From Planctomycetales bacterium (GTDB lineage Bacteria > 4484-113 > JAFGCY01), in assembly GCA_022646745.1 (NCBI GenBank), contig CP060262.1, forward strand, positions 1,680,001 through 1,712,000: DNA of 32,000 nucleotides, in the 5' to 3' direction. Below are positions 1-32,000 of the stretch, piece by piece. The notes beneath the pieces were generated by a model. It worked only from the letters and a program-made list of their open reading frames with translations, made no database searches and was not told the DNA's origin. Position 1 is the first letter of the stretch. The number at the start of each line of letters is the position of its first letter. A program made the position numbers and the translations under genes.

Positions 1-191
1 GCGGGTCTGACCCTGCGGCTGCGCATTCGCGCATCCGGGTCGGGTTGAACTTGCAGGTGATTGGGAGGTGCTTCGGGCAGGAGGAGTGGAACTTGTTTCA
101 CTCCGGTATGCAAACTGCCGAGCGCTTGCGTGAGGCAGCAGGAGATTCGGGTCTGGCGTTAGAATCAGTGTAGCAATCCCGGAGGCTGATC

Positions 192-3100
192 ATGTCCGGA
201 ACCGATTCCTGCAAAACCTGCTTCGCGATTTCCCCAAAGCATGCGTACCTTATTTCGCTGCTGATGTTGCTCCTGTGCTGCCAGCCCCACCTGCAGCCCG
301 CTACCACTACGGCGCTTCCACAGGGGCAGGCTACCACCGGACGCACTGAACTGATCCTGGCGGCCCAGGCCCCGGTGGAGGAGTACAAGGCCCCGCCCGG
401 CGTTGACCAGGACAGGGTGATCGCCTACCACAACCAGGGCAACCAGTTCCTCGCACTCGAGATGTGGGATGATGCCGAGGCCCAGTTCCGCGAGGCGATC
501 CGCCTCGATCCCAACAACCCTTATTCCTACAACGGCCTGGCGCTGGCTCAGTACGGCCGCGGTGAGTACCCACTGGCCATCACGTCCTGCCAGCAGGCGA
601 TCAGCCTGCAGCCCGGCTACGCCTACGTGCGCTGCACGCTGGCGCTGGCCCTGTTCCAGTCAGGCAGCCGCGGTGCCGCCGTCGAGGTGCTGGAGGAAGC
701 CCAGGCCCTGTCCGCCCCCGGTGAGGAGGCCTACACACTGGCAACGGCATTGCTTACGCGCTTCCGCCAGAAGCTGGCAGACGAGCCGGGCAGCGCGATG
801 TTCAGCCTGCAGGCCGGCGATGACTCCGTCGCGGCTTTCCTCCAGCAGCGTGAAAGCTTCGAGGACATCTTCGTCAGCAGCCCCTTCACGGCCGGCAGCA
901 CGGCTCCGGGGGCGGCCTCAGCAGAGTATGAGCGGCTGCGGGCGGCCAAGGTGGCGCAGGTGCTCAGCGACAGCGCGGACCTGGTGCAGGCCGCTGCCGG
1001 CCTCGATCCGGTGCTGCGGGAATTGGAATCCGTTGTCAACAACGCAGCGAATGAACTGGCAGACGCCATCCCGGCCCAGCAGGGACTGGCGGCGCATATC
1101 CGTGAGCGCAATGCGGCCCTGGCGGGGGAGCAGCGTGAGGCCGCGGATTTCCTCGCCCGGTTGGACACGGGTTCGAAGGACGAATTCGTGCGCAGCTCAC
1201 TGGAGTACCAGCGCAGCCTGATGGCGATGCGGCTCGGCAGCCTGCAGCTGCAGCAGGTTGACAACCTGATCAAGCAGGCCGCTGTACTGGTGGCCACTTC
1301 CCGCGGCGGGATGGGTGCTTCCGCCGCGGACTATGAACAGCGGCTGCTGGCCGGGCTGGCCGTGCATGACCGCGAGGCCGGGCGCAAGGCGCGGCTGGAC
1401 CATGCGCTGCACTATGTTGACGACGGCCTGCGCGCGCTGGACACCGCGGACTACTACTACGGGCTGGAGGCCGTGGCCTTCATGCGCACCGAGATGGCCA
1501 GCGTGCGCTTCCGGGCGATGAACCTGCGCACCTCGGACCGCATCGACAAAGAGAGTGCCCGGCTGGCACTCGGTACGGTGGACTGGCTGGATGCCCTGTC
1601 CCGTGAGCTGCAGGAACAGTTTGACAACATGGACACCAGCCGCCTGCTGGACGATGCGGAGCTGCGAGCGATGGCGGATGATGCTCCGGGTGGGGCATTG
1701 CGCGCGGCAATGTTCGTGCTGTCAATCGACACGGCATATGCCGATGACAAGGTCTACTCACAGAATGTGCAGCGCGCCTTACAGCGTGACAGGCGGCTGT
1801 TCGACCGCTCCACCTCGGAATATGAAGGCATCCCGCATGCCATCGGTGGGATGGTGCGTGCCACGCAGGACCTGGCCGGCTCCACGGTGGATACGCTGGA
1901 TGCGCTGGTCAGCACGGCGGTGATCCCGGTGGCCGGCGCCTGGTACGGCGACAGTGGGCAGGAGATCTGGCGCGAGATCAAGGGCAAGTACACGGCGGTG
2001 GGCGAGAACTACCGCAACGGAACCAGCGGCACGCGGGTGTTCCGCACCGCGACTGAATACATGGAGGCGACGGAGGGATACGCCGAGCAGGCCGCCTCGA
2101 AGACGGTACGGGTACTGAGCGATGCCACGGTTGGCGGCGGCAACTTCGCCCCCTGGCTGGCAGGCAAGCTGGCCAAGACCGGGGTCGGGATGTTCACCGC
2201 TATGGGCAAGGGTGTCAACAAGGTGCTGGACCCGACCTCCACCCCCGGTGAAGTGAGCCACGGTGTGCTGCATATCGGACTGACCGTTGCCTCCGCCGGC
2301 ACCGGCGGGCTGAGTGCCCCGGTGGAAGGTGTCAGCAATGCCGTGCGCACCGCGGCCGGGATGGGTGCCAACGGCGGCATGCGGGAACTGACGGCGGCAC
2401 TCGGACAGGGCTACCTGACGGACAGCGGCAAGGAGCTGCTGGAGTGGGGCGAGGACTATGGCACGGGCTTCGAGCGCCGGCCCAACCCTTTCCTGCCCGG
2501 CGGGCCGCAGATCAGCACTCCACCGACCGGCTCTGCACCGGGCACTGGACAGCCGGCGGCGGCGGGCAGTGGCAACCAGGCGGGAAACACCGGCGGCAGT
2601 GGCGGGAACGGTGCGGGTGGCAACCCGCAGGGTGATGCGGGCAACAGCGGCACTGACGGCGATGGCGATGGCAACGCCGGCAATGGTGGTGGCGCTGCCG
2701 GGCAGCCTTCCGGCGGGTCGGGAGGCAGTGGCGGCGCAGGCGGCAATGCACCAGGCGGCACGGCCAGTTCCGGCGGAGGCAACGGCGCTGGCAACGGCAG
2801 CGGTGGATCCGGTGAAGGCCTGCCATCCGAGGACACGGTGCCGGACAGTGACCTGCCGAGCTGCAGCATCACCGCCAGCACACTGGCCGGTCCGGCACCG
2901 CTTACGGTGAGTTTCAGCATGGTGGGCTGGGATGCCAGCCGCAACATGATCACGCGCTTCGAGTTCAGCGGCACGGGCATATCCGGCTGGGAAGTTGGCA
3001 ACAGGCATACCCAGAAGTTCGATAGCCCGGGTGAGTACAAGGTGCAGGCAGTCGCGATCGATGCACAGGGCCGGCGCTCCCTGCCCGCTGAGCTGACGAT

Positions 3101-3980
3101 CAATGCCTATGGCAAGCCGAAGGCGGTACTGGGCAGCGTGCCGGCGGGGGGCTATGCCCCGCTGCAGCTCAACCTGGACTTCAGTGGCAGCACGGCCAGC
3201 GGCGAGGGTGTGCAGAAGTACGAATTCAATGACGGCAAGGGCGGGGTGCACAACGGCAGCTCAGTCAGCCTGCAGTATGACGCTCCCGGTGGCCGCAAGC
3301 AGTACACGGTCTCGCTCACGGTGTATGACGCCAATGGCAACGCCAGTGAGCCGGTGACGGCCAGCTTCTCTGTCTACAGCGAACCGGTGGCAGCGATCCT
3401 GCTGGGCACCGAACTCGGCGCGGCCCCGCTCGATGTGGCGGTTGACGGCACGGCCAGCCAATGCTTCAACGGCCAGTTCAGCAAGGTTGAGATCACGGAT
3501 ACTGCCGGCCATTCCGCCAGCGGGTCGCTGAGCACCAGCTTCCGTTATGAGGAACCCGGCACATACACGATCACGCTCGCCGTGACGGATGCTGGCGGGA
3601 AGACATCGAAGGTCAGTGCCTCGGTCGAAGTGACGAAGCAGATCCTGCAGGGTGTGCTGAGCGGCAGCTTCTCGGAGCCGGCCCCGGGCCGCCTGGAGCT
3701 GACGCTGAATGCGGCGGAGCGCAGCTTCACGGGATTCGTGAGCGGCGTTGTCAACTGGAAATGGGGCGACATGAGTGGCAGCGTGCCCTACTCCGGCAAC
3801 CTGTCGGGATCCTATGACCCGGACAGTGGTGCACTGAGCGGGACCCTGACCGGGGTCTGCGACGGCAAGCCCTATTCCGGTACATTCTCCGGCACAGCCA
3901 GCGGTGGCAGCGCTTCCGGCGGCTGGACCGCTGCCAACGAGGACGGTTCCTATGAGGGCAGCTGGAAGGCCGGCGGTTAG
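192..3980 (+). CDS. Large secreted multidomain protein: TPR repeats, long helical region, Gly/Asn/Ser/Ala low-complexity linker, three PKD-like Ig-fold repeats, Ser/Gly-rich C-terminal domain
   Basis: 1262-aa ORF with a GGAGG motif at 183-187, 4 nt upstream of the ATG. The N-terminal hydrophobic segment 'LISLLMLLLCC' looks like a signal peptide. TPR-like text: 'AYHNQGNQFLALEMWDDAEAQFREAIRLDPNNPYSYNGLALA'. Low-complexity G/N/S/A linker at about nt 2490-2830. Three PKD-like repeats at about nt 2860-3640, e.g. 'APLTVSFS...GEYKVQAVAIDAQG', 'APLQLNLDFSGS...YTVSLTVYDANGN', 'APLDVAVDGT...GTYTITLAVTDAGG'. Confidence 0.85.
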   Translation: MSGTDSCKTCFAISPKHAYLISLLMLLLCCQPHLQPATTTALPQGQATTGRTELILAAQAPVEEYKAPPGVDQDRVIAYHNQGNQFLALEMWDDAEAQFREAIRLDPNNPYSYNGLALAQYGRGEYPLAITSCQQAISLQPGYAYVRCTLALALFQSGSRGAAVEVLEEAQALSAPGEEAYTLATALLTRFRQKLADEPGSAMFSLQAGDDSVAAFLQQRESFEDIFVSSPFTAGSTAPGAASAEYERLRAAKVAQVLSDSADLVQAAAGLDPVLRELESVVNNAANELADAIPAQQGLAAHIRERNAALAGEQREAADFLARLDTGSKDEFVRSSLEYQRSLMAMRLGSLQLQQVDNLIKQAAVLVATSRGGMGASAADYEQRLLAGLAVHDREAGRKARLDHALHYVDDGLRALDTADYYYGLEAVAFMRTEMASVRFRAMNLRTSDRIDKESARLALGTVDWLDALSRELQEQFDNMDTSRLLDDAELRAMADDAPGGALRAAMFVLSIDTAYADDKVYSQNVQRALQRDRRLFDRSTSEYEGIPHAIGGMVRATQDLAGSTVDTLDALVSTAVIPVAGAWYGDSGQEIWREIKGKYTAVGENYRNGTSGTRVFRTATEYMEATEGYAEQAASKTVRVLSDATVGGGNFAPWLAGKLAKTGVGMFTAMGKGVNKVLDPTSTPGEVSHGVLHIGLTVASAGTGGLSAPVEGVSNAVRTAAGMGANGGMRELTAALGQGYLTDSGKELLEWGEDYGTGFERRPNPFLPGGPQISTPPTGSAPGTGQPAAAGSGNQAGNTGGSGGNGAGGNPQGDAGNSGTDGDGDGNAGNGGGAAGQPSGGSGGSGGAGGNAPGGTASSGGGNGAGNGSGGSGEGLPSEDTVPDSDLPSCSITASTLAGPAPLTVSFSMVGWDASRNMITRFEFSGTGISGWEVGNRHTQKFDSPGEYKVQAVAIDAQGRRSLPAELTINAYGKPKAVLGSVPAGGYAPLQLNLDFSGSTASGEGVQKYEFNDGKGGVHNGSSVSLQYDAPGGRKQYTVSLTVYDANGNASEPVTASFSVYSEPVAAILLGTELGAAPLDVAVDGTASQCFNGQFSKVEITDTAGHSASGSLSTSFRYEEPGTYTITLAVTDAGGKTSKVSASVEVTKQILQGVLSGSFSEPAPGRLELTLNAAERSFTGFVSGVVNWKWGDMSGSVPYSGNLSGSYDPDSGALSGTLTGVCDGKPYSGTFSGTASGGSASGGWTAANEDGSYEGSWKAGG

Positions 3981-3987
3981 CAGCGGA

Positions 3988-5604
3988 TCAGCGGCCGAGC
4001 CTGTCCGCCAGCTGGGCTTCGTAGAGTGACAGCGGTTCCACCGGGCCGTTGTTCCAGTGCTCCCAGTGCGCGCCGTTTGGCTTGAGCCGCTTCTTCAGGC
4101 CGGGGTCCTCGCCCCAGCGCATGTTACCGCTCATCCACTTCGATTCGCAGCCGATGGCGTAATTCTGGGCCAGCGGAGGCTTCTCGCAGGCGATGCCGGC
4201 CCCCGGCGCGCGGCAGTTCCACAGCACGCAGTAAGCCGCGCTCCAGCCATGCCCGGTGCCGTAGTTGCTGCGGTTCCACAGCCCGAGCACGAGCTGGGTG
4301 TCCGGCTTTTCAAACGTGATGTTGTCATACAGCGTGCCGGTGCTGTAGCGGTGGTGCGGTTCGCTTGAGGAATGCGTGCCGCGCGACTGGCAAGCGGTGA
4401 ACACGGTGCCCGCGCTGCGGTTGGTGGCAACGGCGAAATCATGCCGCCCGCCCTCCGCCAGGCAGCCCTTCACCAGGTGGTTCTGCCCGCCGCAGTTGAA
4501 GCTGTAGCGCCGCCCGCCCACGACCTGCGACTTTGGCGAGAGGCTGCTGCAGTTGAACACCGAGCCGTGGTAGCTTTCATGTCCGAAGCTGACGAGCGCG
4601 AAGCCGAAGTGGCGGCTGGTCACATTGCGCACCCAGATGTTGCGGCAGTAGTCGAACTCGACGCCGGTCCAGCCGTGGTCCTCGTCCGTTTCGGAGGCAT
4701 AGTCGCTCACGAGCTGCAGGTCCTCCACGCCGATGTTGTCAATCAGCACGGACTCGTCGTAGCGGTACACGAAGCTGTCCGCCCAGTCGCGGTCGAGGTC
4801 GTGGAACAGCGGTACGTTGAAGCCCAGGGTGTTGCCGTTGACCGCCGTCACGCGGCGCAGGTAGCGCAGGTCTCGGCTGCCGGCGGTCCACTGCGTGATC
4901 TTCTCCGTGCGGCTTTCCGGGATGCGGTCCATCCCGAGCTCGCTGATCCACTTGTCCGTGCTCGGACGCTGCACCACGACCAGCTGGCCGACCTGGTACA
5001 GCGAGGCTTCCTGCACCCGCAGGCTGCGCGCCCCGAGTGGCACGAAGTCCTGCGCCACTGCTGAGCGCGTGCGTGCAATCTCGGGATAGGCCGGCAGCTT
5101 GCCATCCGGCCTGGCGAGGATCAGGCTGCGCTGGCCCTTGCCGGCGGCGCGCAGCACAGTGCCACCAGGGCCCTGGCCACTGCCCCGGACCACGATGCCA
5201 CTGGCGGAAATGCGCAGTGTGCCGTCAATGCGGAACTCGCCGGGGCCAAGCAGCAGGCAGCCGCGGAAGCCGTCACTGCCGGGCTTGCGCTGGGCGAGGG
5301 CATCGAGGCTGCGCTGGATGCGCCGCGTGTCATCGCCACTGCCGGGCTTGAGTTCCATCACGGCGGGGACAGCCGGAGGCTGGCGGCCATCGGCGAAGTA
5401 ACCGGCGTAGCTGAAGTCCGGGATGCGGTTGCCACGTTCGTCCGCGCTGTACTGCAGCCGGCCATCGGGGCCGGGCCAGACGAGCGTGCTGTTTGACGCC
5501 TGGCGTGCGTCCGCCTCATTACGCCAGAGCACGAGCGCGGTGCCGGCCGCCAGCAGCAGCATGGCGACTGTGAGCAGGTTCCTGAATGATGGCATTGGGA
5601 TCAT
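3988..5604 (-). CDS. Secreted right-handed beta-helix protein (pectate lyase superfamily-like)
   Basis: The track ORF is 3988-5742. I prefer the internal ATG at 5604 because it gives a classic signal peptide, 'MIPMPSFRNLLTVAMLLLAAGTALVLW'. The N-terminal module 'IPDFSYAGY...GSGDDTRRIQRSLDAL...LLLGPGEFRIDGTLRISASGIVVRGSG' resembles the start of Pectate_lyase_3-type beta-helix proteins. The family call rests on memory of motifs only. Confidence 0.7.
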   Translation of the reverse strand: MIPMPSFRNLLTVAMLLLAAGTALVLWRNEADARQASNSTLVWPGPDGRLQYSADERGNRIPDFSYAGYFADGRQPPAVPAVMELKPGSGDDTRRIQRSLDALAQRKPGSDGFRGCLLLGPGEFRIDGTLRISASGIVVRGSGQGPGGTVLRAAGKGQRSLILARPDGKLPAYPEIARTRSAVAQDFVPLGARSLRVQEASLYQVGQLVVVQRPSTDKWISELGMDRIPESRTEKITQWTAGSRDLRYLRRVTAVNGNTLGFNVPLFHDLDRDWADSFVYRYDESVLIDNIGVEDLQLVSDYASETDEDHGWTGVEFDYCRNIWVRNVTSRHFGFALVSFGHESYHGSVFNCSSLSPKSQVVGGRRYSFNCGGQNHLVKGCLAEGGRHDFAVATNRSAGTVFTACQSRGTHSSSEPHHRYSTGTLYDNITFEKPDTQLVLGLWNRSNYGTGHGWSAAYCVLWNCRAPGAGIACEKPPLAQNYAIGCESKWMSGNMRWGEDPGLKKRLKPNGAHWEHWNNGPVEPLSLYEAQLADRLGR

Positions 5605-5711
5605 GCTTAAATGATCGGGAATGCGGGCAGGCTGGTAAAGTGCGAGGTGCATGAACAGCACGGCCGCTGACCGAGTCTGTGAAGCAGGAAGCATCACTGG
5701 GGAATGTGGAA

Positions 5712-6560
5712 ATGATTGCAAGATATATCTGGCTGGCAACAATCGCCGGCATGCTGCTGGTCGCCAATGCGGCTATGGCGCAGGAAGGGGATGCTGAAAG
5801 CCTAAGCGAAGAGGAACGGCTGAAACGGGTGCTGGACCATTCAGCGGAGGAAACCGTCCTGCTTGAGATCACCCTGCCGCTGGCAATCCAGTTTGACTCT
5901 GAAGGCAGTGATCCATTCCCTGAAAACGTCAGGGAAGCTGAAACCATCAAGCTGGCGGCGACATACTATGCGATCAGTACGCTCGATTTCTCCGTCAGTC
6001 CGCAGGAACTGGTTGACAGCGGCTTCTGGCCTGTGACCCATTTCCCGGCAGGCATTGACATGCACAAGCCGCTCGGCAATATTCCCGGCAGTTCAAACCA
6101 GTCCAGTGGCAAGAAGACCTATGAATTCATGGTGCAGGGTGCCAACAGCCCGGGCTGGCTCGCGGATGCCCGCCGGGACATCCTGCTGGGCTGGTACCAT
6201 GACCAGGACGTCGATGAGCTTGCGCGGGATTTTGACAGTTACGAACTGGCTTCCGCATTCTGGACCAACCCCTACAGCGGCGAGGCGATGCAGGAAAGTG
6301 ATCAGCCGGGGGACTTCGAGCAGATTGACGCTGAGCAGTATGGGATCGTGTATCGCACACAGGCAGTGAGGGAACGTGTCGGCGATGCGGAGCTCAGGTT
6401 GCCGCTGATGAACTATGTGGAGCGCCATGTGTTCTTCAGCCGTCCCGGAGTCACAAGCAACAACATCCAGACCAACTCGAACTACGATTCACAGTATCGC
6501 GATCAGACCAGGTCTGCGCCGCCGGAAGCTGAAGACGCGGAAACGGCAAAGGATCAATAG
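5712..6560 (+). CDS. Secreted hypothetical protein
   Basis: The ORF opens at GTG 5679. The ATG at 5712 gives the signal-peptide-like 'MIARYIWLATIAGMLLVANAAMAQE'. Acidic, with no recognised domain. The choice of start (5679 or 5712) is uncertain. Confidence 0.6.
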   Translation: MIARYIWLATIAGMLLVANAAMAQEGDAESLSEEERLKRVLDHSAEETVLLEITLPLAIQFDSEGSDPFPENVREAETIKLAATYYAISTLDFSVSPQELVDSGFWPVTHFPAGIDMHKPLGNIPGSSNQSSGKKTYEFMVQGANSPGWLADARRDILLGWYHDQDVDELARDFDSYELASAFWTNPYSGEAMQESDQPGDFEQIDAEQYGIVYRTQAVRERVGDAELRLPLMNYVERHVFFSRPGVTSNNIQTNSNYDSQYRDQTRSAPPEAEDAETAKDQ

Positions 6561-6596
6561 AGCAGGAGCTACCGCTTCAGCCGCTACACTGCGGGT

Positions 6597-8018
6597 ATGT
6601 CCGCAGATGCAAACAAGACCAACCGCGTCACCGCGCCCTGGGACCTGTCCCTGATCCGGGAGCTGCCGCTGGACGGCTGGCAGGCCGTTGACACGGCGCT
6701 GGATACCGCACGGACCCTGGCTGACAACTATGATGCCCGCCTGAGTGTTGCGGAGCGCATCGGCATACTCACCCGCGCGCGTAACCTGATGCAGCACCGG
6801 GCTGAGGAGCTGGCTGTGCAGGCCGCGCGTGAGGGTGGCAAGCCGCTGGTGGACAGCCGCGTGGAGGTCACGCGGGCCATCAACGGCTTTGACATCGCAA
6901 TCAATACACTGGGCACGATGACGGGTGAAACGATCCCGATGGGGCTCAACGCTGCCAGCCTGGGACGCACGGCCTGGACGATGCCGGAGCCGATCGGCGT
7001 GGTGGCGGCGATATCCGCCTTCAACCATCCGGTCAACCTGATCGTCCACCAGGCGGTGCCGGCCATCGCCGTTGGCTGCCCGGTGATTGTCAAGCCGGCG
7101 GACGGCACGCCGCTATCGGCCTATTCCGTGGTGGAGATCCTGCATGAAGCCGGCCTGCCGCCGGAGTATTGCCAGGTACTGCTGACGGACATCCCAGACG
7201 CCGAGAAGCTGGCAACGGATACGCGGGTGGACTACCTCAGTTTCATAGGCTCGCAGAAGGTGGGATGGATGCTGCGCTCGAAGCTGGCTCCCGGCACACG
7301 CCTGGCACTGGAGCATGGCGGCACGGCACCGGTGATCCTCGGGGAGGACGCACTGGCAATTGAGCCGCAGCAATTGCTGGCCCCGCTGGCCAAGGGTGCC
7401 TTCTACCACAGCGGGCAGGTCTGCGTCAGCGTGCAGCGGATCTACGGCTGCAAGGGCATTGCCACTTCCATTGCCCATGAACTGGCAGAGATCGCCAGCG
7501 GGCTGAAGGTCGGCGACCCCACGCTGCCGGATACTGAGTGCGGCCCGCTGATCCGTCCCGGCGAGGTTGACAGGGTGGAGAGCTGGGTGAACGAGGCGGT
7601 GTCGGCTGGAGCGCAGCTGCTGTGCGGAGGCCAGAGGCTGAGCGATACCTGTTATGCGCCGACGGTGCTGCTGGACCCGCCGGACGATGCGTTGGTCACG
7701 CGCGAGGAAATCTTCGGCCCGGTGGCCTGTGTGTACAGCAGTGACACGGTTGACGATGCGATCCGCCGTGCCAACGATTCACCCTATGCTTTCCAGGCTT
7801 CAGTGTTCACAAAGGACATTGACGTTGCCATGCACTGCGTCAGGCGCCTCAATGCTGCGGCGGTGATGGTGAACGACCATACGGCCTTCCGGGTGGACTG
7901 GATGCCATTTGGTGGCCGCAAGCTGAGCGGGCTGGGCGTGGGCGGGATCAACTACGCGATGCGTGACATGTGCCAGGACAAGCTGGTGGTGGTGAAGGAG
8001 GTCAGGCCCATGGCCTGA
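6597..8018 (+). CDS. NAD(P)-dependent aldehyde dehydrogenase family protein
   Basis: 473 aa, the typical ALDH length. General-base block 'ALEHGGTAPVIL' and nucleophile block 'GQVCVSVQRIY'. Also 'IFGPV' and 'PFGGRKLSGLG' near the C-terminus. Substrate is not assignable. Confidence 0.9.
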   Translation: MSADANKTNRVTAPWDLSLIRELPLDGWQAVDTALDTARTLADNYDARLSVAERIGILTRARNLMQHRAEELAVQAAREGGKPLVDSRVEVTRAINGFDIAINTLGTMTGETIPMGLNAASLGRTAWTMPEPIGVVAAISAFNHPVNLIVHQAVPAIAVGCPVIVKPADGTPLSAYSVVEILHEAGLPPEYCQVLLTDIPDAEKLATDTRVDYLSFIGSQKVGWMLRSKLAPGTRLALEHGGTAPVILGEDALAIEPQQLLAPLAKGAFYHSGQVCVSVQRIYGCKGIATSIAHELAEIASGLKVGDPTLPDTECGPLIRPGEVDRVESWVNEAVSAGAQLLCGGQRLSDTCYAPTVLLDPPDDALVTREEIFGPVACVYSSDTVDDAIRRANDSPYAFQASVFTKDIDVAMHCVRRLNAAAVMVNDHTAFRVDWMPFGGRKLSGLGVGGINYAMRDMCQDKLVVVKEVRPMA

Positions 8019-8020
8019 CT

Positions 8021-8306
8021 GTCAGTGGTCGGTGGTCAGTGGTCAAAAGGCAGAAGGCAATAGGCAGGAGGCAGGAACAGAAGCAGAAACAGAAGCAGAA
8101 GCAGAAGCAGAATGAGAAGCAGTTGCAGCAGAGAATAGGGGCATCAGGGTGTGAAAGGTTGCCAAGCAACCCAGACCTTACACAAGCTGCTTCTCATTCT
8201 ATTTCTCATTCTCATTCTCATTCTCCTTCTCATACTCATTCTGCTTCTCATTCACATTCTGCTTCTCATACTCATTCTGTTTCTGGCAACTGTTTACTGT
8301 TTACTG
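8021..8306. repeat. Intergenic imperfect palindrome built from 6-7 nt tandem repeats, between convergent genes
   Basis: The left arm is purine-rich: (TCAGTGG)n, (GCAGAAG)n, (CAGAAG)n, GAGAAT. The right arm carries the complements: (CTTCTC/ATTCTC)n, (CTGTTTA)n. 8109-8122 'agaatgagaagcag' is the exact reverse complement of 8187-8200 'ctgcttctcattct'. A small hairpin ggttgc-caa-gcaacc lies in the central loop at 8157-8171. Confidence 0.85.
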
Positions 8307-9929
8307 TTAACTGCCTTCCCCTTCCGCAATGATCTCCTCCAGCTCGTCGGCCACGGCCAAGGCCGCTGCCAAATGCTCCGCTGAATACTGCAGCATGCGG
8401 AAGTAGTAGATGTAGCCGATGCACAGGAGCAGCAGTGACAGCAGGGGGATCGCAGCCCCGCTGGCGAAGTAACTCTCGCCAAACGCGAACATGGAGAACA
8501 CCAGGATTGTGGCCGGCGCCAGCAGGAGCGTTGCCACCGGCAGCAGCAGGTAGCTGAGCCAGCGTTGCCTCAGCTGCCGCTGATCCTCCCCGCAGAACCA
8601 GGCGGCGTTCCATAGAAGCGTCCAGCAGTGCTCAGCGCCGCGCGCATTCACGGCCTGTGGCCGGCCCGGACGGAACAGCAGCGGCTGCAGGAACACCGGG
8701 CAGGATTCCCGCAGAGCGTCGACCGGCAGGCTGCCCATTGCCATTTCCGCGAGCAGGCCGTGCTGCCCGCATTGCAGCCGCATGCGGTGGTAGTGGAGCA
8801 GGGCATGGCTGTCCAGTGCACGCGCGCCACTGATCGCGAGCATGGCCACAAGTGCCATTCCAAACAGGCTGCCCATCCCCAGTGACGCCTCGCCGCCCTG
8901 CAGGATAGTCAGTGTGAACAGGCCGCCGAGGAGCAGCAGCATGAACAGGGGCATGGCGTATGCCGGGGCCACGAAGCGGCCCATCCAGCTGCCACGCGAC
9001 TGCAGCTCGACCTGCAGTTGGGATGAGAGCAGCGCAAGGCTGCCGCTGCCGGACTGGACCTGCACCTCCGGCGGGACATTGTCATACCAGCCCCGGCCGG
9101 CCTGCAGGCTGCCTTGCGAGCGGAAGTATGCCAGCGCCGGCCGCAGTGCGTTGCCGATATGGCGCAGCAGGAATGCACCGCGCCGGCCCGCGGCCTGCAG
9201 CACCGCCAGCAGCAGCAGTGGCACGGACAGCAGGCAGAACATTGCCAGGTAACCGTCGAAGATTGACAGCAGGAGCATGTAGGCCAGCGGCACTGTGAAG
9301 TGCAGCCAGCGTAGGCCCATCAGCCGCAGGCTGCCCCACAGGCCGGGCCGGGCACCACTGACTGCGAGGTTTCGCGCCAGGCCGTCCAGCAGTTGCCGCA
9401 GCTGCTCATCCGTGGCGCCGGACATAGCTGCCTGCAGGACCTGCTGGGCTGATCCGTCGGCAAGCAGGCTGCGCCGCACATGTTGCCGGTCCCGCTCGAA
9501 CCGGCCGCTGACGAACCCGAGTGCGAATGGCTGCGGCACGTTTCCGCTTGCTTCAAGACCAGGTGCCACGACCCGCGCATACCCGGTTGCCAGCCAGGCG
9601 ATTGCCAGCAAGGCTCCGATGGCTGTCAGTGCAACCTGGGAATCCGCAGCGTTGAAATAGTAGGACCAGGCACTTGAGATTACGAACGGGAGCATTGGGG
9701 AAACTGCACAGGCAATGCCGGCTGCCAGCAGGGCGTAGACAATTGCCAGGCTGCGGCGGCGTTCATCCGCTGCCTTGTCCAGCATGTCCGTGAGTACCCG
9801 TTCAACACGGTCCGCTGCCTCGGCCACGGTTGTGCCGGATACGGCCTGTGGTTGCTCCGCCGGCTCCGTTGCCAGCCTGTCCGCCTTACCACCAGGGGGC
9901 AGTGATTGCGCATTCCGTTCAGCTTCCAT
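8307..9929 (-). CDS. Polytopic (about 8 TM) membrane protein, unknown family, paralog 3 of 3
   Basis: 540 aa. Its ATG lies inside the last codons of the upstream paralog (11-nt overlap, 9919-9929). Four hydrophobic helical hairpins. Shares conserved blocks and the acidic tail 'EIIAEGEGS' with the two upstream genes. Confidence 0.8.
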   Translation of the reverse strand: MEAERNAQSLPPGGKADRLATEPAEQPQAVSGTTVAEAADRVERVLTDMLDKAADERRRSLAIVYALLAAGIACAVSPMLPFVISSAWSYYFNAADSQVALTAIGALLAIAWLATGYARVVAPGLEASGNVPQPFALGFVSGRFERDRQHVRRSLLADGSAQQVLQAAMSGATDEQLRQLLDGLARNLAVSGARPGLWGSLRLMGLRWLHFTVPLAYMLLLSIFDGYLAMFCLLSVPLLLLAVLQAAGRRGAFLLRHIGNALRPALAYFRSQGSLQAGRGWYDNVPPEVQVQSGSGSLALLSSQLQVELQSRGSWMGRFVAPAYAMPLFMLLLLGGLFTLTILQGGEASLGMGSLFGMALVAMLAISGARALDSHALLHYHRMRLQCGQHGLLAEMAMGSLPVDALRESCPVFLQPLLFRPGRPQAVNARGAEHCWTLLWNAAWFCGEDQRQLRQRWLSYLLLPVATLLLAPATILVFSMFAFGESYFASGAAIPLLSLLLLCIGYIYYFRMLQYSAEHLAAALAVADELEEIIAEGEGS

Positions 9930-11529
9930 CGGCTTCCCCCTCCTGCACCAGCTGCTCGAGCTCGGCGATCACGGCTGAAGAGTCCCACTGCTGCAGCAGG
10001 CGGGTGCGCAGGATCCATGCATGCAGGGGCAGGGACAGCAGGAACAGCCAGAGCATGAAGGGCCCCATCCCGCTCAGGCTCAGGCCACTGCCCGGGCTGC
10101 TGTTGCCAAGGAAGTAGGACATCGGCACCAGCATAAGCAGCAGCGGCGGTGCCATGGTCACGAGCATGTCCAGCGCTTCCGCGATGATGCCCGGCCGCAG
10201 TGAGCTGCCTTCCTGCCGCAGGTACCAGTTGAGGTTCCAGATCAGTGACCAGCAGGCCTCCATCCCGGGCTGGCGATGCTGCTTCGCGATCGGTGGAAAG
10301 GACAGCACTCCATGCAGCCAGGCCGGGCAGGCATTGAGCATCTCCTGCATCGGCAGCGTGCCTTGCACCACCTGGTCCACCAGTCCGCGCTGCCGGATCT
10401 GTTCACGCCGTTGCGTGATGCGCTGCACCATGTGTGGCTCCAGCAGGCCAGGCATCAGCCGGGCCTGGACCAGCAGGGCGATGCCGACCGCCACGAAGCC
10501 GGACAGCATGCCGAACAGCGGCAGGTAGGCGCTGACTCCGAAGCTGAAGGCAAAGAACAGCATCATGTTGAAGCCCATGTAATGCCGCACGAGGAAGCCG
10601 CTGCGGTTGTCAGAAACCATGCTGCCGTAGTAGGACAGCAGTGCCACCGTGCGCCGGAAAACCTCCGTGCTGCGCTCAACCTGCACCTCGCGGGGAATCG
10701 CCGCCTCGGCTTCCTCGCCCTCCCGGCCACTCTCCAGGTGTTCGAGCACCGGCTCCAGGTAATCCCGCAGCACCGGCAGCAGGAATGCAAAGCGGTAACC
10801 CTGCCGCATCAGTTCCACCGGCAGGCCGATTGACAGGCAGGCCAGCGCCAGGCCTATCCCGTAGTAAAACGGCAGCCGGAAGACCATCGGCACGATGATG
10901 AGCATCATCAGGGGCCACTGGATCACATTGACAAACCAGATGTTCCTGGTCCGGCTGTCCTTGCCGTAGTCGGAGTACTCTGGCAGTTTCCCGGCGATGC
11001 GCCGCAGTTGTGCCAGCGGTCCAGCCTGCATGGCCGGGTCGTCAAATTCGTTGGCAACCAGCTTCTCCGCCAGGCCACTGCCTGCGAGGCCCTCCTTCAG
11101 CAGTTTCAGGAATGGCTGTGGGCTCAGCAGGCTGCCGCCGGGGTTGTACACCGCCGGCAGGCGCCCGGGATCCCGCGCATAGGCCAGTGACTGGTAGCGC
11201 GCAATCGCGGCCGACAGCAGCAGGTAGGCCAGCAGCAGCAGGGGAATGAACAGCGCCAGGCTCAAGGGAGGCTGGAAGGAGCGCATGCTGTACATCGGCA
11301 GCACGAGGATCAGGCCGAAATACAGCAGCCAGTTCGCACTTGCCAGTCCGTTGATCCAGAACACCCGTGGCCTGACATTGGTGCACTCCTTTTCAAGTGC
11401 CGCCATCGCTTTCCGGATCTCATTGATCCGCTGGGCTGGCGGTGCGCTTCCCTCTCTCGCGATTGGGCCAGCTGCGGCCTCGGCAGTGCCTGCACGATCT
11501 GGCAACAGATTTCCCTGTTCAGCTTCCAT
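9919..11529 (-). CDS. Polytopic (about 8 TM) membrane protein, unknown family, paralog 2 of 3
   Basis: 536 aa, starting 'MEAEQ'. Overlaps the upstream paralog by 11 nt (11519-11529). Conserved blocks 'IPREVQVERS', 'GLVDQVVQGTLPMQEMLNACPAWLH', 'EACWSLIWNLNWY' and tail 'QLVQEGEADGS'. Confidence 0.8.
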   Translation of the reverse strand: MEAEQGNLLPDRAGTAEAAAGPIAREGSAPPAQRINEIRKAMAALEKECTNVRPRVFWINGLASANWLLYFGLILVLPMYSMRSFQPPLSLALFIPLLLLAYLLLSAAIARYQSLAYARDPGRLPAVYNPGGSLLSPQPFLKLLKEGLAGSGLAEKLVANEFDDPAMQAGPLAQLRRIAGKLPEYSDYGKDSRTRNIWFVNVIQWPLMMLIIVPMVFRLPFYYGIGLALACLSIGLPVELMRQGYRFAFLLPVLRDYLEPVLEHLESGREGEEAEAAIPREVQVERSTEVFRRTVALLSYYGSMVSDNRSGFLVRHYMGFNMMLFFAFSFGVSAYLPLFGMLSGFVAVGIALLVQARLMPGLLEPHMVQRITQRREQIRQRGLVDQVVQGTLPMQEMLNACPAWLHGVLSFPPIAKQHRQPGMEACWSLIWNLNWYLRQEGSSLRPGIIAEALDMLVTMAPPLLLMLVPMSYFLGNSSPGSGLSLSGMGPFMLWLFLLSLPLHAWILRTRLLQQWDSSAVIAELEQLVQEGEADGS

Positions 11530-13156
11530 CGCCTTCCCCCTCCTGCACCAGCTGCTCCATGCAGCTCAGCACCGCCCAGGCACCGGCAAGGTGCCGGGCG
11601 GCCCCCAGCATACTGAGGTAGATGAGGCAGGTTGTCAGCAACAGGATTGCCAGATACCAGCCTATGAGCGTGATGTTGTCAGGCAACGGGTTCTCTCCGA
11701 CCAGGATGCCGACCAGGTAGACTGGCACACCGACCAGCACTAGTATCGCCGGCAGCAGGCCGAGTGGCAGCAGCCAGTTGCTGTGCCAGCGCGGCCGTAC
11801 CATTGGCACCCGCTCGCCGCAGAACCAGTCGGCATTCCACATCAGGAGCCAGGCCTGCTCATTGGCGGTGCCGCGCAGCTGCTTCGGCATCGTGGGCAGG
11901 TAGAGCATGCGCTGCAGGAAGGGCGGGCAGGACAGCTGCAGTTCGCGGATTGGCAACAGGCCCATTGCCATCTGGCTGACCAACCCGCGCCGGCGGATGC
12001 TGTGTTCCAGCTGCTCCATCCGCGCCAGGGCCTGCCGGCCGACCTGCCAGCTCAGCAGGCGCAGCAGCAGGAACAGCAGGATTGCTGAGACGCCATTGGT
12101 GAACACCTCGCCTGGTGTTGTCACTTCGAACATGTTCAGGACAGCCATCATGCCGCAGAAAACGATCGAGAACAGGAGCGGAGCCACCGTGCCGATTGGC
12201 ACGCTCCAGCCCAGTCCGCTGCCGCGCCGCGCCAGCTCCGCCGCCAGCTCGATCGTCATCCGCCCGAGCCGCCCGCTGCCCTGCTCGACCTGCACCGCCG
12301 GCGGGATTTCCGCATCTCGCGTGCGCTCGGCCTGCAGGCTGCCACTGGCGGCATAGTAGCGCAGGGCGGACTTCAGGTAGGGCGCTGCCAGCTTCAGCCC
12401 GACGATGTAACGGCTGGCTTCCGTGAAATGAAGGGCAGTCCCGATGCCTGCGAACAGCAGGGCCACCATCGGCAGCACCGGTTCGACATGCCTGAAAGTC
12501 AGGCTGATTGGCAGGAGCAGGAGGCCGATCACAGCAGAAGCCAGTGAGAGATTCATTGTGAAGCGCCTGCTGCTGCCTGGGCCCGGTTCGGCAAGCTTGA
12601 ACTGGTGCCCGAGCCTGACAAGCAACTCCTCAACTTTTTCCGGGTCGCGCATTGCGGCCGTTGCCAGCTGCTCGGCGATACCGCTGCTATTCAGGCAGCG
12701 CTCAAGTGCGGCCTGCGCCATGCTGTTATGTACCCGCAGGGGGGCAGGCAGCAGCGGATAGGGCAGGGCAAGCGTGTCACGGTAGTACAGCTTCTCCAGC
12801 CTGCGGTAGATCGCATAGGCAGCCGGCGGCAGTATGCTCAGCAGCAGGAGCAGCAGCCAGCCTGCCTGGGGATAGGGAAGCTGGAACGGGTCGGGTCCGA
12901 ATCCGATCACGAGGAATGCCACCAGCAGGCAGGCGCTGAGCGGCAGCAGGCCCGGCAACAGCCACAGGCAGCGGATCAGGGCCGGCTGGCCCTCGCGGAT
13001 GGCAAGCTCGAGTTCCTTCTCAACGAGCTCGCAGGCCTGCCGCACCTGCTGCGCGCGGTCCACAGGTTCAGGCGTGGAAGCTGCTGGATGCGCTGCCCTC
13101 TCGCCGCGCTCCCGCTGATGCTCCTGCCAGGCTGTCCCCTGCAGATCCTGCTGCAT
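11519..13156 (-). CDS. Polytopic (about 8 TM) membrane protein, unknown family, paralog 1 of 3
   Basis: The track ORF reaches 13219, but its first 21 codons ('MLLLLILILILLLF...') translate the intergenic tandem repeats. I therefore prefer the ATG at 13156 ('MQQDLQGT...'), giving 545 aa. Blocks 'EIPPAVQVEQGSG', 'GLVSQMAMGLLPIRELQLSCPPFLQ', 'EQAWLLMWNADWFCGE' and tail 'QLVQEGEGDGS'. Confidence 0.75.
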   Translation of the reverse strand: MQQDLQGTAWQEHQRERGERAAHPAASTPEPVDRAQQVRQACELVEKELELAIREGQPALIRCLWLLPGLLPLSACLLVAFLVIGFGPDPFQLPYPQAGWLLLLLLSILPPAAYAIYRRLEKLYYRDTLALPYPLLPAPLRVHNSMAQAALERCLNSSGIAEQLATAAMRDPEKVEELLVRLGHQFKLAEPGPGSSRRFTMNLSLASAVIGLLLLPISLTFRHVEPVLPMVALLFAGIGTALHFTEASRYIVGLKLAAPYLKSALRYYAASGSLQAERTRDAEIPPAVQVEQGSGRLGRMTIELAAELARRGSGLGWSVPIGTVAPLLFSIVFCGMMAVLNMFEVTTPGEVFTNGVSAILLFLLLRLLSWQVGRQALARMEQLEHSIRRRGLVSQMAMGLLPIRELQLSCPPFLQRMLYLPTMPKQLRGTANEQAWLLMWNADWFCGERVPMVRPRWHSNWLLPLGLLPAILVLVGVPVYLVGILVGENPLPDNITLIGWYLAILLLTTCLIYLSMLGAARHLAGAWAVLSCMEQLVQEGEGDGS

Positions 13157-13177
13157 AGGCGGATTGTACCTTGAAGC

Positions 13178-13460
13178 AAACAGAAGCAGAATCAGAATGA
13201 GAATCAGAAGCAGCAGCACTCAGGCTATAGCCTGCCGGCTCATGCCTTGAGTTTCACTCCCTTCCTGATCTGATCCTTCTCCTTCTGATCTGATCCTTTT
13301 CCTTCTGATTCTGATTCTGATTCTGCTCACTCTTCATTGCTGCCTGCCTGCCATTCCACGGGAATGGCCTCCTGTCAGGCCATGGGCCTGACCTCCACTG
13401 CATTCTGCTTCTGCCTTCTGCCTTCTGCCCACTGACCACTGACCACTGACTACTGTTTAC
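13178..13460. repeat. Intergenic imperfect palindrome of 6-7 nt tandem repeats, in a divergent promoter region
   Basis: 13186-13207 'gcagaatcagaatgagaatcag' matches the reverse complement of 13305-13326 'ctgattctgattctgattctgc' at 21 of 22 positions. 13395-13450 is the reverse complement of the ordered mosaic seen at 8021-8120: (TCAGTGG)3, then (GCAGAAG)n, then GCAGAATG. Internal palindromes are caggctatagcctg (13221-13234) and ccattcc-acg-ggaatgg (13351-13367). Confidence 0.85.
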
Positions 13461-13580
13461 TGATGTTTCCGCCTTTGCTAGATTAATAGAGATACTGGAC
13501 GAGGATGCAGGGGATCCCCACGTGCCGCGCTCCCGGGCCGGGAAGCGCCGGACCTGCCCCGCAATGCCCCGGGAGGCTTC

Positions 13581-16500
13581 ATGCGTAACCGTTTCCTGAC
13601 TGCCGCGCTGGCGTGCATCTGCACTGCTGCGCTCCATTCCAATGCCCGCGCCAACGAGTACACCGTCGATGCCGGGCTGCTGCGTTACCCCGATGTCAGC
13701 GCCGACAGCATCTGCTTCAGCTTCGGCAATGATGTCTGGACCGTGCCGATCAGCGGCGGCACCGCCTCCCGGCTGAGCAGCACCTCCGGCGAGGAGATCC
13801 TCGCGCGCTTCAGCCCGGACGGCTCGCACATCGCCTACAGCGCCAACTACGAGGGCAGCCGCGATGTGTACATCCTGCCGCGCGAGGGTGGCATCCCACA
13901 GCGCCTGACCTGGAACCCCGGGTCCTGCAACATGGTGGACTTCACCGCGGACGGCGACGTGATGTTCTACTCCGGTTACGAGAGCAAGCACAACGGCGGC
14001 GGGCGGATCTACCGGGTCAGCAGCCAGGGCGGCATCCCGACGGCGCTGCCGATGGAGTTCGCCGTCTACGGCACGCTGGACAAGGATGGCAAGACCTTCG
14101 CCTTCACGCCCTCCAGCCGTGAGACCCGCACCTGGAAGCGCTACCAGGGCGGTCTGGCGCAGGATATCTGGCTTTTGGACATCGAGAGCCTCGAAAGCGA
14201 GCAGATCACCGACTGGCCGGGCACCGACGCCCTGCCGATGATCGATGGCAACGATGTGTGGTACATGTCTGACCGGGGCCCGGCGCACCGCCTGAACATC
14301 TGGCGCTACGACCGTACGACGAAAGAGCATACCCAGCTCACCAAGTTCACCGACTACGACATCAAGTGGCCCAGCATGGGCCCCGCGCACATCGTGTTCG
14401 AGAACGGTGGCGACCTCTGGCTGTATGAAAAGGCATCCGGCAAGGCCTCCAAGGTGGCCGTCAGCCTGCCCGGCGACCGTCCGACGCTGATGACAACTGC
14501 GATGGATGTGACGGACCAGTTCGGCGACGTGATGGCCAGCCCCAACGGCAAGCGGCTCGTGGGTGAGGCCCGGGGCGATGTCTGGACCATCCCGGTGGAG
14601 GAGGGCATCAACCGCAACCTGACGATGACGGACGGCTTCGCCGAGCGCAACCCGCGCTGGAGCCCGGACGGGCAGTGGATCTGCTGGCTCGGTGACAACA
14701 CGGGCAACTACGAGATCTACATCGCGCAGTCCGACGGCAAGGGCGAGACCCGCCAGCTGACGAAGGGCAGCGAGACCTTCTACACACGGCCCGAGTGGTC
14801 GCCGGATTCGAAGAAGATCAGCTATGCGGACAGCACCGGCCGGATCCACATCTTCGACATTGACAAGGACGAGTCGCGTGAGATCGACCGCGACCCCTGG
14901 GCCTACTACCCCTACACCAGCGTGAACTGGAGCGCGGACAGCCGCTGGGTGACCTACGGCCGGCTGAACCGTGAGAACCAGAACAGCCAGGTGATGCTCT
15001 ACGACTTTGACAACGACAAGCTGCACAGCGTGACGGATCCGATGTTCGGCCATGTCCAGCCGGTGTTCGACCTTTCCGGCGACTACCTGTACTACATCTC
15101 GCGCCTGAACTTCAACCACCGCTTCGGCGACATGGACTCGACCTACATCTACACCGACAGCCAGGTGCTGTGCGTCGTGCCGCTGCGCAATGACGTGGAC
15201 TCCCCCTTCGCGCTTTCGAATGACGAGGAGGAGATCAAGGCTGAAGAGAAACAGGATGAGAATGAGAAGCAGGATGAGGAGAAGGCGGAAGGCGAGGACG
15301 GCGCTGGCGAGGGCAAGGAAGAGAAAGCCGACAGGAAGGATGGCAAGGACAAGAAAAAGGACAAGAAGAAGGGCATCGACATCGATATTGAGGGCTTCGA
15401 GTCCCGCGCGATCGAGATCCCGCTGCGTCCCGGCAGCTATGGCAACCTGCAGGCCGCCGAGGGCCGCATCTTCTACACCTTCGGCGGCTTCAACAGCGGC
15501 CGCGAGGCCTACACCTACGACCTGAAGGAGCAGAAGGAGGAGAAGCTCGGTGACGGCATCGGCGACTTCCAGCTGCTGCCCGGTGGCAAGCAGATGCTGA
15601 TCAGCGGACGCGGCAACCGCTATGCAATCGTCAAGGCCGGCCCGAATGCCCGCTTCGACAAGGCGGTCAGCGTTGCCAACCTCACCGCCGACATCAACCC
15701 GCGCCATGAGTGGAAGCAGCTGGTGACCGACGCCTGGCGCTTCTACCGAGACCTGTTCTATGCCCCGAACCTGCATGAGGTGGACTGGGACCTGGTCGGC
15801 AAGCGCTACATCGGGATGGTGGACCACGCCGTCAACCGCCAGGATGTGAGCTACATCATCGGCGAGATGATCGGCGAACTGAACACCGGACACACCTACT
15901 ACAGCGGCCCGGGCGAAGCGCAGCCGAACCGCAATGTCGGCCTGCTTGGCGCTGACTATGAGCTGGCAACGCAGGACGGCAGCAGCGCCTGGCGGATCAG
16001 CCACATCTTCCACGGCGCGGACTTCGACGTGGACAGCCGCGGCCCGCTTTCCGAGCCCGGACTGGATGTCGGCGAGGGTGACTTCCTGCTGGCCGTCAAT
16101 GGCGTGGCACTGTCAACGAAACTGCCGGTCTGGGCCGGCTTCCAGGGCATGGCCGGCCAGACGACCATCCTGACAATCTCAGACGACGCGGTGCTTGGCA
16201 ATGATGACGACCGCGAGCTGGTGGTGCGCCCCGTCGGCAACGAGCAGGGCATGCGCCGCTTCGACTGGATCGAGGCCAACCGCCAGAAGGTGCTGGAGGC
16301 GACCGACGGCAAGGTCGGCTACATCTACGTGCCCAACACCAGCGGCGACGGCGTGAACAACCTGATGCGCCAGCTGCAGGGCCAGTACCACCTTGACGGG
16401 CTCGTGATCGACGAGCGCTGGAACGGCGGCGGCTACATCCCGACCTACTTCATCGACATCCTCGGCAGGAAGACCTACAGTTACTGGGCGCGCCGCGACG

Positions 16501-16937
16501 GTGAGGACTGGAGCACGCCGGACCTCGCGCACAACGGACCGAAGGTGATGCTGATCAACGCCAAGAGCGGATCCGGCGGCGATGCCTTCCCGTACTACTT
16601 CCGCCAGGCCGGGCTCGGCCCGCTGGTCGGTACCCGCACCTGGGGCGGCCTGGTCGGCATCTCCGGCTCACCGCGCCTGATCGACGGCAGCCGCCCCTCG
16701 ATCCCGATCTTCGGCTTCTACGAGCTGGACGGCAGCTGGGGCATCGAGGGCCACGGCGTCGATCCGGATATTGAAGTGATTGACGACCCGGGCCTGCTGG
16801 CAAAGGGCCAGGACCCGCAGCTGGACGCGGCGATCACCGAGATCCGCCGCCTGATCTTCGAGCAGCCCTACCGCAAGCCGGGCACCCCGCCCTGGCCGGA
16901 CCGCAGCGGTGTGGGCGTGAAGGAAAGTGAGAAGTAG
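13581..16937 (+). CDS. Secreted tricorn protease homolog (beta-propellers + PDZ + S41 peptidase), paralog 1
   Basis: 1118 aa. GGGAGG lies 5 nt upstream of the ATG. Signal peptide 'MRNRFLTAALACICTAALHSNARA'. Tricorn-like N-terminus 'LRYPDVSADSICFSFGNDVWTVPISGG', repeated 'SPDG' propeller blades, His block 'GELNTGHTYY' and Ser block 'INAKSGSGGDAFPYYFR'. Confidence 0.9.
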   Translation: MRNRFLTAALACICTAALHSNARANEYTVDAGLLRYPDVSADSICFSFGNDVWTVPISGGTASRLSSTSGEEILARFSPDGSHIAYSANYEGSRDVYILPREGGIPQRLTWNPGSCNMVDFTADGDVMFYSGYESKHNGGGRIYRVSSQGGIPTALPMEFAVYGTLDKDGKTFAFTPSSRETRTWKRYQGGLAQDIWLLDIESLESEQITDWPGTDALPMIDGNDVWYMSDRGPAHRLNIWRYDRTTKEHTQLTKFTDYDIKWPSMGPAHIVFENGGDLWLYEKASGKASKVAVSLPGDRPTLMTTAMDVTDQFGDVMASPNGKRLVGEARGDVWTIPVEEGINRNLTMTDGFAERNPRWSPDGQWICWLGDNTGNYEIYIAQSDGKGETRQLTKGSETFYTRPEWSPDSKKISYADSTGRIHIFDIDKDESREIDRDPWAYYPYTSVNWSADSRWVTYGRLNRENQNSQVMLYDFDNDKLHSVTDPMFGHVQPVFDLSGDYLYYISRLNFNHRFGDMDSTYIYTDSQVLCVVPLRNDVDSPFALSNDEEEIKAEEKQDENEKQDEEKAEGEDGAGEGKEEKADRKDGKDKKKDKKKGIDIDIEGFESRAIEIPLRPGSYGNLQAAEGRIFYTFGGFNSGREAYTYDLKEQKEEKLGDGIGDFQLLPGGKQMLISGRGNRYAIVKAGPNARFDKAVSVANLTADINPRHEWKQLVTDAWRFYRDLFYAPNLHEVDWDLVGKRYIGMVDHAVNRQDVSYIIGEMIGELNTGHTYYSGPGEAQPNRNVGLLGADYELATQDGSSAWRISHIFHGADFDVDSRGPLSEPGLDVGEGDFLLAVNGVALSTKLPVWAGFQGMAGQTTILTISDDAVLGNDDDRELVVRPVGNEQGMRRFDWIEANRQKVLEATDGKVGYIYVPNTSGDGVNNLMRQLQGQYHLDGLVIDERWNGGGYIPTYFIDILGRKTYSYWARRDGEDWSTPDLAHNGPKVMLINAKSGSGGDAFPYYFRQAGLGPLVGTRTWGGLVGISGSPRLIDGSRPSIPIFGFYELDGSWGIEGHGVDPDIEVIDDPGLLAKGQDPQLDAAITEIRRLIFEQPYRKPGTPPWPDRSGVGVKESEK

Positions 16938-17051
16938 GCGATAAACTTGCGTCGCCTGAAACATAATCATATGGATATGGTGTCTGGACTTCCCATGGGG
17001 GAAGCCCCGCTGTATTCATCCACATATCCTGGCGCGAGCCATGGAGGAATA

Positions 17052-20000
17052 ATGCTTTACCGTAACCTTATCGCCACGGTGCTTCTGCTGTGCTGCGCCC
17101 AAGCAGTACCGGCGGCCGCTGCCGACTTTGACATCGACGCCGCGATGCTGCGTTTCCCTGATGTCTCGGACACGCAGATCGCGTTTGCTTATAACAACGA
17201 CCTGTGGATCGCCCCCAAGGGTGGTGGCACGGCCGTGCCGCTCAGCAGCCCGGCCGGCACCGAGATCCTGCCGCATTTCAGCCCGGACGGGAAGTCCATT
17301 GCCTTCACTGCCAACTACGAAGGCAACCAGGACGTCTACATCATGCCCGTCGAAGGCGGCATCCCGAAGCGCCTGACCTTCGGCCCGATGCAGGACATGG
17401 TGGTCGGCTTCGACTCCGAGGGCAATGTGCTGTTCTCCAACGCCAGCGAAATGAAGAACTATGGCGGCGGGAAGATCTACAGCATCAGCCCCAATGGCGG
17501 GATCCCCGAGGCCCTGCCGCTGGAGTACGGCGCCTTCTGCAGCGTGGAGGGTGACACCATCGCCTTCACGCCGTCCACCCGCGAGAACCGCACCTGGAAG
17601 CGTTACCAGGGTGGCCTGGCGCAGGACATCTGGCTGCTCAACAAGAAGACACTCGCGAGCGAGCGCATCACCGATTTCCCCGGCACCGATGCCCAGCCGA
17701 TGCTGCACGGCGACAAGGTCTACTTCGTGTCCGATGCCGGTCCGGAGAACCGCCTGAACCTGTGGGTCTATGACCGCACTACGAAGAAGCGCAGCCAGCT
17801 CACTGAATTCAAGGACTTCGACTGCAAGTTCCCCGGCATGGGTCCCTCCGAGATCGTGCTCGAGAACGGTGGCGACCTCTACCTCTACGGCATCGCCAGC
17901 GGCGAGCTGAAGTCCGTCAAGATCCGCATCCCGGGTGACCGCCCGACACTCATGACCCAGAGCGAGGATGTCAGCCCGCTGATCTTCAGTGCCAGCCCCT
18001 CCCCGAACGGAGTGCGCCTCGCGCTTGAGGCCCGCGGCGAGATCTGGACGGTGCCCGTCGAGGACGGCATCAAGCGCAACCTGACGATGTCCCCGGACAG
18101 CAATGAGCGCTACCCGGTCTGGAGCCCTGATGGCAAGTGGATCGCCTACTTCAGCGATGCCGACGGTGACTATGAACTGTATGTGACCCAGAGTGACGGC
18201 CGCGGCGAGACGCGCCAGCTCACGACGGATGACGAGACCTGGTTCACCAACCCGGTCTGGAGCCCGGATTCCAGCAAGATCGCCTTTGCCGACCGCACAG
18301 GATCGATCTTCATTCACAGCATCGAGCAGGAGACCACATTCCTGATCGACGAGGACCCCTGGGCGGCCTACCCCTACACGAATGTGGTCTGGTCGGCGGA
18401 TTCCAGCTGGCTGGCCTACTCGCGGATGGACAATGAGAATGGCAACGGTGTGATCGTGCTGTACGACGTCGTCAACGCCTGGGCGCACCAGGTGACGAGC
18501 TCGATGTTCTCCAGCACCAACCCGACTTTTGACCGCAATGGCAACTACCTGTACTTCCTCACCAACCGCAGCTTCCAGCACAGCTTCGGCGACCTGGACG
18601 AGACTTACGTCTTCCCGGACAGCACGCTGATGGCCTGTGTGCCGCTGCGCAATGACGTGAAGGACCCCTGGGCCGGCGGCAATGACGATGAGGAGATCAA
18701 GGCCGAGGAGAAGGCTGACGAATCCAAGGACGAGGCCAAGGCCGAAGGCGAGGGCGATGAGGCCGCCGACGGGGATAAGCCCGCCGATGAGGAGAAGCCA
18801 GCCGCGGAGGAAGAGAAGCCCGGCCTGAAGATCGACATCGAGGGCTTCGAGGGCCGTGCGATCCTGATGCCGCTGCCCGGTGGCAACTACTGGAACCTGG
18901 AGGCCGGCGAGGGCAAGGTGTTCTACGTCGATGGCAACAACCCGGCCGGCCCGACGATCATGATGTTCGGCGCCGGTGAGGACCAGCCCGCCCCCGTAAT
19001 CGGCGGTGCCTTCGGCTTCGGCCTGCTGCCCGACGGCAAGCGCATGCTTGTCAGCGTCGGTGGCCGGATGGGCATCATCAACGCCGCTCCGAACCAGAAG
19101 CTGGACAAGCCGGTAGACACCTCCGGCCTGGTGATGGAGTACGAGCCGCGTGGGCACTGGCGCTCACTGGTGCGTGATGCGCACCGGATGTACAAGTACC
19201 TGTTCTACGACCCGAACCTGCACAAGGTGGACTGGGACAAGGTCGGCAAGCGCTACATCGGCATGGTTGACGACGCCGTCAACCGCCAGGACATCACCTG
19301 GATCATCTCCGAGATGATCTCCGAGCTGAACGTGGGCCACTCCTACTACGGCGGCCCCTCCGACCCGGCCCCCAGCCGCAGCGTCGGCCTGCTTGGTGCT
19401 GACTACGAATACGTGAATGATGGCAACGGCCAGTCCGGCATCCGCATCGCCCACATCTTCGGCGGCGCGGACTGGGACCTTGATGCCCGCTCGCCGCTCT
19501 GGCTGCCTGGTGAGGACGTGGCAGAGGGCGACTTCATCATCGCCGTCAACAACGTGCCGGTCGACCCGGGCATGCCGCTCGATGCGGCGATGCAGGGCCT
19601 CGCCGGCCAGACCACCGTGCTGACCATCAGTGACGATGCGACGGTTGGCGACGATGACCGCGAGGTGGTCGTCACCCCGATCGGCTGGGACTATGAGCTG
19701 CGCCGCCGCGACTGGATCGAGGCCAACCGCCGCTACGTCGAGGAGAAGACCGGCGGCAAGGTCGGCTACATCTACGTGCCGGACACCGCGCAGGACGGTG
19801 TCAACAACCTGATGCGCCAGTTCGTCGGCCAGTTCACCCGCCAGGGCCTGATCGTCGACGAGCGCTGGAACGGCGGTGGCTACATCCCGACCTACTTCAT
19901 TGACATCCTCTCACGCAAGTCCCGCAGCTACTGGGCGCGCCGCGATGGCAACACCTGGGCGACCCCGACGCTGGCCCACAACGGCCCGAAGGTGATGCTC

Positions 20001-20384
20001 GCCAACAGCCACTCCGGCTCCGGCGGCGACTGCTTCCCCTACTACTGGCGCCAGGAGGGCCTCGGCCCGATCATCGGCACCCGCACCTGGGGCGGCCTGA
20101 TCGGCATCAGCGGCCAGCCGAACCTCGTGGACGGCACGCGCCCGACGATCCCGATCTTCGCCTTCTTCGAGCTGGACGGCACCTGGGGCATCGAGGGCTA
20201 CGGCGTCGACCCGGACATCGAGGTGGTTGACGACCCGGGCCTGCTGGCGAAAGGCCAGGACCCGCAGCTGGACCGCGCGATCGCCGAGATCATGAAGGCG
20301 GTGGAGGAGCATCCCTACAGCATCCCGCCGGTGCCGGCCTATCCGGACCGCAGCGGCAAGGGCACCAAGCCCGCAGATCGCTAG
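17052..20384 (+). CDS. Secreted tricorn protease homolog (beta-propellers + PDZ + S41 peptidase), paralog 2
   Basis: The track ORF starts at 16947. The ATG at 17052 follows GGAGGA (17043-17048) and gives the signal peptide 'MLYRNLIATVLLLCCAQAVPAAAA'. Collinear with paralog 1: 'LRFPDVSDTQIAFAYNNDLWIAPKGGG', 'SELNVGHSYY', 'ANSHSGSGGDCFPYYWR'. Confidence 0.9.
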   Translation: MLYRNLIATVLLLCCAQAVPAAAADFDIDAAMLRFPDVSDTQIAFAYNNDLWIAPKGGGTAVPLSSPAGTEILPHFSPDGKSIAFTANYEGNQDVYIMPVEGGIPKRLTFGPMQDMVVGFDSEGNVLFSNASEMKNYGGGKIYSISPNGGIPEALPLEYGAFCSVEGDTIAFTPSTRENRTWKRYQGGLAQDIWLLNKKTLASERITDFPGTDAQPMLHGDKVYFVSDAGPENRLNLWVYDRTTKKRSQLTEFKDFDCKFPGMGPSEIVLENGGDLYLYGIASGELKSVKIRIPGDRPTLMTQSEDVSPLIFSASPSPNGVRLALEARGEIWTVPVEDGIKRNLTMSPDSNERYPVWSPDGKWIAYFSDADGDYELYVTQSDGRGETRQLTTDDETWFTNPVWSPDSSKIAFADRTGSIFIHSIEQETTFLIDEDPWAAYPYTNVVWSADSSWLAYSRMDNENGNGVIVLYDVVNAWAHQVTSSMFSSTNPTFDRNGNYLYFLTNRSFQHSFGDLDETYVFPDSTLMACVPLRNDVKDPWAGGNDDEEIKAEEKADESKDEAKAEGEGDEAADGDKPADEEKPAAEEEKPGLKIDIEGFEGRAILMPLPGGNYWNLEAGEGKVFYVDGNNPAGPTIMMFGAGEDQPAPVIGGAFGFGLLPDGKRMLVSVGGRMGIINAAPNQKLDKPVDTSGLVMEYEPRGHWRSLVRDAHRMYKYLFYDPNLHKVDWDKVGKRYIGMVDDAVNRQDITWIISEMISELNVGHSYYGGPSDPAPSRSVGLLGADYEYVNDGNGQSGIRIAHIFGGADWDLDARSPLWLPGEDVAEGDFIIAVNNVPVDPGMPLDAAMQGLAGQTTVLTISDDATVGDDDREVVVTPIGWDYELRRRDWIEANRRYVEEKTGGKVGYIYVPDTAQDGVNNLMRQFVGQFTRQGLIVDERWNGGGYIPTYFIDILSRKSRSYWARRDGNTWATPTLAHNGPKVMLANSHSGSGGDCFPYYWRQEGLGPIIGTRTWGGLIGISGQPNLVDGTRPTIPIFAFFELDGTWGIEGYGVDPDIEVVDDPGLLAKGQDPQLDRAIAEIMKAVEEHPYSIPPVPAYPDRSGKGTKPADR

Positions 20385-20408
20385 GGCGGATCTGCATTTG
20401 CTCAACCT

Positions 20409-20435
20409 GGGAGGGGCCTCGGCCCCTCCCTTTTT
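20409..20435 (+). terminator. Rho-independent terminator after the tricorn pair
   Basis: gggaggggcc-tc-ggcccctccc forms a perfect 10-bp GC-rich inverted repeat followed by TTTTT. It begins 25 nt after the stop codon at 20384. Confidence 0.85.
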
Positions 20436-20496
20436 CTTACCTGCTGGCCGCGGTTTAACCTCTCCTTAACTGTATGGCGATTGCTATACTGCCTGC

Positions 20497-21621
20497 GTGC
20501 GGATCGCCTTCTTCACCACTCGCATGATGCTGGGCTATGGCGTGGACCTGACCATCCACGAAATCGCCCGCCGGATGGTGGAGCAGCACGAGATCGAGGT
20601 CGATGTCTGGACCCCGACCTCCGACGGCACCTACGACGACGCTCCCTATAAGCTGCAGAAGATCACGGTCTATGGCGGCGAGCGCAACCGCATCCTGCCG
20701 GTGCTTGAGCGCAATGCCAACATCGCGATGGAGAAGCTGGCGAAGGAGCTGACCGCGAAGGAGATCCGCTACGACCTGGTGATCCCCTGCACCCATCCCT
20801 ATTACAATGCGGCGCGGCACTTCCGCTGCCCCGGCGTGTTCTTCAACTTCGGCAACGTGCCGACCACCGGCTTCTCCTGGAAGGGCAAGCTCAATTGGGA
20901 GTGGCTCGACATCTCCGAGCGCTACTGGCTCAAGCGCCGGGCCTCGATGATCATCTCGATCAGCCAGTTCCTGCACCGCAGCCAGCCACGTGAGTTCTGG
21001 CACAAGGGCCGCGTGCTGCACCTCGGTGGCGACCACTACAGGGCGCCTGCCAACAAGCAGACCCGGCTGCGCTTCTGCATGGAGCACGGCATCCCGCCGC
21101 GCAGCGTGATCCTGGGCTTCGTCGGCCGCCTGCACCGGAACCATCCGCCCTACAAGGGCACCGGCGAGCTGCTGGAGATCGCCCGGCGGATGCTGAAGGA
21201 CAACCCGGAGGCCTGCATTGTGATGGCCGGCATCGGCAGCGAGGATGACGCCGCCTGGGTGCGCGAGGCCGGGGCGATCCCGGTGCTCAACCTGCCGCCG
21301 CGCGACATGCCGGACTTCTACCGCTCGATTGACATCTACCTCTGCGCTTCGAAATGGGAAGGCTTCAACCTGCCGATCGTCGAGGCCGCCTGGCACGGCG
21401 TGCCGAGCATCGCATACAACGTCGGCGCGCATGGTGAGCATGTGACAGCGATGCTGATCAACGGCGGGCTGGATGAGCTGTACGCCGCCGCGCTGAAACT
21501 CAGCAGTGACGAGGGGCTGCGCCGCCAGCTGTCCAGCCAGGCGCTGGCCCGTGCGCAGCAGTTCTCCTGGGACAAGGTGACAACGCGCATGCTGGAGTAC
21601 CTGCGGGAGCTCACGCTGTGA
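20497..21621 (+). CDS. Glycosyltransferase, GT4 (group 1) family
   Basis: 374 aa with a GTG start ('MRIAFFT'). C-terminal GT4 signature E-x7-E in 'SKWEGFNLPIVEAAWHGVPSIA'. Confidence 0.85.
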   Translation: MRIAFFTTRMMLGYGVDLTIHEIARRMVEQHEIEVDVWTPTSDGTYDDAPYKLQKITVYGGERNRILPVLERNANIAMEKLAKELTAKEIRYDLVIPCTHPYYNAARHFRCPGVFFNFGNVPTTGFSWKGKLNWEWLDISERYWLKRRASMIISISQFLHRSQPREFWHKGRVLHLGGDHYRAPANKQTRLRFCMEHGIPPRSVILGFVGRLHRNHPPYKGTGELLEIARRMLKDNPEACIVMAGIGSEDDAAWVREAGAIPVLNLPPRDMPDFYRSIDIYLCASKWEGFNLPIVEAAWHGVPSIAYNVGAHGEHVTAMLINGGLDELYAAALKLSSDEGLRRQLSSQALARAQQFSWDKVTTRMLEYLRELTL

Positions 21622-22517
21622 GTGCCGCGGAACTGGACAGCCGGCTGGTTGGCTACATCATCGTCTGCGGCTTTGCTGGCCTCTTGACACTGCTGGCCTG
21701 GCAGCTGATGCAGCGCTTCGTGGTGGCACGGCTGGAACAGGTGCCGACGGGCATGCGCCAGAACATCCTTGCCAAGCTGCTGCTCGGCACGCTGCTCGGG
21801 ATCTTCGCGCTGTGGCTGGCGCTGCAGCCCGCGCTGTGGAGCGGGGCCTTCCGTCCGGATGCCAGCGGCTTCGTGCTGTTCGACCCGCATGGCAAGGCTG
21901 ATAACGTGCCTTTCCTGAACCTGCTGCGCTTCTTCCTGTTCCAGGGCCTGGCGGAGGAACTGGTCTACCGCGGCTTCGCGATGAGCATGCTGGTGACCGG
22001 CGTGTTCGCCGCGGCGATGCGCTACATGCGGCCCGCAGACGCCGGTGAGCTGTGGGCCCGTACCTGCTGGATCGGCAGCGGGCTGGTGGTCAACCTGCTG
22101 GTCAGCGCCACCTTCGCGATCTGGCACAGCGGCAACCCGGAGGTTGACACCCTGGCGATTGTCAACATCGGGCTGGCCGGGATGGTGCTCGGGCAGCTGT
22201 TCCTCAACCAGGCCTCGGTCGGCGGGGCGGCGGCACTGCACATCGTCTGGAACCTCGGGCAGGCCGTGATGGGCCTGCCGGTCAGCGGCATCCTCGTCTG
22301 CCAGCCGCTGCTGGGCGGGATCAACGGGGCCGGCCTGAAGCTGATCAGCGGCGGGCCCTTTGGCCCGGAAGGCAGCCTCGGCACCAGTGCCGCGCTGCTT
22401 ATGGTGTTCGCCTACCTGCTGTGGACTGCGATGCCCGGCAGCCGCGATGCTGGAATGCAGGACGAGGATGCTGAGCAGGTGAACCTGGCAACGACTGGAG
22501 CTTCAGATGCGGATTGA
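21618..22517 (+). CDS. CPBP family intramembrane glutamic endopeptidase (CAAX protease/Abi-like)
   Basis: The GTG start overlaps the GT4 stop (GTGA, 21618-21621). Multi-TM protein. CPBP motifs: 'AEELVYRGF' (EExxxR), 'FAIWHSGN' (FxxxH), 'ALHIVWNLG' (HxxxN). Confidence 0.8.
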   Translation: MSAAELDSRLVGYIIVCGFAGLLTLLAWQLMQRFVVARLEQVPTGMRQNILAKLLLGTLLGIFALWLALQPALWSGAFRPDASGFVLFDPHGKADNVPFLNLLRFFLFQGLAEELVYRGFAMSMLVTGVFAAAMRYMRPADAGELWARTCWIGSGLVVNLLVSATFAIWHSGNPEVDTLAIVNIGLAGMVLGQLFLNQASVGGAAALHIVWNLGQAVMGLPVSGILVCQPLLGGINGAGLKLISGGPFGPEGSLGTSAALLMVFAYLLWTAMPGSRDAGMQDEDAEQVNLATTGASDAD

Positions 22518-22962
22518 GCAGGGCGGCCTCGATCGCGAGGATGTGATCGCGCTGCTGACGGAGCATGTCAGCGAACTGCGCGGCATGGCCCCGCCGGGCA
22601 GCTCCCATACCCTGGATGTCTCCGCGTTGCAGAAGCCGGAGCTGACTTTCTGGAACCTGCGCATTGATGATGTGCTGGCAGGCTGCGGTGCACTGCAGGA
22701 GCTGGACAGCACGCACGGCGAGATCAAGTCGATGCGCACGGTAGCGACCTTCAAGCGTCGCGGAGTGGCACGCTGCCTGCTGGATCACATTGTGTCCGTC
22801 GCGCGCGAGCGCGGCTACCAGAGGCTCAGCCTCGACACCGGTTCGGAGGAGTACTTCCGCCCGGCCCGCGAACTGTACCGCAGCGCTGGCTTCACGGAAT
22901 GCGGCCCCTTCGCGGACTACCGCGAGGACCCCTACAAGGTGTTCATGACGCTGGCGCTTTAG
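22507..22962 (+). CDS. GNAT family N-acetyltransferase
   Basis: 151 aa. Overlaps the CPBP gene by 11 nt. The acetyl-CoA motif A-like 'FKRRGVARCLLDHIVSVARERG' and the tail 'LYRSAGFTECGPF' are typical of small GNATs. Confidence 0.85.
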   Translation: MRIEQGGLDREDVIALLTEHVSELRGMAPPGSSHTLDVSALQKPELTFWNLRIDDVLAGCGALQELDSTHGEIKSMRTVATFKRRGVARCLLDHIVSVARERGYQRLSLDTGSEEYFRPARELYRSAGFTECGPFADYREDPYKVFMTLAL

Positions 22963-22963
22963 C

Positions 22964-23385
22964 GCGGGATGCGGAATGCGGGATGGGGGACGGGCATAAG
23001 GGAGCGCGTAGCGAAGGAACGCGCCAGCGTGACTTAGCTGCGCGAATGGGAATGTGCGATGGTAAATGAAGTGTCCAGTTGTCATTGATCAGATGCTGGA
23101 ATCATTGCTGCAGAATTATCGAGGGCTGCAGCAGCAGCTGACATACGACTGGAATTGAGTGCCTGATCCACTCCGCTTCTCATTGTCATTCCATGCATGG
23201 ACACTGCCCCGATTATCCTCAGTGGCGTGAGAGCTGCAGATAGGTTCCCTGTTCCCTGTTCCCTGTTTCCAGATGATCTGCCCTTCCCCCATCCCCCATC
23301 CCTCGCCCCTCGATTGCCCATCCCCCATCCCGCATCCCTCGCCCCCCGATTGCCCATCCCCCGTCCCGCATCCCCCATCCCGATT
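22964..23385. repeat. Intergenic inverted GGGATG(C)/CATCCC repeat arms with internal 36-bp direct repeat and (CCCTGTT)3
   Basis: 22973-22990 'ggaatgcgggatggggga' matches the reverse complement of 23321-23338 'tcccccatcccgcatccc' at 17 of 18 positions. The direct repeat 'catccctcgcccYcgattgcccatcccc' occurs at 23297-23325 and 23333-23361 (36-nt period). (CCCTGTT)3 lies at 23245-23270. Confidence 0.8.
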
Positions 23386-23409
23386 GGTGTTCCCCTATAA
23401 TCGGTCTGC

Positions 23410-25776
23410 ATGATCTACCTGCTGTTCCTGCTGACCGGAGCCTGCGCGCTCGTATACGAGGTGGTCTGGTCGCGCCAGTTCGGCCTGCTGTTCGGCCATA
23501 CGGCCCAGGCCGCCGCCGTGGTGCTTGGATCCTACTTCAGCGGGATGACGATCGGCTACCTGCTGGCGGCGCGGCTGGCCGGACGGCTGGCACGGCCCCT
23601 GCGCGGTTACGCCATAGCGGAAATCATCGCTGCACTCTGGTCCCTGGCGATTCCGCTCCTGCTCGGCACACTGGCCACGGGCGCACTGGCCGCGCTGCTC
23701 AACAATGACAACACCACGCTGCAGGTCACGATGCGCGCCCTGCTGAGCTTCCTCCTGATGCTGCCTGCCACTGCAGCCCTCGGGGCCAGCCTGCCCTTCG
23801 TGGTACAGCACCTCGCATGCGGTGGTGGCGACCATACGCACCGCATCACACTCGCCTACAGCTTCAACACGCTTGGCGCCTTCGGCGGCGTGATGCTGGC
23901 AACCTTCGTCTTGATCCTCAAGCTCGGTATCCAGGGCAGCCTGCACCTCGCCGTTGCCATCGCGCTCGTCTGCGGCATCGCGGCCTGGCTGTTGCCGGCA
24001 CCGGGGGCTACGGCGGATTCGGCTGTACCTGAACCGGCGGCTAAACAAGTTGAACAGCGCCTGCCGCTGCGCTGGTACCTGCTGGCCGGCCTGAGCGGCT
24101 TCTGCATGCTGGCGGTGCAGGTGCTGTACAACAGCATGTTCAGCCTGGTGTTCCACAACAGCACCTACTCCTTCGGCGCGATCATCGCCGTGTTCCTCGC
24201 AGCGCTGGCGCTGGCCGGCTGGCTGGTCTCTAAATGGCCGGCGATGCATCTCTCGCAGCGCAGTGCGCGCGCCGCCCTGCTCAGTGCCGTTGCCATCCTG
24301 CTCGGTGTGCTGGTCTTCCAGCGCAGCACGCGGCTCGGTTACCTCGGCGTCAGCGTGCCGCTGCTTGGCGGCGACCTGGTGGACCACAGCTTCCTCGGCT
24401 ACATGCTGGCGGCCACGCTCCTGATCGTGATCTCGATCGGCCTGCCTGTGGTGGCAGCCGGCACACTGTTGCCAATGTGCCTGCGCCGCCTGCAGGACCA
24501 CGCCGCTGACAGCGGCCGGCTCGTCGGGCGGCTGGTGGCGCTCAACACTGTCTGCGCGGCCGCAGGTGCGCTGTCCGCCAGCTTCATCATGCTGCCGCTG
24601 CTCGGCCTGTGGCATTCCTTCATGCTGCTGTCGATGCTCTACCTGCTGTTCGGGCTGGCACTCTTGTGGCGTGACGACAGGCTGGGCCAGCTGTCCAGCT
24701 GGGGCGCTGTCAGTTTGGCCGCCTGCCTGGCGCTGGCCTGGTTCACCAACTGGCCGGTTGTCACCAAGGCCGGGCGCAAGCTGATGGTGCAGGAAACGGC
24801 CTACGGCGTTGTCAGTGTGGTTGAGGTTGATGTTGACGGCGAGCCGGAGCTGTACCTGCGCCAGAACAACCACTACACACTCGGGGCCACGCGCGGCATT
24901 GAAAGTGAGCTGCGCCAGGGCAACATCCCGATGCTGCTGCATCCCGACCCTCAGCGGGTCTGCTTCCTCGGGCTGGCAACCGGCATCACAGCCGGGGCTG
25001 CGCTGGACCACCCGGAGCTTGTGCAACTGGACACGGCGGAGCTGATCCCTGAAGTGGCACAGGCCGCCCGCTATTTCGCCGCTGACAACAACTCCATCAA
25101 TGACAACCCGAAGAGCAACATCATCATCAATGATGCGCGACACTACCTCTATGGCACGGCCAACCGCTACGACCTGATCGTGAGCGACCTGTTCGTGCCC
25201 TGGCACAGCCAGACCGGCTACCTCTACACCGTTGAGCATTACCGCGCCGCGCAGGCACGGCTGGCAGAGGGCGGGTTGTTCTGCCAGTGGCTGCCGCTCT
25301 ACCAGCTGGACGCGCGCGAGTTCGAGATGATCTGCGACAGCATGGCGGCGGTGTTCCCCGTCGTCACGCTCTGGCGCGGGGAGTTCAATGACAACAGCTT
25401 CCCGCTGATGATGGTCTGTGGCTCGGATGAGCCGCCGGTGATGGATGCTGATGCACTGACTGTGCGGATTGCCAGCCTGCCGCGCCACAGTGCGCTGCCG
25501 GACCCGAACCTGCGCAGTGTGCAGGACCTGCTGCAGCTGTATGTCGGGGACTGGCCGCGGCGCGAGGGGGCAGAGCTTAACACTGACGACTTCCCGCGCG
25601 TGGAGTTCCTCGCGCCGGTGTCCAACCGCAATTCGCAGGAACTGACCGGCCAGGCGCTGACGGACTACTACTGGGAGGTGCTGCTCGGCCTGCAGCGCGA
25701 GCAGCTGCAGTACATCCCGCGTCGCGCCGAACCGATGCCGGACTTCGACGAGGGAATCCACCGCCAGCTGGACTGA
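23410..25776 (+). CDS. Fused polytopic membrane domain / spermidine synthase-like (polyamine aminopropyltransferase fold) protein
   Basis: 788 aa. The N-terminal half is multi-TM. The C-terminal half has spermidine-synthase-family text: 'ETAYGVVSVVEV...LRQNNHYTLG', 'VCFLGLATGITAGAAL', 'YDLIVSDLFVPWHSQTGYLYTVEHY', 'GGLFCQWLPLYQL'. Confidence 0.85.
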   Translation: MIYLLFLLTGACALVYEVVWSRQFGLLFGHTAQAAAVVLGSYFSGMTIGYLLAARLAGRLARPLRGYAIAEIIAALWSLAIPLLLGTLATGALAALLNNDNTTLQVTMRALLSFLLMLPATAALGASLPFVVQHLACGGGDHTHRITLAYSFNTLGAFGGVMLATFVLILKLGIQGSLHLAVAIALVCGIAAWLLPAPGATADSAVPEPAAKQVEQRLPLRWYLLAGLSGFCMLAVQVLYNSMFSLVFHNSTYSFGAIIAVFLAALALAGWLVSKWPAMHLSQRSARAALLSAVAILLGVLVFQRSTRLGYLGVSVPLLGGDLVDHSFLGYMLAATLLIVISIGLPVVAAGTLLPMCLRRLQDHAADSGRLVGRLVALNTVCAAAGALSASFIMLPLLGLWHSFMLLSMLYLLFGLALLWRDDRLGQLSSWGAVSLAACLALAWFTNWPVVTKAGRKLMVQETAYGVVSVVEVDVDGEPELYLRQNNHYTLGATRGIESELRQGNIPMLLHPDPQRVCFLGLATGITAGAALDHPELVQLDTAELIPEVAQAARYFAADNNSINDNPKSNIIINDARHYLYGTANRYDLIVSDLFVPWHSQTGYLYTVEHYRAAQARLAEGGLFCQWLPLYQLDAREFEMICDSMAAVFPVVTLWRGEFNDNSFPLMMVCGSDEPPVMDADALTVRIASLPRHSALPDPNLRSVQDLLQLYVGDWPRREGAELNTDDFPRVEFLAPVSNRNSQELTGQALTDYYWEVLLGLQREQLQYIPRRAEPMPDFDEGIHRQLD

Positions 25777-25782
25777 CAACAC

Positions 25783-25922
25783 GGGATGCGGGATGAGCAG
25801 AGCAGGCATAGAGCATTGATTGCGGAGCAATGAGCGAAGCAACCTCAATGCAGGATTGGATCATTGCTCATTCTTCATTGCTCATTGCTTCCCACATCCC
25901 TCATCCCACATCCTTCATTGCT
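25783..25922. repeat. Intergenic imperfect palindrome: (GGGATGC)2-(GAGCAG)-(GCAATGA) arm versus (TCATTGC)n-(CATCCC)n arm
   Basis: 25784-25797 'ggatgcgggatgag' matches the reverse complement of 25900-25913 'ctcatcccacatcc' at 13 of 14 positions. The inner arms 'gcggagcaatgagcgaagcaa' and 'tcattgctcattcttcattgctcattgc' are also approximately complementary. Confidence 0.8.
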
Positions 25923-26086
25923 TAATTACTTGCCCCTTCATCCACGCTGCCAAATCTGCAGGCCCCAGTCCAGCGGCCAGATAACAGACAAGAATCGCGT
26001 TGCCAAACATCAATGCACATTAGAAACTCTAAGTGTATGTAGTGATTTTACAAATAATGTATTAGTAAACAAATAGCAAAAACCCA

Positions 26087-26115
26087 TTGACACAGCTTAA
26101 CGGAAATTATATAAA
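26087..26115 (+). promoter_or_regulatory. Near-consensus sigma70-type promoter for the peptidoglycan hydrolase gene
   Basis: TTGACA (26087-26092), a 17-nt spacer, then TATAAA (26110-26115), in a locally AT-rich tract. SD-like GAGGAAGG lies at 26137-26144, before the ATG at 26146. Confidence 0.6.
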
Positions 26116-26145
26116 GTTAGAACTTGGTTTTGCTGTGAGGAAGGC

Positions 26146-26952
26146 ATGGGAAAGACCCCACTGCAGCTATACAAGGAGCTGCCCTCTACTGAACAGATAT
26201 CTGCCGGCGACAGGTCCTGGCACGTCAAGTTGCTGCGCCGGATGCTGGCCATGGCCGGCGCTGCCCCGATCCACTGGATGAACCCCGCCGTCGATGTAGA
26301 CTGGCATTTCGATGACAACCTGCTGACCCTCGTGCACGCATTCCAGAATGCCAACGGATTGCCAGTGTCTGATTCAGTTGATGATGCCTGCTGGAAGAAG
26401 CTTGCCGAGGCCTGCGAAACGGCGCCGGTTGGCAACGGTGATCCTCTGCCGGCTGCCGGCCCTGCCAGGGACCGTGTTGCCAGGCGGATAGTGGAAATCG
26501 CCCAGGCGGCTGAGGCCCGCGGAATACGGGAACATGGCAGCAACTCTGGTGCCACCGTGCGCATGCTTTTGCGCCATGCCGGCCTGGATGGCGCCTTTGC
26601 CTGGTGCATGGCCTTTGTCTGGGCGGTGGTGGACCTCGCATACTTCCTCGAGCAGCAGATGCCCCCGGTGCTTGAGCCGGTGCAGAAGCGCTCCTGCAGC
26701 AACCTGGTGGCATGGGCCCGGCTCCACCATTCGCTTATAGAAAACCCGCTGCACGCGCAGCCCGGCGACCTCTGGGTGCAACGCGGCGGCGAAACCGGCT
26801 TCAAGCATGTCGGCGTGATCACCGGTGTCAGTGGCAACAGGGCGAGCACGGTCGAGGGCAACACAAATCACCGTGGCAGCGACGAGGGCGAGGGCGTATA
26901 TGCGCATGCGCGGCCACTGGATGACAGCCAGTGCGTGGTGGTGAGGCTGTAG
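26146..26952 (+). CDS. Peptidoglycan-binding domain + CHAP/NlpC-P60-like cysteine amidase/peptidase (endolysin-like cell-wall hydrolase)
   Basis: 268 aa with no signal peptide. PG_binding_1-like text: 'VKLLRRMLAMAG...FDDNLLTLVHAFQNANGLPVSDSVDDACWKKL'. The catalytic-type triad context 'GAFAWCMAFVWAV', 'GFKHVGVITG', 'STVEGNTN' resembles CHAP/TIGR02594-type hydrolases. Confidence 0.75.
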   Translation: MGKTPLQLYKELPSTEQISAGDRSWHVKLLRRMLAMAGAAPIHWMNPAVDVDWHFDDNLLTLVHAFQNANGLPVSDSVDDACWKKLAEACETAPVGNGDPLPAAGPARDRVARRIVEIAQAAEARGIREHGSNSGATVRMLLRHAGLDGAFAWCMAFVWAVVDLAYFLEQQMPPVLEPVQKRSCSNLVAWARLHHSLIENPLHAQPGDLWVQRGGETGFKHVGVITGVSGNRASTVEGNTNHRGSDEGEGVYAHARPLDDSQCVVVRL

Positions 26953-26954
26953 CA

Positions 26955-27791
26955 ATGGCAATGCAGTTCCCCATCGCGCTCTACACCACGATGCTCGACA
27001 CCGAGCATTCCCGGCTCGGCCACCTCTGGCACCGTGCGAAGAACAGCCAGCCGCCGGACTGGTACGGCCAGCCCTGGCCTGAGCTGGACAGGGTGTTCGT
27101 GGAGCAGAGCGTGGTGCACCGCGTCGGCACTCATGAGTTCAGCATCGCCAGTGAGAAGCACAAGCGGAAGTCGGCGGGGATCCTCTCAAGTGTACTGCGC
27201 AGCTTCGGCGTGCTGGACTTCCAGATGGAGCGGCTGCGCAGCCGCAGCTTTGTTGCCAAAGTGAAGTTGCACGACTACGTACGGCCGACGCTGTCACTGG
27301 CGGCCCTCTCACGCCTGCTGGGCTACACGGTGCCGCCGACATACGCGGGCGGGCACTGGTTCGCCTGCCATGCCCAGCACCAGGCCACCAGCGGCTCGCT
27401 GGAACTGGCCTACGACCGCTCGGATGGCTACGACCTGGCCGCCGAACTGGAGGCCAGAGGAAACTCTGGCAACACTGCCCTGCCTGGTGCACGAGGGAAT
27501 AATGGAGGTGCGATCACGCAAGGCGTGAATGTCGCACAAGCGGAGCGCGTAGCGGACTCCGGCGATGAGCCGGAGGCAGCTGCGCAGTACTCCCCATCCC
27601 CCATCCCACATCCCGCGTCCCCCGCGGGTAGCCTGCACCTGGAGGACCAGTCCTCCGGCCTGCAGCTCTTCTCCTTCCGCGCCTCCAGGCCACTTGTCTT
27701 CGGCGTCAGCCTGCAGCACATCTGGGAGAAGGACGGCAAGCTCGCATCATTCGGCAACAAGCACGAGGACCTGGAATATGCGGGGAGCTGA
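26955..27791 (+). CDS. Hypothetical protein, translationally coupled to the hydrolase gene
   Basis: The ATG at 26955 lies 2 nt after the upstream TAG (26950-26952), with GAGG at 26943-26946. 278 aa, no TM segment, no signal peptide and no recognised motif. It contains an in-frame copy of the CATCCC-type repeat (27592-27628), so the extent of the real gene is somewhat uncertain. Confidence 0.55.
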   Translation: MAMQFPIALYTTMLDTEHSRLGHLWHRAKNSQPPDWYGQPWPELDRVFVEQSVVHRVGTHEFSIASEKHKRKSAGILSSVLRSFGVLDFQMERLRSRSFVAKVKLHDYVRPTLSLAALSRLLGYTVPPTYAGGHWFACHAQHQATSGSLELAYDRSDGYDLAAELEARGNSGNTALPGARGNNGGAITQGVNVAQAERVADSGDEPEAAAQYSPSPIPHPASPAGSLHLEDQSSGLQLFSFRASRPLVFGVSLQHIWEKDGKLASFGNKHEDLEYAGS

Positions 27792-27797
27792 GTAAGT

Positions 27798-27818
27798 AGC
27801 CCGGCTACAAGCCGGGCT
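27798..27818 (+). terminator. GC-rich hairpin after the stop codon (no T-tract)
   Basis: agcccggc-tacaa-gccgggct forms a perfect 8-bp stem starting 7 nt after the TGA at 27789-27791. It is followed by heptamer repeats rather than a U-tract, so intrinsic-terminator function is uncertain. Confidence 0.45.
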
Positions 27819-27819
27819 G

Positions 27820-27848
27820 TCAGTAGTCAGTGGTCAGTGGTCAGTGGC
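27820..27848. repeat. (TCAGTGG)-type heptamer tandem repeat, third occurrence of this motif class
   Basis: The tract 'tcagtagtcagtggtcagtggtcagtggc' uses the same heptamer as 8021-8044 and, as the complement, 13428-13450. Confidence 0.8.
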
Positions 27849-28073
27849 CAGTTGTCAGATCATGTAGCAGCAGCGCTCCCGCCGCTGATTTGAAAAGTGA
27901 CATCGATGCATCGCCCGTCTTCAACGCCCCACTCGCACTTCATTACCTCCCCGCAGCAGCGTCCCTCCTTCGTTGGACTGAGAACCGCACTACCGCTTCC
28001 CACGCGGGTAAGCACTGAATACACCACATTGGCATCTTGATGAAATATTGATAAATCAATGATGATATCTTGA

Positions 28074-28102
28074 TTGACAACCAGTCGCCGGCCTTGTATA
28101 AG
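28074..28102 (+). promoter_or_regulatory. Near-consensus sigma70-type promoter at the left edge of the AT-rich cassette
   Basis: TTGACA (28074-28079), a 17-nt spacer, then TATAAG (28097-28102). TTGAT/ATCAA repeats lie immediately upstream. It would give a leader of about 230 nt before the ATG at 28336. Confidence 0.55.
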
Positions 28103-28335
28103 TAATGCGAATGCAGTTCTAGTTAGAACAATGACATGTTCTCAGGAGAAGGAAAGCATTCACAAAACGTCGAAACAGATTTGGCTGGTATAGTGTCAAG
28201 GCTTCGTAAGTTGATTTCAAATTTACTTGTCGTACTCTCTGAGTTTCATTGCATGATACTAGGTAATGTTGATACTCAATGTTCTTAGATACTCTAAAGA
28301 ACATAGTGATCGCAAGTCATTCTCTAGGAGAAAAC

Positions 28336-30213
28336 ATGTTAGATTACAAATCATTGCTTGAAAAGGCAAGAACAATTTTTCAGATTAATCCAAACAGTGA
28401 TTTGTTTCCGGGAGAAAAATGGTTGTATAATTTTGCATTTGTTATATGTATTTTTACAGGCATTGTAGATATTTATAATTACAGGTATCGCATTTCCATT
28501 GAACTGATCATTTTTTGTATGGTTGGAATATGTTTACTTGTAATAGTAGGGGCCCATGTTATGACATTTAAGACCGATGATGGAGAAGAGTATCAAGCAC
28601 CAGGTGGTTTTACAGTTTATAGAAATTTAAGAGATAGAAATCCTAAGTTAAGGTCAATTACTGATTTTGCTAAATTACCTGAGGTTCATTACAATATTTT
28701 AAAACTCTTTCCAGTGCAGCAATTGATTTTAATGAGATTGATGTCACTTTGTGGTTTGTCAATTATCAGTCTAGTCACTGGTGTTTATATCAACGCACTG
28801 TTTATTTCGGAGGATTCAATAGTATATAAGCATATACTTTCTTTAAAAAAGCAAACACACATTCTTGATTATTTAAAGAGTAAGGAAATTGCTGCTGATT
28901 TACAACAATGCATTGTTCAATTAGAAGAGTTAGAAGATGAAGAATCCGACAAGAGTGTGAGTGAGGATCAAAATATTGGCGAGTCAAACATTGTGAAATC
29001 GTGCATGAAACATTTTACTGGCATTGTTGATAATCAGTATGAATATCAACTAATTGAATATGCAACTATTGATAGATTCTTAAAATTATTCATGAACACA
29101 CGTTTTGCTATTTTGATTCGTGATTATGAAACAAATTCTACAGGATCAGATAATCATACTGAAATATTGAAGCTACAAGATGCATGGGATATTTATTGCA
29201 AGGATTGTGTGTTTTGTATTGAAAGACTCAATGAAATCAGAAAGGGAAGTACAAGTACAGAAGACGAATACGGTAGAAGTGTTTACTTAATGTCTGAAAT
29301 AAGTATTGCCATTCTAGAAATTTGGAGTGAAAACACTAAGAAACTGTGTACTTTTCAGTTGAAAGATGATAACAGCAAGAAAGTCATATTTTCCAAGAGT
29401 CTTTATCAAGTTCTTAATGAACGAATTGATCCAGATCAATTGAATCGACAACAATACATTGATTGGGTAAATAGACAGTCAATGATTCTTACTTATATGG
29501 CTTATATGGATAATGACATTGGGATAAGTCCAACGGATCCGAGTAAACTGAAAGAAGCATATGAACTCAGTCATAATGCATTTCTCTCAAATTCCCTGAG
29601 TTTTAAGTGTGTAGTTGGACATGCGAGAAACACTCAACTTCTATTTCGATATGCATATAATGACAGCTTGGATTTAAAAGAATTGTCGTCTATATATGAT
29701 AACATGGTGATCAATCGTTCACAATGGGGCATAGTTCCTGGTAGTCTTTATGAGGAACATTACAATAGTAATTTACTTAGTGTTGGCTTGGTATATATTA
29801 TTCGAGAATTAGAAAAAGTGGACTTTGATGTGAGTAGACTAACTAATAAGCAAAAAAACAAATTGGTAGATGTTTCGAATACAATTGCGTCTTGTAATAA
29901 AAGATTAAGAATGCTGAACATTCAAGATGAGTTGTCGGAATGGGAATGGGATTTTATGGCATCACATTTAGAAGTATGTATAGGCAACTATCTGCTCTCA
30001 GAAGATCCCAAGGCTGTTACTGCGAATAGGAATAGTGTAACCTATCAGTTTAACTCATTAATGTTAAAAACAGAAAATTTAGAACAGATTGATGCAATAC
30101 GACTAAATGTGTTGGAAGTTTATCTGATGAATGATGATTTGTTTGAGGAGTTGACAAAATCTTTGCAATTGAGAAAATCTGAACTGAATTCAAAGGAGAC
30201 TTCAGTAGAATAA
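28336..30213 (+). CDS. Membrane-anchored orphan protein (3-4 N-terminal TM helices + about 430-aa helical soluble domain), unknown family, horizontally acquired
   Basis: The track ORF starts at 28279. The ATG at 28336 is preferred because AGGAG (28326-28330) sits 5 nt upstream, and 28279-28304 forms an 8-bp inverted repeat. G+C is about 27-30% in sampled lines. TM segments: 'WLYNFAFVICIFTGIVDIY', 'IELIIFCMVGICLLVIVGAHVM', 'LILMRLMSLCGLSIISLVTGVYINALFI'. I recognise no catalytic motif. Confidence 0.8.
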   Translation: MLDYKSLLEKARTIFQINPNSDLFPGEKWLYNFAFVICIFTGIVDIYNYRYRISIELIIFCMVGICLLVIVGAHVMTFKTDDGEEYQAPGGFTVYRNLRDRNPKLRSITDFAKLPEVHYNILKLFPVQQLILMRLMSLCGLSIISLVTGVYINALFISEDSIVYKHILSLKKQTHILDYLKSKEIAADLQQCIVQLEELEDEESDKSVSEDQNIGESNIVKSCMKHFTGIVDNQYEYQLIEYATIDRFLKLFMNTRFAILIRDYETNSTGSDNHTEILKLQDAWDIYCKDCVFCIERLNEIRKGSTSTEDEYGRSVYLMSEISIAILEIWSENTKKLCTFQLKDDNSKKVIFSKSLYQVLNERIDPDQLNRQQYIDWVNRQSMILTYMAYMDNDIGISPTDPSKLKEAYELSHNAFLSNSLSFKCVVGHARNTQLLFRYAYNDSLDLKELSSIYDNMVINRSQWGIVPGSLYEEHYNSNLLSVGLVYIIRELEKVDFDVSRLTNKQKNKLVDVSNTIASCNKRLRMLNIQDELSEWEWDFMASHLEVCIGNYLLSEDPKAVTANRNSVTYQFNSLMLKTENLEQIDAIRLNVLEVYLMNDDLFEELTKSLQLRKSELNSKETSVE

Positions 30214-30368
30214 AAGCCAATGGATTGTTTTATCTGGAATGTTACCTGAACAATTAATAACGTAAAAGTGACATAAAGAAATTAGGTAATAATTGTACGG
30301 TGATGGTAATCACCTGACACTTGCCCCTCCGGCGGGGTTTTCAGTCTAGGCTGTATTCCGCTTCTTTG

Positions 30369-30577
30369 TCACCCCCTTTTTCGTCTCCTTTGGAACCCTT
30401 CCGTGAACACCGCGTAGGGTGTCCTGCCGTCCTTGCCTCGGCCCTGTTGAGGGCGCCTGGTGTTGTAGTGCACCAGATAGGCATTCAGTCCTCCTGCATT
30501 TCCGCCAAGCTTTCGTAGAACTTCTGGCATACATCTTCCGGAAGTGCTTGGCCATCAAAGAACGATGCAGTCGCTAT
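30369..30577 (-). pseudogene. C-terminal remnant of an IS481-type (rve/DDE integrase-core) transposase, 5'-truncated and frameshifted
   Basis: The minus-strand translation gives '...FFDGQALPEDVCQKFYESLAEMQED' and then an in-frame TGA (30485-30487). The homology continues in another frame from 30488 as 'LNAYLVHYNTRRPQQGRGKDGRTPYAVFTEGF...' to the stop at 30369-30371. The 'YN..RPHQ-like...GRTP' tail is the classic end of rve-domain transposases. This is a GC-rich patch inside AT-rich DNA. A possible element terminus (TG...) lies near 30315. Confidence 0.7.
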
Positions 30578-30633
30578 GGAATTGATCATTAGAAGCAAAA
30601 GACAAGGGCGTATGTCAATGTATAATTTTGAGA

Positions 30634-31131
30634 ATGAGTCAAAGCGAGGAAGAGCTGCGTGACGAATATTGCAAAGCAATTGGCATGCTCGTCGTTGCAT
30701 TCAATGATTTGGAAGTGGATTTGAAATGGCAGAGCACCTTCTTGATTCCAGGCGTTGAGCTGAGTGAGGACATAGAGGAGATTAGAATCTTCTCTCGCTT
30801 GATGATGGGGCACTTGTCTTTTTCCCAAGTTCTGGAGATGTATAAGACCTTACTCAAGAGGGTGTTCGACCAGACTGAACATAGAGAAATCGCAGCACAC
30901 GTTAAGAGCCTAGACGATATTCGTGAGCGTCGAAACTTCTTCGTACATGCGAATTTCGCTGTCAGAAGGATTACAACTGGCCCTCCCGTACTATTGAAGT
31001 ATCAGAGATTCAGGGAGGAGTTTCGCATGGAAGATGTTGACGTAGCTGCGATCTATGACCTGATAGCTGAAATACAGGATGCTGCGAGTGCATGCCAGAC
31101 CTTTTGCGGCAAAGCCATAATGTTGAAATGA
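30634..31131 (+). CDS. Small HEPN-like protein (putative RNase; R-x4-H motif)
   Basis: 165 aa counted from the ATG at 30634 (the track uses TTG at 30628). All-helical character. 'LDDIRERRNFFVHANF' contains RN-x3-H (R at 30931-30933, H at 30946-30948), the HEPN signature. G+C is intermediate, about 45-50% in sampled lines. Confidence 0.55.
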   Translation: MSQSEEELRDEYCKAIGMLVVAFNDLEVDLKWQSTFLIPGVELSEDIEEIRIFSRLMMGHLSFSQVLEMYKTLLKRVFDQTEHREIAAHVKSLDDIRERRNFFVHANFAVRRITTGPPVLLKYQRFREEFRMEDVDVAAIYDLIAEIQDAASACQTFCGKAIMLK

Positions 31132-31132
31132 G

Positions 31133-32000
31133 CTACCCCAGACCCTTCTCCATCTGTTCCCTGACCACCCCTGCGATCTGGCGGGACTGCGCCATCGCCG
31201 CATCGGCTTCCTCGCGGACCTTCGCGCGGTATTCGCTCTTCTTCGGCATCGAGTTGGTATTGATCAGCACGTTGTAGTATGCGCCTTCCGCGCAGGCCAG
31301 CGCCATCGCGGCTCCAGTGCCTGCATCCGACAGTGCGTTCTGGTTGCCCTTTTCGGCGACTTCGCGGCAGAGTTCCAGGGTTTCCACGCAGCGCTTCAGC
31401 GTTGCCAGCGGTACTTCGGTCACGCCGACGGTCGCCTGCTTGATCGCGGCTGAGCGCGCCTTCTGCTCCTCGTCAGTGTTCTTCGGCATGCCGAAGGTGT
31501 CCATCAGGATGTTGAATGCCGCGGTGTCATCGTCAATCGCGCGCAGGTATTCATCCTTCAGCTGCTGCGCCCGCGTTGCGATCCGGTTCATGTCCTTCTT
31601 CACCGGCGCATAGCCCGGCTTGCCGACCGTCAGGTTCGGCACCATCGCTGCAAGACCCGCCGCCAATGCGCCGGCCAGGGCGGCCACCGAGCCACCACCG
31701 GGGGCCGGGCTGACAGAGGCCAGCTCCTCCACGAAGTCCGTCACGCTCATCTTTGCCAGCGGCCGCACACTGTCGTCAATCGCATACTCCACGATGCGTT
31801 TCTGCGGATCGAACTCGCCCAGCTCAGTCAGGCCCAGCGTCTGGATGGCAACGCGCACCAGCTCGCGCTCACTCACCCCGGTGCAGACCTTCTTCTGCTT
31901 CCTGAGGAAATGCCGCCCGGCATCCGTCAGCGCGGACAGCGGGATCAGCCCGACCAGCTCACTGCCGGTCACCCTGAGGCCGTACTCCCGCGCCAGCTCG
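31133..32000 (-). CDS. ftcD: Glutamate formimidoyltransferase / formimidoyltetrahydrofolate cyclodeaminase (C-terminal part; gene continues beyond the window)
   Basis: The cyclodeaminase-domain text 'SVTDFVEELASVSPAPGGGSVAALAGALAAGLAAMV' is preceded by the transferase-domain end 'GSELVGLIPLSAL'. The reading frame stays open upstream of the track start ('ELAREYGLRV...') to the window edge. The stop (cta) is at 31133-31135. Confidence 0.85.
   Translation of the reverse strand, partial: ELAREYGLRVTGSELVGLIPLSALTDAGRHFLRKQKKVCTGVSERELVRVAIQTLGLTELGEFDPQKRIVEYAIDDSVRPLAKMSVTDFVEELASVSPAPGGGSVAALAGALAAGLAAMVPNLTVGKPGYAPVKKDMNRIATRAQQLKDEYLRAIDDDTAAFNILMDTFGMPKNTDEEQKARSAAIKQATVGVTEVPLATLKRCVETLELCREVAEKGNQNALSDAGTGAAMALACAEGAYYNVLINTNSMPKKSEYRAKVREEADAAMAQSRQIAGVVREQMEKGLG

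Follow-up and report, generated by a model that had tools for sequence, protein, structure and literature searches.

What do three consecutive minus-strand genes in the window (the whole 32,000-nucleotide stretch of Planctomycetales DNA analyzed here) encode, and does their grouping reflect a fixed membrane complex? An earlier note, made from the sequence alone, had read them as diverged paralogs of an unrecognized membrane protein family with eight transmembrane helices, kept as a coupled triplet whose products form a hetero-oligomer. The three open reading frames are indeed present, as follows:

11519..13156, minus strand: gene A, 545 aa from ATG, first gene of the operon
9919..11529, minus strand: gene B, 536 aa
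8307..9929, minus strand: gene C, 540 aa

A GTG extension of gene A to 13219 is possible and adds only translated repeat-rich leader. All four shared sequence blocks quoted in the earlier note were found in the translations, and pairwise BLASTP places the paralogy of the three proteins far above chance (A/B, 28% identity, E 2e-20; A/C, 33% identity, E 1e-31; B/C, 26% identity, E 1e-12). The database protein P0001 is a copy of the gene A protein (99% identical). Spurious open reading frames in GC-rich DNA were ruled out, as four or more genomes have orthologs with a conserved protein sequence. For the phylum UBP7 of GTDB, a GC content of 36–53% and a size of 0.8–1.4 Mb are given (PMC11382960), which does not match the 64% GC found here. 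No mention of genes A, B, and C was found in the literature on UBP7 and HKST-UBA03.

For membrane topology, Kyte-Doolittle analysis shows four pairs of hydrophobic segments in each protein (approximately residues 58–118, 198–245, 314–374, and 457–523), with intra-hairpin turns of 1–6 residues. The hydrophobic segments have about 20–22 residues each and are long enough for full spans. The inter-hairpin loops measure 79/68/82 aa in the gene A protein, 79/75/82 aa in the gene B protein, and 77/65/83 aa in the gene C protein; they are Arg-rich, with 5–11 K+R in each. The earlier description of eight transmembrane helices in four hairpins separated by Arg-rich soluble segments thus agrees with the four segment pairs per protein and the loops of 65–83 aa. 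K/R residues are concentrated at all hairpin flanks, and the short turns have 0–1 K/R. By the positive-inside rule, this pattern, combined with hydropathy, indicates that the N-terminus, the large loops, and the tail are probably cytoplasmic, which is consistent with their earlier placement on one face.

The N-terminal and C-terminal halves of these proteins are related to each other. When the two halves of the family alignment were compared by hhalign, they matched over 223 columns (probability 95.4%, E 1.7e-8), with the SGLAE and RGL motifs in register. The full motif is present twice in the distant members P0014 and P0016, and the family also includes half-size genes (P0007, 308 aa; the L004 gene, 322 aa; the L003 gene, 315 aa). 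Judged from sequence comparison, A, B, and C each consist of two tandem copies of one module, which has four helices and about 260 aa. The order within the predicted module is a cytoplasmic helix, a transmembrane hairpin, a cytoplasmic helical loop, a second transmembrane hairpin, and another cytoplasmic helix. In the loop of the module, SGLAE is found in the first protein half and G-x-LP...P...P...W-x3-WN-x2-W...R in the second. This internal duplication was overlooked in the earlier note.

Sequence conservation is concentrated in the soluble parts of the proteins. A motif in the third loop, predicted to be cytoplasmic, is conserved in all three:

11789..12004, minus strand: loop-3 motif of gene A, RGLVSQMAMGLLP...SCP...P...EQAWLLMWNADWF...R
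10189..10404, minus strand: loop-3 motif of gene B, same as that of gene A
8562..8777, minus strand: loop-3 motif of gene C, same as that of gene A

The gene C motif holds the family-wide invariant residues P411, L418, W436, N441, and R454. At a threshold of at least 70%, 58 of the 324 soluble columns in the family alignment are conserved, invariant R, G, P, W, and N residues among them. The corresponding count for the transmembrane blocks is 10 of 216 columns, all apolar, and no conserved polar or charged residue was found in any of these blocks. Relative to the orthologs at the related locus L001, identity in the transmembrane and soluble parts is 37 and 62%, respectively, for gene A and 34 and 51% for gene C. 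The AF2 models of the B and C proteins, built from input alignments of 16–18 sequences only, have pLDDT values of 74.9 and 74.1, respectively, and pTM values of 0.72–0.75 (0.75 for C). In these models, pLDDT peaks at 80–95 in the cytoplasmic helices and is 50–70 in the transmembrane parts, and helices of 40–50 residues run on beyond the membrane. The conserved and confidently modeled part is predicted to be an all-alpha cytoplasmic domain, composed of transmembrane-helix extensions, loops, and terminal helices, and it contains a Trp-rich juxtamembrane segment ahead of TM7.

These patterns bear on whether the family could be an ion channel or transporter, with the eight transmembrane helices or an oligomer of hairpins forming a pore that is gated by the cytoplasmic helical domain. 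Eight transmembrane helices with long cytoplasmic helical extensions would suit such a function, and tandem paralogous subunits are common in heteromeric channels and transporters. In addition, the top Foldseek matches, although weak, are membrane domains of ABC exporters (TM-score 0.20–0.24, probability ≤0.41). However, the transmembrane blocks have the lowest conservation and offer no conserved polar or charged residue, and the periplasmic turns of 1–6 residues are unconserved. Furthermore, the family lacks a nucleotide-binding domain, searches of Pfam, NCBIfam, and PDB gave no match, and the Foldseek E-values are at least 0.08 throughout. We consider a channel or transporter unlikely.

The family is found only in a handful of uncultured bacteria, with only 16 relatives among 1.84 billion representatives in an exhaustive HMM search. 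A word-indexed protein search, whose matches were all near-identical or orthologous proteins, did not enlarge the family, scans of metagenome contigs added 0 and 1 loci, a viral-contig scan gave 0 family loci, and tblastn against phages and plasmids gave 0 homologs. In Pfam, A, B, and C have no match at E ≤ 1, and 10 other family members gave noise only (E ≥ 0.013, with scores under the cut-off). The best NCBIfam match (E 0.49) is not significant, PADLOC and PHROGs scans gave no match for the family, and the PDB sequence-profile search produced noise (best E 0.37 with a 3-sequence profile and 1.2 with a 16-sequence profile). Foldseek searches with the two AlphaFold models (B and C) found nothing significant in PDB (best E 0.084 and 0.8), and a search with one AlphaFold model found nothing significant in BFVD. 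With no significant match in any of these resources, the family is unrecognized, as had been proposed. In line with the earlier statement that transporter, kinase, protease, and glycosyltransferase motifs are lacking, no catalytic or transporter family was detected with Pfam and NCBIfam. Intramembrane protease and glycosyltransferase were both rejected as candidates, given transmembrane blocks without conserved polar residues and the lack of a motif.

By elimination, we tentatively favor the explanation that A, B, and C, as polytopic inner-membrane proteins of an orphan family, form a modular membrane-anchored scaffold or assembly that acts at the cytoplasmic face and is neither a transporter nor an enzyme. 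The hairpins would serve as membrane anchors, and the modules (2–6 per locus) of one or several paralogs may associate as homo- or hetero-oligomers. The low-confidence transmembrane parts of the models and the small alignments behind them weigh against this scaffold explanation. Moreover, poorly conserved transmembrane helices are also found in some channels, such as the CorA-type hairpin channels, which counts against it as well.

The composition of the locus in related genomes provides further information on these possibilities. The slot in the window has the order of tricorn protease pair, family gene(s), and aldehyde dehydrogenase. In L010, which is a 97%-identical strain, this slot has three coupled genes as in the window. 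In L001, it has three genes with a spacer of about 290 nt and a second leader ahead of C. L002 has C alone, with neither A nor B turning up in a motif scan of the rest of its genome, while L008 has only one half-length gene. The claim of a fixed, coupled triplet did not survive this comparison, as the same slot may hold three copies, three copies with a spacer, one copy, or half a copy. Given the single copy in L002 and the half copy in L008, an A/B/C hetero-oligomer cannot be obligatory; nor are the paralogs co-conserved in the manner that an obligate hetero-trimer implies. Tandem family genes are also found outside the syntenic block, as pairs in L004 and L007 and as an array in L003, and the sequences indicate that these tandem duplications arose recurrently and independently. 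Because of this recurrence, a non-obligatory A/B/C hetero-oligomer is possible, and the translational coupling of the three genes may be a second indirect sign of a physical interaction. A 466-aa neighbor was considered as a partner shared by L005 and L007 and was dropped: the L005 protein is unrelated, and the L007 protein is another family member.

The three paralogs differ in their divergence. Identity to the L001 ortholog is 52% for A, 81% for B, and 45% for C, and the flanking genes in the syntenic block are 70–90% identical between genomes. Gene A is a fast-evolving paralog, and gene B is the most conserved one, belonging to a distinct B-type clade. The low values of A and C relative to the flanking genes are among the features expected of conflict-driven membrane effectors (phage defense, abortive infection, toxin or immunity proteins), together with copy numbers that differ among close relatives, recombination among paralogs, and the patchy and extremely rare occurrence of the family. 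Nonetheless, such a role appears very unlikely. The rate at which gene B evolves matches the background, the PADLOC and PHROGs scans were negative, and the phage, plasmid, and viral-contig collections contain no homolog. In addition, no sensor or nuclease partner was found nearby, and the locus is surrounded not by a defense island but by housekeeping-type genes whose synteny is conserved.

The adjacent tricorn-like protease genes are divergent from the triplet, and the two share one intergenic region of 424 nt. Both proteases have N-terminal Sec-type signal peptides, and the pair is characterized by PDZ and S41 domains, which read C-termini in other S41 enzymes. The family proteins may therefore be considered as functional partners of these proteases (membrane anchor, regulator, or substrate); for example, the PDZ/S41 domains could recognize the C-terminal tail. 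The conserved gene order in the window, L010, L001, L002, and L008 is in favor of this explanation. However, the five loci represent a single syntenic block shared by close relatives, and with neighbors that are 70–90% identical, the linkage lacks independent replication. The family members in L003, L004, L005, and L007 have no tricorn or S41 neighbor, such that the protease link raised in the earlier note is confined to a single block. Moreover, the signal peptides of the proteases contrast with the predicted cytoplasmic position of the tail and conserved parts of the membrane proteins. The protease pair is also constant across loci in which the number of membrane gene copies ranges between 3 and 0.5. 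A functional partnership is quite unlikely.

Within the triplet, neighboring genes overlap by 11 nt at both junctions:

11517..11557, minus strand: A/B junction, a 41-nt unit that encodes the tail EQLVQEGEGDGS and stop
9917..9957, minus strand: B/C junction, 40/41 nt identical to the A/B junction

The A/B junction contains GGAGGGGG (Shine-Dalgarno-like) and the overlapping ATG of B. Based on the overlaps and on the Shine-Dalgarno-like sequence within the tail of the upstream gene, A, B, and C appear to be one translationally coupled operon. The DNA flanking the two junctions does not align, and the 41-nt junction was copied as DNA, together with the ribosome-binding site and start codon of the next gene. 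The acidic C-terminal tails described earlier are present, but the near-identity of those of A and B stems from the copied junction, an origin that had been overlooked.

The operon is flanked on both sides by repeat-rich DNA:

13157..13335, minus strand: operon 5' leader, inverted CAGAAT/CAGAAG hexamer arrays forming a long hairpin
8060..8306, minus strand: 3' intergenic region from C to the aldehyde dehydrogenase gene, inverted hexamer arrays forming a long hairpin

The predicted folds have MFE values of -74.8 kcal/mol (z -4.56) for the leader and -86.5 kcal/mol (z -5.58) for the 3' region. The leader is kept in L001 (two copies) and L002. It is absent upstream of the family members in L008 and L004, which rules out a regulatory role across the whole family. 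The aldehyde dehydrogenase gene is convergent with gene C, and the hairpin between them is possibly a terminator. A scan for sigma-70 promoters and intrinsic terminators around the operon gave no signal over background, and the window has no match in Rfam or tRNA scans. Taken together, the locus illustrates clearly, on a small scale, how such families evolve, involving module duplication within a gene, repeated tandem gene duplication, the loss of two genes through recombination between duplicated leaders, and repeated use of one 41-nt coupling junction.

Provided that the predicted fold is correct, the family represents a membrane architecture without a relative among characterized families or solved structures, consisting of a 2 x 4-TM internal repeat and a structured all-alpha cytoplasmic domain. 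Candidate phyla commonly contain orphan membrane families; the practical importance of this one is limited for now, and the analysis gave it no tie to an established open question. Among known systems, the transmembrane domains of type IV (B-family) ABC exporters (MsbA, TAP, Sav1866) are the most frequent weak Foldseek matches to the family models (TM-score 0.15–0.24, E ≥ 0.4, not significant). These exporters are likewise all-alpha, with transmembrane helices that extend 20–30 residues into the cytoplasm as a helical stalk. They have six transmembrane helices, whereas the family has eight in a 2 x 4 internal repeat. Unlike ABC exporters, the family has neither a nucleotide-binding domain nor a match to ABC_membrane (PF00664), and no ABC_tran domain was found in A, B, and C or encoded in the neighborhood.

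CorA/ZntB channels, which need oligomerization for function, resemble the predicted organization of the family in that a large helical domain in the cytoplasm is joined to a transmembrane hairpin whose periplasmic turn is very short. The one hairpin of CorA bears a conserved GMN motif in its turn; in comparison, the family has four hairpins and no conserved turn motif, and it has no Pfam or PDB match.

Hairpin-type membrane-shaping proteins of the reticulon/REEP/Yop1 class provide another analogy. Like the family as predicted here, they have paired hairpins with little exposure on the far side, cytoplasmic termini and loops, an aromatic-rich juxtamembrane segment, and weakly conserved transmembrane sequences. 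There is a slim chance that the family is a bacterial membrane-remodeling or coat system, in which 4-TM hairpin modules, 5–6 per locus and drawn from full-length and half-length paralogs, would form a ring or lattice at the cytoplasmic face, with curvature imposed or sensed by the hairpins together with the in-plane, Trp-rich segment. If so, it would be a bacterial analog, on a new fold, of the eukaryotic membrane-shaping hairpin proteins. The family differs from that class in having no sequence or fold match to it, in hydrophobic segments that fit full spans, in being bacterial, and in its much larger structured cytoplasmic domains.

In the window, whose GC content is about 64%, the consecutive minus-strand genes A, B, and C form an operon in this order. 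It is convergent with an aldehyde dehydrogenase (ALDH) gene and divergent from two tandem genes for tricorn-like S41 proteases, which are 56% identical to each other and both have Sec-type signal peptides:

6597–8018, ALDH gene, convergent with the operon
8307–9929, minus strand, gene C, ORF of 540 aa
9919–11529, minus strand, gene B, ORF of 536 aa
11519–13156, minus strand, gene A, ORF of 545 aa
13581–16937 and 16947–20384, tricorn-like S41 protease genes, tandem pair, divergent from the operon

The earlier note had described three tandem paralogs, and ORFs of exactly these positions and lengths were found. The proteins are significantly related in pairwise BLASTP (E = 2e-20 for A and B, 1e-31 for A and C, and 1e-12 for B and C) at 26–33% identity, and all of the shared sequence blocks quoted in that note are present. 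A longer GTG-start version of A (to 13219) was rejected, as the extra part is only translated hexamer-repeat leader; A orthologs in databases are called from the same ATG.

Hydropathy analysis revealed four hydrophobic hairpins with turns of 1–6 residues in each protein, in agreement with the layout proposed earlier. The loops separating the hairpins have 65–83 aa and 5–11 Lys+Arg apiece. Arg/Lys residues lie on the loop side of every hairpin, and the turns carry zero or one positive charge; by the positive-inside rule, the N-terminus, all large loops, and the C-terminal tail are therefore predicted to be cytoplasmic. Each protein also contains an internal repeat. In the distant family members P0014 and P0016, the motif 'SGLA..L..G.L....I....P......P..P......L....NLDWYLGPP....R..W' occurs once in each half. 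A, B, and C retain 'SG(I/L)AE.L' in the first large loop and a full version, 'RGL....A.G.LP..EL..SCP..L...L..P..P........E..W.LMWN.DWF......R', in the third. Comparison of the N- and C-terminal halves of the family alignment by hhalign gave 95.4% probability (E = 1.7e-8, 223 columns, motifs in register), values of a kind that hydrophobic helices can inflate. Independent support for a unit of ~260 aa comes from three stand-alone half-size genes, namely P0007 (308 aa, corresponding to the C-terminal half) and those at loci L004 (322 aa) and L003 (315 aa). The duplicated unit consists of a cytoplasmic helix, a TM hairpin, a helical loop, a second TM hairpin, and a cytoplasmic helix.

Sequence constraint is concentrated outside the hairpins. 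In an 11-sequence alignment with a per-column cut-off of ≥70%, 10 of the 216 columns in TM blocks are conserved, all apolar (L, G, P, or boundary W), compared with 58 of 324 in soluble parts, where R312, G391, G399, P411, L418, P421, W436, W440, N441, and R454 (C numbering) are invariant. Between the window and its counterpart L001, identity is 37% in TM blocks and 62% in soluble parts for A, and 34% and 51% for C. Among the 15 differences between C and its homolog in a 97%-identical strain, 10 are located in hairpins. AlphaFold2 confidence follows the same trend (80–95 in cytoplasmic helices, 50–70 in hairpins). Because conservation and model confidence both favor the soluble parts, we interpret the hairpins as generic anchors in the membrane and take the cytoplasmic all-alpha domain, which includes a Trp-rich segment directly N-terminal of TM7, to be the functional part. 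This pattern speaks against a channel, a transporter, or an enzyme acting within the membrane. A channel or transporter built from the hairpins is unlikely.

The block of protease pair, family gene(s), and ALDH gene recurs in several related genomes, and the family copy number in the slot between proteases and ALDH varies:

L010, 97%-identical strain, three coupled genes; triplet on five contigs
L001, MAG HKST-UBA03, coupled A–B, a spacer of ~290 nt, a second leader copy, then C
L002, MAG AC1.30, C only
L008, JGI metagenome, the half-size P0007 only

The fixed triplet envisaged by the earlier note thus gives way to a slot of variable content. Upstream DNA of L002 is colinear with the tricorn-proximal part of L001, followed by the shared leader and the start of C. 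This arrangement fits the product expected from deletion of A–B by recombination between two leader copies, with insertion as the reverse alternative. Flanking genes are 70–90% identical between the window and L001, whereas A, B, and C are 52, 81, and 45% identical, respectively, so the evolution of A and C is unusually rapid. The secreted 293-aa hypothetical protein encoded at 5679–6560 has 41% identity to its L001 counterpart versus 85% to that of L002, and its neighboring genes resemble both genomes to about the same degree, which suggests allelic replacement or recombination.

Elsewhere, L004 has two full-length genes and a half-size gene, all overlapping, and its full-length genes are also neighbors in HKST-UBA03. 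L007 has two full-length genes. At L003, a half-size gene and a full-length gene are followed, after a ~1-kb spacer, by another full-length gene. Within this spacer (L003 4354–5400), a ~60-nt GC-rich palindromic repeat (…GTAGCAGCGGCGCCCCCGCCGCTGTAAGCAGAC…) occurs several times; it differs in kind from the intergenic repeats of the window. A rough neighbor-joining tree indicates that the L004 and L007 pairs originated independently of the A/B/C split. The neighborhood survey found no tricorn or S41 neighbor at L003, L004, L005, or L007, so the protease linkage suggested earlier is confined to one syntenic block. Although that synteny could reflect a partnership with the tricorn-like proteases, it is unreplicated elsewhere and the Sec-type signal peptides make it topologically awkward; such a role is very unlikely.

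The A/B and B/C overlaps are 11 nt each. The two junctions share a 41-nt stretch, GAGCAGCTGGTGCAGGAGGGGGAAG(G/C)CGATGGAAGCTGAAC, that matches at 40 of 41 positions, while no alignment extends into the flanking DNA. This stretch holds the coding sequence for the tail 'EQLVQEGE(G/A)DGS*' and for 'MEAE', the first residues of the next gene product, together with a GGAGG-type ribosome-binding site. B ends differently in L001, where C starts with a separate leader and a distinct N-terminus; it follows that the window acquired its B/C junction secondarily, as a copy of the A/B one. Of the shared acidic tail noted earlier, a looser acidic C-terminus holds across the family, whereas the A/B tail identity mostly reflects a coupling signal in the DNA rather than separate conservation of the protein.

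An oligomerizing unit would fit the half-size genes, the recurrence of tandem duplication, and the translational coupling. The family proteins may be modular membrane-anchored assemblies working at the cytoplasmic face, in which modules from one or several paralogs would associate with one another; we hold this reading tentatively, as somewhat short of probable. Given the single-copy (L002) and half-copy (L008) genomes, homo-oligomers must suffice. A hairpin-based membrane-shaping assembly built on a new fold is a slim prospect.

Nearly every intergenic region in the window has arrays of 6–7-nt tandem repeats (CAGAAG/CAGAAT/TTCTCA, GTCAGTG, ACTGTTT, CTGCCTT, CCCATCC), which is unusual for a bacterial genome. 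These and other features are as follows:

8021–8313, 13173–13455, 23244–23381, 25861–25918, and 27819–27858, intergenic tandem-repeat arrays
13157–13335 and 8060–8306, inverted hexamer arrays flanking the triplet, long hairpins (z = -4.6 and -5.6)
L001 9568–10000 and 13230–13515, and L002 8684–9265, corresponding regions in related genomes
26146–26952, CHAP-domain protein, followed by a 286-aa ORF at 26931–27791
28279–30213, orphan ORF of 644 aa with N-terminal hydrophobic segments, low-GC island
30628–31131, ORF of 167 aa, low-GC island

The hexamer pattern has 33 matches (0.03 expected), and (GTCAGTG)3 occurs at three intergenic sites (7 matches, 0 expected). The first tricorn-like protease has a low-complexity insert rich in Glu and Lys (~70 aa, roughly residues 545–615), with a hexamer-pattern match at 15246–15281. 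The ~190-nt leader recurs in conserved form ahead of both A and C in L001 and also in L002, but family members in L008 and L004 lack it upstream; the leader and hexamer arrays may represent a regulatory or recombinogenic element particular to this lineage. The low-GC island (28001–31000; GC 0.33–0.43 versus ~0.64 elsewhere) was probably acquired horizontally, and its two ORFs have no match in Pfam, NCBIfam, PADLOC, or PHROGs. A weak PADLOC match of the 286-aa ORF to bacterial gasdermin (E = 0.005, residues 234–280 only) is probably noise.

The family is rare. Among 1.84 billion cluster representatives, searched exhaustively by HMM, 16 members passed E ≤ 1e-3, and 8 passed E ≤ 1e-30. Two loci turned up in 185,579 species genomes, and two metagenome scans added one fragment. 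No member was found in viral contigs, phage genomes, or plasmids. Every member with a name is annotated as 'hypothetical protein [bacterium]' and derives from a metagenome-assembled genome. As the earlier note had held, the family is unrecognized: A, B, C, and ten further members have no Pfam or NCBIfam family, PADLOC and PHROGs gave nothing, and profile searches of PDB sequences gave nothing significant (best E = 0.37 and 1.2). A role as a conflict or defense effector is very unlikely. The proposed structure check was run on single chains, with AlphaFold2 models of C (mean pLDDT 74.1, pTM 0.75) and B (pLDDT 74.9, pTM 0.72) built from shallow family alignments of 16–18 sequences. Both models are all-alpha, with helices of 40–50 residues extending from the membrane deep into the cytoplasm. 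Searched with Foldseek, neither PDB (best E = 0.084 and 0.8, TM-scores ≤0.24) nor BFVD yielded a significant match. These sequence and structure searches thus matched no known family, fold, or system, and the protein family is best regarded as new, with the caveats that the alignments are shallow and that orphan membrane families are far from unusual in uncultured lineages. Among known systems, the membrane domains of ABC exporters recur as weak Foldseek matches, and their likeness to the family is limited to the long-helix character.

Follow-up and report, generated by a model that had tools for sequence, protein, structure and literature searches.

Organization and Composition of the Locus

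The locus lies in the window, by which is meant the whole stretch of 32,000 nucleotides analysed here, from an uncultured wastewater bacterium labelled Planctomycetales. It consists of two converging native genes, p278 on the left and ftcD on the right, and of extra DNA between them that carries two orphan genes, for proteins of 625 and 165 amino acids, with the remnant of an IS481-type transposase in between (Table 1). The left gene pairs with an upstream CHAP/PG-binding gene (26146-26952); the pair is conserved, and a CHAP gene precedes every homologue of p278 (43-89% identity). Profile search of p278, which has no family, gave no match in Pfam and a weak bGSDM match in PADLOC (E = 0.005). 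The identity of ftcD was clear from Pfam (FTCD_C, 1.7e-64; FTCD, 2.4e-17), and its product in relatives has 562 amino acids with an identical ...GLG end. The order spermidine synthase, CHAP, p278, site, ftcD, truB is conserved across relatives. No tRNA or tmRNA occurs in the window, Rfam matched nothing in 25500-32000, and no recombinase was found among the cassette ORFs, so that neither the integrase nor the tRNA/tmRNA boundary of an integrative element is present.

Table 1. Features of the p278-ftcD region, in window coordinates.
Feature	Position	Strand	Remarks
p278	26955-27791	+	left flanking native gene; C-terminus intact; GC3 0.81
TGAG, left copy	27789-27792	.	4-nt direct repeat, p278 stop TGA + G
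Native-style spacer	27793-28020	+	GC-rich (0.58); left end of extra DNA
Perfect 9-bp hairpin	27798-27818		inside spacer
(GTCAGTG)n array	27819-27858		inside spacer; TRF
Second GC hairpin	27868-27887		inside spacer
AT-rich upstream region	28034-28102	+	repeat array, then promoter-like TTGACA-17-TATAAG; putative function
Orphan 625-aa gene	28336-30213	+	G+C 0.32; GC3 0.275
IS481-type transposase, 3' fragment	30294-30600	-	last 40-50 codons, one frameshift, and presumed IS end; outer limits estimated
Terminator-like GC hairpin with GTTTTCAG tail	30320-30346	+	about 110 nt 3' of the 625-aa stop, inside the IS end
Promoter-like AAGACA-16-TATAAT	30599-30626	+	10 of 12 matches; putative function
Orphan 165-aa gene	30634-31131	+	G+C 0.46; predicted all-helical; stop codon within right TGAG copy
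TGAG, right copy	31129-31132	.	right junction of extra DNA
ftcD, 3' part	31133-32000	-	right flanking core gene, formimidoyltransferase-cyclodeaminase; C-terminus intact; runs off the window

Comparison with the empty site of a near-conspecific relative (L027) showed that the extra DNA extends from 27793 to 31132 (3340 nt), flanked by the TGAG repeats, and thus begins about 200 nt further left than position 27990, where the initial annotation had placed its start. The empty site reads GGGAGT TGA G CTA CCCC, and the blastn alignment with it stops at window position 27792 and restarts at 31129, with an overlap of 4 nt. The stop codons of the 165-aa ORF (TGA, 31129-31131) and of ftcD (CTA, 31133-31135) are indeed separated by 1 nt, as had been annotated. 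The TGAG repeat looks like microhomology. A transposon or IS insertion of the whole 3.3-kb unit would be expected to leave a target site duplication and terminal inverted repeats; the 4-nt direct repeat TGAG is present, the ends of the unit (TAAGTAGCCCGG... / ...ATAATGTTGAAA) are by eye not inverted repeats, and no pair of terminal repeats came out of a repeat search of 25500-32000.

The extra DNA is built of four patches, namely the native-style spacer, 2.3 kb at 33% G+C, the 3' stump of the IS481-type gene and 0.5 kb at 46% G+C. In 300-nt windows, the flanks had a G+C of 0.61-0.69 (mean 0.641, sd 0.044). It dropped to 0.30-0.34 at 28.2-30.3 kb, rose to 0.53 at 30.30-30.60 kb, where 100-nt windows gave 0.58-0.61, and stood at 0.44-0.47 from 30.45 to 31.05 kb; the compositional break lies near 28020. 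By segment, the values were 0.328 for 28021-30293 (z -7.1), 0.528 for 30294-30600 and 0.455 for 30601-31132 (z -4.2). The mosaic of low, high and intermediate G+C that had been counted by hand was therefore reproduced by the sliding windows, and all of its figures held save the 27-30% given for the low part, which is slightly too low. In accordance with these results, the tetranucleotide distance to the flank profile reached 0.084-0.090 in the cassette, compared to 0.029 +/- 0.005 in the flanks.

In the spacer, the heptamer array stands between two hairpins; the same build is found 3' of p278 in two other relatives (L006 and L035), and the heptamers recur between genes elsewhere in the window. 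The AT-rich region that follows begins with an 11-nt repeat (28034-28074, about 3.7 copies) that contains a TTGATAAATCAA palindrome and continues with the promoter-like element at 28074-28102, which the automatic promoter scan missed because its last -10 base is G. The initial annotation had given each orphan gene a sigma70-like promoter; matches do exist at 28074-28102 and 30599-30626, but such matches are common in the cassette DNA (16 found, against 8.8 +/- 3.1 in shuffles). At the second of them, the -10 element ends 7 nt before the ATG of the 165-aa gene, so that the transcript would be leaderless if the promoter is used. The terminator-like hairpin is a weak candidate, since the scan found one such site where 2.3 were expected.

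The Transposase Remnant and the Two Orphan Genes

The decayed IS481-type transposase that had been noticed between the two genes was recognized by profile search: a 53-aa ORF matched the NCBIfam IS481 model with E = 0.009, and the frameshift-corrected 76 amino acids matched it with E = 1.2e-7 over positions 245-284 of 284. The first ~245 model positions are gone, the catalytic part included, so that no intact DDE domain is left, and upstream of the stump the frame gives way to the 46% G+C segment. The two terminal inverted repeats were not both found, the ends being undefinable without a full copy.

Both ORFs were called independently by gene callers on three other assemblies. The 625-aa ORF has an AGGAGA 5 nt before its ATG, and the 165-aa gene lies in a stop-free frame of 176 codons, a size that was reached in none of 2000 shuffles. 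Judged from these features of the sequence, both are real coding frames. The 165-aa gene may be 3'-truncated, because its stop lies inside the junction repeat.

The 625-aa protein has hydrophobic segments at about amino acids 29-47 (marginal), 53-75 and 129-157, followed by about 460 amino acids that are predicted to be all-helical and, on positive-charge grounds, are probably cytoplasmic. A search of 5.8 billion clusters recovered the protein itself alone, and an exhaustive search of 1.84 billion cluster representatives gave a 100-aa fragment of itself as the sole match. Nothing was found in PADLOC-DB v2, Pfam, NCBIfam, PHROGs, PDB, phage or plasmid searches, and profile search for an adhesin, transporter or glycosylation domain found none. 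The initial annotation, too, had matched the large protein to no described system. Its AF2 model was too poor to use (pLDDT 45). Lactococcal Abi-type proteins are single-gene, membrane-anchored abortive-infection proteins, and the 625-aa gene is like them in encoding, as a single large gene, membrane segments near the N-terminus together with a large soluble domain, in being AT-rich relative to the host and apparently horizontally acquired, and in having no conserved enzymatic domain. The resemblance is architectural only, as the protein has no sequence or profile similarity to an Abi/PADLOC family.

The 165-aa protein had been described as HEPN-like. Members of the HEPN superfamily have a catalytic Rx4-6H motif in which the R is usually followed by a polar residue; their all-alpha fold is an up-down bundle of four helices, the last of which begins with the motif. 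Minimal HEPN RNases reportedly serve as toxins of toxin-antitoxin and abortive-infection systems. The protein does carry RNFFVH at amino acids 100-105, about two-thirds along the chain, and its residues 56-109 gave two sub-threshold matches, to CARF_HEPN in PADLOC (E = 0.014) and to Pfam DUF7809 (E = 0.043-0.044; 14.5 bits, where the cutoff is 27). However, Rx4-6H also turned up in 62% of the shuffled versions of the sequence and the stricter R[NHD]x3-5H in 9%, and neither profile match is significant. Searches of NCBIfam, PHROGs and PDB sequences gave nothing, a significant match to a HEPN profile included, and homologue searches returned none. The AF2 single-sequence model is all-helical, and in it three long helices precede helix 93-114, which opens with the motif; at a pLDDT of 39 the model is too poor to use, and a Foldseek search with it returned no HEPN protein and nothing at E <= 0.001. 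In short, the protein is like the HEPN RNase toxins in being small and predicted all-helical, in its R-N-x3-H and in lying in a variable island, and is unlike them in that its profile matches are not significant, its fold model is not usable, a partner gene such as an MNT or antitoxin is absent and the motif is not statistically distinctive.

The Same Site in Related Genomes

The site was compared in a lineage sample of seven genomes or contigs. It is empty in L027/L028, near-conspecific and known from two independent assemblies, which read p278 stop, G, ftcD stop, with flanks 86-100% identical to the window in 300-nt windows; it is empty again, with flush stops, in the more distant L029/L030. 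The empty site that the initial annotation had suggested seeking by synteny is therefore found twice, and its view of an insertion exactly at the gene end is supported by the L027/L028 sequence. Its argument that the insertion follows from the lack of room for a terminator was weak logic, as flush convergent stops are native in L027, L029 and L004; in L004, p278 is lost and the CHAP stop overlaps the ftcD stop.

Other cassettes occupy the site elsewhere. In L005 it holds PtuA (2.8e-39) and PtuB (6.6e-13) of Septu and a phospholipase effector (1.1e-51) by PADLOC, with Patatin and AAA_21/AAA_15 in Pfam; Septu consists of the PtuA ATPase and the PtuB HNH nuclease. This set is like the window cassette in its position between p278 and ftcD, its low G+C (0.33-0.46) and its direction of transcription, and the end of its last gene reaches into the ftcD stop; its genes have no similarity to those of the window, and its relevance is by location only. 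At the L006 site, a membrane protein of 312 amino acids is encoded together with a lipoprotein that has a PKD domain, without a defence match in PADLOC, and downstream of p278 in L035 lies a 170-aa protein with a signal-peptide-like N-terminus, without one in Pfam. Since this envelope or secreted cargo has no defence match, the hotspot is not defence-only. A recognized defence system was found at one of the four occupied sites (L005; not in L006, L035 or the window), a sample too small to judge enrichment of known defence systems.

An empty site measures 1-4 nt and a filled one 1.9-3.7 kb, and the occupied sites have a G+C of 0.33-0.46 against 0.64-0.70 in the flanks. The other cassettes are distinct in gene content, and comparison of the window proteins with each of them detected no similarity. 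With shared flanking genes, both empty and occupied states, and occupants that are compositionally foreign and unrelated to that of the window, the site is, by these comparisons, a cassette hotspot. Identity to L027 falls from about 100% at 8-11 kb left of the insert to 86-97% adjoining the site, a gradient seen on one side only, in metagenome-assembled contigs of one project, where strain mixing in assembly could create it.

In hotspots flanked by core genes, defence cassettes of lower G+C that are unrelated to one another have been described, and these often lack a mobility gene (PMC10250203). Compared with cDHS1/2 reported for P. aeruginosa (Johnson et al., 2023; PMC10250203) and with the hotspots reported for E. 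coli (Hochhauser et al., 2023; PMC10121019), the present site is alike in its fixed place between conserved genes, in being either empty or filled with short, dissimilar, lower-G+C cassettes with at least one known defence occupant, and in having transposase remnants, no single mobile-element type and likely recombination in the flanks. It is much smaller when filled than the known hotspots (medians 6-26 kb), and its G+C gap is about 30 points compared to about 6. It further differs from them in having no adjoining tRNA/tmRNA, and in its uncultured host lineage, and a clear defence system was seen at one of its four occupied sites.

Origin and Possible Function of the Cassette

The segment 27793-31132 is probably, though by no means certainly, a strain-specific, horizontally acquired mosaic cassette in a replacement-type hotspot between p278 and ftcD. 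The patches would have arrived as separate events, through IS activity and illegitimate joining, and whole cassettes would then be exchanged among related strains through homologous recombination of the flanking DNA.

Regarding function, the location of the cassette is what points, tentatively, to a role of its genes in phage or mobile-element conflict, which we consider possible but rather doubtful. In such a role, the membrane protein might be a stand-alone effector or sensor of abortive-infection type, acting via its probably cytoplasmic helical domain, and the small protein might be an independent HEPN-type RNase toxin. The two genes need not form one module, since their G+C differs (0.32 and 0.46) and an IS scar lies between them. 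The defence module proposed by the initial annotation gains from the PtuA, PtuB and patatin effector that the same site holds in L005, but neither protein has a significant match in PADLOC, Pfam, NCBIfam or PHROGs. By the initial annotation, that reading would be refuted if relatives carried the same genes at the same G+C in a conserved housekeeping context, or if both proteins matched well-characterised non-defence families; these genes occur in none of the relatives, and no non-defence family was matched by either protein. The full proposal, with a new stand-alone abortive-infection-type effector of 625 amino acids, a highly divergent HEPN RNase toxin of 165 amino acids and a miniature defence hotspot in the p278/ftcD gap, is unlikely.

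Other explanations concern the direction of change and the reality of the insert. The occupied state may be ancestral, with spacer and cassette lost from L027 by a deletion from TGAG to TGAG, so that the window would represent retention. The spacer build fits this, being common to the window, L006 and L035, and these three cover the range of p278 diversity known (60-71% identity); the loss of p278 in L004, with its overlapping CHAP and ftcD stops, indicates that deletions trimmed to stop codons do occur here. On the other hand, both the closest relative, L027, and the distant L029 are flush, the cassette contents have no detected similarity and so require replacement in any case, and simple repeats fill many intergenic regions, which makes a parallel origin of the spacers possible; we regard ancestral occupancy as a minority possibility that deserves weight. 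An assembly artefact was rejected, as three other assemblies, from different samples and different assemblers, contain the same junctions (99.96-100% identity). For a chimera, in which low-GC DNA of another organism was misjoined into the contig, speak the metagenomic source of the contig and the extreme jump in G+C; with the same junctions in those three assemblies and in an NCBI genome contig of 4.1 Mb, and with both junctions lying exactly at stop codons of intact genes, it is extremely improbable.

The remaining explanations bear on what the cargo does. It could be related to the envelope or to niche adaptation, in which case the hotspot would be an island where genes for membrane and secreted proteins in general, the 625-aa protein among them, replace one another. 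The cargos of L006 and L035, none with a defence match, agree with such an island, as do the two or three hydrophobic segments of the 625-aa protein; the clear Septu-plus-patatin set at the L005 site, the seemingly cytoplasmic placement of about 460 amino acids, suggested by positive charge, and the profile searches blank for adhesin, transporter and glycosylation domains do not, and we hold this account to be unlikely. Also quite unlikely is the view of the cassette as inert debris, in which IS activity and deletions have left behind pieces of a larger mobile element and the ORFs have lost their function. Debris would account for the mosaic build with three patches of differing G+C, the truncated IS481 gene with its frameshift, the 165-aa stop within the junction repeat and the failure to find a homologue of either protein. 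Nevertheless, an unselected frame of 625 codons with a strong AGGAGA site at 33% G+C would decay fast, the 176-codon frame is not matched in shuffles, and the cassette is the same in four assemblies from different samples.

If the cargo of the favoured, horizontally acquired cassette is defensive, it would represent a defence gene without detectable relatives, found purely by location, and would carry the idea of hotspots between core genes over to an uncultured wastewater lineage about which little is known. Were the site truly a miniature defence hotspot, it could be used to find more unknown systems, the cargos of L006 and L035 included. Otherwise the cassette would be ordinary flexible genome, orphan genes being common in low-GC islands. 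The locus is a very clean natural case of cassette replacement, with a 1-nt empty site, base-exact junctions, a G+C contrast of about 30 points and divergence rising towards the site.

The cassette fills a site that is empty in the closest relative

Relatives were found by a genome search with ftcD and a protein search with an alignment of p278, the gene without family that converges on ftcD from the left, and reading of the contigs gave seven related contexts. The closest relative, L027 (L028 is an independent Logan assembly of it), has a p278 homologue 89% identical to that of the window and shares its gene order, with two Tricorn-like proteases, a glycosyltransferase, an Rce1-like protease and an acetyltransferase on the left, followed onward by spermidine synthase, CHAP, p278, ftcD and truB. 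In L027 the p278 stop and the ftcD stop are separated by a single G (...GGGAGT TGA G CTA CCCC...), and the junctions of the window read ...GGGAGC TGA G / TAAGTAG ... TTGAAA TGA G / CTACCCC.... The blastn alignment of the two stops at window position 27792 and restarts at 31129 with a 4-nt overlap, and thus the extra DNA of the window measures 3340 nt and carries the TGAG repeat at both bounds. The C-termini of p278 and ftcD are both intact. Synteny therefore upheld the proposal of the initial annotation that DNA was inserted at the exact gene end, and the distance of 1 nt between the stop of the 165-aa open reading frame and that of ftcD (CTA, 31133-35) was read correctly. However, its argument that no room was left for a terminator is weak by itself, since flush convergent stops are the native state here and it is the empty site that gives the evidence of insertion. 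Because the right TGAG copy contains the stop codon of the 165-aa frame, this frame may be closed by junction sequence and hence truncated; alternatively, TGAG may represent microhomology.

Three other assemblies hold the same sequence and junctions at 99.96-100% identity, which rules out an assembly chimera, and the right flanking gene is a bona fide formimidoyltransferase-cyclodeaminase. A transposon with inverted repeats was rejected, as none were visible by eye at the two ends and a repeat search gave no terminal pair; an integrase- or tRNA-linked island was likewise discarded, as no tRNA, tmRNA or integrase was found at the locus.

Features of the window and of related loci (coordinates refer to the window unless a locus is named)
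Feature	Coordinates	Remarks
20-nt hairpin GGTCAGGCCCATGGCCTGAC	8000-8019 (+); near 13371-13390 (-)	
6-7-nt repeat arrays, window	8021-8313, 13173-13455, 22964-23381, 25861-25918, 27819-27858	
6-7-nt repeat arrays, relatives	L006:12560-12760; L035:1011-1230	
Three tandem paralogous genes	8307-13219 (-)	540, 536, 566 aa
CHAP plus PG_binding gene	26146-26952	
p278	26955-27791 (+)	
Extra DNA	27793-31132	
Left spacer	27793-28020	228 nt; G+C 0.58
Perfect 9-bp hairpin	27798-27818	directly after p278 stop
(GTCAGTG)n array	27819-27858	
Second GC hairpin	27868-27887	
Core segment	28021-30293	G+C 0.328
11-mer TCAATGATGAT	28055-28065; L006:12540-12550 (-)	at GC-to-AT transition
625-aa ORF	28336-30213	AGGAGA 5 nt before ATG; GC3 0.275
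Right segment	30601-31132	G+C 0.455
165-aa ORF	30634-31131	stop TGA 31129-31131
PtuA-like ATPase	L005:12825-14318 (-)	
p278 homologue in L006	L006:12762-13891 (-)	

Composition and repeats

In 300-nt windows, G+C was 0.61-0.69 up to about 27.9 kb, 0.30-0.34 at 28.2-30.3 kb, 0.53 at 30.30-30.60 kb (0.58-0.61 there in 100-nt windows) and 0.44-0.47 between 30.45 and 31.05 kb, and it returned to values above 0.58 from 31.05 kb onward. The mean of 183 flank windows was 0.641 (sd 0.044), relative to which the core and right segments had z-scores of -7.1 and -4.2, respectively, and the tetranucleotide distance from the flank profile rose threefold within the cassette. The low-GC mosaic stretch described in the initial annotation is thus real. 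A second dip (0.44-0.46 at 25800-26145, upstream of the CHAP gene) is conserved in L027 (about 95-97% identity), which marks it as AT-rich regulatory DNA native to the genome rather than a second insertion.

The left spacer of the extra DNA is not foreign in style. Its order of hairpin, heptamers and hairpin also occurs 3' of p278 in L006, and L035 has it there with different heptamers; heptamer arrays of this kind fill other intergenic regions of the window. Tandem arrays of 6-7 nt pack the intergenic regions here and in relatives, often beside GC hairpins, with the units GTCAGTG, CAGAAG, TTCTCA, CTGTTTA, CCCATCC and TCCCACA, and GGGATCA in L035. The hairpin GGTCAGGCCCATGGCCTGAC is found on both strands, and GTCAGTGGTCAG, with at most 2 mismatches allowed, was counted 15 times where 2.9 would be expected. 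The 11-mer TCAATGATGAT, shared with L006, could be a junction or operator sequence and is plausibly chance in AT-rich DNA; it was dropped as a shared junction site, being absent from L005 and L035.

Flanking CHAP-p278 pair and other genes

The CHAP plus PG_binding protein is endolysin-like (PHROG 1.5e-12) and has no obvious signal peptide. Its gene always directly precedes p278, even in L031, a 43% identical relative with a different neighbourhood (M48 peptidase upstream and hydrolase downstream of the pair). In the p278 protein the first 170 aa and the last 50 aa are conserved, whereas the low-complexity stretch between them is variable, and PADLOC gives a weak match to bacterial gasdermin at aa 234-280 (E = 0.005). 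The protein fell into no family, and neither a PDB profile search nor a metagenome scan with its profile found anything. Together the two genes may themselves form a module for lysis or conflict. In L006 the p278 homologue has an expanded tandem middle of repeated GGPMSVGRADNxESG units, and a frameshift leaves its conserved last 50 aa out of frame with the rest, reflecting either a pseudogene or an assembly error. Elsewhere in the window, the three tandem paralogues are 25-31% identical over their C-terminal 300-400 aa and have no Pfam match.

Genes of the cassette

Hydrophobic segments of the 625-aa protein lie at about aa 53-75 and 129-157, with a marginal one at about aa 29-47, and the protein is without detectable relative in the searches run here. 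A word-indexed search of 5.8 billion clusters found the protein itself alone, and the one match in exhaustive phmmer of 1.84 billion representatives was a 100-aa piece of the same protein. No family match came from Pfam, NCBIfam, PADLOC or PHROGs; PDB sequences gave no match, tblastn against phages and plasmids no match, and viral contigs likewise; no internal repeats were found. The single-sequence AF2 model was all-helical (pLDDT 45), and its Foldseek matches, generic helical-repeat proteins and solenoids with query-normalised TM-scores of at most 0.23, were discarded as uninformative.

The initial annotation had called the 165-aa protein HEPN-like. The motif RNFFVH at aa 100-105 opens a predicted long helix after three helices in the AF2 model, and its region draws two sub-threshold matches, to PADLOC CARF_HEPN (E = 0.014) and Pfam DUF7809 (E = 0.043), the latter a family for which no paper was found in the literature. 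However, no profile was significant, Rx4-6H arises in 62% of shuffles of the sequence and a stricter form in 9%, and the single-sequence model was poor (pLDDT 39). Foldseek found no HEPN protein, and its generic helical bundles and solenoids (query-normalised TM-score at most 0.52) were discarded. Protein searches found no homologue; two metagenome-scan matches (27% identity), seeded by the pattern NFFVHANF, were rejected because they run antisense to a genuine gene (683 aa) that carries an HD-type signalling motif. HEPN membership was thus tested and not established, and the designation is a lead and not a finding.

Between the two genes, the decayed IS481-type transposase reported initially was recovered. 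A 53-aa minus-strand frame matched the IS481 model at E = 0.009 only, and joining it to the upstream frame across one frameshift improved the match to E = 1.2e-7, covering positions 245-284 of the 284 in the model. What remains is a stretch of 40-50 codons from the 3' end of the gene together with the presumed end of the element; the catalytic part is missing and a 46% G+C segment stands in its place. IS481 membership is established for a fragment only. Promoter-like hexamers precede both genes, as claimed; such matches are about twice as frequent in this AT-rich DNA as in shuffles. The -10 before the 165-aa gene ends 7 nt from the ATG and would imply a leaderless transcript.

Occupants of the site in relatives

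The p278-ftcD site is a hotspot of cassette turnover. It is empty in L029/L030 (p278 57% identical; TGA ttca TCA), and in L004, which lacks p278, the CHAP stop overlaps that of ftcD. L005 holds a 3.7-kb cassette (G+C 0.33-0.46) with a PtuA-type ATPase (PADLOC 2.8e-39; Pfam AAA_21/AAA_15), a PtuB-type HNH protein (PADLOC 6.6e-13) and a patatin phospholipase effector (PADLOC 1.1e-51; Pfam Patatin 9.9e-21); at its 3' end the patatin ORF overlaps the end of ftcD by 23 nt. In L006 the cassette is 1.9 kb (G+C 0.38-0.44) and encodes a membrane protein of 312 aa and a PKD lipoprotein of 113 aa, and no defence match was obtained for either. In L035 (p278 60% identical) a lower-GC stretch with a 170-aa secreted-looking protein follows p278 on a contig that stops short of ftcD. 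Every cassette is oriented like p278, with transcription running towards ftcD, and the window proteins showed no similarity to those of the L005, L006 and L035 cassettes. The L005 Septu operon is unusual in its arrangement: a patatin effector is fused to it, and its PtuA-like ATPase has a hydrophobic insertion at about aa 175-235 (two membrane helices by the look of the translation) between the N-terminal P-loop part and the C-terminal ATPase part.

Origin and possible function

The window cassette is a horizontally acquired mosaic at this turnover site, where one relative keeps Septu plus patatin. Foreign DNA captured by illegitimate or IS-linked joining would explain why the cassette has three patches that differ in G+C and an IS that is cut short. 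In a further layer, related strains may have exchanged whole spacer-plus-cassette units through homologous recombination in the flanking DNA, a mechanism already put forward for core hotspots and replacement-type islands (PMC10250203). Over 16714-19700 (L027:1-2990) the window is about 100% identical to L027, with 2 differences in 3 kb. Over the next 8 kb identity varies in patches within 86-99%: it is 87-99% as far as 22700 and 86-97% between 23300 and the site. Within ftcD it is 91-96%. This gradient, read from metagenome contigs on one side only, reflects either a recombination-tract mosaic among co-occurring strains or a mixing of strains as the metagenomes were assembled. With seven genomes compared, the opposite polarity is a possible alternative to acquisition, in which an occupied ancestral site was emptied in L027 by TGAG-to-TGAG deletion.

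As to the cargo, the initial annotation proposed one defence module. The two genes differ in G+C (0.32 vs 0.46) and are parted by an IS scar, which speaks against their having evolved together as one module, and no membership of any PADLOC system was established when the window proteins were tested. A tentative reading is that conflict or defence genes act separately here, one encoding an abortive-infection-type protein anchored in the membrane and the other a small toxin of RNase type; envelope or niche cargo is a somewhat less probable reading, and inert debris slightly less probable again. The locus behaves as the core-gene-flanked defence hotspots and replacement islands of Pseudomonas, E. 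coli and Vibrio, but differs from them in its extreme compactness (1-4 nt when empty), in having no tRNA or tmRNA, in a G+C contrast of about 30 points and in its host. With base-exact junctions and cargo without relatives in the searches run, the cassette is a good candidate for a cloning test.

Follow-up and report, generated by a model that had tools for sequence, protein, structure and literature searches.

Single-gene membrane proteins of abortive infection and exclusion include the RexB-type membrane effectors and the lactococcal Abi orphans, which are AT-rich and carry membrane helices at the N terminus. One study describes many defence genes as lone genes that escape computational screens (PMC9519451); another, on core defence hotspots in Pseudomonas aeruginosa, describes defence systems as plentiful at variable sites enclosed by conserved core genes (PMC10250203). 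Here we consider a low-GC gene for a 625-aa orphan membrane protein. The gene lies in a window of 32,000 nt (the whole stretch of DNA that was analysed) from an uncultured lineage related to candidate phylum UBP7, and Table 1 lists the features of its locus.

Table 1. Features of the insert that carries the 625-aa gene and of its edges (window coordinates)
Feature	Residues	Position	Strand	Remark
Left TGAG copy		27789..27792	+	includes stop codon of 278-aa core gene
Whole mosaic insert, 3.34 kb		27793..31132	.	missing from closest relative L006
GC-rich (58-60%) host-type repeat module		27793..28020	+	left end of insert
Parts of repeat module		hairpin 27797-27818; (GGTCAGT)n 27819-27851	+	also a short palindromic unit
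Putative promoter-like site		TTGACA 28074-28079; TATAAG 28097-28102	+	17-nt spacer; read directly
Putative 5' leader, ~230 nt		28103..28335	+
Upstream ORF in leader, 50 aa		28136-28288	+
625-aa orphan gene	1-625	28336-30213	+	stop codon included
Hydrophobic helix 1	29-47	28420..28476	+	Kyte-Doolittle 1.65
Hydrophobic helix 2	53-71	28492..28548	+	Kyte-Doolittle 2.95
58-aa loop, predicted beta-hairpin	72-129	28549..28722	+	probably extracytoplasmic (positive-inside rule)
Hydrophobic helix 3	130-157	28723..28806	+	Kyte-Doolittle 2.04
Acidic all-alpha domain, 468 aa	158-625	28807..30210	+	probably cytoplasmic
Acidic run LEELEDEESDKSVSEDQ	196-212	28921-28971	+	within 468-aa domain
CxxCxxC motif, YCKDCVFCIERL	287-298	29194-29229	+	within 468-aa domain
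Terminator-like stem-loop and T run		30320..30336	+	at boundary of AT-rich and GC-rich DNA
IS481-family transposase remnant		30370..30560	-	C-terminal end, frameshifted, host-like GC
165-aa orphan gene, 46% GC		30634..31131	+
RNFFVH in 165-aa protein	100-105	30931-30948	+	canonical RNxxxH, HEPN-like
Right TGAG copy		31129..31132	+	stop codon of 165-aa gene; abuts FTCD stop (31133-31135, minus)

We aligned the window with its closest relative (L006) by blastn. Homology, at 91–95% DNA identity on both flanks, ends at 27792 and restarts at 31129, and the insertion point is a 1-nt gap (1–4 nt) at which the stop codons of two convergent core genes face each other; one of these genes codes for 278 aa and is paired with a CHAP-domain gene, the other encodes formiminotransferase-cyclodeaminase (FTCD). 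The empty site of L006 reads ...GGGAGTTGAG/CTACCCC... (the slash marks the junction). No tRNA gene and no att-type direct repeats flank the insert; its two ends share only the 4-bp TGAG, which may be a target duplication or microhomology. The heptamers of the repeat module recur between genes elsewhere in the window and in relatives, and a homologous module occupies the same place in relative L005. The transposase fragment matched profile NF033577 (E 1e-7, positions 245–284 of 284) and, by tblastn, transposases of the ISAs19 type; with no catalytic core left and no element ends found, it is a remnant rather than an element. Since the cargo genes share an orientation, we considered an integron-cassette reading, and found no integrase among the ORFs scanned and no obvious attC-like site by eye. 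A weak bGSDM match of the 278-aa core protein (E 0.005) was judged spurious in view of the protein's conserved N-terminal domain, disordered linker of variable length and short C-terminal module.

The junction is a hypervariable integration hotspot of this lineage. Across six lineages it is empty in two and holds four unrelated low-GC cargoes in the other four. The site is empty in L006 and also in L008 and L009, one of the empty-site relatives being distant. At the same nucleotide position L004 carries a Septu system and a patatin phospholipase (PtuA, E 2.8e-39; PtuB, E 6.6e-13; patatin effector, E 1.1e-51), L005 a PKD lipoprotein and a 312-aa membrane protein, and L014 a 170-aa signal-peptide protein; the cargoes of L005 and L014 gave no defence matches, and no protein of the three cargoes resembles the 625-aa or the 165-aa protein. 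Among the three relatives with other cargo, only L004 has recognized defence genes; L005 and L014 have envelope proteins, so the hotspot is not defence-specific. Two scans of metagenome contigs for further junction states returned only a distant locus that was already known.

The site resembles hotspots of defence or diversity flanked by core genes, such as those of P. aeruginosa (PMC10250203): the flanking core genes are conserved, close relatives show empty and filled states, every lineage has a different and unrelated cargo of foreign composition, one relative has a recognized defence system (Septu with patatin) at the site, and the insert contains debris of a mobile element. Unlike those hotspots, this one occupies a gap of 1–4 nt between convergent stop codons, where a tRNA or a wider intergenic region would be usual, has no integrase among the scanned ORFs, is known from six examined genomes of an uncultured UBP7-related lineage, and has no recognized defence gene in half of its filled sites.

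The ORF of 625 codons that the earlier note had singled out is real: it is an intact coding gene, and its origin is foreign and low in GC. Given the local base composition, the chance of 625 stop-free codons is ∼2e-24, and the longest open run in the remaining five frames is 70 codons. The mechanical ORF is longer (28279..30213, 644 aa). However, AGGAG stands at 28326-28330, 5 nt upstream of the ATG at 28336, against no AGGAG-type site upstream of the ATG at 28279, and gene callers chose the same 625-aa start on three independent metagenome contigs. The codon positions follow GC1 > GC2 > GC3, with a GC of 0.323 in a host of ∼65% GC; GC3 is 0.275, compared with 0.75–0.91 in nine neighbouring core genes, so that the extreme AT bias claimed for the gene is real. 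Presence or absence between conserved flanks together with foreign composition (GC3 0.275 versus at least 0.75) is what is seen in cargo of hotspots and genomic islands.

Recent acquisition, the other part of that claim, is strongly supported by the empty site in the closest relative and by a codon composition that has not drifted toward that of the host. The locus is 99.96–100% identical in three other metagenome assemblies, which excludes a chimera of assembly. Within the insert the four known copies are invariant, and this, combined with the lack of homologues, leaves no basis for a claim of purifying selection; the gene may be so young that decay has yet to set in.

We could assign the protein to no family. 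Against Pfam the full-length sequence reached only E 0.19, and three pieces searched at E up to 10 gave only DUF2206, a compositional match on the membrane helices (16.7 bits against a cutoff of 35.6); neither the whole protein nor the pieces matched an AAA or ABC family, and TPR and HEAT families were likewise without a match. NCBIfam returned nothing, PHROG matches all had E of at least 0.19, and PADLOC-DB v2 (5027 defence-protein models) yielded 0 families at E up to 1. A homologous-protein search recovered the protein itself only, and phmmer, run exhaustively over 1.84 billion representatives, recovered only a 100-aa fragment of it. Also without a match were phmmer against the PDB (full length and C-terminal domain), tblastn against phages and plasmids, and scans of IMG/VR and of GTDB genomes. 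The single-sequence AlphaFold2 model has a pLDDT of 45, at which no fold can be assigned; a Foldseek search with it, as the earlier note had advised, found in the PDB only generic helical repeats at TM-scores of 0.1–0.2, and we discarded these, designed and TPR solenoids among them, as uninformative on such a model. Internal repeats and coiled coil did not exceed the shuffled null (maximum block-to-block alignment 33; null mean 22.7, maximum 45). These searches, with the motif scan below, agree with the description of a membrane-anchored orphan lacking a recognizable catalytic motif.

The hydrophobic segments, scored by Kyte-Doolittle with a 19-aa window, number three rather than the alternative of four allowed for in the first ∼190 aa; all lie within the first 157 aa, and AlphaFold places helices at each. 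Judged by how many Lys and Arg residues lie on either side of each helix, the N terminus would be outside, followed by helix 1, a short Arg-rich cytoplasmic turn and helix 2; the 58-aa loop would then be external, and helix 3 would lead into a cytoplasmic helical domain of 468 aa. The C-terminal domain, expected to be helical and rich in Lys, Glu and Asn, is predicted to be helical and is rich in Leu, Ser, Glu, Asn, Ile and Asp (net charge ∼-24), with Lys at just 6.2%. The acidic stretch and the Cys cluster noticed at the outset were both located (Table 1), and the cluster consists of C288, C291 and C294 only, inside a predicted long helix of the pLDDT-45 model; Cys-cluster proteins that bind Fe-S or zinc have four conserved ligands, such as CxxCxxC...C, in a metal-binding fold. 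A regular-expression scan of the 625 aa found neither Walker A ([AG]xxxxGK[ST]), GxSxG, HExxH or HxxH nor the HEPN motif R.{4,6}H, in agreement, as are the Pfam results, with the reading that no P-loop, nuclease, protease or HEPN signature is present.

Downstream in the insert, the 165-aa protein is a candidate minimal HEPN ribonuclease. It shares with the minimal HEPN ribonucleases of toxin–antitoxin and Abi systems a size of ∼165 aa, a predicted all-alpha structure and an RNxxxH motif in a second-half helix; here the motif, RNFFVH, falls in a predicted helix of a model with a pLDDT of 39. Two weak matches, both below cutoff, cover the motif region (PADLOC CARF_HEPN, E 0.014; DUF7809, E 0.04). 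Unlike those systems, this gene reaches HMMs only below threshold, has no homologues that we could find, has a low-confidence model and comes without a partner nucleotidyltransferase gene. A promoter-like AAGACA-16-TATAAT ends 8 nt before its ATG.

We read the 625-aa gene as a probable accessory conflict gene, whose product would likeliest be a single-protein, membrane-anchored antiphage or anti-mobile-element factor of the abortive-infection type, a reading to which we give a probability of roughly 0.35 and which is the least supported step of our account. The cytoplasmic helical domain would recognize an invader-derived cue, and the three-helix module would then oligomerize or otherwise perturb the membrane. 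By analogy, the protein may resemble the lactococcal Abi and RexB-type proteins, with an N-terminal membrane anchor joined to a large non-enzymatic cytoplasmic part, and genes of both sorts are AT-rich, move horizontally and are either orphans or little conserved in sequence; the likeness is one of architecture and context, as the 625-aa protein shares no sequence similarity with them and has 0 PADLOC families. The Septu (PtuA ATPase and PtuB HNH nuclease) and patatin-like phospholipase genes of L004 sit at the same chromosomal position and are low-GC cargo too. Unlike their products, the 625-aa protein lacks motifs of ATPases, HNH nucleases and patatins, and it is not similar to any L004 protein. 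The early suggestion of a membrane-disrupting effector or sensor gains circumstantial backing from the hotspot (Septu and patatin in L004 and, within the window, only the sub-threshold HEPN-like neighbour) and loses some from the envelope proteins in two other relatives; sequence and structure offer nothing mechanistic, and a membrane sensor or effector role is a context-based guess with about one chance in three. Speculative, and in our view unlikely, is a fuller version in which the protein would be the first, and to date the sole, known member of a new family of membrane-anchored antiphage proteins that couples a three-helix membrane module to a large acidic helical sensor, maybe with a Cys-cluster cofactor site and perhaps acting with the orphan minimal HEPN RNase, captured at a convergent-stop-codon hotspot of an undescribed type in an uncultured candidate phylum.

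The envelope proteins of L005 and L014, all without a defence signature, and the empty PADLOC result would also fit a non-defence role (surface, niche-adaptation or transport-associated) for the protein, as an accessory component of envelope or membrane, in a hotspot that collects any tolerated foreign gene. We regard this as possible, if doubtful: most of the protein is probably cytoplasmic, acidic and helical rather than surface-exposed, and the same site holds Septu with patatin in L004 and an IS remnant with a HEPN-like gene in the window. The undrifted composition, a codon usage mismatched to the host, the invariance of the four copies, the decayed IS481 fragment next door and the absence of the insert from a relative at 91–95% identity are what would be expected of a functionless passenger, functional in its low-GC donor, silent or neutral here and too young for decay; in a host of 65% GC the gene could be silenced. 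Yet its ORF, RBS and upstream promoter-like site are intact whereas the neighbouring transposase is truncated and frameshifted, which shows that there has been time enough for decay within this very insert, and the insert is unchanged in several independent samples. We think the passenger explanation unlikely.

A two-gene system of the kind known from toxin–antitoxin and abortive-infection pairs, in which an RNase toxin is under the control of a membrane sensor or anchor, or controls it, would draw on the shared strand, the shared insert and the orphan status of the 625-aa and 165-aa proteins, and on the helical RNFFVH with its weak CARF_HEPN and DUF7809 matches. The two genes, however, are 420 nt apart with the opposite-strand IS481 remnant between them, their GC3 values differ (0.275 and 0.536), the 165-aa gene has a promoter-like site of its own and the HEPN assignment is itself below significance; we find such a system improbable, and think it likelier that the HEPN-like gene is a cargo of its own than that it is an obligate partner. 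Least credible of all is a highly diverged member of a housekeeping or otherwise characterized family masked by compositional drift. Nothing was found in its favour, although proteins of AT-biased composition and low complexity do weaken single-sequence methods; Pfam, NCBIfam, PHROGs, PADLOC, the PDB and phmmer over the 1.84 billion representatives were all empty, a thorough search found no confident match to a housekeeping family, and the gene is dispensable, given that the closest relative lacks it.

If the 625-aa protein is functional, it represents a family without a relative among ∼15 billion predicted proteins, sequence "dark matter" beyond the reach of homology-based defence catalogues. 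At 1.9 kb and AT-rich, the gene could feasibly be synthesized and assayed directly in E. coli. If it is non-functional, the locus is still a clean, datable case of very recent cross-phylum acquisition with undrifted composition. For orphans in uncultured high-GC lineages, low-GC cargo between convergent core genes offers a means of prioritizing, with empty sites in relatives to confirm acquisition.

Finally, we looked at the DNA upstream of the gene, which had been credited with a dedicated strong promoter and a long regulatory leader. The promoter amounts to one imperfect consensus match in AT-rich DNA, to a consensus that may not be the host's; the -10 box lacks its conserved final T, which is why our consensus scan missed the site, and promoter-like sites in the AT-rich stretch (16, against 9.9 ± 3.3 expected) are not clearly enriched. 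For the leader, Rfam returned no family, the folding energy does not differ significantly from that of shuffled sequence (z = -1.9) and zero homologues are available for covariation, and we dropped a riboswitch or attenuator as an explanation. The case for a strongly promoted, regulated gene is accordingly weak. Positions 28132-28150 of the leader could pair with the RBS and start region of the 625-aa gene.

The 625-aa gene, which encodes the orphan membrane protein, is genuine, well delimited, and recently acquired. Under the local base composition, a stop is expected at 0.083 per codon and 625 open codons have a probability of ∼2e-24; the longest open run in the remaining five frames is at most 70 codons. 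The open frame is not due to chance. We prefer the ATG at 28336 over that of the mechanical ORF at 28279, because direct reading of the sequence finds an AGGAG-type site, 5 nt upstream, only at the former. Gene callers also returned the 625-aa product on three independent metagenome contigs, and the start proposed in the earlier note stands. So does the AT bias relative to the host: gene GC is 0.323 (0.406, 0.289, and 0.275 at the three codon positions), with the GC3 of 0.275 contrasting with 0.75–0.91 in nine flanking core genes. The exact protein is found on four independently assembled contigs with a constant neighborhood (locus DNA identity 99.96%–100%), so the locus is not an assembly chimera.

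Features of the window and of related loci (positions are those of the window unless a locus is named)
Feature	Position	Strand	Remarks
Heptamer microsatellite (GGTCAGT)n	8021-8046		
ORF	8307-9929	-	first of three consecutive, slightly overlapping ORFs (536-566 aa, host GC)
ORF	9919-11529	-	second
ORF	11519-13219	-	third
Heptamer microsatellite	13425-13450	-	
Tricorn-type protease	13581-16937	+	beta-propeller, PDZ, S41 domains
Tricorn-type protease	16947-20384	+	tandem paralogue, same domains
CHAP/PG_binding_1 core gene	26146-26952	+	conserved pair with 278-aa gene
278-aa core gene	26955-27791	+	second of pair
Insert part 1	27793 to ~28020		GC 58-60%, host-like; strong hairpin, heptamers, small palindrome
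Heptamer microsatellite	27819-27851		
Insert part 2	~28020 to 30310		GC 28-38%; contains 625-aa gene
Promoter-like TTGACA-17-TATAAG	28074-28102		good but imperfect sigma-70-type match
Upstream ORF, 50 aa	28136-28288		between the two pairing leader segments
Mechanical ORF	28279-30213	+	644 aa
625-aa orphan gene	28336-30213	+	RBS AGGAG at 28326-28330
Terminator-like hairpin	30320-30336		right edge of part 2
Insert part 3, IS481-family transposase C-terminal remnant	~30370-30560	-	frameshifted, host-like GC; between the two orphan genes
Insert part 4, 165-aa orphan gene	30634-31131	+	GC 46%
L004 cargo (MAG labelled UBP7)	L004 11173-14673		low-GC; PtuA, PtuB, then patatin phospholipase
L005 cargo			PKD-domain lipoprotein, 312-aa membrane protein
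L014 cargo			170-aa signal-peptide protein
Heptamer microsatellites in relatives	L005 11162-11201; L008 9954-9990; L014 146-204		

To retrieve related loci, we started from the 278-aa core gene upstream. In the closest relative (L006/L007; protein 89% identical, DNA 91%–95% identical on both flanks) the site is empty: only 1 nt separates a 286-aa gene from the formiminotransferase-cyclodeaminase (FTCD) gene, which runs convergently. It is also empty in a more distant relative (L008/L009; 57%). Alignment bounds the insert at 27793–31132 (3.34 kb), with TGAG at either end. Three other relatives (L004, L005, and L014) carry unrelated low-GC cargo at the identical nucleotide position, and on comparison none of it resembles the 625-aa protein. 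Since the site is empty in some relatives and differently filled in others, the junction between the 278-aa and FTCD genes is a hypervariable integration hotspot, newly defined here. Most simply, the empty site is the ancestral state; acquisition in the window lineage postdates the split from L006, in agreement with the recent acquisition that had been proposed. The L004 cargo combines a Septu system with a lipase (PADLOC PtuA ATPase, E 2.8e-39; PtuB HNH protein, E 6.6e-13; patatin phospholipase effector, E 1.1e-51). The phospholipase gene lies directly 3′ of the Septu genes and overlaps the FTCD gene at its 3′ end, and PtuA has hydrophobic stretches, unusual for such an ATPase.

Four parts make up the mosaic insert; their three compositional classes and the decayed IS argue for several events rather than one. 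A module homologous to part 1 occupies the corresponding position in L005. The heptamers, matched 10 times in the window's intergenic regions (0.17 expected) and also present in relatives, are lineage-specific and mark many intergenic regions. In both the window and L005, a small palindromic unit (AGATCAKGTAGCAGCRGC...CCGCTGA) that somewhat resembles a REP-type element comes after them. At the right-hand junction, the TGAG copy is the stop codon of the 165-aa gene. A promoter-like −10 box (TATAAT) ends 8 nt 5′ of this gene's ATG, and its transcript would therefore be nearly leaderless.

The orphan status of the 625-aa protein was upheld at every level searched. The whole protein had no match in Pfam, NCBIfam, PHROGs, or PADLOC, and PDB sequence searches were empty. 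Three separate pieces searched against Pfam at E up to 10 gave only a compositional match on the membrane helices. A word-indexed search of 5.8 billion clusters returned only the protein itself, and exhaustive phmmer against 1.84 billion representatives a single 100-aa fragment at 100% identity. Scans of phages, plasmids, IMG/VR, and GTDB genomes found no relative, and none of the family membership tests that could be run assigned it to a family. The Foldseek comparison suggested earlier, made against the PDB with an unusable single-sequence AlphaFold model (mean pLDDT 45, pTM 0.32), gave only solenoids, designed or TPR-like, whose TM-scores of 0.1–0.2 led us to disregard them.

Three hydrophobic segments (Kyte–Doolittle; aa 29–47, 53–71, and 130–157), each matching a helix in the AlphaFold secondary-structure string, bear out a membrane anchor, with three helices where three or four had been counted. 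The same string predicts aa 158–625 to be helical throughout. This domain (net charge ∼−24) is rich in Leu, Ser, Glu, Asn, Ile, and Asp; the description as Lys/Glu/Asn-rich thus holds except for Lys, which is not notably abundant. The acidic run (aa 196–212) and the Cys cluster (YCKDCVFCIERL, aa 287–298) are as described. A motif scan found no Walker A, Rx4-6H, GxSxG, HExxH, or HxxH, consistent with the reported lack of a catalytic motif, and no internal repeats rose above the shuffled null. Under the positive-inside rule, NYRYR (aa 48–52), an Arg-rich turn, would be cytoplasmic, as would the Lys-rich stretch that follows helix 3, and the acidic start of the 72–129 loop would face outward. The N terminus would then lie outside and the C terminus inside, and the 468-aa domain would probably be cytoplasmic.

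The proposed strong promoter is not supported: the site lacks the final T, is absent from the promoter-scan list, and lies in an AT-rich stretch that commonly yields matches of this kind (16 found, 9.9 ± 3.3 expected, using a sigma-70 consensus that may not be that of the host phylum). Regulation, proposed from the promoter and the long leader, is unsupported rather than refuted. The implied ∼230-nt leader has no Rfam match and folds only 1.9 SD below shuffles, and the possible pairing of 28132–28150 (ACATGTTCTCAGGAGAAGG) with the RBS/start region (28318–28343) is not statistically significant.

Genomic context tentatively suggests, at a probability of roughly 35%, that the 625-aa gene is a conflict or defense determinant of abortive-infection type, consisting of a single membrane-anchored protein. 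The helical domain would sense a cue from the invader, with the membrane module as effector. In architecture only, the protein may resemble membrane-anchored Abi and exclusion orphans. A non-defense accessory envelope protein is a credible if somewhat unlikely alternative, since two of the other three cargoes resemble such proteins. That the gene is a silent recent passenger seems unlikely. Its neighbor, the 165-aa protein, is likewise without detectable relatives, is predicted to be all-alpha, carries a canonical RNxxxH (RNFFVH, aa 100–105) within a predicted helix, and has below-threshold matches to a CARF_HEPN model (E 0.014) and DUF7809 (E 0.04). The compositional classes and decayed IS speak against the two orphan genes forming an obligate operon, and a two-gene system with this HEPN-like neighbor is improbable. 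A diverged housekeeping protein is highly improbable, since the closest relative does without the gene.

Core-gene-flanked defense hotspots have been described in Pseudomonas (PMC10250203). Our locus behaves similarly, but here the cargo enters between two convergent stop codons and no integrase was seen among the ORFs scanned. The 625-aa gene is a moderately interesting candidate for experimental screening, with the caveat that islands commonly carry orphan cargo genes.

In the 278-aa protein, the first 165 aa and the last 45 aa are conserved, the former highly so; the low-complexity linker between them varies in length and has grown to three 25-aa repeats in L005. Its bGSDM match is weak (E 0.005) and probably spurious. 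After the CHAP/278-aa pair, L010, a distant relative, has a 569-aa PGAP1-like lipase. Elsewhere in the window, the three minus-strand ORFs have no Pfam match and may form an operon. The intergenic region 8019–8306 is one long imperfect palindrome, in which left purine-rich (CAGAAG)n and (GGCAGRA)n repeats face right (CTTCTC/ATTCTC)n repeats (RNA fold −97.9 kcal/mol, z = −3.9 versus shuffles); the repeat-rich region at 13240–13450 resembles it.
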